Origin: Enoplolaimus lenunculus
Taxonomy: Eukaryota
Direction of reading: 5' to 3'
Length of the DNA stretch: 60,630 bases
NCBI GenBank assembly: GCA_030248215.1
Contig: JASANG010002067.1
Coordinates: 434,001-494,630, forward strand
Shown here: positions 1 through 60,630 of the stretch, one piece after another
How positions within the stretch are numbered: the first letter of the stretch is position 1
Layout: every line of letters begins with the position of its first letter
Notes under the pieces: generated by a model
What the model was told of the DNA's origin: nothing
Databases searched by the model: none
What the model saw: only the letters and a program-made list of their open reading frames with translations
Program-made: the position numbers and the translations under genes

Positions 1-620
1 CGAAAATATGCATTAGACAACTGATAAAAAATTTAACTAACAAACTGTTTTCTCAAATTTGTTTTAATTTTTTTAATTTTCTGGCGCTGCCAGCTATAAT
101 TGTGTATTTCTGTAATTAAATGATACAGAGAGAGCCTCATCTATTTCATTACCGTATCGATAATGCTTTTAACTGAAAAAAACACTAGGTACATCCAACA
201 GGCGACCATTCTAATCTTTACGTACCAGTAATCAACCGGATACTAAGTTTACCGGATACTTAAACCGGAGCCGAATAGCACATTTTTATGGGAATTGGGT
301 GTTAACCGGATATAGCATCTAAATTTGCGCCCTGTTGACAATATTTAAGTCGAGCAAAAATATATTTTTAGTGATTTAAAACTACGTAATTGTTTGACTT
401 GAATTTTTCATTTCACGTCGATCTTATTACTTGACCTGACCGGAAATGCAGTCGAAGCAAAATATCTAGTATCTTCACAGGTAAAAATCACATTTGCTAT
501 TCAGCCGTAAATATCCGGTTCTGACAAGTTTATACCGTATTTGAAACCGAATACGGATGTCACGCATTTTCGCCGAATATTAAACCGGAACCGGACCTCA
601 GGTCGATTCTTGTTAGGTAC

Positions 621-708
621 CAGGGTACAACCGGACACCCAGCTCCGGCAAAAAATCAACATATTATGGGTCTGGTATTCTATATTGACGGTATCCGGTC
701 GAACCCTG
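621..708. mobile_element. 88-bp minimal hAT-type MITE (CAGGGT(G/A)CAACCGGA family)
   Basis: Ends CAGGGTACAACCGGA and TCCGGTCGAACCCTG are imperfect inverted repeats; flanks ttaggtac/ttaagtaa match at 6 of 8 positions as a possible target-site duplication (TSD). Confidence 0.55.
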
Positions 709-822
709 TTAAGTAAGCAATTACAAGCAAATTTCTCCGCCATGACGAGCAACTTGTACATACGTTTAATGTTTCTGAAATTTCTGCTGATGAAAAATAA
801 TAACAGTTCAAAATCAACTCAC

Positions 823-3800
823 CAAATGTTCAAGTTTTTTTCGTCGCAGCGGTGGTTGTTCTTGGAGAACGCTGTCCGCAAGCAGTGTAAGCGTCCCGAG
901 AACTGTCTGTAGGACTTCATCTAGTCTTGGAGCACTTGATGATAAACATGCTTCGACATCTTCAGACCATGAAATTTGCGCAGACAGCACAATTATTTGC
1001 GCCTTTAAAATATATGAAAAAGACTGGAATAAACCTTAATAAAGAATAATTTTCTAAAAAATTGTCGAGCAACAAATAGACCCCATAAACCAGAGAACAC
1101 TGTCCGTAGCACTTCACCTCGTTTTGGAGCACCTGACGATAAACATGCTTCGAGATCTTCAGACCATGAAATTTGTGCAGACAGAACAATTATTTGCGCC
1201 TTTAAAATTATATGATACCGACTCGAATAAACTTTAATCCAAATATTGACATGATAAAGATAAATACATTTTAGCAATATATTAAACTGTAAGCATACCG
1301 GATATCGGTCCAACCATTGCATGTAGACGTCACGATCAATTTTTCCACCTTTGAACTGCTGCATATCTTTCACCGATGCTGCTAGCATCTGTGCTAGAGT
1401 TTTTCGCATCTCGCTTTCAACGCACGTTAACCAATCGTTTATTTTCGGATGATCTTTAATCGAAACAGGAGTCACGAATTTAACCTAAAATAAATAAGCA
1501 AAGCCAATTTCCATAACCAACCAGAATTGAAAACTAAAAGAATGCAAAAACAAAAACGAAACAAACAAAACCACAGCTTGCAAAAGTTTCAACGTATTAC
1601 GTACATCTTCCCCTTCTCGTGAAGTCAAGCCTTGGACAACATTTGCTTCATCATTCAACTGAATTGATGCTACTCCCGCAAACATCTTCTTGAAATGTTT
1701 TTGTAGACGTGGAATATTCTTGCTATTTCCTATGATCTCAAGTAAATCTTCGTCACCAACGAAGTAAAAGCTGAAAAAACATAAAAATACATTAATGCCC
1801 TACCTATTAGAACTACAAGAAATATCAACCAATTACATAAATTTTCCATGCAAGTAGACGCACGGTGTTACATATAAACCACTTATATCGGCAACAAAAT
1901 GACATTATTGACGTTCTAAACCTGGTACCTTATATGTATATGTATACAAATGCAAAGGAGTCGTACCCGCCCCTATATCCCCAACTGAAGGAATTTGGGT
2001 TTCTGAGGGCCCCATGTTATGAGAAATCGTTATTTGAATGTTATTTTTGTTGTTCCGTAAATAGCGATTTCGAAAAAAACTTCGCAGCTTTGCACCTACA
2101 GTGCCGTCTTATACTATTAGTCGTTTTAGCATTCACCCGACCGTTATCTTTGTTTTATACACCCTAAACGCCAGTTTACTGCAGTTTCAATCTGGGCTGT
2201 GTGTATTCCGACACCAAAATCCTTACTAAGTAGATTCCTTCAGGACAGATCTAGGGAGATCTAGTGATAGCACTTCAGACCAAAACAAAACAAAATTAAA
2301 TATTTACATAGTTATATGTATGGTAAAATTGCGCCTGCCATATCGCTCGCGAGTTTTCTGTTTCTTTACTTCACTTCACAAATCTGTACAGGTCTCGCTA
2401 CTAAATAACCCGTTGGCACATAGATATCTGAACTGCTCGCTTGTTACACTCACCAGCAAAATCTTTGCCTGATGTTACATCCTCCCAAAACTGCCGTGCT
2501 TCATGTAAAAGTTTTTGAGCCATAGGGTTGTCTTGATTTTACTTTCGGGCTTAAACTTGCTATAGCAAGCATGGATCGCCGTAACCGGTGATCGTATGTC
2601 CACCGGGCTGATACAAAATCAAACAAATTTTGTACCAAAGTGTAGTGCTAAAACTGCATCTGGCCTGTAACTCGCTTTGCTCGCAGTCAATTCACACAAA
2701 GTTCGTTTTAACAGGCTTTGTCTTAATTTAATAAGTTTTTAAAGTGATCAAAAGGCATCGTTTGACGGCTTTGAGGGAACCTCGAGTGCAGCAGCGTCGT
2801 CCTTATACAAATGATAGATACCATCAGCGATAACAGCAAAGATCTACACAAACAAATAGCGTCTGAACAAACTTTATCAAAGCAAGAAAACATTAAGTTT
2901 TCGAACACATATTTCACTTATAAGCCTATGACTAATAAATAGTAACTTTACTGAGCTGTTAATAAGGGAAACCAATAACACCTTAATAAACAAAGTATAC
3001 TTCTCAAGTGCATTAAATGCGAAAAACATTCACCGCGGAAACGACGATCGTTCGCGCTCCAAATATTCACCAAGCGCTTTTTGAATCTTCTGTAACAAAT
3101 CTGCTAGCCGCTCCAAAAGTTTTTGTATTCCAGGTATGTTTAATATATCCATAACGCGCGGGCCTGCAGACACTTTCTTCATCAAACCAAGAAATTCCGT
3201 GCAAATGCTATAACAACATCCTAAATGAATCGAGAACCATATATAAGACCATCAATCAAGTGATAGCCATTGCAGTTTGAAAGTAAGTTTTTAAATTTCA
3301 TAAATACCAGAATGTCAAATTTCAGCAATGACAGTACACAAACAAGTTTTTTGAGAAAACACCACACATACCTCGAAAATTTTGACGTTTCCACCGGGAG
3401 CAACGTTTTGATATCAGCAGATCCAGAGAAAATACCTTCCAAATAAACCCAACGACGTTGAACATCGATCCAAACGTCAAACAAAGTGTTGATGCGATTT
3501 AATTTATCTTCCCATCCTACTGCATCTTCTTCAAATTCCTGGTATGTTATAAAAATCGAAAATGCACAAACTGCATGAGAATAAGCTCAAGACTATTTAG
3601 GCTAATATTACCGAATAACACATACTTGTCGTACAAACACAATCTAAGCTTGCGTTACGAAACATATTTACTGCTTTTATCTGTTAAAATGCCAATTTTT
3701 ACCTTTAAGAGGGCTGGTTTTACGCGTAAACATTCTACAACTTCAGATTTACAACAGAGTCCGAGGATCTGATACACAAGTCAAAACTTACACACCTTAT

Positions 3801-6800
3801 AATATGGCGATAGCTTCATTGCCGCAACACTGTTCATGTGTTCCTTTAGCTTGTTAAACAAATCATCCCAGCCACGAATCAGTTTGGTTTTATTCTGATA
3901 ATTTACAAGTTCAACTTCGTAGTTGGTCCACGCTTCGCGAACCTAAACTGATAATATAAGGAAGTAACCAAAAAGTACCAGACGAAAACAGTTTAAGTTC
4001 CGTTCTAAACGAACTATCCACTACCCACTTGGTTTAGAAGTAACCTAACGAAAATTTGAACTGGATATTGAATCTTTGTTAAGCCAACTGTAATTTAAAC
4101 CTACATTTATTACCCTAAAATAAATCACAAGACACATATAATGAACATGGAAATCTTTCGCTTCCTGTAGCAAAACTTACCTGCTTTAGAAATTCTTCCA
4201 ACGCCATCTCACCTTGCGCGACCAAAATCACATCGCGAACGATTGCTTCGTATCGAGTTAAATCCGCATCCCAAACCTGAAAGTAAATAGATACAAAAGT
4301 AATGGACCAAACATCATTTCTACACGGTTTGTTTCGTAATACGTGCACACAGAAACATACCAAACCAATCCCAACAAAAACAAAATGTTTTAGACATACT
4401 AAAAACCGTAAAACATACCGCGCCTAGTGTCAAGTCATTCAAATTCCAGTTGACTTTCAGTTGCTTCATCAGCGATTTCCAATGCCGTTCTTTCAACGCT
4501 TCTGATTTCAGTTCGGTAACCAACATATTCACCTAAAATATAAAAAACACTTATGTATGGTTCTCAGCAGCGATCTGCGCAAAATGAACAACAATAAAAC
4601 GAACTGTAAAGTATCAAAATCTGAGAAGCAAATTGATATATAAAAATCTGGATATAGCATGAAAAATAATTAACCTTCGCATAACCTTGCAGCATTTTTT
4701 TCACGTAGTCGTAGGAATCATAATTTCGATAATTTGCCGGCAAATCTTTGAGTTGTCCAAGAAGTGTGTCGATATTTTGTCGTAACTGAAACAATAGAAA
4801 TGACTACTAACTGTAGAGATGCCTTTTTGTCCGTGAACCTGCAATATTTTGAATATTTCCAAGATGACCGCAAAAGCGCATAACTTGGGTGCATCGGGCT
4901 AGAAAACACCATTAATTTTGTGTTCTTGAGCCTTGCTGGGCGTTAACCTGGGGATTCGAGCAAGCAACATCTGAGTGTACAATATTTTACACATACAGGT
5001 GCAATTATGGTGCTCAAGTATCTGCATCATTTAATTTTTTCGTGATAGCTGCATAAATTGCGCGGCTTCAGAGGTTTCGTTTGTATAAATGCATGCTAGC
5101 AAGCAACACTGCAAACAGATACGCGTCTGCGTTTTGCATGCATCTATCTCTCTTCTTTGTGTACACGGCGTTCGCTATGAGAAATTACTACAACAGCCTG
5201 TACTGCTGTTGACTAGTATTATTTTAATCGCCAGCAAATGACTTAAAACTGCGCATACCAAATGCGACCGGTACAAGCACAGTACGAACCGCATATTAGT
5301 TTCGGGTAGCACTACAATACTATTCTGGATCATGTCCAATCGCGTAATCATAACTTCAAATCGATATGTTTCTTTGACGATCTTGGTATTTTAGTTTCGT
5401 GTTCCTTCATGAACCGGTTGTCAGAGACCCTGCCGGCTCATAAACAGGTTACAACCTGGGACGCATTAGTCATCAAGAAAAACGGCGTAGTGAACAGTGT
5501 ATATGTGCTTCTTTTTTACCATATTATTTTCTAACTTCACAATAAATCAATTAATTTTAGGTATGTTCCTGCGATTCTTAAAAAGCCATGATATCAAGCT
5601 AGCCTGCATATACATAGAAATAAGATTTCTGAGTTGCTTTTTACCTGAAAGTTTGTTGTTTTGTCGAACGGGCATTAATATTCCGTTGATCAAAATTTGT
5701 TGTTGTTAAACTTGCTAGTTCAGAGTTTAAAATGTTAAATTGTGTCAAAATTTCGGAACAATGAATAGATGTACTGGTTCCGTTTTCTTGCTTGTATCTT
5801 TTGACCATCCTATTTTGCCAAAAAAATTTGCCCGCGCTAATTTTTCTACTTGGGCCGCGAAAGTGTCAGGGATAGCCCACCATGGTGGTCAATAGAGCTA
5901 ACCTGGGGCATGAATGGTTTAGGAGGAGTCTATTAGCCCCGAAATTTTCGTCAAAGTCGTCAAATGCGTACAGTTAGCAAAATACAGGTCTAGCGGTGGT
6001 AACAGTAGGTTGAATGTGAACACCGAGCCTGGTAGAAGCCGTCTTATTCAGAACGTGGGCCGACGTAAATTCTACAACAGTATCCCCCTAGTGTTTCTCT
6101 AAATCATCAAGGTAAGCGAATGCCAAGATGCCTGGCATAGGCTTAGGCCGGCGTTCCTAACTTATACTAACGCAACGTTGCAACGATTATTTATCTGTTT
6201 AATTTAATAACCAATCTTATCGAACCGGTTTCAAAGGACCATGTTGCAATTTGCGTTACAATTAATCAATCCTATACACCAAACATAATAAAAATACAAA
6301 ACACACAGCTTACCACTAGCTGTTTTCTTCTACCGTAATTACTTAAAGAAAATCTACTTGTCCTACACGTTTATCCTGATATTTGATAAACGGAAAAGTA
6401 ATCCGTTCCATGTCACTACCTTTCTTGGTTGAACGCTAAGCCAAGGCTTGTCTTTCATGTCATCAACTTGTTCCCATACAGCGCTTAACGACGTCCAAAC
6501 ACCTTTCAAATCATTCATTTCTTCAATTGCGACCTAAATATATGTGCAAGTCTAATAAATTTTAAACCTTTATAAACGGCAAATCAAGTCTTCGATTTTG
6601 AATTTACTCTAAATTCTGAACAAGCTGTTTCAACAATAAAAATTCTGTTTGATTTAGCAATTCAGTGAAAACTATTACATAATTGGGCGACTGAGACAGT
6701 TATGCTTCTCAGTCAAACTAAAAAGTGTTCAGTACTACTGTTTAACACGGTTTTGTAATTTTATTTCAAACAATCGGATAAAAAATTAGTTAGTTCATTT

Positions 6801-9800
6801 GTGTCTCATACCGATAACCTTTCACCACTCGAGCTAGTATGTCCAGGTTCTGACAACTCCAACGCATCTTTGGCCTTTGTAATATTATCGCGATCTTCTT
6901 TCAGACGATTGAATTTTGTTTCGAACATCGCCAACGCTTGTGATGCATTTTCTGGACGCAAATTGCCCTAAGCCGTAACACCGGAGAAATACATACAATT
7001 TAAGACAAAGTCTAACAACAAAGAGAGTTTTATAGTACTTTACAAGGGTTCGTGGTCAGTTAAATCAGTACTTTCCGCTTTCGATTAACCCTTGATACAC
7101 ACCATATCATCAAGAATGGCGCTATACTTTGGCGATTTTAAATGGCTCACGGCGTCATCAGACAAGGAGCAATATTACCGTACAGCACTGTAAATCAATT
7201 TATCAACTAAAAGCTATACCTGCACGGGTTTCATCTTTTCCCATTCAACTAACAAATCAGACGTCTTGTTCTCCACCAATTTGTCTTCTTGAACAATCTT
7301 GTTCTGTAGGCTGCTCACCTCAAATAATTAATTGGTGCTTAATTTTGATAAATCGTTTTAATTATTTTAACTTAATATCGCCTAATTTTACGGTATCCAA
7401 ACTAAGTAAGGAATTGTCGTTGCGTTTGCGCCAAAGTTGTAATTTATTGTCAAATTTGGTTTGGGATAAATTTCAAGAGAGAGCAAAATCTTATGTTTAC
7501 AGTGTTACTTGTAATGATAAAATCCACTGAGTAATTTAACAATACAGCACAAAAACTAGCAATCAGGGTGCAACCGGATTTATAATTTAGCGGAACCGGG
7601 GCAGGAATTTGAAAAAATTACGGAAACGGAATCGGAAAATGAAAAATACATTCCACCGAAAAGTTAATTTTAATTTTCTTTTTTGCAATATTATTGGTGA
7701 AATAACAGCAGTTGGAGATAGGTATTCTTTATCTGCTGTATTTTAAATTTTTTATAAGCGAAATCTACCTTCGATGGTTTACTTTCGGCGATTGTCAAGG
7801 TTTGCATACTATACTAATGAAATCTGTTAAATTTTTATCGTCATTTTTTAGTAAAATATCTTAATTTCCACCGACCAAATTTATATACCGGAATTTTTAA
7901 TTCCGGTCAAAAATTGCCGGAAGCCGAACAGGAAGGTGAAAAAATGCCGGAACCGGAATTTCGGTTGCACCCTGTTAGCAATATACGCATCTGGTCAACT
8001 ACAACTGTGGCGTACCTGCGTTTGAATAGATGAATCTTTACGCTTCAATATCTCGTTAAATGCACTCCATTCGCCATCTAAATTGTCCGAATGCAGCCAG
8101 TTTTGTGGAAACTGAAACCGCTGGCGTTCTAGGATACGCTGTCCTTCTTTAAACATCTGCAAAATCCATTAAGTATAATAAAATGTGGCAAAAATGATCC
8201 CAATAGTCCATGCAAAACAATTAATTGTTGGTTTGCAAAACTAGCTGTAATTATAACGCGCAACTGCACAAAAATTCTCAATACCTCAACTTGGGATTCC
8301 CACGTTTTCATTTGTCGTTTCAATCCTTGTACGTAGGTAATTAGTCCAACAGCTTCCGCCGTTGTTGCTGCATCTACTGACTGCACTTCCAAATCGCCTC
8401 TGCTCTTAAGTTATAAAATATAAACATTTAATATCCATAACATAAAAATCTCCAACCCTGATCCATCAATTAAAGTCCCATTTCGCTACAATATATCTTA
8501 TCTGGTGGACGAAGAAATCAAAAAATTATATCGGATGAAGTCTTGACAATACATCACACTGAGAAAAAGTAAGACTCTAAATCAGCTTTCCCTATAATTG
8601 ATTTTAAACAAATTTTGTGTTCCGGTCAGAGTTTTTCATTTTTCAAGTTGCGTTAAATCTTGCGCCCAAAATACTTCCACAGCGCCAAGCCAAAAATTAC
8701 ACCTGTACAATTGTTTTAAATACCGGTTTCCCACAACATATATAGGTACATTACATAACCTGACAAAGTGAATAGACTACAGGCAACAATTAAAACGTGT
8801 AAGCACAATCATGTGTTTGGTTAGACGCGACAAGATTGTAGCACATTAGTCAATTGCGACATGCTAGAACAAACCTTAGACACCGATCCATAGAACTGCT
8901 GCATTTCGCTGCCAAGTTGAGTGCCAAATTTTTGCAATACTTCTTTGTGCCAGGAATCATATTTCAGCGTCACTTTAGACTGAACTTTCGCATAATCCAC
9001 AATAACAGCGCCGAACTCTCGCCGCGTTTCGCTGGTGTCAAAAATAGCTCGGGATTTTCTACAAATGTAATACGGTGCAACAAGCAAAAAACAAGTAACA
9101 CAGCGACCAGCAAAGTAAATATCACTTGATTTGAATTATACCTAGATTTGAACAACGGAATCGCTAAACTGATTACAATTGTAGTTATACACATAATTTA
9201 TAACAAACTTTATTTCAACCAATGTCTTCATCCATTTGCTCAAATCAGTTCCAAGTCTTTCATATAACATATCCGGTTGTAAATCCCATAACGCTTGGTA
9301 CCGCAACCACTCCTATAAAACTCAAAAAAATTGTAATCACTAAAATATATCTGGATGCCACGCAAAACCAAAACTCGATATAAACTAAACATGCAAAACA
9401 TGTAACGGTTAAAACCAATGTAATATCAAACTAAAACCCCTAAACTCACCTTAACATATTGGCTGACATTCGAAATCAGTTCCTCGATTGCACTGTACGC
9501 ATCTTCAAGACAATTCTGCCCTTCAGGCAATTTACTCAACAAATTGCGATATGTCGATTCCGCTGTTGATTTTTCGTATCCAACCTAAATACCGAAACGA
9601 AATAAAATAATACTTACAGTGTAAATCTTCAAAACGCACATTTTGGAAAATAATTTGCTTCAAAACGAATGTACAAATCCTGTCACCATACTGTCACCAA
9701 CAGCTGGACCTTTAGTCATGGGCGTTCAAACGGTCACACAGGGAAGTAACCCAACTTAGAAATGGGAAGAAGGGAAGACCGGAGGTGCAATGGTAGGTTT

Positions 9801-12800
9801 GCAGTAAAGCCCCAACTTTTGTTCGCAGTACAGTATTAATATATTAAACTTATAATGATCATAACAATTTTAAAATTTTCTCGCAAAAACAATACACTAT
9901 CTTACCTGATATCGAGTAGACGTAATTCTGTTCTGCGTCATCACAACAGCTTCCCAGGCAAACAACTGTTGAAACAAATTCTGCCTAGCTTCTTCAATAC
10001 TTGGACTCAAATACATTACCTGCTGTGTCAGCCTCATTTCATGGACCAGAATCTGAAATATTTTCTTTCCGTAAACTATACAAAATTTTAAGCTAGACCG
10101 TAAACTATACAAAATTTTAAGCTACAGATATCAAAATTTTTGACATCTTTTACAAAACTCGATGCGTACACTAAAAGTAAAACAATTCAATGTTCGGATT
10201 TGTTTCAATTGCTGAAGTAAAATTGGCACAAAACCAAATATTGTTAGCTGATAAAAAAAGTCCAAGTAACTTTAAAACTAAGATCCGGAAACTTACCTGA
10301 ATTTTCGGTTCACCGCCTGGTTTGTTCTTTGATTCATCTTCTGTGTCCATGTCTTCCAGCCCTTCTTTATCACCTTGAAGAGCACGGGTCCACGCCTTGA
10401 TGCCTTCTTGCAAACGCCATGCCAATTTATTCTCAATCTGCAAGTAATCATGTAAAAATAGCGGCAAAACTTTACCAAAAGTAATAATGTATGAATTCAT
10501 GTCCAAGTTAAGAAGTTTACAAATAAACATTTGATAATACATTTGCAGTGAAATCAGCTTTTGTCAACTCGAAATTGTTTTTGTTGCGGACTGATTGCAA
10601 TTTACTTCACACTAATACGCAAAAATTCGTTTTCCAGTGTCTTTGCAACATAGTAACAAAAAACCAATAATTCCAATGACATTTCCTCTGAAACATACTG
10701 GTAGAGTACCAAACCCTTCGTTTTTTTCTGAATATTGAACTAAACAATTATGATAACCAACCTCTTCATCTAAGCGGGCGACCCAAAACGTTAAATTCGA
10801 ATACTGATGCAATGACAGGCTGTCAACCAGTTTTTGAATATCGGACAAAATTTCTGTCACCACCGCGGCAGAATACTGACAAGTGTCCAACGATTTCAGC
10901 TGAAGGGTCACTTGTTCTTCAATTTGAATTAATTCTTCTACCTGAAGTATACTTCCTGAGTTACCGACTCTGGATTCAATTAGAATTAAAGCCACAACCT
11001 CTATTGAATAACTACACGCTAAACGTCCGTAAAAAATATGCACCAATGCGTGATATAAGTACCTTTTCTTGGAAATTTGTCACAGTATCAGCGATTTTTT
11101 GCACATATGGATCCAATTTGTACGACTCCCAAACCAAGCTCATTCCCTGAAAAATGTTATAATAATGCACTATTAAATTGGCATTTCATGCACTAACTAA
11201 TGCAAGATCCTACATCAAATGAAGAATTATACTGTGACGGTCCGAGCCAATCACCTTCACTATTTGCTTGTAAAGAATATTGCGTATTTATATCAGTTTA
11301 ATACACTCGCTCATGTAAAGCTGAAGGCGGACCGCTTATCTGCGACACTGCAACAATTAAGCTTAAGCTTTGAACAAATTTTTTGCTTAAGCTTAGGCTT
11401 AGGCCTAAGCTTATTTATAGGCTTATACTTACACTGAGGCACAGACTTAGGCTTAGAAAGGAATATGCTTATACTACTGTTACGACCCTCATCTATACAT
11501 GGTCCAATACACCGAACCATATGTAGTACGTAAAGTGATCTCGAATTATACTAATAGTTCATCAACTAATCCACTTATTGGTTATAATATTGTGATCAAC
11601 GGTTAAAACGCCAAATCTCAACATTCACTAAGAAAAACGTTTCGAAAACCTTACCTCAGAAATAATAGACTGAATATCGCGTTTCATTCCAGCAACCAAC
11701 AGGATAATATCACCTTTTTCGCCAACTTTTCCGTTAATCATATCATACGTACGAACCGTTTCAACCAATGAAATTGCATTGGGATACAACTGATTTGCTT
11801 GGTGAGCTTTGTTCACAATCGGTAACGGAACGCGAAAGCCAAGGTTTTTCAAATTTCGTACCTACAAAGCTATCAACAGTTTTTTCTCAAGAACGCTAGC
11901 TGTCAGAAAACAACGCTAAAATATGCACACATTGCGCATAGTGAGCTTTAAACCAAATCGCGCAAGACAAAGCATTGGAAAAGCATGCAAAACATGAAAA
12001 TTACCTCTTTGGCTAATGTAATAATCTCAGGTGAAAAATTCACTCGAAGTTTCAGCAAAGGTTTGCCGTCAGGTCGCTTTCGCACGCTGTCAATTACAAA
12101 TATTCGACCAGAAACACCTAAGTTTCGCGCTTGAACCTAAAAGAAAAACGTTAAAGCAAAACATGTAGCAGCACATAGACTTCGTCAAAATAGTAGCTAC
12201 GTATGCGATTTATTATGACACTGAAGCAGGCAACTTATTAAGCTCCAAAGAATCAACAAAGCAAAGCAAATATAGTAATAATTAGCAGACAAGCAACATC
12301 CATTGCAAATCCGTGTAGTAGCACACTTTTTCAATTAAACTTACTCTCGAAACCCAATCATCAAATATCAATTGAGTGTTCAATTTCGTTCGAAAACTAT
12401 CACCGTCTGCCTTAAGTTTCTGTCCTTCAATGTGTGACGCCCAATCTTTGCCAAGTACGTCCTCTACACGTTGCAAATACTGTCCAAGTTGATGTTCAAT
12501 CTGTAAAACATATTTTAATAAAAAGGTTCTAAAATCCACTGGTCTAACCAAATGGGGTGGGACCACGCCATCATAGACAAGACTTTCCAAGTAACTTTTG
12601 GTCTTCCCTCAGATTAATGTTTTCTTTCCCTTTTTTCCAAAGAAGGTATCATAATAATTATAACCCCAATGCAATATTTACTTTAGAAAGCGTGTATAAT
12701 GAGCTGAAGACTTAAAATATAACAGAATTTGCATCATACATACTGGACGGCATATATCGATCTGAATTAAGTTATATCATGTCGGAAGTATTGTACGCCA

Positions 12801-15800
12801 CCGAACTAGTTCATACAATGCGTCTACTTACTTGTTTTGCCCATATGATTTGACCAGAAACAGGCGGTATATCGCGACTTTGGCTCATGCTGCTGGCTTT
12901 GCTTTGATTAAATTGTACCTACAATAACAAACACATTTTAGGGTTGTATCAATTCAACATTACACAAAAATTTTTGTTCAGTAATAATCCTTTGTTATAA
13001 AAAATATAACATATTCAGTGATTAGTGATCCTACGACAGCGTCACTTTTCTCATGCTCAAGCTGGCTTGAGACCTTTTCCAATGGTTGCTCACTGAATTG
13101 ATGTTCAAACTTTCATGCACATTTGAAAACCAAAAATTTCTGCTTTACAAACCTTAAACTGTTCATGCAGCGCTTCGATGCCTTCTTTAACACGTTGAAT
13201 TAGTTGTGTTTGATACTCGCGAATTGCACCTCGTATATGCGGCCGCACAAACAATGCGTTGAAACGTGAAAATATTCGAAACATTTCGTTGGCATTTTTC
13301 GCTTTACCCAATTGATCACGCAATCGCGCTGTGATTCTAGCTTCCACACGATCAATTCTTTCTTCATATCTAAATCAATTACTTTCAGTATTCCATTTAT
13401 TTTTTCGAGACACAAGATCAATCCAGTTTCGCTACATCCTCAAAGGCTTAACTTTAATCTACATTTTTGCAAAAATAGTTAAATACGCTAAATCATCCTG
13501 CGACATGACGAAACTCGGTTTTAATGTGCCTTACATCAATGTTGATTTCGGTTTCTCAAACAGAGTTCCACAGGAAAAAGTAAATCAAACTTGCAATTTT
13601 TGACATAAAACACGAACCTTTGAAAATTTTTTCAATAGGACACTTATATATCTATCTATCTATATACAGCTACAACACGTCATTACGCGTTTTCGACTCT
13701 ATAGCAGTTGATCTTATATACTTAGTTATAAATAGACGATTCTGCATATTTGTGTACACATTGTTATATCTGAAGATTTTTAGTAGCATTGCGACATTTT
13801 TGCGGAAAATATGTTGACGTCGGTTAATAGTATTGCAACCACGTTGACGAGTTTATTATATTACAAGTCTTGCTGGCGTATTGCAGCCAAAATAATAATA
13901 CAAACAAACCGTCGCAAAGCCGCTTCCCATGCATCGTTTCCTTCTTTTGACAAATCCAAACAGTCAACTTCCTTGACGTTGTCATACGCAATGTTCACTT
14001 CCTAAATCACAAACATAAAGAAGTTACTATGGTAAGCAGAAGGTACGGAAAAATAAGCGACAGATATTCAGTCACAGTAAATCTACACAATGAAATGGGT
14101 TACGGAACGCCTAACCATAAAATCTATTTACTTTAGACAATGTCTAATTAAAATAGCATACTTAGCTAGCTAAATAGTAAACGTGTTTATAGCAACCACT
14201 CTATATTGTCATATTGTCCCTGACCTCAATTGCATTCGCATCTGCAGCATCAAGCGTCCACTGCACATCAGTTATTCCTGCTGCGCCATGCTCGGCTTCG
14301 TCTGGTGTAGTTGCTGTGGCACCCGTTGGCCGTACTACCGCAGTAGGGCGCAATACGCGCACAATCACTGTTCGTAACTGCTCGTGTTGTCGACGATACC
14401 TAAATAGACAAACAAAATTCAAAACCATAGCTGGAGTTTCCAGCACCTCAACATCATTAGTTATGATCTGAACGAAACTAATGACGCAGGAATCAATTGA
14501 AATAACATAACTCTTTAACTTGCTGTATTTGTTGAAACAACAAACAGCACTAATGCATCACAGCAGTGTTTACAATTTACTATACACAGACCAGATGAAT
14601 GTAAACAATCGCAATACATTAATCAAGAAACAGTTTTGACATTTTACTTGTACTATATTTTCGAATAAAACCATGCTTAACTTATTATATGAAAACACAG
14701 TTCAGTAACATCCTCTGGTCCTGATCCAACTTACTTTTGCATTTGCTCGAGTCGTGCTTGCAATTTTTTGTGCGCTGCGTTAATGCGGCAAACCATTTTC
14801 AATTGTTCGTCACGTTTTTTCTTAATCAAATCACGCAGTAAACCAATTAGTTTTTCGTTTTCGTCGTCCCACGTTGAAAACACTTCTGAACAGCCATCGG
14901 TAATTCGTTCAAACTCATCGTACGGCATATGCATCAGCCGTTGCGAACTCAAAACCTAAAAAGCAATCGAATGGGTTGAGTGGCGCTCCAACTCCAATTT
15001 GTAACACACGTTGCGCACATATGAAAATGAACTTAATTAGGATTAATACGACCGTCAGTGCAAAAATTAATGAAAACATTAATTGGTGATCAACTCTGCA
15101 TATAAAGCTCATTAACTTTGCTTGCGTTGTGCAATTTTATTTACTTGCTTACTTCCACACCCCCATACCTAAGCTAAAGCGTAAACCAAAACCTAGGTCA
15201 TCCATGTCATAATGTAGTACGTATGATAATCACTTTGAGGAAACCTGAGGCTTTGTTAATACAGTTATAGTGTTGAATGGAGTAAACAAGTACCCAATAG
15301 ACCAACCAAATCCCGAGACTTGCCAAGACCGAGTCTGAGACCGCCCATCCCTGCTTATTACCACATCCATGTGAAGGACTTCACAACCACAACCATAAAA
15401 CTCAACAAGACACTCAAGGTGTAACCTCAAACTCTGTAATAAAGCCTTCCGCAAGTATTAGCTAGTTTTTCTAGGTATTTTTAACGAATAACAAAGTAAA
15501 ATTGTTACTCTTAGTGAAAATTGCACTTTTGTTTCACGCGTCAAGGCAAATTTTGCTTCAACCGGTTACACGCAACAAAATATTTTTCTTACATTAATTA
15601 AAATACACAATTGTTTAACTATACACCTCGAAAAGCTACGGAACTACCTTTAACAGCTGTGTTTGCAAATCACGAGAAATAGCTTCAACCAGTCGCAAGG
15701 CTCGAGTAATCGGATATCGTGTATTGCGTATTTTTCGCATATGCGTAAATATTGCTGCCAGCGCTGCACGAATCCGATCTAATTCAGTTGCAGCCAGCAA

Positions 15801-18800
15801 ATCGTTCAACGGAAAATCTTTCATCAACGGGTTGTAGTCATGGACAGTGTCCAGAGCTTGTTTTAATCCTAAAAGATATAAATAACTGTGTGCATTGAAA
15901 ACTGTATATAATAATATTACTGTTTGTACATGATAGAATTTGTTTCTGAGTTGTTTTAAATTGATTTTTCTTTAAGGGTGTTATTATATTGAATAGCGGT
16001 TTTAACAGTCCAGCTAAATCACTAGATGTTCATACATGTGACTTGTTGTAAGCATCATAAATTCTAAATTCAATTCTACAAAGCGCATACAGACCTCAGA
16101 TCAAAAATTAATACATGAAAACGAATATTTCGAAATCAAAGTTTAATACAAAAAGTAAATATACCAACCTGTATCCGTGTCAAACCCAACGGTAGCAATA
16201 AACCGCTTGCCATGTTTTAAAGCCTCTAGCGTTAACGTCACTTCTGGCGACTCCCGTTTTTCTTGTATGCGATGCAAAGCTCGTTCTAGTTGGAGCCAAA
16301 ACGATATTTCTTGCAACGCTGTTCCCGACGCTGGGTCTCGATTCAGTTTGGTAACCTAAAATTGACGCAACAAGATCTCTTTCTCAAAACCATCAAACAA
16401 TAAGCTATGACACTAAAAAGCTAAGAGTATGAACACAAATTAGCTCCCGTGAACGTCGTTTTACTTCGAACCGAATAATCGTTGTATGCAAAGCATAAAA
16501 CCATAAACAGCACAGATATAAAGTACTAAACTAAACACTTAGTCTATGATTGAAGATAGACTGTTAATTCCTTTTATGCCTAATTCCGCTCCATATAAAG
16601 TAGTTTGCATCACTATGTTAAGACCCAATTATAAAAACGAATTTTATAGCTGTTTATAAAACGAATTTTTATAGCTGTTAGACTAGCACGTTGGCTAATT
16701 GAAAAAAGCTTGCTACGACAAAATTGCCATACTCACTTTCTGAATTTCACGAATCCAACGATTGACTCCGTTTTGCAAAGAATTCAAAAATGACGAATCT
16801 TCCACTTTATCACCGAGGTCAGCCACCTTGGCGCGTCGACCTTCCTCCGTTGCTTTCTTGATTACAGCTTGAATTGCTGGATGCGCAGGCAAAGAAATGT
16901 CTGGAATTTCGATGTTTTGTTGCAAATGTAGCAACCCCATTTCAAGTTCGGCGAGTTTCTTTTCAACTGATCCGGTCATTTTGTCGCCTTCGCTAAAATA
17001 AAAATAGAGCCGCTAGTTTAAATAGCAATAATTCGCAACCGTTAGCATAAAATCTTTCAATGTTTATATACGTAATCCACTGTCTCAATTATAATTCCGG
17101 AACCCAATATTACCAAATCTATAAAAAAGCTATAGCAGGTATCATTTTATGATTTCAATAACCCATTATCATAAATTTGTATTATGTTATGTTGAACTAA
17201 TTACAAAAACACTCATTCGGAAATAACAATTTTTCAAAAACAAAATTTAAAATATTCAAAAGATTATAAATAATTTTACACAAAACAGTGAAAATTGCGG
17301 TTCCTAAATCGTTGGATGCAGGAACAGCAACACGTATTGAAGATTTGCTGAATTCCAACCAGAACATGAATTCCGATTGAACCCTGGGAGTGCGATATCT
17401 GATCGTACACACAACACTAACCGATCTGCTTTTCCAGTTTCTTTAACATAAGATTTGAAATACGGCGCAACGGCTGCGCTGATATAACAGTGCAGCGTCT
17501 CGTAAGGCGAACCATCTCCAAGGCATAAAACGCGGACTTGATGTGCCACTGGTTTTTCTGCTTCAATGCTTGTGCCTCGTTTAATAATGACCAGGCTGAA
17601 ACACGAAACAATTACAACTTTAATGATTTATCTCAAATAAAAACTTAACTCTTTTATTCGATTACAAAAGAATACAGTTATTCTTGTTTCGAAATATACA
17701 GCGAATACAGGGTTTAATTAATAGGAACGCGAACAGTCACTGAATCTTTAGCGCTAATATATACCTTGCCATTTTCGGGCTTGAGAAATGAACCTCTGTT
17801 GACACTTGATACGTAATAGTTTCAGGTTCCGTTTCACTTTCAGTTGCGGAAACTTCCCCATCGTCTTCTAAAAATTTAATATATCACTAACTTTTAAACA
17901 AATGATGTAAATTTAAGCACAACAGGACATGGTGTCAAAAACTACTAAAATTAATTGGTACATACGTAATTAAACTATTCAAAACCCATAGAGGAAGTTC
18001 CCGTAAGGTTTCGAAAAATTTTAGTGTACTGCAGATTTTTTAGCGACTTGTCTTTGGTCAGCAAGTTCCTCACATTTTCAATTATTATCTGATTTACGTT
18101 TTCCAGAACTGGAAAAAATAGCTGATAAAAACCAAAACCGAGCTGTTAAACAACTTATTTTATTATAGTCAATAAGCAGTACTTGGGGGATTGAATGTCT
18201 GCAATCTCTGTTCCGGTTCCAGCTTGTGGTGAGAAGCAGTTTCTGTTGGAAACCTGATATCTAGTTACAATTTGTTTTTCAGCTGGTTTTAGTTATATCA
18301 CCCCTTAGTATACTTCTACTGAATTAAATAAAACCTATTTCAATTTCACAATGAATAGATATATAAATCAGTTTGCTTCAAATATGCGCATACGGTTTGG
18401 GCAAACAAAAGGACAGGTGTTTCAGCTATTAAATCAACAAGTCAGAAGTACGTAATACGTAAATAATTGAGCAGTTCATTTATAAATGGTATGCGTATAA
18501 CATATTATGATCCTGCTGGAAGGCAATAGTCTTCAAATCGAAATAAAGGCAATAGTTGGACACACCTAGCTAAAGTAAGGGTGGCGCATAAGTTTCAGCT
18601 AAGACGCTCAACTGGGAAAGTTAAGAAATTGTGAAACTGAGAAATTGAGAGACATGGGTGATGGGAGACTAGAACACTAAAATGAATAACTATTTTTACA
18701 ATTTAAACATGCCGTTTAAAATCCATAAAATTAACATTTTAGTTCTTATCTGTGTTTCTGTTATTTAATTAAATATATCAAAACGCAAGCACAGAAATAA

Positions 18801-21419
18801 AATTGAGCTTATGCTTATACTTCTTAAACCTCGGTTTAGGCATAGGCTTAGAGTAGGGCTTGGCTTAAACTTATGTTAAGGCGTGGGATTAAGATTAGGT
18901 AGGTTTAGACTACAGATGTCCCGGGGCCAGCATTTTGCCCTTGGCTGAAGCCAGGATTTTGACCGCGGCCGGGGCCAGCAAAACACTAAACTTCAAATTT
19001 TATGTACCTTTTCCGTAAACATATACCTGGGAGCACAGCACCGTTTTATCATGTCGCGTTACGCGACATTTTCTTGATACTCCAATCTTGTGAATGTCTG
19101 TTTTATGTAATGTGCCTCCGAAATAGAACGCTTGATGCGCTTAGGCTAAACACTAAAAATTCAAAATGTTTTTCTGGTACTGTCCACAGTACCGTATACC
19201 CCCGACACCCTCTGGCCCCGGTGCCGGTACGAAACCTATTGCACTACTTTTAAGTAATTATAATAGGTATATAGTTTTACCGATAATTTCAAATTCACCC
19301 ACCGAACGCAATATTCATAGCCAGGAAACAAACTCAGGGAACCTGTAGCCAACTACCCAAGACAACAAAAATTATTCGATAGGCAGGCATGGAACTTAGA
19401 ACAACAAAGAGATCATCTCACAAAACTAAAACAACAAGCGCAAACACAGATTACTGTACGGAGCTACTGAAGATATTTATGATCAGCTTAAAATTGCAGG
19501 CTTAACTGGTTTATACTAACGCTTAGGCTTATAATACTTCAGAAAAGTGAACAAAAGCCCAATTCCCAAAACTAACTGATTCATTAAGTTTTATTTTACG
19601 GTTTCAAATTCAGACAAACCCGTTCGCCCGTGTTAATCAAAGGGGTCTTTTCACTAAAGCCTAAGCCTAATTTCTGAGTTTCTAAGTCCTGTCTCCCTCT
19701 CACCCGTGAGCAGGCATCTGTAATTAGCATGGACCAACCCGTTACAAACTGATTTAGGTTTCAATGTCAAAATTTGACTTTTTGCATTAAAGCATCACTT
19801 AAGTCCAAAGTTAAATTATTAAAAACGGCTGTTCACTTCAAATGCGTTTACGGGTTGCCACTCGAAAAAGTGTGCTTTGGTTGACGATCTTTCAGCTGAC
19901 AAAAATACAATAACGCTGAGAAAATCGCTGCACCAAAAGGTCACGTAAGATGCAATATATAGGCGGCTAAGTATATTGTTAGCTTCAATACCAAGAGCAA
20001 ATCGATTGGATCTAGAACTCAGAATTAAAGTCAGAAGTCAGAGTCGGCCAATCTCATATCGAACACCTACCGAGAGAGCTTGGATCGATCGCTGGTACGT
20101 ACGATTTTAAAAAATTTAAAAATGAGCAATCAACTGCGTTAAGCTGGCTTATGCTAGACTAATACGCACTTAGACATAGGTATACCTTCATACTAGTGCT
20201 TAGGTTTAGGTGTTTAGGATTAAGCTTAGAAAACCAGAAGATTGGGAATAGGAGAGTAAAAAACTATGTAGGTGACCAGGAAACTGATAGACTAGAAAAC
20301 ACAAAGGCAGCAAATCTGTGATACTGGGAGATTTTGGTAGCTATGAGACTGGGAAACTGAAAGACTTGCAAACTATGAAACGGGGAATTTGGGGAGACAG
20401 ATGGAAACCGAGAGACTGCGGAATTCCCAGTTAAAAACTATAAGTTTGGCGTTGAGAGACTTGGAATGAGGAAAATTTGTTACTGGCAGGCCATTATTGT
20501 TAACATGTGCCAAATTTAGCAATATGAATCATCGAACGTCGTATCAAAATTGATATCAATGGTTCCAAAAAACTAAAATATATGCAACAAAATGTAAAGT
20601 AACGAAATAAAAATTAATTTACGTACCGCGTGCGGTTGTTAACCGTTCCAACAGAAGAACTGGCGTTTGAGCCTCCGCAATAAAACGCCGAATTGCATCT
20701 GCTGTTTTGGCGTCTCGCAGAGCAGCGTCCAGCGATGATTGACCTTGCTGTATTTGGCTACTGCTACCTCCTGGTGTTGAACTAGCGCTTTGCTGATCCT
20801 CTAACAAAGTACAAGCTACTTTGCGAATATACGCCGCCACAAGCGTCCAATCGGCGAGTTCCACTGCTGCAGAAGCGGCAGGAGACCCTCCATCTCCTGC
20901 ACTGCCTGCACCTCCAACTCCAAGTCCTGGACTACCGCCATGGTGTATTCCGGAGCTGAGACTTGCCGCCCCTAAAATTCAAAATAAACGTCTTTCACAC
21001 TAAGAGCAATCTAAACACGCTAATGGTTGAACATATCTACCAAATTGCTATTTTACAGCATTTCTAACGAATACTATCCTATATATAATATATATCTTAT
21101 AAATCTATGTAATATATATTTTTATAACTACTGGAAAAAATTACCTGGTTGTATTTAAAAATTTGATATTATTTAGATAGGTATTATATTCCTTACATAA
21201 TTGTACAAGCATTGTGAACATATAAAATTTTGTTGATGTATAAAATAATACAAAATTAACAGAATACCAAAACTGAGCTGATAAGAAACCGGATATAAAA
21301 ATAATGTCTCTGTGGTATACGTACGTATACAAACACTTACAAACCAGTCTAAACATATTATATATATATATATATATAAATGCTAACCTACCGGCACTTT
21401 CGCTTCCACTGTCTGACAT
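823..21419 (-). CDS. dhc-1: Cytoplasmic dynein 1 heavy chain, 5' part (tail and linker, about 1849 aa); the gene continues past the left edge
   Basis: 36 GT-AG exons with consistent phases: 21392-21419, 20627-20971, 17765-17867, 17422-17595, 16737-16992, 16169-16355, 15648-15868, 14735-14955, 14225-14399, 13910-14001, 13153-13369, 12832-12918, 12345-12500, 12005-12136, 11655-11861, 11063-11146, 10762-10941, 10297-10437, 9906-10052, 9450-9584, 9209-9312, 8875-9058, 8285-8404, 8016-8156, 7220-7318, 6812-6967, 6420-6533, 4675-4785, 4419-4532, 4181-4276, 3796-3942, 3372-3538, 3034-3207, 1605-1770, 1299-1484, 823-1002. Peptides characteristic of DYNC1H1: [92 protein letters not shown]. Exon 1 is the least certain. 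Confidence 0.96.
1092..1208 (-). repeat. Partial tandem duplicate of the 5' part of dynein exon 823-1002, including its splice acceptor
   Basis: 1092-1208 aligns with 897-1011: [34 protein letters not shown] versus [34 protein letters not shown]. Both are preceded by ttttaaag. Confidence 0.85.
7564..7974. mobile_element. hAT-type MITE in a dynein intron
   Basis: TIRs CAGGGTGCAACCG and CGGTTGCACCCTG; 8-bp TSD ctagcaat/ttagcaat; internal AACCGG repeats. Confidence 0.85.
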
Positions 21420-22294
21420 ACAATTCGTGAATGGTTTAAAAAGTTTTTCAACAAGTTAAACCCCAATGTGTATATTAATCAATATTTATGTAACACGTAT
21501 ATGTATATTAATCCATCTTTATGTAACGTGTATATATCCCACGGTACAACCGGATACCAAAAAATCCGGAACCGAATAATTAATTCAAGTCACATACTAA
21601 ACGGCATTCCAATATCAGAATGTACGCAGCTAGCAATTGTTCCTTCCGTTGAAAAAAGCATCCAAAGTGTTTACGTGACTAATGCATTTATAACACTTCA
21701 ATAACGACCCATTCCACTATTCTTTTATATAACATATATGAAAAATTCATGCTAACAATTCCACTTATGTAGTATTCATATATCCTGCGCTGCTCAAACA
21801 CTTCAAACAGTGCTCCAATTTAGATGCTATATGTGGTTAATATCCGGCTTCTATTCCAGTAAATTAATGCTATCAGGTGTTTATTTATTTACACATACAC
21901 TTCTGCAGCGGCGAAGGACCTGGAATGCACTATACCCTACGTAGCTATATCTGGTACAACTTATTGCGAATAATTTATTTTTTCTCAAAACACCCTCGGT
22001 ACAATCCAAATTCAGAACTATACTGTTGTTTTTGCTCCTGGGTAAACCTATAACCCATAATCTATTAAACGATGTCTTAAATGTTTTAAACGCGAAAATG
22101 CAACTATTTGTGCTTGGTCACAATAAATCTTTTCAAAATAAAATTTAGGGTAACCTAAGCAGTCATTCTGTTTTTCAAATCGCTGTATAACCAAGTAGCG
22201 GCTCTCCAGAATCGTTCGCTCTCAGTGATGGTAAGCGAAATGCGCAAGTACGTCGGGCCAAAGCTGCGATTTAAGACAAAATTTTGTAATAGCT

Positions 22295-22400
22295 TATCGA
22301 TTTGTCACCTCTTTGGTCTCGGTTTGAAAACCACTGAGACTGAAAAAAGCGAGACCGAGACCAGCCAAATTCCGAGACTTGCCGAGACCGCCCATCTCTG
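22295..22400. repeat. End of a second dispersed MITE-like family (...GAGACC...CCCATCTCTG)
   Basis: Related termini at about 15313-15353 and 41380-41423. Confidence 0.45.
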
Positions 22401-22482
22401 CAATGCACATTGTTCAGTATGCTTGCCGGCAGCATACAGTCGACACTCGGCATATAGTCCACGATACAAACAGTTGGAGGCG

Positions 22483-22555
22483 GGCTACATGACGCTGTGG
22501 TAACAGCGTCTGCCTCACACGCAGAAGGTCGCCAATTCGAAACCACCCGCAGTCC
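22483..22555 (+). pseudogene. tRNA-Val(CAC)-derived pseudogene or repeat head
   Basis: Perfect anticodon arm TCTGC-CTCACAC-GCAGA, AGGTC variable loop and TTCGAAA T-loop. The acceptor stem GGCTACA/CGCAGTC has two mismatches and the T-stem GCCAA/CCACC is unpaired, so it is unlikely to be functional. Confidence 0.65.
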
Positions 22556-24240
22556 GCGTTTACAGCTGCTTTTGTTAAAAGGTCTAAAGTCCCAGTTTTT
22601 GTTGCATACTGCACAGGGCATACAAGTGTTTGTTCTGATTGATAAGCATACGTACGGTAAGCGGATGTAACGCAACTAATGCCGTACGTACATTACATGC
22701 GCATATATACCTACAGGATGAAGTTGTTGACGTTGTATACGACCGAGTGCTACAAAGACAGCAATTTTGGCTCGAGGGCAAACGGTCCGCTGTCCTATTT
22801 TAAGTGTATTTCAAGACACAGCATCACTAGTACACATAAAGCCTGCCATCTAGGGAAATAAGTCCACAAAAACCTCCGCTAGAGAATACAGTCCCGGGAA
22901 AGAATTACTTCAATTCCGTATGATTAATCCCACACAAAATATGCTAGCTAAGATACTTATTGAGAACTAAAACCGCACAAATAATCTTTAACGCAAGTCT
23001 GACAACGTACAGGAATATTTAAAATTAGTTGCTCGCCATTAGAAGTCGCTGGAGTTGACGAAATAATCTGTATTCAAATGCGATTTACAATATCGGACTG
23101 CATTTTTGCTTAATTCCTTGATGTTTTGAAATTTTCATTTCCTAAAACAAACCAAACTTATGCAATCTTGGATTTAGCTTGATATTTATCGGAATGATGT
23201 CTTCGTACTTTAAATTATCTCAAGTGAAAATTTTGCATCGAGTATGCACTTTCAAATACTAAATTTTTTACCTTTGCAAGAAACAAAGTCAACTTTATAT
23301 ACATATGCCAATTGGAGCCGCAAGTTTATATACTGGGCGTCATTTTAAATTCTGACCGCTCTGTATTTAATAAGAAGTCAACTGAGTATATGCTAATCAG
23401 TAAAAGGCTAACTTGCAAATGTGGCAATCTGAGAAGAGCACATTTGAATTTCCCATGACACAGAACCCATGGAGCTCATAACTTTTAATTTCACGCCCGC
23501 CACGCTAAGCAATTTCTTATCATGGACCAGAACTGTCCAAAAGTGCTTTGTCAGCGATTCTTGCTGTCTGCATAATGAACAGTTTTAGTGTGGGGTTCCC
23601 TCCTGATTAGTGTTTTTTAAATGTGTAAGGTTCACAAAAGCCGCACCCTCCCCCGGAGATAGAAAAAGCACAAAATTGGTTCAAAAAGTTTGGTTGTTGC
23701 AGAAAAATTTCCTCCTGCATTTGTATCGTGAAATAAAATAGTAAATTAGGTGCGCTAAATTAGTCATTAAACTCAAAACTGGCGCAATTCAGCTCAGTGC
23801 GTCGGTTTTTCACAATGAAAAAATTTAGATTTCTTAACTGTTGAAAATATGTACATTTTCTGTTCCGCAGTAGTCCATAAGATCACAATATTCAACTCAT
23901 AAAAAATTGAAATTTAATTGAAATTATTAGGGGAGGTTATGAGAAGCCAAATCAGCATTAGGTTTTAAGTATAGATCCCTTTTTACGCTGATGTTTATGC
24001 TTAGCCTTAGGAATAAGAGAAATATGCTGAGATATATTCTGGTACACCCCAAGAATAACATTCGTCATCTGTTTCTGGTTTTCTAGCATCACTGTAAAAA
24101 TGCAAACATTTACATTACGTGTGTGACAGAAAAAATGTGTAAAAGTAAAGTCAATCAATTCGATTGTAACTTTTACTTGACATAAAAATAACGAGCCAAT
24201 GTTACTTTTACGGCCGTAAGTAGCAGTAGATTAAGCGTAT

Positions 24241-24311
24241 ACCTAAGCCTACATAAGCCTAAGCCTAAGCGTTGCAAAAGTGTATTCCTAAGCCTAATCC
24301 TAAGCCTAAGC
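24241..24311. repeat. Degenerate interstitial (TTAGGC)n/(GCCTAA)n tract
   Basis: cctaagcctacataagcctaagcctaagc...cctaagcctaatcctaagcctaagc. Similar tracts lie near 11390-11455, 15167-15195, 18835-18905, 19655-19670, 20200-20230, 34817-34840 and 36541-36570. Confidence 0.7.
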
Positions 24312-24389
24312 AACAAATTGTAGTCCAAAATGTAAACCTACTCTTTTACCGATCCACCAGAAGCCTTCAACGGCTCGGCAAATTTTTCA

Positions 24390-26346
24390 CCTTAATCAGC
24401 CCAACGGTCTACATATGTAGACAACACAACTAGCGTTAGTTTTGGCTTATCTCAGGGTGCTCTCCTCCTTTAACTGGCTTGAGACAGTCAGAACTAGTGT
24501 TCTGGCGGAGTTCCACCCGCTCCCCGTCCAGCCTCCCACTGCGGGCGCGTTGTCCAGTTAAGCACAGTCGTTGCACGTTATGGTGCGATTCATGTGGTCC
24601 TTGCACACTCGTTTTCCACATGACGAACAGCTCAATCTCGTAGATTTGCGACAACTTGTGACCTGACATTTGGTCGGTTTACCAGATGTAGAAGGTTCGT
24701 TTCGCTTTTGAGGCAGCCCGTAAGCCATAAATGAATCCTTTGATTTTGCGTAAATTTTTTCACTACTGTAACGTTTGGTCATATGGTCTTGCGCTAGTTG
24801 TTCGGCTACTTTTTTCATGAAAACATTGCGTGAATTTTGATATCCGTTCAGTTTCATGACAATGAATGCGTTGTGCAACGCAATATCAATCATATTGAAA
24901 ACGCAGACTAGAGGATAACGATTCGTTTTGCGTTTGCAGGTAAAATCATCAATGCAAGAGTCCATTACATCAACCCCGCCTTTTCCCAAATTATAATCCA
25001 AGATAACTGCTGGTTTTTTGTCCTCTCTGCTGGTGCAAACTTCGTTTTTCACATGAACTGAACTTAGTAATAGCACATTTTTATTTTTCTTTGGACAATA
25101 AGACGCCAACATTATGCGGTTATTGTGGTCCCATAAAAATCGGGTGCTATAGACCTCTTGTTCTTTTGTTGACTTTAGCACCGGAGGTACGCTGCGGCGA
25201 TTTGCCATTATTGTGCCTGTGCACGTTAGCCCACTTTGTAATAGGTCCACAGCCAATTCATGGGATGTGAAATAGCGGTCCATGAAAATGTTTCGCTGAG
25301 TGATTCGGACGGTATATAATGAAGACGTAAGTTGGACTGAAATAGGTCCCAAACATCTCGTATAGCAGCCATTTTGTCACTTTTTTGACGCTCCCGGCGA
25401 GTCAGTTTGTTGTCGAATGTTACATTTTTCAGCAACTGTTTCATTCTGTTTTTTGACAGCGCGCAGCGGTAAAAGGGCCTGCTGTCGTTTTTGGTGAATA
25501 GTGAAGCCACTGGAGACATGTTATCGCGATCTGCACCAGCTCTGATTACCACCCCAAGCCAAGCTTTCAGCTCGCACATTGGTAGCGTCGAAAAATTGCG
25601 CGCCCGCAGTCGCCTACTAGTGAGTCGCTAAATTGTATGTAAAATGGGCTCGTTTATATAGTGATAAAATGCTTGTGACTCTGTTGTAGGGTTTACTGCA
25701 GTGCCTTCGCGAAAGCGAATTATATTTCTAGCTAACACACGGACAGGCGGTGTTGTAGAATGCCACTCAACACCCGTCGCTGACAAAAACACATTACTTC
25801 CACTAGAAGTCTCGTCCATATCGCTCAACTCACTACTAGATGCGTCCGATTGTTTTTGTAATTCACCATCACTATCTTGCTCATAAATAGCAGCCTCTTC
25901 ACTACTGCATTGACCTAACTCAACTGATTCTGAGTCGTCATTTGAACTATTGTCGTCCGGTTTGTCATCTTCTGTCTCTGAATCACTTGGTTCTAATACA
26001 CGTCGTACGACCTCAGTCAAAGATAATTTATGCAAACCTGACATTTCCCTGACTTTACCTCACCATACAAAACCGTGTGTAAGAACAAAACGTTCCAATT
26101 CTTGTCAAAACTCAAACTATGATCAAATCAACATCTGTCTACATATGTAGACGGTCGGGTTATATAGGTATATGACTCACTGTACAGCAAACTTTTGTTC
26201 CCACAATGCTATAAGTTTTTTATACTACTATAACAGAATAATTATCGATGGAAATTAAACAATAGATTCTTAACTATAGCACCTGCCGAACAATCAATTG
26301 TCGAACTGGTTATGTCTACATATGTAGACTGTCGGGCCATTGAGGG
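24390..26346 (-). mobile_element. Defective piggyBac DNA transposon
   Basis: Right end ...TGAGGG|TTAA (26347-26350). The left end is a degenerate TIR CCTTAATCAGCCCAACGGTCTACATATGTAGACA preceded by TTCA. Both TIRs share the palindrome GTCTACATATGTAGAC, and they enclose a transposase. Confidence 0.9.
24558..26044 (-). pseudogene. piggyBac transposase pseudogene
   Basis: Acidic N-terminus; ELKAWLG, DKMAAIRDVWD, NIFMDRYFTS (second catalytic Asp motif), YNLGKGGVDVMD (third Asp) and a C-terminal Cys-rich domain. Disabled by an in-frame TAG at 25628-25630 and a frameshifting deletion near 25295 that removes the first catalytic Asp segment. Confidence 0.9.
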
Positions 26347-26408
26347 TTAAATGCCAAAATACGGATGGTACAAATTTTTTGAAATTTTTTAAACAATATT
26401 GTTCTGAC

Positions 26409-26769
26409 CAGGGTGCAACCGGAATTCCGGTTCTTGTAGGGAAATCCGGTATTTTTCACTATAAATTTTTATCATTGGAAAATTTAAGAAAAATTGACAT
26501 ATTATTCTTTATTTTTCGAAAATTATCTGAGCGTGTATTGTCAAAGTTTTTAATTTGTGTTATACTTTATGTTTCCAGTTACTGCATTTGTTTCAGGATT
26601 TTGGCATCCTAAAGCGTGTGTTTACACCGTTAAAAGCGATAAAATAGCTTTAAAAATGAATTTTTCGGAACAAGTATTTTGTTTTCCGGTTCATATTCCG
26701 GTTCCGGTATTTTTTAACTTTCCAGTTCGGGTTCCGGTTCTGGTAATTTATAATTCCAGTTGCACCCTG
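26409..26769. mobile_element. hAT-type MITE (same family as 7564)
   Basis: TIRs CAGGGTGCAACCGGAATT and AATTCCAGTTGCACCCTG; flanks gttctgac/gtttcgac. Confidence 0.85.
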
Positions 26770-26970
26770 GTTTCGACATATTAAGGTTATAGCGGGTCCT
26801 GAAGATTTGAAGCAATCCTAACCCTTTCACACATAGAGTATACTATGAGCAACTAAATACAATAATGTACGCAATATATACACACTGTGAGCAGTGTTTA
26901 ACATTTATAACATATATGCGCAGTGCAAAATCTCCACAAGACGTGAGAACTCTCTCGTGCTCGAGCGTCA

Positions 26971-27036
26971 GGCTCCTATAGCTGAGTGGTCATCGTAAAC
27001 GCCTTCCACTCGTGAGACTGGAGATCGAATCTTACC
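26971..27036 (+). repeat. Degenerate tRNA-like (SINE-head-like) sequence
   Basis: A-box-like TAGCTGAGTGG and B-box-like GATCGAATC at tRNA spacing; no proper cloverleaf. Confidence 0.35.
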
Positions 27037-27199
27037 TTTAAATTATACATCTCATGTGATATTGAAAATATTAATGTGAGAAAGGGATAATTTAACAATG
27101 TAACAACAAAACATATTTTTAAGTGTAAGACTATTAGCCCAAGCAAAAAATTTGTCTAAATTTTAAGCTTTGACTATTTCGTTCGATTGAGAAGGCGGG

Positions 27200-27430
27200 C
27201 AATAGCGGATCCAAAGGTTGCGGGCGCGCGTACAATTTTCTCCCTCAGAAATTTGTTATAAAATGACAAGGTTTTTACTTTGTAATTGTCCTCGCTCAGA
27301 AAGTTATTCTGCAAACAATGTTTACGTCCCTACCTTACAATTTTACCCCCTCAGAAAAATTTTTGGTGAAAAATTGCGTTTCAAAACATTTACGAGCCTG
27401 CCCCATCAGAAATTTCTGGATCCGCCGGCG
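27200..27430. mobile_element. Small MITE with GCGGATCCA-type TIRs
   Basis: caatagcggatcca ... tggatccgccggcg; no clear TSD. Confidence 0.4.
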
Positions 27431-27632
27431 AAAGCAGGACACAACTAAAAAGCAACTTGGACTGATGTTTGTACGATTTAGCGCAAGTATATTTTAATGT
27501 GGTTCTTTCATCCTGGAAGGTAAAACGACTGCTGTATATAGATGCAGGGAAGACTGGCATTCGATAGAATCTCTGTTGCAGTGGTTTATAAATTAGACGG
27601 AGAAATATCCGATGCCCATCACATGAACACAA

Positions 27633-30600
27633 TCATTTGTGTCCGCTATCAAAACGGCCCAATTTGTTCGCATCGCCTGGTGCTGGCTGGTCAATTCTAT
27701 ATATCCAATCAGCTGGTGCAAAATAACCATCATATTCCATTAAGTCCGGCGTCGTATCATAATGATAGTGCCCACCTTGACCATGTTCGCTAAACCCATG
27801 AGTGTGCTCCAGTCGCAAGTCTAAGTCGCCCTAAACATTTTAATCTATATATTTTACACAAATTTATTTCATGTTTTGAAATTCATAACCGCGACGAAGT
27901 AACAGAATCAAATAGATGAGTTTATTCTTTATTTCGCACACACTTAAAACTGTTATGAAGTCTGCCTTTTTTGCATTTGATTTTGACTTCTGTAATACAA
28001 ATTTGTAGCATAGGAAGCTTTGGTGAACGTCGAATGTCCGAATTGCTATTTGCTCATAATACCATAGGGCAATCAGAACCTGCTTCCGGTACATATCTAA
28101 TAGCACACACTAATGTTTACCGTGTCACTTGAAACAATTACACTGCAACAAAGCATTGGAGCATCGAATTCATAAAACTTGAGCCATCGGCAAATGTCAT
28201 CTTCTGTTTTCAAAGGATGTGAGGCAAAGTCAGGCTGAAATAATGAAACATCAGAATGTAAAAAATACCTGTTTTACCCCCACAACCAGCACCACGTGTG
28301 GGTGGTGGGGGTCCGGTTTCAACCCTGTGAGTTTGATAGGGGTGCGGTTTTACCCCAGTAGGGGAGTGTGGGGTGTAGTTTTACACCAGTGGGGGCATTT
28401 GGGGGCAGACGTACTACTAATTATGGAACCTGAAGTGTGATCGGCGTCGACAACAGGATGCTGTTGGCTGAACTATACAAAAGGGAGACGATGCTGATGT
28501 TGCTAGGGAGATATTTTGTGCGCACCGAGCCTCAATCAAATGTTCAATTATTTGCTGCTGGGTTTTAACCAGGTTGTTAAATTTTTTGGCCCATGTTACT
28601 TTCAGGAGCGTCCCGTTTTCTTGCGGGACAGCAATAGTGCTGGAGAGCAGCATTTGCTATTCCTGTTTGTGCATGCATACGCGAAGATTATTAAACTTTG
28701 TTAAATTTTGTGACTAAACAACTCGCATTTATAAGTCATATCTCAGTAATAATTTTTAGTACGATATATATCATGCGTAACGTCTATGACCCATGTGCTA
28801 CAAATTTTCTTTCAATTGCCGATGTTATATTTTTTGGTTCAGCCCTTACGATATATATCATGCGTAACGTCTGACGCGAATTGTCAATAATGTGCAAATA
28901 ATCATCCTATTCACTTTTGCAATCAAAGTTTGATGTACAAAATAGGAACTTCATTTCAAATATAGCCGAAAACAATTAATACGCACAATTTTATAGGTAT
29001 CAAATCTAATGCATTTATTTTGAATTAGTTTTGATGTGGGCTACAACTTGGATTCGTTATTCATTTGGTACAATTTGTCTAATAAACACTCAAGATACCA
29101 AAATTAGTTTTCACCGAATTCACGAATTGAAGTATGAAGCACATTTAAAGTGTAGAGAAACTGTGGTCAAACTATAAGTCATATCATAACTACATTTCTA
29201 AACTTGTGCAGGACACGTTGCAAAGGTTACAATAAAACACCTGCCACTACTGCCACAAGAAATAGGTTCAAAATTGTCACGTGAAAGGTCATGCGGATGC
29301 ATCCACAAACTTGTTTAAGTGCACAATTGAAGCTCAATGTGAAAAAAAGAAAATATTCAAAGCATAACTGAAAATCTCAAATTTGTGATGACAAATTCTG
29401 TAATACAGCCACCTGACGGTAAACCGGAAACCAAAGAGCAAAACAGCAGATGACAATCCAGCAGGAATTCAACAACATGGGGTCATGCAGATGCATCCTC
29501 AATACTGCGGAGTACACAATTAACCTGACAAGTTCGAAACGAAAACATAGAACAGCTGCTAGTGAGCAATGTAAAAACTCCGCAATGTCTTGTGGAACAA
29601 GCCCCAAAGTTTTGACAAATAATTTTCATTAGTTCAAAACGGAACGCACAGTTCTCATCTCAATGTTGCTTATTTGCACAGTATTCTTTGTAAAATTTGT
29701 CAATGTTTGCAACTTTCAGCCACAATCACAACGTTTCAACACTACAAATACTGAGAACTGGTAAACAGTTCCATTCTTATGACAGATATTCACAGACTGT
29801 GTATTCAACAACAGCATAAAATCAACACGTGCCGGCGGCATATCCGCAAAAAGGTTTCCCAAAGCAACAATCATAAATCATATGCTTGAACTTCACATCA
29901 TCTCAAAAGTTGCTGGTAAACGTTTCGTCACGGCAGATTTTAAACATGCTATGAAATTGGCATTGGAACGCGCACAAAGATATATTTATGCCAAAGGACG
30001 AATTAAGTTTTTATTTCAATTCAACAAGCCTATTGGACTTACTCCTTAGAACTCAAACGGCTACTATTTAATGGTAATCACAAACTTAGCGGACACTGTC
30101 ATTACACTGCATCGTGATCAAAAACGATAGTAACGAGCAAATCTGCAGTAAAAGAATAGAATTCTCAGACTGGTTACAATCTAATTTTTAATGCACATTA
30201 TACACGTATTGGTTATAGGCAGATGCTAGAAATTGTTTATTACTACTGCGAAACCTACTTGAAAAGAACTTTGTCGTGAATAAATTCTTAATATCAAACC
30301 AAACTGATGTTAATAGTGTGAAATACAAGGATAAATGCTTTTCTCTTGTATAAATTTCAATAGTTCTTAATTCATAGTCTTAAACATAACACTTAGACCC
30401 ACAATCTTTGTCCAACACTCAGTTATATATAAAAACAGTACGAATATATTTTGTTTCTTCATGCTATGATATTTTCAGTAATAAAATATATTAAATAGTT
30501 TTACTAATTTCATATGTTTCCAAAGTTTATCATGTTGTAATCGGCATCTATCTTACTTTATGCGTCGAGTAACATCTATATAACATGCAGTAAACGTATG

Positions 30601-33600
30601 TATAGCCTATAATTTGCAATTGCTTTGAAAATTCTCTATGGTATGCAGTACACGTAACCTTTCCCAATCTATAAGTTCTATTACAACTTAACATTAAAAC
30701 CTATCACGAGCTTCAAGTATCGATATTTTGCTTCAACCCGTGATTTTTAATATCATGACTAAGGTTCAACAGCACTTTCTTTTCAAAATATCCTCTGTGC
30801 TCTGCCAAAACCTATATTAAATATCCACATAAATTTTTATTGATCGCTTGCATCATTATACTTAAACTTAATGGATTTTAAATGGCTCATAGCCCCATGC
30901 ATTATCTTTGCGTGATAATTTCAACAGCTGTTTTGTCTTTTGAAATACAAAACTGAAGGTTAGGGGAATTTAATTGCACAGCGCAAAAGTAGTGTATTTT
31001 CACACATTTTTTCGAATCAAGACTTTTGTTGTACATAGGTGATGCTGAATTTTATTTGGTAGGACATACATAACTTTAAGGAAATGACACAGCGTGTATG
31101 GATACCACTGGGTACGTGGATCTGTTAAGTGGGAATATTTTTGAGCGAAAGCCCGAAGGACGCGGAATTTTAGCACATCGGGTCGGAAGCCACCACTCTA
31201 TTTTTCTTACTTGATGCGATCTATTGTTTGTTATTTGTATATGTATTGAGGTATTAAGAATTTGTTTTAGAGCAGAATGGATGCGTAAATTAATGTTTTT
31301 ATCAAAAAATTGCATGATGTTTGACTAAATTTTAGACACGAAAAAAATTTTGGACATTTATGGCGGCATTATGGTTTATAACGAAAACAATCAAATATGC
31401 TATCCAATTTTGGTGAAGGCAGTATGGACTGTGTTGGGCCTATGGAATTCTTATGTTAAGTTCGGGTGTTGCCGAGAAAAGGATCCTTTCTGATATGGAA
31501 CTGCGTGAGCTCTCTCTACGGCTTTAACGTATCTGTGTTGTCCCTCGGTACCGTTCAGGCTATGTTTAAGTTGCCTTGCAACATCTTAATGAGGACATCA
31601 AGCCTAAAGAAGGGGGAATGTAGGGATACCACTGGATCCGTGAATACGCCATTTGGGAATATTTTTCAGGTACAGCCCGAAGAACGCTGAATTTTAGCGC
31701 ATCGGGTCATAAACCACCACTTTAAAATTTGTGAGCCGTAGCGGTATGTTTTGCTGTTGGATTCAAGTATGTGACGCGCGGGTGTAGCATTCCGCGGGCG
31801 TGAAGTTCGGTGGTTTCAATTTTAGATATAAGAGCTCGACGAGAGATCGCAGGTGGGTAGAAAAGACGGGTAAAGTCGAATCATTCTGTGTTTTAGGTTT
31901 CCATAATGTTGTTGTTGTTATTGTTTTCTTGTTGCTGCTTTCTTTTTTACATTTCTCGGTCAAAGATTTCCTACCGGTTTTCAAAAATTATGCAAAAATT
32001 GCAAAAATTTCAAGAAGCTTATGCGCTTCCGATTATGCAAATTGGCATTAGCCATCTGACAGGGTATGAAAGAAACTGTCTATTTGACAATTTAGGCATT
32101 CAGTCTGCTTTCATCCTCGGTTGCCAGTACGGTACCAAATTTCAGCTGATGCCCATTCGAGTTATTTTACTGGTTTTTATGTTTTCATGCTTTCGGATTT
32201 TTAGACAGGTGTGGCCAACTTCAAGAAAGAAGTCGGTTGCAGTAAGCCTTGTTTATTGGGACAATGCGGCATAACCTAGTAACGATGCGTATGCATAATG
32301 TCTCCACGGTGTAAATTCAATAAATTACAGGTTTCTGTTTTCGTAAGAACCTAAGTCTAAAATTGTTTTGGAGGTTTTCCTTTCAATTTTGTTGCAGGAG
32401 CTGATTGTGATATATGTTTTACCCGTTTATATTTGTTCTGTTGTTAGGCTGCAGCCATTCCCGCTGGACGGAATTTTTTGTGTTAAACCTGACCCGGTGA
32501 GTTCGATTCATGGCGAGCGAAACCGAGTAAATTTTGTTGTTATAATCCGAATGCGAAAAATTCGTTCTTTGTGAATATCATCCTTTTTCTTTGATATCCT
32601 CTTTATTTTTCGGGCCCTGACTATTTTTCAACTGTAATGCATATAAAATTTTTAACTGTCCTAGAAATGGACGGTGTGGGTCCCCCATTTTCATTTTCAT
32701 TCTTTGTCCAACACCTTTTACCAAAAATTTGTTTTTCCCCGCACTTCGAACTTTTTCGTGCCAACCGGACGGTTGAGATGATGGCCAGCAACGGTGGTGA
32801 GAAGTTTTTTCCAGGGGAAAGAATGCGCTAGGGTATGAGTCTCCTAGACCCTAAATTTCTTTTTGACATAATTTGAGTGTTTCGATACGTAAAGTTAGCA
32901 GCCGCCTTCATATCATAGTCCACAAACACGCAGAATATTGTTTCTTTTCATGTAAATTTCCAAATTTTTATGATCTTTTGTGAGTGGACACGTAAATACA
33001 GTACCTTGGACCAAGTTTACAATAACCACATAAACTCCATTTTTATTCCAAGGCGTTATACCGATACTCTTATTAAACTTGCATACAAACTCAATCCGTA
33101 TATTATGTTCATATATTTGTTCACATTGTATCGCGCATTTTATAACTTGTTTGTAGTTAGCCGCTATAAAACCTTTTCTTGGAATTTTTCATGTTGCATG
33201 TAAACGTAACATATGGGGCGAGATTATAACGTTGGAAATCTTTTGGGGTAGGTTTGAATAGTTTTACAACCTTTGGTTTTGGAGGAATATATACTCCAGG
33301 CCAAGATTGGCTACGTATTAAAGAGTTGCAGCAAAAATAGTGGTTTGATTTGATGAGTAGTTTGGCGATGAATATAACGTTTGGTCACAACAATTTGAGT
33401 GTGTATAAAGAAACTGTTGTGTTAAATGTCAGGTTTTGAACCTTTGCTCGACAATTTTTGAAAATGTACCCAAGTGACCTTAACTCTACTTATGTTTATA
33501 ACAACTGTTTTTGGTATACTTCGCAATCTTTTATCCTTGTTGCTTCCTGAACTTCTGTGCTAATTTTCTAGTTTGAACATTAAATTGACTTTTCCACGAC

Positions 33601-36600
33601 GTTGCGGATGTTTCCGGATAATATTTTTAAATTTCATTTGGTAAACTTTGTTTCGGATTGGGTTAAGCAACAGCTGTTGTAGGTTTTGGTTTCTGAGTAC
33701 TCTACAGTTTTGGGGATGCATCCACATGTGATCAATTTGAACTGTCTGTATGATATAGTTTATTTCTTGGTCGATCGTTACCAGATGTTTTATTCCTTGG
33801 TTTCTGATTTAGCGTCACATGGGTGTATTGTAGAATTTGGTGGAATTGGACCACCTGTTTTTACTTTGTATTTTTGGTTAACCATTTGAAACTTTTGCTC
33901 CACAGCTTAGGGGACGCATTCACATCACCTTTGAAGTTTTGCGTTGTACTTTAATTATAACCCAGCACCACTGGGGTACTAGGGCATCCCACACTAGGGT
34001 AAAACTGTATCCCCCATTGGAATAAAATCGCACCCCCACGTACACTCCAACATTGGAGTAAAACCGCATCCCCACATAATCCGCCACAGAGGTTACATCC
34101 GACCTTCAAACCCCTTGGCGCAAACCGCACCCCCACATTCCCCACTGGGATAAAACCACCCCACGTGGCGGTCAGGGGGGGGAAATCGGCATTTTATTTA
34201 ATAACATCTTTCTGTAAAATGGAAACTAAAAGATAGAACAAGAACTTTTCTAGTATAGCATGTAGCATGGTATTTAAAATTCAAACTTATTTATAATACC
34301 AATTTACCAGCCAATATTTTGTAAACGTACATAATTATGCATTCAGAAATCTTTAAATCGCTCCACTGACGAGGCGTCAGAAACGAAGGAGGTCGCTGAA
34401 TCTTCGTTTTTGCGAAATTTCACATACGAGTCAAAACAGAATGACAAAATATTTTCAAGTTGTCCGTTTCCGTATGTTTTTCTCATTTAACTTGAGTCCC
34501 AAGCTCGAATCTATGCGTTTATTAGGCGCAAACTTTTAGCATATGAATTATTTTATAATTTTTACCATTATGTGCATCTTGCAGCGGCCACGCTTGATTA
34601 TAAACGTTCCGCCAAGTGCAACAACGTTTGGAGTATAGGCCAACGCTAAAGCATTTTTCATGTCAGTTATAAAATTTTGATGTCCAGTTCGCTTACGTGC
34701 CGTCACATGTAATACCTGTAACTTCAAAATATCTTTATTTGTAAATCTAAATTAAATAAATTATAGCACAATTCAAAAGGTATTTTTATGGCCGTAACAG
34801 TACTATAAGCATATTCCTAAGCCTAAGCCTAAGCCTAACCGTAAGAATAACCTTATACCTGACCTTAAGCGTAAGTAAAAATATGCGTAAACCTTGCTTA
34901 CCTTATGGCAGACCTGTAGAAAAACATTCCACCTCTGATCTTTACATTGGCGGAAGTTTTCACAGAGTGTGATATAAACCAATACGAAAATAAGAATAAA
35001 TTTGCCTATTCGAGTTCAAATACTGTAGTGACCCGAATAAGAGGGAGAAACTGATATTTATTTGGCCTCTCCAGAGGGTACCCCCTGTTATTCGGTTACA
35101 GACTGTTATTTATTTTCAACCCGCCCTCCTCCCCTTCGTTACTGACATATCCGGTACTGCAAATATTCGTTGAATGAAATGTTTTTGCCTTACATCAAAA
35201 GCTTGAGCGATAATGCAAGGTTATATCCTTTCAAAACTGAAGTACGTTATAAAGTTTTGAACTCGACTTTATTTGGTCCTGGAGTCATTTATGCGCTACA
35301 ATAAGGAAGAATTGGCATTTATGGACTCTAATTAGGGTTTAGGTACTGTACACAATTATGGACTCTTATTAGGGACACAGAGTCCTATCGATTGGGACTC
35401 AAAATGGGGACCGCCCTCTTATTACCACTTTCTTATTCGGGTCATTACAATCAACGTTGAATTTTTAAATTTCAACTTGTATAGGTACGCTACTTTTATT
35501 TGTGCTAAACGTGCTGATGTTCCATAGTTTACACCGCCAAAACCGTACCTACGCCGTTAAAAACTGACACACAATTGCATGCAGAAAAGTTTTATTTTCT
35601 ACATAGAATAACACTGCGAGAAAAATCAAATTTACCTGTCCAGGTTTGCCTTCGGAAAGGAATAGATTAGCTAAAATAGCAAAGTGTCCAGTTGTCTCAG
35701 TTTTAAGAGTAACGGACGATTCAGTTCCTGTTGTTTCGACAGTATAATTTCGATACATCTTTACATCTGTTTCTAATCTAGAGTTGACAATCATCTGGAA
35801 TGTTGGAAATGAAAAACAACCAAAAACTTTTTAAATTTAATATACGAGTGAGTTCAATTAAATAGTTGTGGTAAAAGCATCAGTTTTAGAACTGCACCAT
35901 TAAATTAAAAACGTTGGGTCTCTTCTGTATCACCCTTAGGTGTTTGATAAATTCGAATCTTTCACAATTCAACTTTGGGCGTGAAACGAAAAATGTCTCG
36001 ACAACCTATAAGTCAACATTTTCGAAATTTGACCATTTTGCACAAAATTCAATTAAAAAACCTGTATATTCACTTAAAAACAGAAGGTATATATTGCGAA
36101 GGCCCAAATAGCAGATTGGCCTAGGCCAAATAGCGATTATAAGATGCTGCAAAACAACAGTAATGTAAAACCAACGCTGATTGGTTTAACGGTACTGTGC
36201 TTATTCAAATAACCAAATCTGATTGGTCTGTATCTTTAATAGCAGTTTATCCTAGGCCAAACTGCTATACCCAAAATAGCAGATTGGCCTAGGCCAATTA
36301 ATAATTGGCCTGGATAGCACATTGGCCTACTACATATATATTATCCATCCAGATGCATTGGAAGCAAAAATTAAAATAAGGTTGCATTATCGCTAACTGG
36401 TGATAGAAATGTTTTAATACGAGCATCTCATTACAATGGTACACTGTTTCTAACTTAGTAATCGGAAAACATATATAATAACGGCAAGTGTACGCTTTCA
36501 CCTCATACACAAGCTTAAGCATACACTTAAGAAAACGTGTAAACCTAAGCCTAATCCTGCACCTAAGTTAAGCCCATCTGAAGAGGCCAAGCCAGCCCTA

Positions 36601-39600
36601 TAATACATACAGGCACGTGGCAACATGGGTGTCTGGGGTATCAATCGACACCTTCAAAAATACCAATGCGTCGCTGACACCGCTAAAACGCCATGATACA
36701 ACTAAACGCTCGCGGAAACTGAAAAGCTTCGTGTTTAAACGTAAAACTTTTAATACAAAGTTGGCTCGCGTGATCTCAGACCCACCCAAACCAAAATTCT
36801 GAAGAACACTCCGTTTTCGGGTTAAGTGCAGCGCCCATGTTTCACACGTAAATGTTTTACTTCACAATTGCTGCCGACGTTATGCCACGGTCCAGCTGCG
36901 GCTCCAATCACAAAAGCATTAGGTAAATCGCACTGCATTACAATATCATGCAAGGAATATTTCTAAAAGTTATTATATATTATTCAATGTAGAAGACGGG
37001 TTAAGGACTTTTGAACTTCAGAAGATAGTCTGGCAATCCATATGTGCGATCTTATAAATTCAAATGATTCAAATATAATGCTAGAAGACCGTAACCGTTA
37101 TATATCGACATTTCATAACAAATTTTCCTCATTTAAAATGAAAAATGTAAATGAAAGCTTTATTGTTTTCAATTGAAAATGAAATAAGGATCGCGGAAAT
37201 AAACTTAAATTGACAATTTACAATTCGACATGGGTGTGACGTGATGTCGAAAACAAAACATAAAACACGCTATATAGAAACATACCTTATTTTTAAAAGG
37301 AACTGGGCACATATACGCGGGCGACCCAACTTCAACAATTCTTCGAGAACCACACAAGCCTGCAATAAGAAGCAGTCAGGTATGATTCTGTGCAAAACAT
37401 GAAATAAACCATTGTGTTGTTTAGAATTTTCAAAACGCTGAAATACATCGGGGTATAATCTGTTGGCCCCCTAGAAATTTTTCAACCTTTTTAAGTCATC
37501 TGAAATCGATACGTGTGTATTAACACTGCGAACTTAAATTTACTACCGTCACCACTCTGGAGAACGATTTATTAAGTTCGTGGTTACCAAAGCAAGCGGA
37601 AACTCTACTCTTCTTACAATAGAAATAGTACGGTTGATATCTAAATAACTTAATTAAACTCAGGACCCATGGAAGAAACCAATGCTTCGCTAACTGACAC
37701 CCCAAAATACTTGTAGTCAACATCATATAAACCAACGATTTCATTTTCAACTCGATAAAGTACACAACTATATTGTTATCCCAATTCACACCAAAAATTA
37801 GTCAAAAAAGCCACTTAGGCTTTACAAAATATCGTACGCAACGGGCTCCAAATGCTCTTATCTCAAAAATACCATACAGTTATTGGACTCTAAACGTTCA
37901 CTTCGCGTGCTACTATAACAAACAACTCCTCAAAATTGATCGCCACTTAGGCTTTACAAAATATCGTACGCAACGGGCTCCAAATTCTCTTATCTCAAAA
38001 ATACCGTACAGTTATTGGACTCTAAACGTTCACTTCGCGTGCTACTATAACAAATAACTCCTCTCCGAAAATTCATTAACTCCACAACATGCACACCGCT
38101 AAGCCGTTGTAGCCTTGGCTACCATCTCGCACTGATCTTCTAAACAACATATTTTGTGGAACCTTTGAAAATTTACACAACTAATATAAAGGAGCGCACC
38201 CCACTGATGAATGCGCTCTTGGGAACAGTCAGTTGGAGAAAACATCTTGCGTGAAGCGTGCGAGAAGCAAGACCCATTTTTGTACGAAGTCATAAGGTAA
38301 ACTTTTAAATTTGGTATGCCTGCGGCAAACATCGGCGCACCAAATGATGTATATGTCGTAGCCACCGCGCCAGTTTAGCCATATCGCCAATGTGGCTAGC
38401 CACAACACCAATTCTCATCACAGTGGTTAGTGCAGCAGCAGCAGGTGCCTGATTGGTTCATCTATTGTTTAATTCAGAGTTTCTCCTTGCAGCACGTAGT
38501 ATATCGCGCCACTCAAAAAACACCAAATGCTCCCAGCAATAAAAATGCGCTACAAAACCATTGACCAATCACTGCTCGATATAAAAACGATTGTTAAGTT
38601 TGAAAACCTGCAATGGATTTAACCCGGAACAAAAGTGGTAAGCAGGGTGCAACCGGAATTCCGGTTCCGGCATTTTTTCTTCTTCCGGTTCCGGTTCCGG
38701 TAAAATTTTACCGGATTTAAAAATTCCGGTATTATAATTTGGCCGTTTTCTTAACTTTGCTAATTTTTTAAGAATCTCTTTTGAAAGCCACTTGTACTCC
38801 GAATATAAGCCATTGATGGTGGATTTCACTTCAGTCGATGATGAAAATCTAAAATACAACAAATAAAATAAATAACTATGTTCGACTAAGGTTATTTCAC
38901 AAATAATAGAGCAAAAAATAAGATTAAAATGAAATTTTTGGTGAAATGCATTTTTCACTTTCCGGTTTCGGTTCCGGTTCCGGTAAAATTTTCAAATTCC
39001 GGTTCCAGTTCCGGTAAATTGTAATTCCGGTTGCACCCTGGTGGTAAGGTAGTGACTACATCGACTTGAAACCATTTTCCATATACAACGAATAAAATTT
39101 TTTAATATAATGCCAAGTTCAGCATGAGTTCATTCTTGTGCGAAAACATAATCTATTTTTAAACACAAACTCAATTATTACTAATTTATAAACTTAACTG
39201 GTGCTGCTAAGTTAAATGGTGGCTTCGTTAAATCTGGACAATCTTCTACCTTCACTATAGCATCAGCAAAGGTTTTACGTAAATGCGCTTGTAGTACTGA
39301 AAAAACAGTAAATGAAGCAAAGACCATGCTGTGCAACACACGATATTTACTAAATATCCTGACAGACTGCATAAAACAATGAATTTCAATACCATATAAC
39401 ATAGATTTTAATGATTAAAACAATTAAAAGATTACAAAAACCCGGTATTTCGAGTATTAAATTTGCACAAATTACAGAACGCTTTTAGCAGTCACAGAAG
39501 TCGAGCAATTAATAACTTCTGAATTATAGCAATAGATAGGTTAGCTTGTGTAATCACAAATGGCGAGCTGTATCCGAAGAACTTAACAATTTATCATATA

Positions 39601-39695
39601 CATTGTTCAAAAGTAACACCTTTCACTGTACCTTTAGCAAGTTCATTTAAATCAGGCTGATGTAGTTTAAGTTTCTTCACCTCAGTTTGATCCAT
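27633..39695 (-). CDS. C11orf54: C11orf54/PTD012 (DUF1907) zinc ester hydrolase-like protein, about 319 aa
   Basis: Exons 39632-39695, 39198-39296, 37286-37359, 36861-36962, 35636-35794, 34566-34715, 28121-28234, 27633-27830. Family motifs DCPDLTKPPF, GAAAGP, ANLFLSEGKPG, LGGTFII and DLRLEHTHGFSEHGQGGHYHYDTTPD (zinc-binding histidines). The intron 2 donor reads TTAAGT instead of GTAAGT (see findings). Confidence 0.9.
28262..34195. mobile_element. Large decayed TIR DNA transposon in intron 6 of the C11orf54-like gene (possibly Mutator-like)
   Basis: Ends are inverted-related: aaaatacctgttttacccccacaacc..ccacgtgtgggtggt versus the reverse complement aaaatgccgatttccccccc..accgccacgtggggtggt. 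Both ends carry subterminal GGGGTGCGGTTTTACCCCAGT-like repeats in opposite orientation. Only weak transposase-like fragments (ILMTD at 29773, FPKATI at 29855); no TSD seen. Confidence 0.6.
35021..35450. mobile_element. MITE with TACTGTAGTGACCCGAATAAG TIRs (Tc1/mariner-like TA context)
   Basis: TGTAGTGACCCGAATAAGA ... TCTTATTCGGGTCATTACA; a homologous copy starts at about 42300. Confidence 0.7.
37810..38061. repeat. Tandem duplication with 132-bp period, two near-identical copies
   Basis: gccacttaggctttacaaaatatcg...aactcctc starts at 37810 and at 37942. Confidence 0.9.
38643..39040. mobile_element. hAT-type MITE (same family as 7564 and 26409)
   Basis: Perfect TIRs CAGGGTGCAACCGGAATT and AATTCCGGTTGCACCCTG; perfect 8-bp TSD GTGGTAAG. 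Confidence 0.92.
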
Positions 39696-41180
39696 TGTAT
39701 CGTTATGCAATTAAAAATAAATTGAAGTAAAAATTTCTTTTATACTTGCTTGAGATATTTTATGAAATCAGATGCGTAGTACGCGGGGGGCAGCTCCCAA
39801 AATCTTCAAAAATATCCTCGCTTCGTTCGAGAGGTTTGTTTCACCGTAATTTACTGCGCCTCACCGTAGGTGGCACAAGTCGAAATTAGCTGCATCGCCC
39901 CTGAATCAACTTTTACACTTGTAGTCGATTTCGAACTTTGAAGTAAAATAATATGCACAGAGTTGAACAGAATGACTTAAAACCTAGCGTAACTATTGTT
40001 TACAATTAAATACTTCAGTTTAACGGTAAATCTAGTTAAAGTTGCTCCGAATACAGCCTCACCCGTTTTACCTCGGTATGTTATCAATGACTAAATGAAT
40101 ACATTGATAGCATTATATTAAACTAAAAATACTGCGGCGAAATATCTTTACACACCGCATAAAAAACCAACAAGTGCTTTCGAAACAATAATTTCAGTGT
40201 ATAAAATGTTTTGATGCATACACTAAAGCACTAATGACAACGAAGATAGTAGATGCACCACGATAAGCGGTATGCTGCAAGTTAATGTAAAAAGTAGAAG
40301 CTATGTCCCAGTGCCGCGTCTTAGGCCCTCCTACTACAACAAGAGGGACAGGCACCGGAGTCCCCGGCTAATTCGATTCATTATGCGATTTCAAAAACTT
40401 GAAAGCCATTGTCGCAATTCATTGTGTTATTCAAACTTTGTTTTCGCGCTCGTTAGGTTTCTTTTCCATTATGCAAAGCGTCCCCGCGTATGTGCCCATT
40501 ATTTTTGGATGTTAACTTGATGCGCCTTTGGTTTGTACATTCCAAGGGACCTTAATTGCGGGCGAGGCAAGTTTAGGGCAGCCACACCCCATATATTTCC
40601 CAGCCAGTTAAAAGAGAAACCGCCGTAGTCAAATACGCCTCTCTGCTCGCTCGCCACTTTTCACTCACTATTTTACCACGTCCGTAGCCAGCTAACCTTG
40701 CTAGGACGGTGCTGAAATTATTTTTGGGACTGCACACATGTTTCCGATGACTCGCAAGCGAATTTGAAGCTTTTCAGAAGGGTGGGAAAATTCTACTTGG
40801 GAAGATAACCGACCATTGCTGGCTTGACGGGCCTTAGAATAACGTCCAGACTGGCAAATGTTTATAAATGTTGACGCTCGCCGCGCTCAATTGCCGGCAC
40901 TATTTACTTTAATATTTTACGTATGCTCTCTTGAAATGAATTCAATGCCGGTGACAACAAAGGGCTAAGGGTGCGCCATGTGCCTTCCCACATGCGTTCC
41001 AACATGTGTTAATATTTTTTTCGCACCGTGTCCTCACAGGTATTGGAACCCGGACAATCATTGTAACTCCACGAAAATAACGTGGTCACGTGGATTCGTC
41101 AATGCGTTGGGGGCCCGTACCCTTAGAGTTGGGGGCAGCACCCACACATATAACCTAGCTGCGGCCTTGCTATGTTCGCA

Positions 41181-42056
41181 TATGAAGCCGACGGTGACCG
41201 GACAGATGGCAACCGCACAAAAGTCCGTCTGGACAAAAGCCGTCTGGGCAAAAGGCCGACCGGATAAAAGGCCCACCGGAGAAAAGACCATCCGGATAAA
41301 AGGCCGTCCAGACAAAAGGACGACCGGACCTAGACTTCTGGTTTCGGCTCCAAATCACCGATACTCAAAAAAGCAAGCCCGAGACCTGTGAAATACAGTG
41401 ACTTACCGAGACTCCCATCTCTGTACATAGAAATTTTAACTATCAAAACTGATAACTGTTGTGTGATCTGCAGTAAAAAATGTTTTCTGGTGATTTTTAG
41501 GGGATGAAGAGTTTGTGAATGATCAAAACGTCAAAACAACCTGCATGATTAGATTTTAGTTATAACATTAAATAAAAAAACAAAAAATGGAAACAAATGC
41601 TCGCTATTTTATTGCAAGGTTTATATTGCTTATTCAAATCGCTCAACCTCCATTTAGCGTGTCGTTGTTCGCCTATGGTTTAATTCAATTTTGCCAGGCA
41701 GCCTGTGTACAGGCGGATTGTGTCCAAACGACTTTTTTGCGGATAGCCTTTTATCCGGACGGCCTTTTATCCGGACGTCCTTTCGTCCAGGCGACCTTTT
41801 GTCCATGCGGCCTTTTGTACCGACAGAATTTTTTCCGGACGGCCTTTTGTCCAGGCGGCCTTTTGTCCGGACGACTTTTGCCCAGGCGGCCTTTCGTCTG
41901 GACGGTCTTTTGTCCAGGCGGGTTTTCGTTCCGACGGCCTTTTGTCGAGACGGCGTTTTGTCCGACGGCCTTTTGTCTGGACGGTGTTTTGTCCGGACAG
42001 TCTTTGGTCCGGCGACCATCTGTCCGGCGGTCATTTGTCCGGCGGCCTTCAGTATA
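41181..42056. mobile_element. Foldback-like element with arms made of about 16-bp tandem repeats
   Basis: GGACAAAAGGCCGTCC-like units at about 41185-41330 and their reverse complement GGACGGCCTTTTGTCC at about 41715-42050, around a unique AT-rich spacer. Confidence 0.65.
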
Positions 42057-42299
42057 AGAACCGAAGCCGATTGCTGGGTTGCTGTCATTAAAAATTGTCA
42101 GGCCAACCTATGGAAAAATTCACGCCATAAAGTTTAAGTTCTGTTAGGTTTTTCTATGTATATATGTAGGCACACCCACAACCCTAAAAATTCTGTGAAC
42201 GTGCACCTATCAGGCTATTCTGTCACAACTGGCATGTAAGCGCCAGGCGGATGGTAAAAATAATGAAAACGGATACCGATCAAAAAACGAAAATAAGCG

Positions 42300-42990
42300 T
42301 ACTGTAGTGATCCGAACAAGAGTTGGGCTAATATTTATTTGGTCTCTCCAAAAGGTACCCCTTTGTTATGCTCGGTTACGGACAGTTGTTCAATTTTAAT
42401 CCACGACCATCCATTGAATTGAACATTTATTTGTCTTGTAATCAAAGGTTCAGCGATAATGCAAGATCATAAGTAGCTTGGAATGTAAGTACTTTCAAAA
42501 CTTAAGTATGCTTTAAAGTTTCGAACTCAACTTTATTTGGCCCTATTACAGATAATTGATCTTTATGGACTCTAGAGTTTAGTGATTCTATCCACTTACA
42601 AACTCTTTTAGGGATACGGACTCCTATTAATTGGGACTCAAAATGGGGACCACCCTTATCCGGGTGCACCAGGAGTTCCGGTAGGGCAATCCAGTATTTT
42701 TCACTATCCAGTTCTGGTAATAAATCCAGTATTTTCACCGGAATGTTCCGGTATATATTTTCGGTATTGAAAATTTTTCTCATTTGAAAATTTAAGAAAA
42801 AATGGCATATTATTAACTTATATATATTTATCTAAAATTGTCCCAGTGTATTGCTAAAATTTTCAATTTGAGCCATATTCCATATCATATCTTTCCACCT
42901 ACTGAATTTGTTTCAGGATTTTGGCATTCTATTAAATGGTGTGTTTGCAGCATTAAAAGCGATAAAAATAATTTTTTCGGTAACTAGTAT
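42300..42990. mobile_element. Nested MITE fragments: TACTGTAGTG-family copy interrupted near 42660 by a truncated CAGGGTGCA-family copy
   Basis: 42300-42659 resembles 35021-35420. From 42660 the sequence begins ccgggtgcacc and resembles the interior of 26409-26769 (atttgtttcaggattttggcat). Confidence 0.6.
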
Positions 42991-44606
42991 ATATTTTTTA
43001 AAATTTAAACACAAATAGCGAATTGCCCTAATTTTTTAAGAATTAAGACAAATTTCATTTCTAATGGTCCATGTTACCTTTAGGGCGGTCCCAATTTCCT
43101 TGCTATATCCGCATTTGAAGCCAATTGCTAGCAACATATAACCGGTTGGCCTTCCAACGTGAAACAGACTTCGCAATTTTGAAAAAATTGTTTTAACATA
43201 ACAGCTTAACACCGTTCATTACAAAACCTAGTTGCTTTACCTCCGGCTACGGTTTTCACCCGCCCTGTAAAAATCACTTAACATATTACTTTAGTTTAAC
43301 TTTTAAATATTAGTGTCCTAAACGTTGAGCAAAACTTTGCTGAAATAATGTAAAAAGTAAAACTACTGCTGTCATTTGCCGATTAAATAATCAAAACTAA
43401 GAATTGTGCCAAGCCCTATAGTAAAGTTACTTTACTTTAAACATTTTTAGTGAGCGGTGGTAACCTGGACCGCAGTATACCGGTTTGAAATGCATGGCTA
43501 CAATCAACTAACTATTGCACTCAACAGAACTGGACAGTAATTTTAATAAATTCACAATAAAAATACAAGTAGAATCACAGAATCGCGAACGTATATAAGA
43601 ACCGCTAACCCTTAACTAATAACGTTACATTACTGCAATTTCAATTGACAAACATGAATCCATTCTTATGGGAAACAATACAACCGCCAGTAACATTAAA
43701 TTTAACGAAACATCGGACAGAGTATATTATTAAACTTTGAACATCACAGAACTAGTACACTGGATAACGCAGCTACCACTAACACCCTGGTAGAAACAAA
43801 AGCATGATTAATTTTACTTTTCATTGAAATAATCATTTTAATACTTAGAATTCGTCAGGTTAGGCATTTTTCGATAAATACACAAATTCCCTGATAATGC
43901 CATAAAACCAGCGTATAATTATTTTGTTATTATATCATAATGACAACGAACAACAATTAGTTACAATCAATAATTACATATTGAATGCAGAGTGCTCAGA
44001 GTGAATCTAGCCAGTCTACTTTTGTTAAATAATACTACTTTCACAACACAACAGTAAACTCAAACACAAAACGGAATTATAGCAACACTTAAATAATATT
44101 AATAGCTCTTTGCCTATGTTATATTGAACTAAGCAGTGTGCGTTAAATAACGTCTACAAAAAATCTTCTAGCCAACAACTGCCCTAAATGTAAAGATAAC
44201 TCTTAAAGTGAACTGTACAAATAACATGAGAAAACGACAGCACATTCATTTCAATCTACTAATAAACTATCTATTTGTCGACGCTGTAACATTTTCATAT
44301 CGCAAAAGAAACAGAATACTGAATTGCAGATTGCAATGTTATGACCACGGATGTGGACAAATTATTTCAAAATATACGACACACCATGGAAAACAACGCT
44401 ACCCCAAACAAATTTAACGATATTGACTTATGCTATACAGTCTTCATTTAAACATACCGAATGTAGTAATACCTACTTTGTGATAGCGCCTAATACAAAC
44501 TGAATATATGTCTGTCAAGTACCTGGGAACATATAATATATAAGAATTATAAGTGTAAATAAAAACTGTATCACATAATATACACATCATTTAAATATTA
44601 AATCGA

Positions 44607-45631
44607 TCATCCTTTCTTGAAGTTTTTATGTACGCCAGGCTTTATATCACACACTAGTTGTAAGAGTGTTTGTATCACCTGCAAGCACAATAAAACAAAA
44701 GTTTTTCATTGCTGCAAAGCACAGCAGCGGGCAACACAAACCATTACAGCGAAGCTAAGGGAAACTCTATGGTCACAACATCGTACATGTTTTCAATACA
44801 CAAAAACAGGTAAACACAAACCTAGAAGGTTCGATCCAAGTTGAGGTGAAATGTACACAAAAACTTTTAGACCAAAAATTGTTTATTACAATCATTAAAT
44901 GTTGTTTTTCGTAAATATGATTCCTGATGACAAGTTACAGATACATAAAAAGGAATGCTAACCTTGTCTTTGTTTTGATCGGTTAGTCGCTTCATTTTTT
45001 CTAATTCCGCTTGTGTTGACTGGTCTATTCGCAACTGCACATCATCTCGTGAGCCAAGGTGCTCTGCTTCAAATGTTTTAAACTGTCGCTCTCGTTCCTA
45101 AAATAAAGCGTAATCGATAGAACAATAAGTGTTGAAGTTATTATACCTAGAAAAGACTCAATACCCGAGTGCGCGTGCAATGGATTGTGAACATGTCGCT
45201 ACAATTACCTTTCGGTGGCTGACCATTTTAAAGTTTATTTAATTTTGCAAAATACTGGCGACTGGTAAAACAATTTTTGCATCCTGTCAAAAAACAAAAA
45301 TGCCAATTCAATGTAGAACGTCACTTGGAATTTACTAAAACTTTTAATCAGCTTCTGTGCGCTCTGACAACACCTTACGTTTTCACTAACATGCATAAAG
45401 TAATAAAAAATCCGTTAATCCACGAAACAATGACAATAATACGTATTATAAATATATAACACTTACAGATGAAAAAACTATTACCTGTCTGTAGCGTTCT
45501 ATTTCCTGCTGTGCCTCCTCCTTCGCTTGCTTTAACCGTTTTGCTTTCCGTTTACGCGCTTCGTTTATTTTTTCCGCAGCACGTTTTTCGGCAGACAATA
45601 ACTGTTGAATTCCCGCGGTTTGACTTGCCAT
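44607..45631 (-). CDS. vha-10: V-type proton ATPase subunit G, 117 aa
   Basis: Exons 45485-45631, 44963-45097, 44607-44678, all phase 0 and [45 protein letters not shown]...HLGSRDDV...[13 protein letters not shown] is typical of ATP6V1G. Confidence 0.96.
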
Positions 45632-46689
45632 AACTTATGACACGACTTGCAGTTATATTTACTCTATTACATGTATTAAAACAATGTATATAATCTAAAC
45701 TTGTTTTATAATAAGCAAAAAACAATTTATACAGATAAGCACATTATAATAAACTTTAAAACTTATCATTATCGTAAACTAAGCAGTAAAAATGTTCGAA
45801 GTTACTCGCTACAAATCGTTAAGCAGAAACATTACCAGAAGTACGCACAATTCCCTTTTCAAAATGACGCGACAGTTGGCACGTAAGCTACCAAAAAAGA
45901 GACCTTACACATCGCAACGGTTTACTAAACATGTGCACAGCTTACTGATCATTCGTTGGTTCCGACGGAGACACGGAGGAGGCTTCAACCAGGGCACTCG
46001 ATTAGCAACCAAGAAAAAACCCTTGATCGACAGTGGGGTAATTGTTGACTACAAAATCACTTATCTTTAGAGAAAACCTGACTAATAACATGTAACAAAC
46101 TTTGCGCGTTTACCTATTACATTATAACTGAAAAATTTTACAAAATGTTTGCTTAAGGCCTAAAAAATTTAAAGTTTTACGGAACGCTGCAAAAAACAGC
46201 GTAGTGGAATAGGGTCGTTATTAAAGCGGTAAAATGCATCGGCATGAGATGTTAAGCTTTGTCACGTAAACACTTTAGATACTTAGACCACGAAAAGAAA
46301 AATTATTAGCTACCACCGTTCTGATATTTGAATGACCCATTAACGTCAAAATTTGGTAGGAAGCGTAATTAAAACAAACCAAACTAACGGGACTGTGTTT
46401 TATTGTTTTGCATTCTATTCGTATTACCCGTCATTAAAACGATCAGAACTGTGTGTTTAGAGCGTGCCGAGGCAGTGAGAATCGAAGAATACATATTGTC
46501 GGTTTTCGGAGTGGCTTAGAATTTAGACCACCGCTCTTCAGAGATGTCGAAAATTCCCGTTTTTGACCATTCCAAGCTGAGAGAATATACTTGGTTTTTT
46601 CTTGATTTATCTGAAAGATATATGGAACACCGGCAGAACCTCGGACCTTTCGCTCGCGAGTCACGGCGCTACGATTAGGGCGTTGATAT

Positions 46690-47080
46690 AAAAAACCTTC
46701 CAACATCCCCTGGTCATTCCACGCCCTGATTTGAATTTTTGAAAATTTGATTTTTAAAGTCTCGAGGTCCCTCTTGGTACCCAAATCTGTGTTAAATTTT
46801 CTGCAATCAAACGCATGGCTAACGCGTTGCAGTTAAGCAACTGATTTGGCTCCAAATCAATTATTTGACCATAACTCATTAACCAGACCTTTAACCGTTA
46901 AAAATTAAACACAATTGACCTCAGCTGATCATGCTGCGTTGAATAATATACAATTTGTCTACCCTTTCCGCAAAAAACGTTAGTCCCAAGAGGGAGACCT
47001 TAATCCTTAAGGTCTTAAAAATCAGATTTTTCAAAAATTAAAATTTGGTCATGGAATGACCAGGAAAGGTTGTGAGAAAC
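46690..47080. repeat. Long imperfect inverted repeat, probable non-autonomous DNA element
   Basis: cctggtcattcca...aatttttgaaaatttgatttttaa (46709-46760) is the reverse complement of ttaaaaatcagatttttcaaaaatt...tggaatgaccagg (47015-47063). Confidence 0.6.
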
Positions 47081-47420
47081 TCAATTATATAACAATTTTC
47101 AAAATCCAAACTTTTTTGGTCAAACACTGGGTACGGGATAACCGAAAAGACCTGCAATTAACCAACTTTTTTCACAAGTGTAAGTTTGAAAACCAATTTA
47201 TTACACGCTGAAAAAGCAGCAATAAAGGGCGCTTAGTTAATATGTGCTAAGCGCCTATTTAACGTTTTTAAGAACACCGACCGAAACATACAAATTAGGC
47301 TAAAAGATTTCATCGGCCCTGACCAATGGAAAAAATCTGCCCCATCGACCAACATATTACACATGCACCATACTCATACACACCTATACCAATATGCCAA
47401 CCTTCTCCGTTCTTTCGGCG

Positions 47421-47945
47421 GTTGCGGGACATTGCTGGTAATTGCGCTACCTCGGTTAGCCAAAGGTCCCTTGTTCGAATCCAGCCGTTGTCAATTGTTT
47501 CAACTTCACTTCGCACTAAACATAACACTTACATACATTGCCGTTAAGACCGCGCAACCTTACACGGTGACCACGATGTTACCGCTAGGACATACAGCCA
47601 AGATCTGAGCCCAAGAAAAGGTGTGACGGACAGGGGACGACCTCCTCGAAAAAGAGATGTCTGGTAATGTACAATGGAATACCCGTATATAAACTACACA
47701 CATAAAAAGTCAACCCGTAATATACGCTGCACAGGTGCTACGGCAGTACACAACGTAGTAAACAACCACATAACAACTAACACAAATAGTTGACCCAGTG
47801 CCGCGATTAAGTTGGTAATTGCGCTAAACGGGTTAGTCAAAGATCGCTGGTCCGAATCCAGCCGTGGTCAAGTCAATTGTTTCAAGTACTTCGCAGTAAC
47901 ATAACACTTACATATATTGCCGTGTTAAGACCGTGCAACCTAACA
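47421..47945 (+). repeat. Two direct copies of a tRNA-derived SINE-like repeat (about 47421-47570 and 47797-47945)
   Basis: Shared tggtaattgcgcta...ggttag.caaag..c...gt(t/c)cgaatccagccgt.gtcaa...cataacacttacata.attgccgt..taagaccg.gcaacct, with B-box GTTCGAATCC. Confidence 0.7.
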
Positions 47946-49119
47946 GCGCGTGGGGTGGGACTCAGCGTGCATTCCGTGTCGCACTGGTGCCCACACTCGG
48001 CATCTCTTAACCTCCTAGCTATGTCGCTTCCTTGGCGTGCAACTTGTCCGTCTCAGTCTATCTTTCTAGATTGTGATCTATATATTCGTTGCCACATTAT
48101 TCCTGCCCCTATTGCTTCTTTATATGCCAATACCACTGTGCTTTACAACTTTCTGCCAAATAAGTTAAAGTTTACCTTATTTCCGGTCATTATGCTTTCA
48201 GAATCTCAAACCCCACTTTCTTACCTAATTCTAAAATGCCATATTTCCTGTGATCTTTCATATGCTCATTTCCATGTTTTCAGGAGTGCCATTCCCATTT
48301 CTAACTAATTTCCGGGTGCTCATTCCATTTCGCACCTTATTTTCTGTCAATCCTCATTCCATTTCGCACTTTATTTTCTGCCAATCCTCATTCCATTCAT
48401 TCTATTTGACATATCTCTGCTTGTCATTATTATGATCATAATCCTTGAGTTTCTGCTAGTTTTCGGGACGCTTAGCTAGTATTTTGAGAGAATTTGATCA
48501 TGCACGTGTATGGGTATTATTTCTATTGTATACATTGGGAATAGTGTTTTCGCGCATTCGTAACAAAATGATCTTATTAGTATCGGTATCACCATAAGTC
48601 AAAGACTATAAATCATAAATTTGGAATCTGCGCAATATATGTGTCATTTTATGGTTTGTTGTAATTTATAGATTTGCGGACCGTTACCGAGTTTGAACAC
48701 CAGTCGCGTCAGCTGTACTTGATAGATCTTTGCCAAATTTGGCGTAATTGTCCGTTTACATTGGACTTTCCGTATATGTATACTTTCCGATCACACGGAC
48801 CCTCGCTCGAAAGTTATCCACGGTAAAAGTCATAAATAACGCATAAGAACGCAATACGCTACGTACTAACGGACCTCAGTTCGAATTACTTGTCCTGTAT
48901 TTGTATTGCTCACCAATAAAACGTCTCTCGCTTTTAGGTCAATTTTTCGAGTAATTTTTTTGAGTTTTCCGGCTAAATATAGTTATATAACTTAGCTAGC
49001 TTGTTGGAGCGCATTCGGACACTACGGAAGGTTGTATTTTAACGGATTTTGTTGGCATTGTACGTGTCAGGTTATGTTGAAACCTGGACTTCAGATCTTT
49101 GTACTAAGCATCTGGAAAA

Positions 49120-49552
49120 GCGGGCCTCCAGAGCGGGGATCGAACTCACAGCCTACAGATCTTAAAGCGAATACTTTACCACTGCGCCACGCAGCCCGCC
49201 TCTCCAACTACCATTTTTGTCGACTATATGTGTCGATCGTATGCTGTCAGCAAGCACTCAACGCAATGTGCATTGCATTTATTGCATATGCACTAGGACA
49301 AATATATCTCGCATGCTTACATGCCCTTATTTTCAAAAAGGTCGTCCCTTGACCCCTTGAATGTACAGCCTATAGCCCGCCTCTCCAACTACCATTTTCG
49401 TCGACTACATGTGTCGGTCGTATGCTGCCAGCAAGCACTCAACACAATGTGCATTACATATATTGCATATGCACTAGGACAAACATGTTTCACATGCTTA
49501 CATGCCCTTACTTTCAACAAGGTCGTCCCTTGATCCCTTGGATGTACAGCCT
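49120..49552 (-). repeat. tRNA-like unit (49125-49197) with two tandem 181-bp upstream units; same family as 22396-22560
   Basis: The minus strand reads GGCTGCGTGGCGCAGTGGTAA...GAGTTCGATCC. Tandem units start at 49194 and 49375, and their reverse complement matches the sequence upstream of the tRNA-Val-like unit at 22483. Confidence 0.75.
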
Positions 49553-50261
49553 TGTAGGTGGTATCTCACCTTTGAATTCTGGGTTTTTACTTTTTATTTT
49601 CTAAATTACCCTCCCTCAGCTTTCCCTTTTTCTGGAGCGCCCTGGGCTCCTATTTAGCACTCTTTTTCCTATTTCTGAGCTGTGACCCCGCTGGCCAATA
49701 TCCGAGTGCGACTCTTAAGTCGTGCCGGATATTTTCCTAAAAACTTATAAAAATCTATTTTAAAAATCTAAAACAATTACCTAGCTAGGTTTGGTACGTG
49801 GTTTTTAGGGTGTTTTTAGTTGTTGTCTTTTGTTTTGTTTTTGAGTGTTTATTGCTTTGCATCCGGAAGTTGATAGTGGTTATTTTTTAAAAGTTGCGCG
49901 CACAAGAAGTAATAGTTTTCAAAGCTATTGTTTTAGAGCTAAAAATAATTCTGTAATTGTTTTACCAAATAATTCTGTGCCTTAATACGGTGCTTTATCT
50001 TATAATTTTACTTGTTACATTTACTTTGTCATTTAACTTTTATATAAATTTTCCAAACCCGTGCGTTTTCTGCGGAGCGATTGATCTTAGTTGAAGTACG
50101 GACTCATTTGCTGTTGGACCCCAAAGTTTATTTGACGCGGTGTCGAACACAATAGCTAGCTACCCGGATCACACAGAAAAGAACAGAATCAGGACACACA
50201 ACCGGATAAAGAAACACACACAACCAACCGAAACCCAAAACCGACATGGTGACCACGATGG
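49553..50261 (+). promoter_or_regulatory. Candidate 5' LTR (49553-50246) and primer-binding site (50247-50261)
   Basis: TGTAGG...CCGACA termini are inverted at 5 of 6 positions; TATAAAAA near 49746; followed directly by TGGTGACCACGATGG, which resembles the complement of a tRNA-Arg 3' end. It cannot be confirmed without the 3' LTR. Confidence 0.35.
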
Positions 50262-50416
50262 CTTCAATTCTGGCGTGATCAATTGTGACGCTAGATTCGA
50301 ACGGAAAAGGATAAAGGATAAAGGTGACAAAGACTAAAGCATAAAGTCGAGATTGTAAGTGTGCAGAATTTTATTGTCCCCCAGTTTTCAGAAATACCCA
50401 GCCTAGTATATTCGTC

Positions 50417-53400
50417 ATGTATCGGACCCCGCAACATCCTCGAGTTCCGCCATTCCCCCAGTATCATGGACATCCTGACAGCCTCCCGAATCAGATGGTT
50501 ACCAGGAATGCCTTACGACAGTACCAGAATGCACTACAAACTCAACAACATTCCCCGTCCCGAGTTACGATCCGAACTGCGTCTCCCCAGAACTCAACCC
50601 TATTGACGAGTCCTCAAGGAATTATGGAACCATCACCGGATATACACATTTCAGCACCCGTTACCCCGTTCCAAGAACCTGTAGCCACAAACACACTTAA
50701 TTTTGTAGGTGATCAGGAGAGTGCAGATCCGAACACAAGTAATGTAGCATCAGATACACAAAATCCGCTAGCTACAAAAAGCATAACTATAGATACAGAC
50801 CCGTATGTTTTAGTACCAGTAAAAACAAATTCTTTGCCCTCAAATGTTGCAACAGTAGTAACATGTATGACAGCAAATATGCAACAGTTAGCAATAACAA
50901 CTGAAGGACAGCAGCATTTGTATAATCAGAGTAACATAGCTAATATGCCACAGTTAAATACAAATGTAACACAGATAGGAACACCGGCTGGACAAATTGT
51001 CCATCCGATAGTACCCACATTAGCATACCCATATTCCTCAGCAATTTCAGGTACACATAATTATTCAGGCTATAATGTAGTCGCTTTTCCTAGTGTACCT
51101 CAAACAGTTGTGCAACCGACATGTAGTTATGCACAAAATATTTCGCAAACTCCTAACAGAGTTAATGTGCAATATTATCCCCAAAATTCGAGAAATATTG
51201 TACAACCCGTAAACGGTGTTTTGAATCCTAATACTGGATGTATTAATCCTGATATGTTAAATGCTCCTATACCTGAAACGGTACCTAAAACTTCTGCATT
51301 TCACCCTATAAGCCCTTCAGTTCATGAAAATCCTTCCGTAGTTGCAAATGTAGAAGTCAATGCACCTATAAACATGAATTCAGCTCATGGTAAGACACCT
51401 GAACAACAACTTTTATTAACATTAAATCCACAACAATTATTATTATATCAACAAACATTAATGAAAAAAGCAGATAGTTGGAATCCCCAAGATGATCCCC
51501 CAGAAGCACGAAGTCCGGAATTATTTAAGGAAACGGTTAAAACTTGGATGTTTCCGAAAAGACAAGAAAGCTGTTCGTCAACATCAATCCCGAATGCCCA
51601 ACCTAAACGGAATCACAGGAAAGATTTTTCTCCTAGTGATTCATCCGATAGAGGAAGTCGAAGTATTATTGTTGAAAGGACCAAATTAAGGGACACTCCA
51701 ACCCAAATAATAGTTAAGATGCCGGAAAAACCCCCTACTGTACCATCATACGATGGCGAATCTGATTTCGGCACGTATTTCCGCAAATTTAGTCGAACTA
51801 TGAAGTCGGCTAAAATTTCGGACAATGAGACAAAAATGAAAATATTTCGGTCAAGCCTTAAAAAATCCGCAGAAAAATATCTTGATTTTCTGGAGGATAA
51901 AAGGCACGACGCTTTTGAACCAGAAGAATTTGTTGCACTAATAGATTTATTTCATAAAAGGTTCGCGGAAACCACAGACCTGTCAAGTCGCATGGCTACT
52001 TTCCAGCGAATTGTTCAGGAGGGATCTGTGGAAGATTTTGCCGACGAATTACATGCTTATTGGGTTCGAAATTTAGAACCTCAATTTGCAAATACTTTCG
52101 AGGCAAGGGAACTTTTGTGCCAAACTTTTGTTAACAATTCAGTCCATGAGTTAAAATGGAGATTACAATTAGGTGTAACGGAGCCTTTCGATTTTGAAGT
52201 ACTCAGTAACAGGGCTGAAAAGCTACAACGACAGTTAATAGCGGATGGCACATTAACGAAAGTTAAGAGTAGTCTATCAAATAATAATAATAAGTCTGAC
52301 GGCAAGTTACAAACTCGGACGGAATCTAATTCCGCTAGAGTTCTTAGGCAACATTAGTCCAATGCGAGTCAATCGAATGTAGTTCCCAGAAACCAAACAC
52401 AGAACACCCTAAATTTAAATACTAATAACCAGAAATCTTTTCAAAATAATACCGGAAATGCCCAGAGATTACAAGCACTTAGAGACAGTGGCTCTTGTTT
52501 CTTTTGTGAACAACAAGGTCACATGTCTAGAAATTGTCCTAATAAGTCCCAAGGACAGAATCCAACAACGGGTATGGCTTCAAAGCCACTACCGTTAATT
52601 ACTTTACAGCGGGAAGAAAGCATGATTCAAATGAGTCAGGACCCAGATGTTATGCCCTGTGCATTCTGTGGTCGTACTAATCATTTGGTACAAGAGTGTT
52701 ACTTGAATCCTAAGAATAAGGTTAACACACAAATCCTTAAAATACCCCAAGCCCCACAACAAAATAAGACCACATCTGCACCACAAAATAATCAGAATAA
52801 CAATAAACCAGGTCCAAATACTGCCGCAATGGTTGCAAAACCCATGGATAATTACCCAGTGAACGATTCCTTGGCCAATAACCTATCGGGTATCCGTATC
52901 CGTAGAATGCATGAAGAAACTCCTGGTCCTATTTCAATTCAGCACAACCCTAAAATGATTGCCACCATTAATCCCAAGTCCGTCAAAGCTACCGGTGTAA
53001 ATATTGAAGTCAACTTATGTTCCTTAATGGTTACGGCAATGGTTGATACAGGAGCGGAAGTTTCGTTAATACATTCTGAAGTTTACCGGATGTTTTTCAA
53101 AGACAAAATACCCCTGGATACCTCCCAAAATGTGGTTTGCCGGACATTTGATAATTTGTCGTCTCAAACCAGCGAAGGATGTATAAATTACAGTTTAACA
53201 ATCGGAGACTGTACGAAAATGGTTGCACTGCATGTAATACCTCGAATGCAGGCTGCAATAATTTTGGGCGATGATGTACTAACGGATTTCGGTGTTGTCA
53301 AAAATTATTTCAACTCAACCGTTAGTGTTAACCGGAAAATAATTTGGCCTAGAGAAACTACGCTGGAATATATCGAGAACAAATTACCGGAACGTTTGGG

Positions 53401-53773
53401 ATACAATCTCATTCAGAAACCAGTTGTCGAAACCTTAGGTGAAAAGGTTGAAAGGGCACGCTTATCTGGAAAACATCTTAGTCCACCGGTTCGTCGGAAA
53501 CCTATGGGAATATGTTCAGGAGATGACGAAAATTGCAAGGATTTTGAAAATAAACCTATGGAACCTAAAGGTCCATTAGGTATCAAAATGGCAACACATT
53601 CAAGATGTTCGGACGTAAATTGTAAAAATCAATTGCCGCCGTCATTCCAATATCAAGGAGAAACAAAAAGGGGTACGTTAAAAGTTGCATTGTCAGAAAA
53701 CGACACTGACTTAGATCAGCGTCGAAGGGGGATTCTAAGCATGAATATACCCAGACGTGTGATCAAGATATAA
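50417..53773 (+). CDS. gag: Gag-protease, interrupted by one in-frame TAG at 52355-52357
   Basis: Long Q/P/N/T-rich N-terminus; capsid-like region (PSYDGESDFGTYFRKF...QEGSVEDFADEL); two CCHC knuckles, CFFCEQQGHMSRNC and CAFCGRTNHLVQEC; aspartic protease MVDTGAEVS...IILGDD. Confidence 0.88.
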
Positions 53774-53775
53774 CA

Positions 53776-54228
53776 TTGGCAACAATACAAAGCCCAAATA
53801 TGCGAATTGTAAACATTTGCCGAGTAGCAACGTCAGTACGAATACCGCCTAATACTACTAAATTAGTGCGATGTTGTTTACCAGATGAATTAAAGCATCA
53901 AGAAGCAGTGGTAACTGAACCAAAAGGCGTTGCAAACAAATTGTCTGAGTCCATTTTGGTTCCAAATACAATTGCGCGAACTCAAGAAGGCTGCGTTTAT
54001 CTTCCAGTTTCCAACTTTGATGCTCGGCCTGTTGCGCTGCTTAAAGGAGAAGATATTGCAAGTGTCGATACGGGTGAAGTTATTACGAACATCTTTGACC
54101 CCAAAGACTTACCGGAAACATTGGACAGTAACGAAAATAAACGGAGGGAAGATTTAACAACAAATGTTAACGCTTCCCAAATAATACAGTTAAGATTACG
54201 AAGCAACTTAAACAAGCACAGGATTTGA
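53776..54228 (+). CDS. Frameshifted PR-RT spacer segment, beta-rich and loosely dUTPase-like
   Basis: VRIPPNTTKLV...EPKG...VPNTIA...GCVYLPVSNFDARPVALLKGEDIASV, bounded by two -1 frame changes. Confidence 0.55.
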   Translation: MATIQSPNMRIVNICRVATSVRIPPNTTKLVRCCLPDELKHQEAVVTEPKGVANKLSESILVPNTIARTQEGCVYLPVSNFDARPVALLKGEDIASVDTGEVITNIFDPKDLPETLDSNENKRREDLTTNVNASQIIQLRLRSNLNKHRI

Positions 54229-57200
54229 AACAATTCTGTGATTGGTTATTGCAGCAAACTTCCCATTTACCAGAAATTCCCCTCCCTGAAGGTGAAAAGT
54301 TAGCGGAAGCTAATTTGCAACCACAACAACTACAGCTGTTGAAAGCTTTGATATATATGAATACAGACTGTTTTGGAGCTGAAAAGAAACCTTTAGGAGC
54401 TACGGGAGTGGTAAAACACAAAATAGAGGTCCAAACCCGTAACCCTATACAGCAAAAAGCTAGAAGGGCTGCATTTTCTCGACGTCAATTAATAACGGAA
54501 CATATAAACGAAATGTTAGAACAAGGTATAGTTCAGCCTTCAAAAAGTCCCTGGGCTTCCCCTGTTGTACTAGTTAAGAAAAAAGACGGTACTCTACGTT
54601 TTTGCGTCGATTACCGCCAGTTAAATGATGTTACCAAGAAAGATAGTTTCCCTCTCCCACGTATCGACGAAACGATCGACGCGTTAAGAGGATCAAAATA
54701 TTTTACCACAATAGATCTCCAATCAGGATATTGGCAGATTGAAATGGACCCAGAGGATATTGAAAAAACTGCGTTCATTAGCCATGAAGGACTGCATGAA
54801 TTTAAAGTCATGCCGTTTGGATTGACTAATGCCCCCGCTACTTTTCAGCGAATGATGCAAATGGTGTTTTCCGGATTGCTTATGGAAATTTGCCTATGCT
54901 ATCTGGATGACATCATTGTATTTTCAAAATCGTTTATGCAACATTTATTGGACCTAGAGAGAGTTTTTGGAAAATTAAGGGCAGCAGGATTAACAGTTAA
55001 GGGTAAAAAATGTGATTTTGTTAAAACGGAAGTACACTTTTTAGGACACATAGTTTCAAATGGAGGTATAAGGCCCACAAGTGAAAAAGTTCAACAAGTG
55101 AGAGAATGTCGAGTACCGACCACGGTAACAGAACTCCGTTCTTTTTTAGGTTTAACTGGATATTATAGGCAATTTGTACAAGGATACGGCATAATAGCCG
55201 CACCTTTGTATGATTTGGTTCAAGGAAATGAAAAAGGTAGAAATATTAAGGACAGATGGGATGAAAAATGTCAAGCGACATTTGAATTACTTAAGAAAAA
55301 GCTCACAGAATCCCCAATTTTAGGATATCCTGACCATAGTAAACCTTTTATTTTGTCTACTGATGCCAGTGACAGAGGTGTTGGATTTGTTTTAGCACAA
55401 ATTGGCGATGACGGTATGGAACACCCCATCCATTACGGCAGCCGTAAATTTACGCCAGCTGAAAGCCGGTATGCCGTCACGGAAAAAGAATGTTTGGCTG
55501 TGGTAAGTGCTTTTATGAAATTTAGACCCTATCTCCTTGGAAACAGAACCACCGTAATTACCGATCATGCACCTTTAACCCAAATTTTAACCAAAATTCG
55601 ATCCCTGGACGTCTTAACTCCCCGATTAATGCGTTTTGCCCTTAAACTACAAGAATTCGAGTTTGATATAATATACAAACCAGGTAAAAAGCACAACAAC
55701 GCAGATGTCTTATCCCGCCCGCCAATATTAGATGACAATTCTAACGAAATTGGAGCGGAAACTGAACCGATGGAAGAACGGCTACAGTTGCGCGAACAAA
55801 TCTTTTGCAAAGAAAATTCGTTAAATGCGGTAATAGCTCAAGTTATTCCATCCGCTGACGAAGAATTCATTCCATCTCCTCCATCCACTTCCGATAAAGA
55901 ATCCTCCGATGTCGATTGTTTCTCCACCTATTTCGAGATTGAATCTCCATGGGATAAGGAACAATTAGTAAGTGCTCAAATTGAAGATGTATATTTTGGC
56001 CCTATGATTAAATATTTAGAGGGTGAAAATATTTTAGAAAGTCAATCTCCGGAAATAAAGAAATGGGTTATGGAAAATGAAAATAATTTTGTAATTTACA
56101 AGGAGGTTTTGTATCGCGCACCACGCCGATCAAAACCTGTAAAATCGGATGCATTGGAATTTAGATTAGCAGTACCTATATTATTTAGAACTCCTCTAAT
56201 GGAGCAAGCCCATACTTCTAAGTATGGCGGTCATTTATCGTTTGATAGGGTTTTAGGAAAATTGCAAAGGAAATTCTATTGGCCTACAATGGTCAAAGAT
56301 TTGCAAAGCTTCATAGATAAGTGTATTCCCTGTACCAGATTTAAACCTGGTCCTGTACGTAAAGGTAAATTGGAACCTATCGCAGCCGTCTCTCCTTTCC
56401 ACATGATTGGAGTAGATGTTATAGGTCCATTACCAGAATCGGAAATCGGAAATAAGTATATAGTGTGTTTTATGGATTATTTCACTAAGTGGCCCGAAGC
56501 GTTTGCAACGTCTAATCAGACGGCACAAACAATAATACAACTTATAACTGATAAGATTATCCCCGCACATGGTGTTCCCCGTGTTATTCTATCAGATCAA
56601 GGACCAGCATTTGTATCTGAACTATATAAGATGGAAATGGCTCAATTAGGAATTAGACTTACGTATTCAACGCCTTATCATCACCAGGCCAATGGCCTAA
56701 TAGAGCGTTGGAATCAAACCCTTATGAAAATATTGAAACCCTTAATTGAATTAGAACCTAGAAAATGGGATACATATTTAGCACCCGCCCTTTTTGCATA
56801 TAGAACCACTGTTCATGCGTCAACTGGACAAACACCATTCTTTTTGATGCATGGCAGGGATCCTGATCTCCCGGGTGAAAATGCTTTAATGTCAACCTTA
56901 AAGGCAACAGAACCGGCAGGTTATAGTGCTCGGCTGCTGCAAGATTTATCACAGGCATGGGAAAATACTGCAAAACAAATTTTGCATTCCCAAACCAAAT
57001 ACAAGTCCTATTATGATAAAAGGGCTAAAGTAAGGGAATTTTTACCTGGTGATATTGTGGTTATGAAGAGAAAAGATAAAATAGATCCTAAGAGAATTTC
57101 TAACAAATTTCATTCCGAATTTGAAAGATTATACCGGGTAAAAGCGGTTGACGGACCTAATTTAAAATTACAATACCTAGGATCGGCAACACGAGCCGAC

Positions 57201-57302
57201 TCTTGGTATAATCAGGCTTTAGTTAAACATTTTGGAGGCTCTATTGAAGATTATTTAGCATATGAAACAAAATTAAGGGCCGGAATTTCAAATAAGGAAT
57301 AA
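54225..57302 (+). CDS. pol: Pol: reverse transcriptase, RNase H and integrase
   Basis: SPWASPVVLVKKKDG, RFCVDYR, DLQSGYWQI, MPFGLTNAPATFQ, YLDD; RNase H TDAS...EKECLA...TDH; integrase HHCC zinc motif (AH...GGH...CIPC) and DDE triad (GVD, SDQG, IERWN). Confidence 0.97.
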   Translation: MKQFCDWLLQQTSHLPEIPLPEGEKLAEANLQPQQLQLLKALIYMNTDCFGAEKKPLGATGVVKHKIEVQTRNPIQQKARRAAFSRRQLITEHINEMLEQGIVQPSKSPWASPVVLVKKKDGTLRFCVDYRQLNDVTKKDSFPLPRIDETIDALRGSKYFTTIDLQSGYWQIEMDPEDIEKTAFISHEGLHEFKVMPFGLTNAPATFQRMMQMVFSGLLMEICLCYLDDIIVFSKSFMQHLLDLERVFGKLRAAGLTVKGKKCDFVKTEVHFLGHIVSNGGIRPTSEKVQQVRECRVPTTVTELRSFLGLTGYYRQFVQGYGIIAAPLYDLVQGNEKGRNIKDRWDEKCQATFELLKKKLTESPILGYPDHSKPFILSTDASDRGVGFVLAQIGDDGMEHPIHYGSRKFTPAESRYAVTEKECLAVVSAFMKFRPYLLGNRTTVITDHAPLTQILTKIRSLDVLTPRLMRFALKLQEFEFDIIYKPGKKHNNADVLSRPPILDDNSNEIGAETEPMEERLQLREQIFCKENSLNAVIAQVIPSADEEFIPSPPSTSDKESSDVDCFSTYFEIESPWDKEQLVSAQIEDVYFGPMIKYLEGENILESQSPEIKKWVMENENNFVIYKEVLYRAPRRSKPVKSDALEFRLAVPILFRTPLMEQAHTSKYGGHLSFDRVLGKLQRKFYWPTMVKDLQSFIDKCIPCTRFKPGPVRKGKLEPIAAVSPFHMIGVDVIGPLPESEIGNKYIVCFMDYFTKWPEAFATSNQTAQTIIQLITDKIIPAHGVPRVILSDQGPAFVSELYKMEMAQLGIRLTYSTPYHHQANGLIERWNQTLMKILKPLIELEPRKWDTYLAPALFAYRTTVHASTGQTPFFLMHGRDPDLPGENALMSTLKATEPAGYSARLLQDLSQAWENTAKQILHSQTKYKSYYDKRAKVREFLPGDIVVMKRKDKIDPKRISNKFHSEFERLYRVKAVDGPNLKLQYLGSATRADSWYNQALVKHFGGSIEDYLAYETKLRAGISNKE

Positions 57303-57491
57303 GAAGATGCGGATTGTCAAATTTGCAAGGGTTCTTATTCTACTGATTTACAAACGGATTTGGTTATAGATTGGATTCAATGTGACTTATGCCTATCATG
57401 GTTTCATTTTACCTGTGTTGGTCTTATAGACGAACCAGCACAAGCCTTATGGTATTGTCCCCAGTGTTTACAAGCCCAAGGTAGCTTATGA
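57303..57491 (+). CDS. PHD finger (C4HC3) in frame with integrase, directly after a TAA; absent from the ORF track
   Basis: Translation: EDADCQICKGSYSTDLQTDLVIDWIQCDLCLSWFHFTCVGLIDEPAQALWYCPQCLQAQGSL*. All eight zinc ligands and the WIQCD, WFH and WYCP signatures are present. Confidence 0.92.
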   Translation, partial: EDADCQICKGSYSTDLQTDLVIDWIQCDLCLSWFHFTCVGLIDEPAQALWYCPQCLQAQGSL

Positions 57492-57521
57492 CTACATACG
57501 GGCTTTGTAATTGTTATAGAT

Positions 57522-58916
57522 GTGAGTATTAAAAAAGTAAAAAATTCTTTAAAAGAATTTAGTAACTATTATATAGTATTAGTGGTGTTGTGCGTAGTTT
57601 GGTTATTTTCAAAAGGTGTTATTTCAAATAGCGACGATATATTGTATGGTAAAGAGTTATTCATCGAGTGCACGATGCCAGCAACAAATTCAAAGGTGCA
57701 ATGGCCGGAGATTTTTGAAAAGCCGCCGGTTGGATCCCCAATGTATGATGCAAATCACCCGTGTCATTCCTTGGAGTATTGGGTTCCAGTACAAACGTTG
57801 ATGCGCGAATGGGGAAAGCCACGGTATGTTGGGATTTTATCAGATGAGGATCAGGTAGATGCGGCGGTAGAAATAATAAGAGCTTCAAGAACTAATATTT
57901 TAGCGTTAGATATTGAAGGAGTAAATTTTTCAAGACAAAAATACAAAACTTATATGAAAATGTTAGAAAAACACCAGGAAAATCCCAAAGAAAATCCTCA
58001 CCCTTCTAATACTAACCTTCTCCCCGACGGCCACCAAACTTATTGCCTAGAAGAATGGTGTTCTAAACCAACGGTAGTTCGTAAAAATTTAATGCGAACA
58101 CTACAAATAGGAACAACAGAAGGGGCAATTTTTATTTTTGATGTTCAGGCTTTTGGAGTAGAGATACCTAAGTCTCTATCCGAATTATTGCACGATGAAA
58201 ATTTTGTAAAATTATGGTGGAGCGTGCATAATGATAGAAATATGTGGGAAATGTTGTATGGCGATTCGAAAAACGCACCTCCAAATAAGAAATTTCCCTA
58301 CGATTCAAATACCCTAGATTTACAAAATTGCCATAAACATGCATATGGTCAAGCGGGACTAGGAGATGTCATAACCGCTTATTTTGGATACAATAAAGGA
58401 AAAACTCCATACGGTGAATACATGATGGGATATCTCCGTCAATGGACAAAAGGTCCACAGACGGTTGATACAGATGACACACGATTTATGGAGTTTATTA
58501 GGTATGCCAGTTTAGACGTCATGCTAGCTGATGTAGCTGTAGCCATGATTTGTCGGGACCCTGAAAAGATTGCAAAACGAAATTTATCGGATATTCCATT
58601 CCAACTCTTTAAGGCAATCGAAGTATTCGGAAAAGTCCACAATAGGGATATAAAAGTTAACATAATGCCAGGAGCAAACACAAAAGCTGCTTGGGAAAAT
58701 TATGCTATAACGGAAGCAACAAATTTGTGGACAATCGAATATTCATTTCAGGCAAGTCAAAAGGTAAAGGTCCCTCGTAGGAGGGCCATTTTTCAGTTAT
58801 TTCAGGACACGAATCCAATTCCAATAGATACAACAATACCCGAAGTCAAGATGAGAATGGAATTGGTGTGGCCCAGTATCGAAAGAATCCGGAGGGAAGA
58901 CGCGTTACGGGACTAA
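57522..58916 (+). CDS. Accessory ORF: DEDDy 3'-5' exonuclease domain (DNA_pol_A_exo1; WRN/EXD/MUT-7-like)
   Basis: ExoI ILALDIEG (Asp at 57909, Glu at 57915); LQIGT...IFIFDV; LSELLHDENFVK; ExoII VHNDR (Asp at 58233); LDLQ; GLGDVITAYFG; ExoIII IRYASLDV (Tyr at 58503, Asp at 58515). The true start is uncertain. Confidence 0.85.
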   Translation: MSIKKVKNSLKEFSNYYIVLVVLCVVWLFSKGVISNSDDILYGKELFIECTMPATNSKVQWPEIFEKPPVGSPMYDANHPCHSLEYWVPVQTLMREWGKPRYVGILSDEDQVDAAVEIIRASRTNILALDIEGVNFSRQKYKTYMKMLEKHQENPKENPHPSNTNLLPDGHQTYCLEEWCSKPTVVRKNLMRTLQIGTTEGAIFIFDVQAFGVEIPKSLSELLHDENFVKLWWSVHNDRNMWEMLYGDSKNAPPNKKFPYDSNTLDLQNCHKHAYGQAGLGDVITAYFGYNKGKTPYGEYMMGYLRQWTKGPQTVDTDDTRFMEFIRYASLDVMLADVAVAMICRDPEKIAKRNLSDIPFQLFKAIEVFGKVHNRDIKVNIMPGANTKAAWENYAITEATNLWTIEYSFQASQKVKVPRRRAIFQLFQDTNPIPIDTTIPEVKMRMELVWPSIERIRREDALRD

Positions 58917-60630
58917 AAAATCAAGGAAAGAGATGTGATCAATGACCCAGTGCATCATTGGCCACAATGGGCAAGGCAATGTGTCAGATGGGATGGTTTC
59001 AGAAAGCAACAAAAAGATGACCAGAAACCTAAAAAGAAATCAAAAGGTAAAAGTAAAGTTAAACAAGGTATTTTAGATTCCGAAGACGAAGAAGTCATAT
59101 TAGGATTTCCGGAATGGGCCGACCCGGAAAGACCCATAACAGGTGAAATTAGTGACGAAATGTTTGGTCCGGAAACAGAGGAAAGGAAAAAGGCTATGGA
59201 GGAACATAGAATAGCAACTGAATGGTTTAGTCAATTTATGACTGTTAAACCATCAGGACCAGGACAGAGTGGAATCGAAATCCAGGAGGCAGTGGCAGAT
59301 GAGCCACCACCTCCACCCCCAAAAAGGACCAAAACCGTACAGACCAAAAACATTAGAGGAAGTAGTTGGTATGAAACCACCCCAACCTCAGGAAATTTCA
59401 GCAATTCCGTTACCCCCAAAAGGACCAAAACCGTATAGACCAAAAACATTAGAAGAAGTAGTTGGTATGAAACCACCCCAACCTCAGGAAATTTCAGCAA
59501 TTCCGTTACCCCCGAAAGAACAACCCCAAAAAGAAACTGTGCCTAAAGAGGTGGCAAAAGCGCCAACTCTTTCAGAGGAACAGATAAGGCTTGCAAGGCA
59601 AGATACAGTTCCGTTGTTTCAACAAATGGATACTACGGAATCACCTCAAGAAACACCAATTACGGATGTTAACAGTGATTTGACAAATAGGTTAGCTGTC
59701 CAGTCAATGGAAGTTGAGAAATTTTCTGAAGAACCGACTACAATAAGTCGTACTTCAGAACCGGTTTCAGGAGTAAGTTCATACCCAAGCCCTGTTGAAA
59801 CAATTTCTCCCAGTGCAAGACTGGAGGACACAACAATCACGGAAATCGAACAGGATGTTTTCCAACAGGTGCCTTCGGAATATGAAATATTACAGATAAG
59901 TAAGAAATTTAATACATCTATTTTAGGCGAACAAGAAAAATTATCAGTTATACAACCATCGCCCGGTGTCTCCTATACACCCAAAACAACTAGTAGATTT
60001 ACAGTACCAGAGGGAGCGACGTGGATGAGTTTTATTCCATATCCTCCAGGAATCGATACCACCCGTGAACTAACGCCCCCAGGTGGATCTGTAACAATTA
60101 CGGATTTAATTAAAAATAGGATCGAGGAAATACAAAAGAAGGAATTAAAAGCAATGGCGGAAGTACAATCCGCTATGGAAAAATTTGTTCCAGAAGGCGG
60201 ATTCCCATACTACCAAATTGAACAACGGTATATTGTACTTCAGGCGGCTATTAAAAGCTTGAATGGAGTAATATTACAAAGGAATAATTTGGACCGAGAG
60301 GCAAAGGAAGCAATGTTAAAGCTTCATTATTATCAGGAATATGTCAGTATGGTGGATGATACTATTGAACAAGCAAAGTCCACCCTTCAGGCAGCTTCCA
60401 TACATACTGATTGGATGAAGGAAAACGATGAAAAATTGAGGCAGGAATATATTAAAAAATTTGCAATTCAGGAAGTTCGAATCTGCAAATTAGAACAGGA
60501 AAAGGTAAGTACTGAAAAAGTTCTAACAAAGGCAATGCAAAATTCTGTTAGAGATCATACAGAATTACTAAATTTATTGGATGATAAACGAAAATTGGAA
60601 AAGAGAATTTTGCAATTAGAAAGAAAATTA
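58917..60630 (+). CDS. Continuation of the accessory ORF: charged and Pro-rich linker, then coiled coil; open to the window end
   Basis: Same frame as the exonuclease after TAA at 58914-58916. One extra A at 59321-59325 shifts into a frame that is open from about 59323 to 60630 and ends in heptad-like sequence (ELLNLLDDKRKLEKRILQLERKL). Confidence 0.75.
59315..59518 (+). repeat. 96-bp coding tandem repeat, two copies (PKGPKPYRPKTLEEVVGMKPPQPQEISAIPLP)
   Basis: ggaccaaaaccgta starts at 59326 and at 59422. Confidence 0.9.

Follow-up and report, generated by a model that had tools for sequence, protein, structure and literature searches.

The window, the whole 60,630-bp stretch of Enoplolaimus lenunculus DNA analysed here, carried a Ty3/Gypsy element whose pol ended in a PHD finger fused to the C-terminus of the integrase. 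This integrase-PHD fusion is real and conserved in the family, with very little room left for doubt. The PHD finger contained two tryptophans that were invariant among relatives, and it probably binds methylated H3K4. A role of this binding in guiding integration toward active chromatin is proposed more tentatively.

The element and its integrase-PHD junction

The element lay on the plus strand and filled the last 11 kb of the window. Its features, and those of one host gene, were as follows.

44960–45631, minus strand: host V-ATPase subunit G gene, first two coding exons (PF03179, E 3.4e-8)
49681–50246, plus strand: probable 5' LTR, beginning TGT and ending ACA (from its termini and the primer-site-like motif behind it)
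50247–50262, plus strand: primer-binding-site-like motif, starting TGG (sequence motif)
50345–53773, plus strand: gag, broken by a stop at 52355–52357 (open frames and Pfam)
about 52493–52543, plus strand: zinc knuckle of gag
about 53009–53293, plus strand: aspartyl protease
53710–54228, plus strand: protease-RT linker in a shifted frame, with frame breaks near 53712 and 54181
54171–57299, plus strand: pol with RT, RNase H and integrase (H2C2, rve core, SH3-like C-terminal domain; Pfam RVT_1, RT_RNaseH, Integrase_H2C2, rve)
57300–57302, plus strand: in-frame stop TAA in the acidic integrase-PHD linker, private to the window copy
57303–57491, plus strand: PHD finger, the C-terminal domain of pol, ending at TGA 57489–57491 (Pfam PF00628)
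57492–57674, plus strand: non-coding spacer, open in frame in the window copy, with frame-shifting indels in other copies
57675–58916, plus strand: ORF3, likely a DEDDy 3'-5' exonuclease (motifs; weak Pfam PF01612)
58917–60630, plus strand: further open stretches, 58917–59438 and 59242 to the window end (no Pfam match)

The Pfam scan showed that the gene order (gag, then protease, RT, RNase H and integrase) was that of Ty3/Gypsy LTR retrotransposons. In pol and its tail the scan returned a PHD instead of a chromodomain, so the element is not a chromovirus by the defining domain. The RT and RNase H were in frame with the integrase, which sets the element apart from the Ginger1 DNA transposons. 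The left end was uncertain, at 49681 or at an alternative TGT at 49554, and no second LTR was found within the window, which ends inside ORF3. The 3' LTR therefore lies beyond the window. The TGG motif at 50247–50262 resembles an Arg-tRNA primer site; no tRNA gene for comparison was present in the window.

The integrase frame (54171–57299) ended with SNKE at the TAA of 57300–57302, and beyond this stop the same frame read EDADC into a 62-codon PHD finger closed by TGA at 57489–57491. An earlier note on this DNA had described a complete C4HC3 PHD finger in frame behind the integrase and its TAA, and the ligands were all found: C5, C8, C27, C30, H35, C38, C52 and C55 (57315–57467). W33 was located two residues ahead of the zinc ligand H35; the cage tryptophans W24 and W33 are encoded at 57372 and 57399. 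The domain matched Pfam PF00628 at 38.6 bits (cut-off 24; E 1.1e-9). A six-frame search of the window gave the C4HC3 pattern once, and none of 40 shuffles contained it. The structural model of the integrase tail had a mean pLDDT of 80, with 88–94 over the PHD (residues 201–250), and the rmsd to solved PHDs was 2.3–3.6 Å. Pfam match, ligands, pLDDT and rmsd agreed in identifying a PHD finger, both by its C4HC3 ligands and by its fold.

Other copies of the family were investigated in contigs from three public DNA runs containing the stretch. These runs came from two samples of one study and were not independent of each other, nor possibly of the window sequence, and their contigs drop rare variants. 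Summed over the element, contig depth ranged from roughly 50 to 1700; this suits a repeated family and is not a copy number. In each run a single contig crossed 57300–57302 (depth 123, 316 and 146), and all three read a sense codon there, in the comparison with other copies that the note had called for; the stop was in none of the contigs of the three runs. Because the contigs read a sense codon at this site, the TAA is not a feature of the family: either it is a mutation private to the window copy, or it reflects an assembly error. The sense codon differed from the TAA at two positions, so the contigs do not bear out an origin of the stop from GAA or CAA by one substitution, as the note had suggested. 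The ancestral fusion proposed in the note was borne out by the open contigs in the three runs and by the 30 of 151 relatives that had both domains in one frame.

The stop was located exactly in the linker, and this is the sole point in favour of a programmed read-through or splice point that would give integrase with and without the PHD. Such programming is hardly credible: the stop appeared in no contig of any run, the relatives were open at the junction, and the window copy had several other private breaks. Read-through at 57300–57302 was rejected on the sense codon of the crossing contigs. The 40 differences listed, out of about 800 across the element, included the gag stop (52355–52357), where the entire contig depth differed from the window in the three runs. 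One-base indels were found in contigs at 54181 (three of three runs) and 53712 (two of three), and at 59321 in some contigs of two of the three runs. The window copy is a decayed member of a multi-copy Ty3/Gypsy family.

Around the end of the PHD, where all but two of the differences were listed, none of those listed fell on the TGA at 57489–57491, which several contigs covered, and six were indels at 57528–57670, within 180 bases behind it. The TGA was thus kept while the spacer carried indels; pol therefore truly ends with the PHD, behind which lies a non-coding spacer. Extension of pol beyond 57491, through the following open stretch, was ruled out by the TGA in the covering contigs and by the frame-shifting nature of the spacer indels. 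Within the PHD (57303–57488), six of the seven listed differences among family copies were synonymous, against 19–29% expected (P 0.0003–0.003), in a small sample from few contigs.

The contigs also contained shortened forms. In runs X1 and X2, contigs skipped 5.8 kb by joining 53993 to 59830, at depths of 86 and 194, respectively, and in run X3 the joint was 3 bases away (depth 60). The skip removes RT, integrase, PHD and exonuclease and is likely an amplified non-autonomous derivative. One contig of run X1 had a 29-base loose end before 57496 that resembled the LTR start (49683–49711), hinting at another internally deleted form.

Behind the spacer, an ATG at 57675 opened the 413-codon frame of ORF3. 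The motifs LDIEG (57906), HND (58227) and YASLD (58503) presumably represent the DEDDy pattern (ExoI D-x-E, ExoII D and ExoIII Y-x3-D). ORF3 matched Pfam PF01612 weakly (E 0.18) and Egalitarian weakly (E 0.37); the Atlas linked it to PF01612 clusters, with scores reaching 0.93 and 165 features in common. No sequence homologues of ORF3 were found in searches at near or longer lengths, and its single-sequence model (pLDDT 33) was unusable. On this modest support, ORF3 is likely a DEDDy 3'-5' exonuclease. The distal open stretches were helical with a coiled-coil-like end, and 57675–60630 is possibly one long ORF3 broken in the window copy. A 96-base tandem duplication (97% identical) was present at 59317–59508 in the distal region.

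Elsewhere in the window, a multi-exon host dynein heavy chain gene occupied 1–21000 on the minus strand (DHC_N1 match at 13105–13374); together with the V-ATPase G gene it marks the host as an animal. A broken piggyBac-like transposase with a cysteine-rich tail lay at 24558–26059, also on the minus strand (PF13843, E 6e-22). At 41198–42043 there were two inverted arrays of a 16-base repeat about 400 bases apart, foldback- or MITE-like. Just left of the element, a repeat at 49000–49552 had a summed contig depth of 14,000–67,000 and a 181-base duplication, and it was related to 22394–22446. Interstitial repeats of the TTAGGC type, the nematode telomere motif, were found between 11387 and 36554; the window had 13 matches where 0.23 would be expected, an enrichment that points to a nematode host.

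PHD-bearing relatives

A word-indexed search returned the protein P0001, which shared 46% identity over the whole pol and was open across the integrase-PHD junction; its residues 1584–1722, after the integrase-PHD, formed a NADAR domain (PF08719, E 2.4e-22). HMMER was run with the integrase tail plus PHD as the query, the break being read as X, and gave 7788 matches at E<=0.001. The best 150 of these were analysed together with P0001. Among the 151 proteins, 30 combined integrase tail and PHD within a single chain, 117 had the integrase only and 4 had the PHD only, proportions to be read with the fact that a query containing the PHD enriches for it. Both domains were present in 12 of the 12 matches at E<=1e-30 and in 25 of the best 29. 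P0158, which clusters with P0010, was an uninterrupted gag-pol of 2461 aa ending in a PHD.

DNA surrounding the relatives was sought in two further collections. The alignment query recovered none from metagenome contigs (0 of 167 candidates), and viral contigs gave none either (0 of 75 candidates). A metagenome scan with P0001 yielded nine loci from 46 candidates, eight with RT or integrase only (28–44%) and one with PHD only; an integrase joined to a PHD was in none of the nine.

A tree was constructed by a quick method from the integrase tail alone with 140 rows, after ten short rows were dropped and with two rows absent that had no integrase match. PHD labels were carried by 29 rows, three of which (P0035, P0048 and P0134) were set by hand, their PHD score being just under or below the threshold. 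On this tree 28 of the 29 PHD-labelled rows came together in a single group of 37 with weak support (SH-aLRT 84). The window sat among nine rows, all PHD-bearing (support 94), inside a set of 21 rows of which 16 had the PHD and five did not; these five stop within 1 to 55 residues of the integrase match, too early to show whether a PHD belongs to them. The PHD label required 9 changes, compared with 26.6 in shuffles. Such a pattern fits a single old acquisition of the PHD.

The window was aligned with 23 relatives, chosen by hand from the top PHD-bearing matches and sharing 26–56% identity. Six of the eight zinc ligands were invariant in the 23 relatives, and the other two were kept in 20 and 22 of them. 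W219 and W228 (W24 and W33 of the PHD) and W245 were invariant in all 23, while neighbouring columns, and most non-ligand columns of the PHD, varied freely.

These data bear on the reading of the PHD as a captured host fragment carried along as a functionless passenger. Gypsy integrases evidently work without a PHD, for 50 of the 117 integrase-only matches were long enough to hold one yet did not, and to that extent a dispensable passenger is conceivable. However, the ligands and tryptophans were invariant across distant relatives, silent changes were in excess among the family copies, and the PHD-labelled rows clustered on a tree built without the PHD. The conservation data largely refute the passenger reading, which is very improbable.

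The predicted methyl-lysine cage

The PHD contained a Trp two residues before the His and a second cage residue three before the third Cys. Among solved structures, its central strands matched KDM5B and the third PHD of KDM5A (PHD3) best, with weak E-values (2e-4 and 3e-4) from a 23-residue query, and W24 and W33 aligned with Trp18 and Trp28 of KDM5A PHD3. The H3K4me3 cage of that domain consists of these two residues and no others, according to the available part of the source (PMC9814790; the papers cited here by identifier were available in part, and statements about them refer to those parts). The prediction that the PHD reads methyl-H3K4 gains support because its invariant two-Trp cage aligns with the KDM5A pair. 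Like KDM5A PHD3 (PDB 2KGI/2KGG), the window PHD had the W-x-x-C and W-x-H placement, a two-Trp cage and no further aromatic (PMC9814790, in part). Two features tell against a clean K4me3 reader: among the 23 relatives no aromatic was conserved ahead of the first Cys, and the Asp after Cys27 was kept in only 17. The acidic linker, too, could suit other states of H3. KDM5A PHD3 differs in being a domain of a host demethylase, and whole-domain scores were higher for the ING, PHF2 and TAF3 PHDs, so that no donor is established.

In the tail model, the pTM was 0.38 and the domains were not placed relative to each other. Fold search showed that the model matched the Ty3 intasome (7q5b) best. The matches to the PHD included the H3K4me3-bound PHDs of PHF2, BPTF, TAF3, AL1 and ING1 at 2.3–2.7 Å, and many H3K4me-bound structures lay at 2.3–3.3 Å; the UHRF1 and Pygo PHDs matched about equally, and the fold search does not separate reader classes.

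Matches to readers of other states, namely UHRF1 and AL3-H3K4me2, are in keeping with a second reading, by which the PHD would be a general nucleosome tether or have another H3 preference (K4me1/2, or unmodified K4 by way of the acidic linker) and would show no promoter bias. It would then raise integration efficiency or keep the complex on chromatin. The acidic residues ahead of the first Cys were partly conserved, with D or E in 15 of the 23 relatives at position 197 and in 13 of 23 at position 195, and this too is consistent with such a tether. The invariance of both cage tryptophans in all 23 relatives argues against it, and this reading is considered somewhat unlikely. Readers of unmodified K4 usually have no Trp two residues before the His, which counts against the unmodified-K4 form of it.

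Binding to a non-histone partner, be it a host factor whose tail resembles that of a histone, or Gag or ORF3 of the element itself, would give the PHD a role in assembly, nuclear entry or escape from silencing and not in site choice. PHDs can bind non-histone peptides, as the PHF2 PHD does with a VRK1 peptide (7m10), and transposon PHDs occur on proteins other than integrase, for example CR1 ORF1 (cited in PMC6673714, available in part). Here, however, the PHD occupied exactly the position of the chromovirus chromatin reader and had a cage of the histone-reader type, and a non-histone partner seems unlikely.

Proposed insertion targeting and known systems

If the PHD reads methyl-H3K4 as predicted, the following mechanism may be proposed. 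The protease would release the integrase with the PHD still attached, as with the chromodomains of chromoviruses. The two tryptophans would hold K4me3/me2, and the acidic linker together with the Asp after Cys27, which was kept in 17 of the 23 relatives, would contact the basic H3 tail. Bound to H3 tails with methylated K4, the PHD could tether the integration complex to active, promoter-type chromatin and so bias insertion toward regions near transcription starts. The full mechanism, in which the fused PHD binds methyl-H3K4 and tethers integration to active chromatin, is judged from sequence to be possible, at slightly less than even chances. Measurable targeting of insertions may likewise exist, at odds that are also a little less than even. 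More speculative is the suggestion, also drawn from sequence, that the family belongs to an old Gypsy clade of 'anti-chromoviruses', whose two-Trp integrase PHD would read H3K4me3 and steer insertion to the flanks of active promoters.

A PHD could steer integration in principle: HIV-1 integration shifted toward transcription starts once an ING2 PHD had been engineered onto the LEDGF tether (reviewed in PMC8149907, in part). Promoter targeting has been described as costly to the host, in an argument for the rarity of bromodomain fusions (10.1101/2021.11.30.470311, in part), and this cost counts against the insertion-steering reading and favours a general tether. The PHD-bearing Gypsy-7a of Chlamydomonas was reported to have intergenic insertions 2.6-fold over expected (PMC9940879, in part), a bias that neither shows nor excludes guidance by H3K4me3. 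As for the window copy itself, the housekeeping gene that the earlier note placed about 4 kb away does exist: it encodes V-ATPase subunit G (PF03179), and some 4 kb separate its start codon (45631) from the probable left terminus of the element, at 49554 or 49681. This distance was discarded as targeting evidence, being a single site with no control.

Chromodomains are the textbook chromatin readers borne by retrotransposons, directing insertion away from genes, and reports of PHD fingers on transposons go back twenty years. The chromoviruses, Ty3/Gypsy elements such as MAGGY with a chromodomain at the integrase C-terminus (Gao et al. 2008, cited in PMC6673714; 10.1101/2021.11.30.470311; both in part), share with the window family the Gypsy pol order and a histone-reader domain that ends the integrase. 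The window family differs in having a PHD with a methyl-K4-type cage instead of a chromodomain, and its predicted target is active chromatin, compared with heterochromatin for chromoviruses.

The transposase of Ginger1-9_HM also has a Gypsy-type integrase followed by C-terminal additions including a PHD (PMC2836005, in part). As described there, Ginger1 moves by cut-and-paste as a DNA transposon; it has terminal inverted repeats, lacks an RT, and its PHD is accompanied by an Ulp1 protease, whereas the window element encodes gag, protease, RT and RNase H. Gypsy-7a_cRei is, like the window element, a Gypsy with gag-pol and a PHD proposed to influence insertion; in this green algal element the PHD is given ahead of the integrase in the accessible part of the source (PMC9940879), and not after it as in the window family.

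Retrotransposon-encoded chromodomains and PHDs are widespread (PMC6673714, in part). In a survey of 172 genomes, most fusions of transposable elements with chromatin domains involved PHD or chromodomains, and the 823 gene models included cnidarian retrotransposon-PHD (PYGO-like) fusions (10.1101/2021.11.30.470311, in part). These are likewise animal retrotransposons with PHD readers linked to H3K4 methylation; the window PHD matched the KDM5A/B PHD3 cage best and not PYGO. The rotifer LTR elements Juno and Vesta resemble the window element in having an extra ORF after pol with DEDDy-type motifs, a likeness to ORF3 by motif type, and no PHD is reported on their integrases in the part of the source available (PMC5408684).

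PHDs on transposons are thus already known, and the form found in the window clade, with a conserved two-Trp cage on the integrase end, is a variant. In the literature searched, with Repbase and most subscription journals outside it, neither a description of this clade nor a binding or targeting test of it was found. The same literature yielded no combination of a PHD with a DEDDy ORF3, and no tests of what transposon PHDs bind or whether they steer insertion.

With a conserved, readable cage and many similar copies, binding and steering are directly testable in the window family. A negative result would mean that such PHD fingers do something else. A positive one would reveal a naturally occurring integrase directed to active chromatin, and this would bear on the mutation load near promoters. 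The family, with its own likely DEDDy nuclease, would then offer a natural case of a retroelement that chooses its target site through a PHD of its own.

What the first reader, a model, noticed from the sequence alone, without database searches (positions are those of the whole stretch)
57522..58916. Gypsy retrotransposon carrying a DEDDy 3'-5' exonuclease where env normally sits
Seen: directly after pol and on the same strand, an intronless frame contains ExoI (LDIE), ExoII (HND) and ExoIII (YASLD), plus the LQI, LL.D...K and GL..V....G scaffold. It has an insertion of roughly 50 aa between ExoI and LQIGT. Established: this DnaQ-like DEDDy family includes WRN-exo, EXD1/EXD2, Egalitarian and MUT-7/Nibbler; several of these act in small-RNA 3' trimming and transposon silencing. 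An exonuclease is not part of the standard Gypsy domain set. Inference: the element captured a host-type nuclease. It could counter piRNA/siRNA silencing, proofread or trim cDNA ends (RT has no proofreading activity), or handle RNA in an Egalitarian-like way. I do not know of a described element with this architecture but could not search.
Basis: partly seen in the sequence, partly recalled or inferred. Interest (0 to 1): 0.88.

Follow-up and report, generated by a model that had tools for sequence, protein, structure and literature searches.

The report
Gypsy retrotransposon's third gene: conserved exonuclease
A multi-copy jumping gene in an animal genome carries, where retroviruses carry their envelope gene, a third gene for a predicted RNA-trimming enzyme that natural selection has preserved and that likely helps the element blunt the host's small-RNA silencing; a similar layout is already published for rotifers.

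Summary
Behind a Gypsy pol lies an intronless ORF3 (probable start 57675, stop 58916) with all five DEDDy residues. Pfam misses it. A four-sequence profile hits Egalitarian (E 6.5e-7), and the predicted fold matches Nibbler, WRN and RNase D (Z up to 14.9). Contigs of three DNA runs show ORF3 at about the same elevated depth as pol. Deletion forms join LTR or protease DNA to points beside or beyond it, which places it inside the element. Among 22 listed differences between copies, 18 are synonymous (pN/pS 0.06-0.09). The architecture is not new: bdelloid Juno and Vesta elements carry a DEDDy ORF3 (PMC5408684), and this scan noted Rrp6-like and DEDDh ORF3s in other genomes. This one differs: canonical DEDD rather than DEED, a ~50-residue insertion shared with only three unnamed relatives, no detectable dUTPase, a probably nematode host, and measured purifying selection. 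The 3' LTR is outside the window. Activity and target are untested. Verdict: new variant of a known kind.

The parts
49553..50246 (+). Inferred 5' LTR (694 nt, TG...CA), inserted at the end of a 181-nt tandem repeat
   Evidence: Ends read; the tandem unit stops at 49552 (family D3); no second copy in the window (blastn), so the boundaries are not confirmed by a 3' LTR
50247..50264 (+). Probable primer-binding site, beginning TGG directly after the LTR's CA
   Evidence: Sequence; tRNA partner not tested
50417..53773 (+). gag-protease frame with CCHC knuckle(s) and aspartyl protease; broken in this copy by a stop at 52355-52357
   Evidence: zf-CCHC E 5.9e-6, gag-asp_proteas E 3.1e-5; contigs of all three runs differ from the window at this stop
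53710..54228 (+). Segment between protease and RT, cut off by frame changes near 53.7 and 54.2 kb in this copy; no dUTPase match
   Evidence: 0 Pfam families; no PDB match better than E 1.7; length differences in contigs
54171..57302 (+). pol: RT, RNase H, integrase (Ty3/Gypsy order)
   Evidence: RVT_1 3.1e-36, RT_RNaseH_2 3.9e-36, Integrase_H2C2 1.6e-15, rve 7.5e-11; best PDB hit Ty3 Gag-Pol 2e-107
57303..57491 (+). PHD finger in the pol frame; the stop separating it from integrase is private to this copy, so it is the integrase tail in sister copies
   Evidence: Pfam PHD E 1.1e-9; best PDB hits ING3/4, PHF2, TAF3 PHDs; the window's stop is in none of the contig depth at that site (other letters 316 of 316, 123 of 123, 146 of 146)
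57675..58916 (+). ORF3: DEDDy 3'-5' exonuclease domain (about 57820-58570) with ~50-aa insertion, followed by ~115 aa of unknown fold
58917..59438 (+). In-frame continuation of ORF3 beyond the stop, with a lysine-rich stretch; the stop is present in some copies and absent in others
   Evidence: table 3 (stop kept at depth 388 of 388 in X1, absent at 126 of 227 in X2 and 134 of 134 in X3)
59242..60630 (+). Pro/Ser/Thr-rich linker with a 96-nt tandem duplication, then a proline-free charged segment running off the window; probably the C-terminal part of a long ORF3 (>985 codons in total) in copies without the breaks
   Evidence: (family D9); copies vary in length near 59.3 kb; heptad test not significant (70 of 500 shuffles)

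Best explanation
This is the third gene of a multi-copy Gypsy LTR retrotransposon, kept by purifying selection; it encodes a DEDDy-fold protein predicted to be an active 3'-5' exonuclease that likely acts in trans on RNA 3' ends to weaken the host's small-RNA silencing of the element. Shown: five catalytic residues present and invariant in four sequences only 21-30% identical; DEDDy fold; multi-copy status; position inside the element (indirectly); synonymous bias between copies. Inferred: ORF3 is made separately from Gag-Pol (own ATG about 180 nt after the PHD stop), so it has no evident route into the particle and would work outside it. Its two-metal site would hydrolyse single-stranded RNA from the 3' end. 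The basic stretch and low-complexity linker would bring it to RNA granules, where it would over-trim or destroy guide RNAs or their precursors. Confidence that it is a selected element gene of the DEDDy family is about 0.9; the figure given is for the full mechanism.
For: Family and fold. Invariant D58, E60, D166, Y256, D260 in 4 of 4 aligned sequences. Multi-copy: contig depth relative to unique flank in run X1 is 5.3-6.8 for pol, 6.0 for PHD, 7.4-8.9 for ORF3 and 8.7 for the tail (depth is a rough guide only). Inside the element: a DNA joint 53993->59830 at depth 194 and 86 (X1, X2; 53990->59830 in X3) against flank about 52 and 21, and one X2 contig joining LTR sequence 49682-49710 to 57496. 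Contigs tile pol-PHD-ORF3 (56899-57448, 57437-57580, 57545-57760). Selection: 18 synonymous and 4 non-synonymous among 22 listed sites, 20 of 22 at third codon positions, pN/pS 0.058-0.09, p<=4e-7; one 618-nt contig gives 15 synonymous of 17 listed (18 in all), worst case 0.05-0.08. Trans action fits copies with shortened or damaged ORF3 also being amplified (shared stop; 134-nt gap at 58528-58663 at depth 156, 67, 82). Top Foldseek hits are RNA-acting enzymes (Nibbler, RNase D, RRP6), and Nibbler trims piRNA 3' ends (PMC13269885 passage).
Against: No activity, substrate or expression data. [quoted passage not shown] Structural Z-scores tie RNA and DNA enzymes (WRN 14.9, Pol I 14.6, Nibbler 14.4, RNase D 14.0), so the substrate is not resolved. 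The model is modest (mean pLDDT 55.7, pTM 0.64). Constraint beyond the exonuclease ORF is not shown (4 of 9 listed sites at third positions). All three runs come from one study and two samples, and may include the window's own source. The 3' LTR was not seen. Counter-silencing by this ORF type is speculation in PMC5408684 too, whose authors put 3'-end processing first.
Confidence: 0.42

Rival explanations
1. The nuclease serves the element's own replication: trimming the 3' end of genomic RNA or primer, clearing RNase H leftovers, or editing cDNA ends (proofreading for RT).
For: Favoured in principle by PMC5408684 and PMC6431247. WRN and Pol I exonuclease domains score as well as RNA enzymes; NanoRNase C is the second family in the profile search (E 0.003).
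Against: ORF3 is not fused to Gag or Pol, so packaging needs an unknown route. Copies with shortened or damaged ORF3 are amplified, which fits any trans function but not a cis requirement.
Confidence: 0.27
2. It is an Egalitarian-like RNA-binding adaptor: the exonuclease fold grips the element's RNA and the long tail links it to a transport or granule machine; catalysis is secondary.
For: Egalitarian is the best sequence match (18-21% identity in structural alignments, the highest listed). Egl keeps DEDDy without needing it and binds I-factor RNA. Two of the three relatives are also long low-complexity proteins (1836 and 1696 aa).
Against: No LOTUS-like or other Pfam domain is detected. The domain is net acidic (pI 5.5), whereas Egl binds through basic surfaces. 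The heptad test on the tail is not significant. The short form lacking the tail is multi-copy.
Confidence: 0.22
3. It is a host retrogene or neutral passenger next to, or recently swept into, the element.
For: 3' LTR not in the window; no single contig spans the element; the genomic context of the three relatives could not be fetched.
Against: Depth matches pol, not the flank; deletion joints bracket it with element DNA; pN/pS below 0.1 between copies; no host-type nuclease among the 4 hits in 1.84 billion representatives.
Confidence: 0.06

Closest known systems
DEDDy ORF3 of bdelloid rotifer LTR retrotransposons Juno1/2 and Vesta2/5 (and Athena/Terminon PLEs); Rodriguez, Kenefick, Arkhipova 2017, PMC5408684
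   Same: Ty3/Gypsy-type element, PR-RT-RH-IN order, separate ORF3 in the env position encoding an RNase D-like DEDDy exonuclease with intact catalytic residues and no transmembrane segment.
   Different: There the motif is DEED; here it is DEDD. Those clades carry a dUTPase, not detected here. Here integrase ends in a PHD finger (not mentioned for those elements, which lack a chromodomain), and ORF3 appears to extend to about 1000 codons or more in some copies. The host is probably a nematode. Selection on the DEDDy ORF was not measured in that paper (only env and GDSL ORFs, which looked neutral within the genome).
Egalitarian EXO domain (Drosophila; PDB 9uju, 9rvy)
   Same: Best profile match (E 6.5e-7); DEDDy residues align one to one.
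   Different: Egl is a host protein with N-terminal LOTUS-like domains and a basic helical RNA-binding extension; none detected here. Egl lacks the ~50-aa insertion.
MUT-7/Nibbler/EXD3, WRN-exo, EXD1/EXD2, RNase D/RRP6 (PF01612 group)
   Same: Same fold (Foldseek E 4.7e-6 to 1e-3; Z 12-15) and motif order.
   Different: 10-17% identity; no HRDC, helicase or Mut7-C domain by Pfam; below any Pfam threshold; no single subfamily stands out.
Chromatin-reader-tipped retrotransposon integrases (chromoviruses; PHD-bearing retrotransposons)
   Same: Reader domain at the integrase C-terminus; PMC6673714 states that PHD and chromodomains are widespread in retrotransposons.
   Different: A PHD, not a chromodomain; its pairing with a DEDDy ORF3 was not found in my searches.

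Membership tests
DEDDy (DnaQ-like, RNase D/WRN/Egl group) exonucleases | ExoI D-x-E, ExoII D, ExoIII Y-x3-D in order | tested here: met
   all five present, aligned to Egl's residues, invariant in 4 of 4
DEDDy (DnaQ-like, RNase D/WRN/Egl group) exonucleases | RNase H-like DnaQ fold | tested here: met
   Model pLDDT 55.7; Foldseek E 4.7e-6; Z 14.9, rmsd 3.1 over 173 residues to WRN exo
DEDDy (DnaQ-like, RNase D/WRN/Egl group) exonucleases | Reaches the Pfam PF01612 gathering score | tested here: not met
   0 families at E<=1 for the ORF; relative P0002 scores 13.1 bits against a cut-off of 23.6. Reflects divergence; the fold and motif tests pass
DEDDy (DnaQ-like, RNase D/WRN/Egl group) exonucleases | Metal-dependent 3'-5' exonuclease activity | not testable with these tools
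   Needs an assay
Ty3/Gypsy LTR retrotransposon | PR-RT-RH-IN order with Ty3-like RT | tested here: met
Ty3/Gypsy LTR retrotransposon | Paired LTRs enclosing all ORFs, with target-site duplication | tested here: inconclusive
   5' LTR and PBS inferred; the window ends at 60630 inside the element; no genome held. Indirect support from deletion joints
Juno/Vesta DEDDy-ORF3 elements | DEDDy ORF3 downstream of pol | tested here: met
Juno/Vesta DEDDy-ORF3 elements | DEDD changed to DEED | tested here: not met
   Paper statement; here the ExoII residue is D, in 4 of 4
Juno/Vesta DEDDy-ORF3 elements | dUTPase domain between PR and RT | tested here: inconclusive
   No Pfam or PDB match, but the segment is frame-broken here and the paper used the more sensitive HHpred
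Juno/Vesta DEDDy-ORF3 elements | RT and ORF3 cluster with the bdelloid sequences in a tree | not testable with these tools
   Bdelloid sequences were not returned by any search, so no tree was built
Egalitarian orthologues | N-terminal LOTUS-like domains before the EXO domain | tested here: not met
   Only about 50 residues precede the exonuclease core from the first ATG; no Pfam hit; Egl layout
env-bearing Gypsy elements | ORF3 with transmembrane anchor or fusion-protein homology | tested here: not met
   No 19-residue window above hydropathy 1.8 from the ATG to the window end; the part beyond 60630 is unseen

The most novel reading that the evidence does not exclude
A previously undescribed family of retroelement-borne DEDDy nucleases, marked by a ~50-residue insertion and fused to very long low-complexity tails, was captured independently of the rotifer case. 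It is an element-encoded suppressor that destroys small-RNA guides from their 3' ends, turning a Nibbler/MUT-7/Egl-type host enzyme against the silencing pathway, in an element that also reads active chromatin with a PHD-tipped integrase.
Probability: 0.25. Interest if true: 0.8.

Novelty: new variant of a known kind. Interest (0 to 1): 0.47.

Why it matters
The rotifer report left open whether exonuclease ORF3s do anything for their elements. Here the gene shows strong purifying selection between copies, in another animal lineage and with a different sequence type. That points to repeated capture of 3'-5' exonucleases by LTR elements and to a real function. The domain is intact in this copy and can be assayed as it stands. 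If it degrades small RNAs, it would be an enzymatic counter-silencing protein of an animal retrotransposon, something I did not find described in nine full-text searches.

Tried and rejected
No whole genome is held, so copies, the 3' LTR and the target-site duplication could not be read directly. No RNA holder was listed; this says nothing on expression. Word-indexed homologue searches: single sequence, 0 hits among 1765 candidates; profile on longer proteins, only P0003 itself among 6269; profile on near lengths, 0 among 2224. Of the 4 hits I dropped P0004 (E 1.3e-5, six short repeated stretches, no exonuclease motifs) as spurious. Locus searches found no relative: viral contigs, metagenome contigs. 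Single-sequence folding failed (pLDDT 33). NCBIfam gave nothing relevant. The atlas search of unnamed clusters gave one giant-virus exonuclease cluster at 0.91 and two rows under 0.9; viral fold hits are giant-virus and phage exonucleases at 7-18% identity. Neither shows a viral donor. The tail has no similarity to the tails of P0001 or P0003, P0003 none to gag, and no PDB match better than E 0.34. A coiled coil in the tail was not supported. The LTR-to-57496 joint was considered as a splice product and rejected: the ends are not GT-AG and it starts upstream of the LTR's first TATAAA at 49746. The bacterial promoter scan does not apply to this host. No tRNA gene in the window. No phylogeny was built, since only four family sequences were in hand. 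PMC5890265, a lead from earlier notes on PHD-tipped integrases, has no 'PHD' in its main text. PMC3286476, PMC13524379 and PMC12440569 had no relevant passage.

Full report
Observation. The frame 57492-58916 (+) is open for 474 codons behind a pol frame 54171-57302. The ORF has no Pfam hit at E<=1 and only E 0.77 to Egalitarian among PDB sequences. An exhaustive HMMER search of 1.84 billion representatives returned 4 proteins. Three (P0001-P0003, E 9e-13 to 3e-8) are real relatives, unnamed single-member clusters from metagenome assemblies; the fourth was dropped as a repeat artefact. In the four-way alignment (21-30% identity) the five catalytic residues are invariant, and all four sequences have a long insertion after ExoI. 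The profile finds Egalitarian (6.5e-7), NanoRNase C (0.003), trypanosome RNase D (0.015) and a mut-7 homologue (0.033). The alignment-based model (pLDDT 55.7) matches Nibbler, RNase D, RRP6, Egl, EXD2 and WRN by Foldseek, and WRN, Pol I exo, Nibbler and RNase D at tied Z of 14-15. The family call is secure; the subfamily and substrate are not.

The element. Upstream lie an inferred 694-nt LTR (49553-50246, TG...CA) followed by a TGG-starting primer site, a long gag with CCHC knuckle and protease, and RT-RNase H-integrase closest to Ty3. This copy is dead: a stop in gag at 52355-52357, frame changes near 53.7 and 54.2 kb, and a stop before the PHD. Contigs of the three runs differ from the window at these places, so the breaks look private to this copy, and integrase ends in the PHD in sister copies. 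After the ORF3 stop the frame stays open to 59438, and a second frame 59242-60630 runs off the window. The ORF3 stop is present in some copies and absent in others, and copies differ in length near 59.3 kb. The family therefore appears to hold both a short ORF3 and a long one of more than about 985 codons, like P0001 (exonuclease at the N-terminus of 1836 aa). The tails share no sequence similarity.

Is ORF3 part of the element? The 3' LTR is outside the window and no genome is held, so the evidence is indirect. It comes from Logan contigs of three DNA runs (one study, two samples, possibly the window's source). Relative to unique flank, contig depth in X1 is 5.3-6.8 over pol, 6.0 over the PHD, 7.4-8.9 over ORF3 and 8.7 over the tail; X2 is similar, and X3 is noisier (4.9-17.7) (the tool warns that depth is no copy number). 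Overlapping contigs tile pol, PHD and ORF3; none spans the whole. A joint from about 53993 to 59830 stands in all three runs, at about four times flank depth in X1 and X2: a deletion derivative that has itself multiplied, which places DNA beyond ORF3 in the same mobile unit as the protease. One X2 contig joins LTR sequence (49682-49710) to 57496; this is a single contig and weak alone. No listed loose end shows the PHD followed by other DNA (15 of 19 loose ends shown).

Selection. One search lists the 40 best-supported of 175 differences in 57150-59500. Of these, 22 fall in 57672-58913, and all 22 were classed: 20 at third codon positions, 18 synonymous, 4 non-synonymous; pN/pS 0.058-0.09 across transition weightings, p from 1.5e-9 to 3.8e-7. 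One 618-nt contig has 18 differences, 17 of them listed and 15 synonymous; counting the unlisted one as non-synonymous gives 0.05-0.08. For comparison, 18 of 30 listed gag-frame sites are at third positions, and only 4 of 9 in the stretch after the ORF3 stop. So the exonuclease ORF is at least as constrained as gag, while constraint on the linker is not shown. Against a strict need in cis: a 134-nt gap just after ExoIII is itself at raised depth in all three runs.

Host. Introns and dynein heavy-chain exons show a eukaryote. Thirteen TTAGGC-dimer matches against 0.23 expected suggest a nematode; TTAGGC is the C. elegans telomere repeat (abstract start of 10.1101/292722). This is a lead, not an identification.

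Mechanism. Shown: an element gene with a complete DEDDy site under purifying selection. Inferred: because ORF3 is separate from Gag-Pol, lacks a membrane anchor and tolerates damaged copies, it most likely acts in trans outside the particle. Its top Foldseek and profile relatives act on RNA, and one, Nibbler, trims piRNA 3' ends. I therefore put counter-silencing by 3' trimming first (0.42), processing of the element's own RNA or cDNA second (0.27), and Egl-like binding third (0.22). The last cannot be dismissed, since Egl keeps all five residues without needing them, but this domain is net acidic. A passenger or host gene is unlikely (0.06).

Prior knowledge. PMC5408684 (read: parts 1-3 of 5, abstract to discussion; figures and supplement not seen) reports DEDDy ORF3s in bdelloid Juno and Vesta, acquired at least twice, with DEED, and with activity undemonstrated. 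PMC5718144, PMC6431247 and PMC6338049 (passages) repeat this. PMC13186709 and bioRxiv 2025.08.03.668247 (passages) give the Egl facts. PMC6673714 (passages) notes PHD fingers in retrotransposons. PMC13269885 (passages) showed no element-encoded exonuclease among the 12 passages returned. Nine full-text searches found no non-rotifer LTR element with a DEDDy ORF3. Repbase, GyDB, subscription journals and supplements were not searchable or not read, and could hold one. Earlier notes of this scan describe Rrp6-like and DEDDh ORF3s and PHD-tipped integrases in other genomes; none resembles this sequence by shared words, and none is from this genome. They are unchecked notes, not support.

Verdict. 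Real, element-borne and selected; the layout is known from rotifers; the sequence family, host lineage, PHD pairing and selection evidence are new. New variant of a known kind, interest 0.47.

Noticed in passing
window 57303-57491 (+): PHD finger as the integrase tail, best matching ING, PHF2 and TAF3 fingers (known as H3K4me3 readers, recalled); may steer insertion to active chromatin.
   Followed up: partly
window 53993 joined to 59830 (runs X1-X3): Multi-copy internally deleted derivative that lacks pol, PHD and the exonuclease but keeps gag-protease and the 3' part of the tail; a non-autonomous subfamily.
   Followed up: partly
window 58914-58916 and 58528-58663: Both a shared stop after the exonuclease ORF and a 134-nt gap just after ExoIII occur at raised depth, so short and damaged ORF3 forms have been amplified.
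   Followed up: partly
proteins P0001-P0003: Three unnamed metagenome proteins of 435-1836 aa share the inserted DEDDy domain; two have very long low-complexity and charged regions. Their genomic context is unknown.
   Followed up: partly
window about 1000-21000 (-): Exons of a dynein heavy chain gene (DHC_N1, DHC_N2).
   Followed up: partly
window 24558-26059 (-): Broken piggyBac-type transposase (DDE_Tnp_1_7, E 6e-22).
   Followed up: partly
window 49086-49552: Very high-copy repeat with a 181-nt tandem unit, at whose end the element sits (depth about 50000 against 52 for unique DNA in X1).
   Followed up: no
window 41198-41322 and 41700-42043: 16-nt minisatellite arrays in inverted orientation, resembling a foldback or MITE-like element.
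   Followed up: no
window 11387-36554, scattered: Thirteen TTAGGC-dimer matches, 0.23 expected; nematode telomere-type repeat.
   Followed up: partly
window 57202-57239 (loose ends): Very deep contigs of a related Gypsy family match only a short stretch at the integrase end; whether that family also has the PHD and ORF3 is unknown.
   Followed up: no
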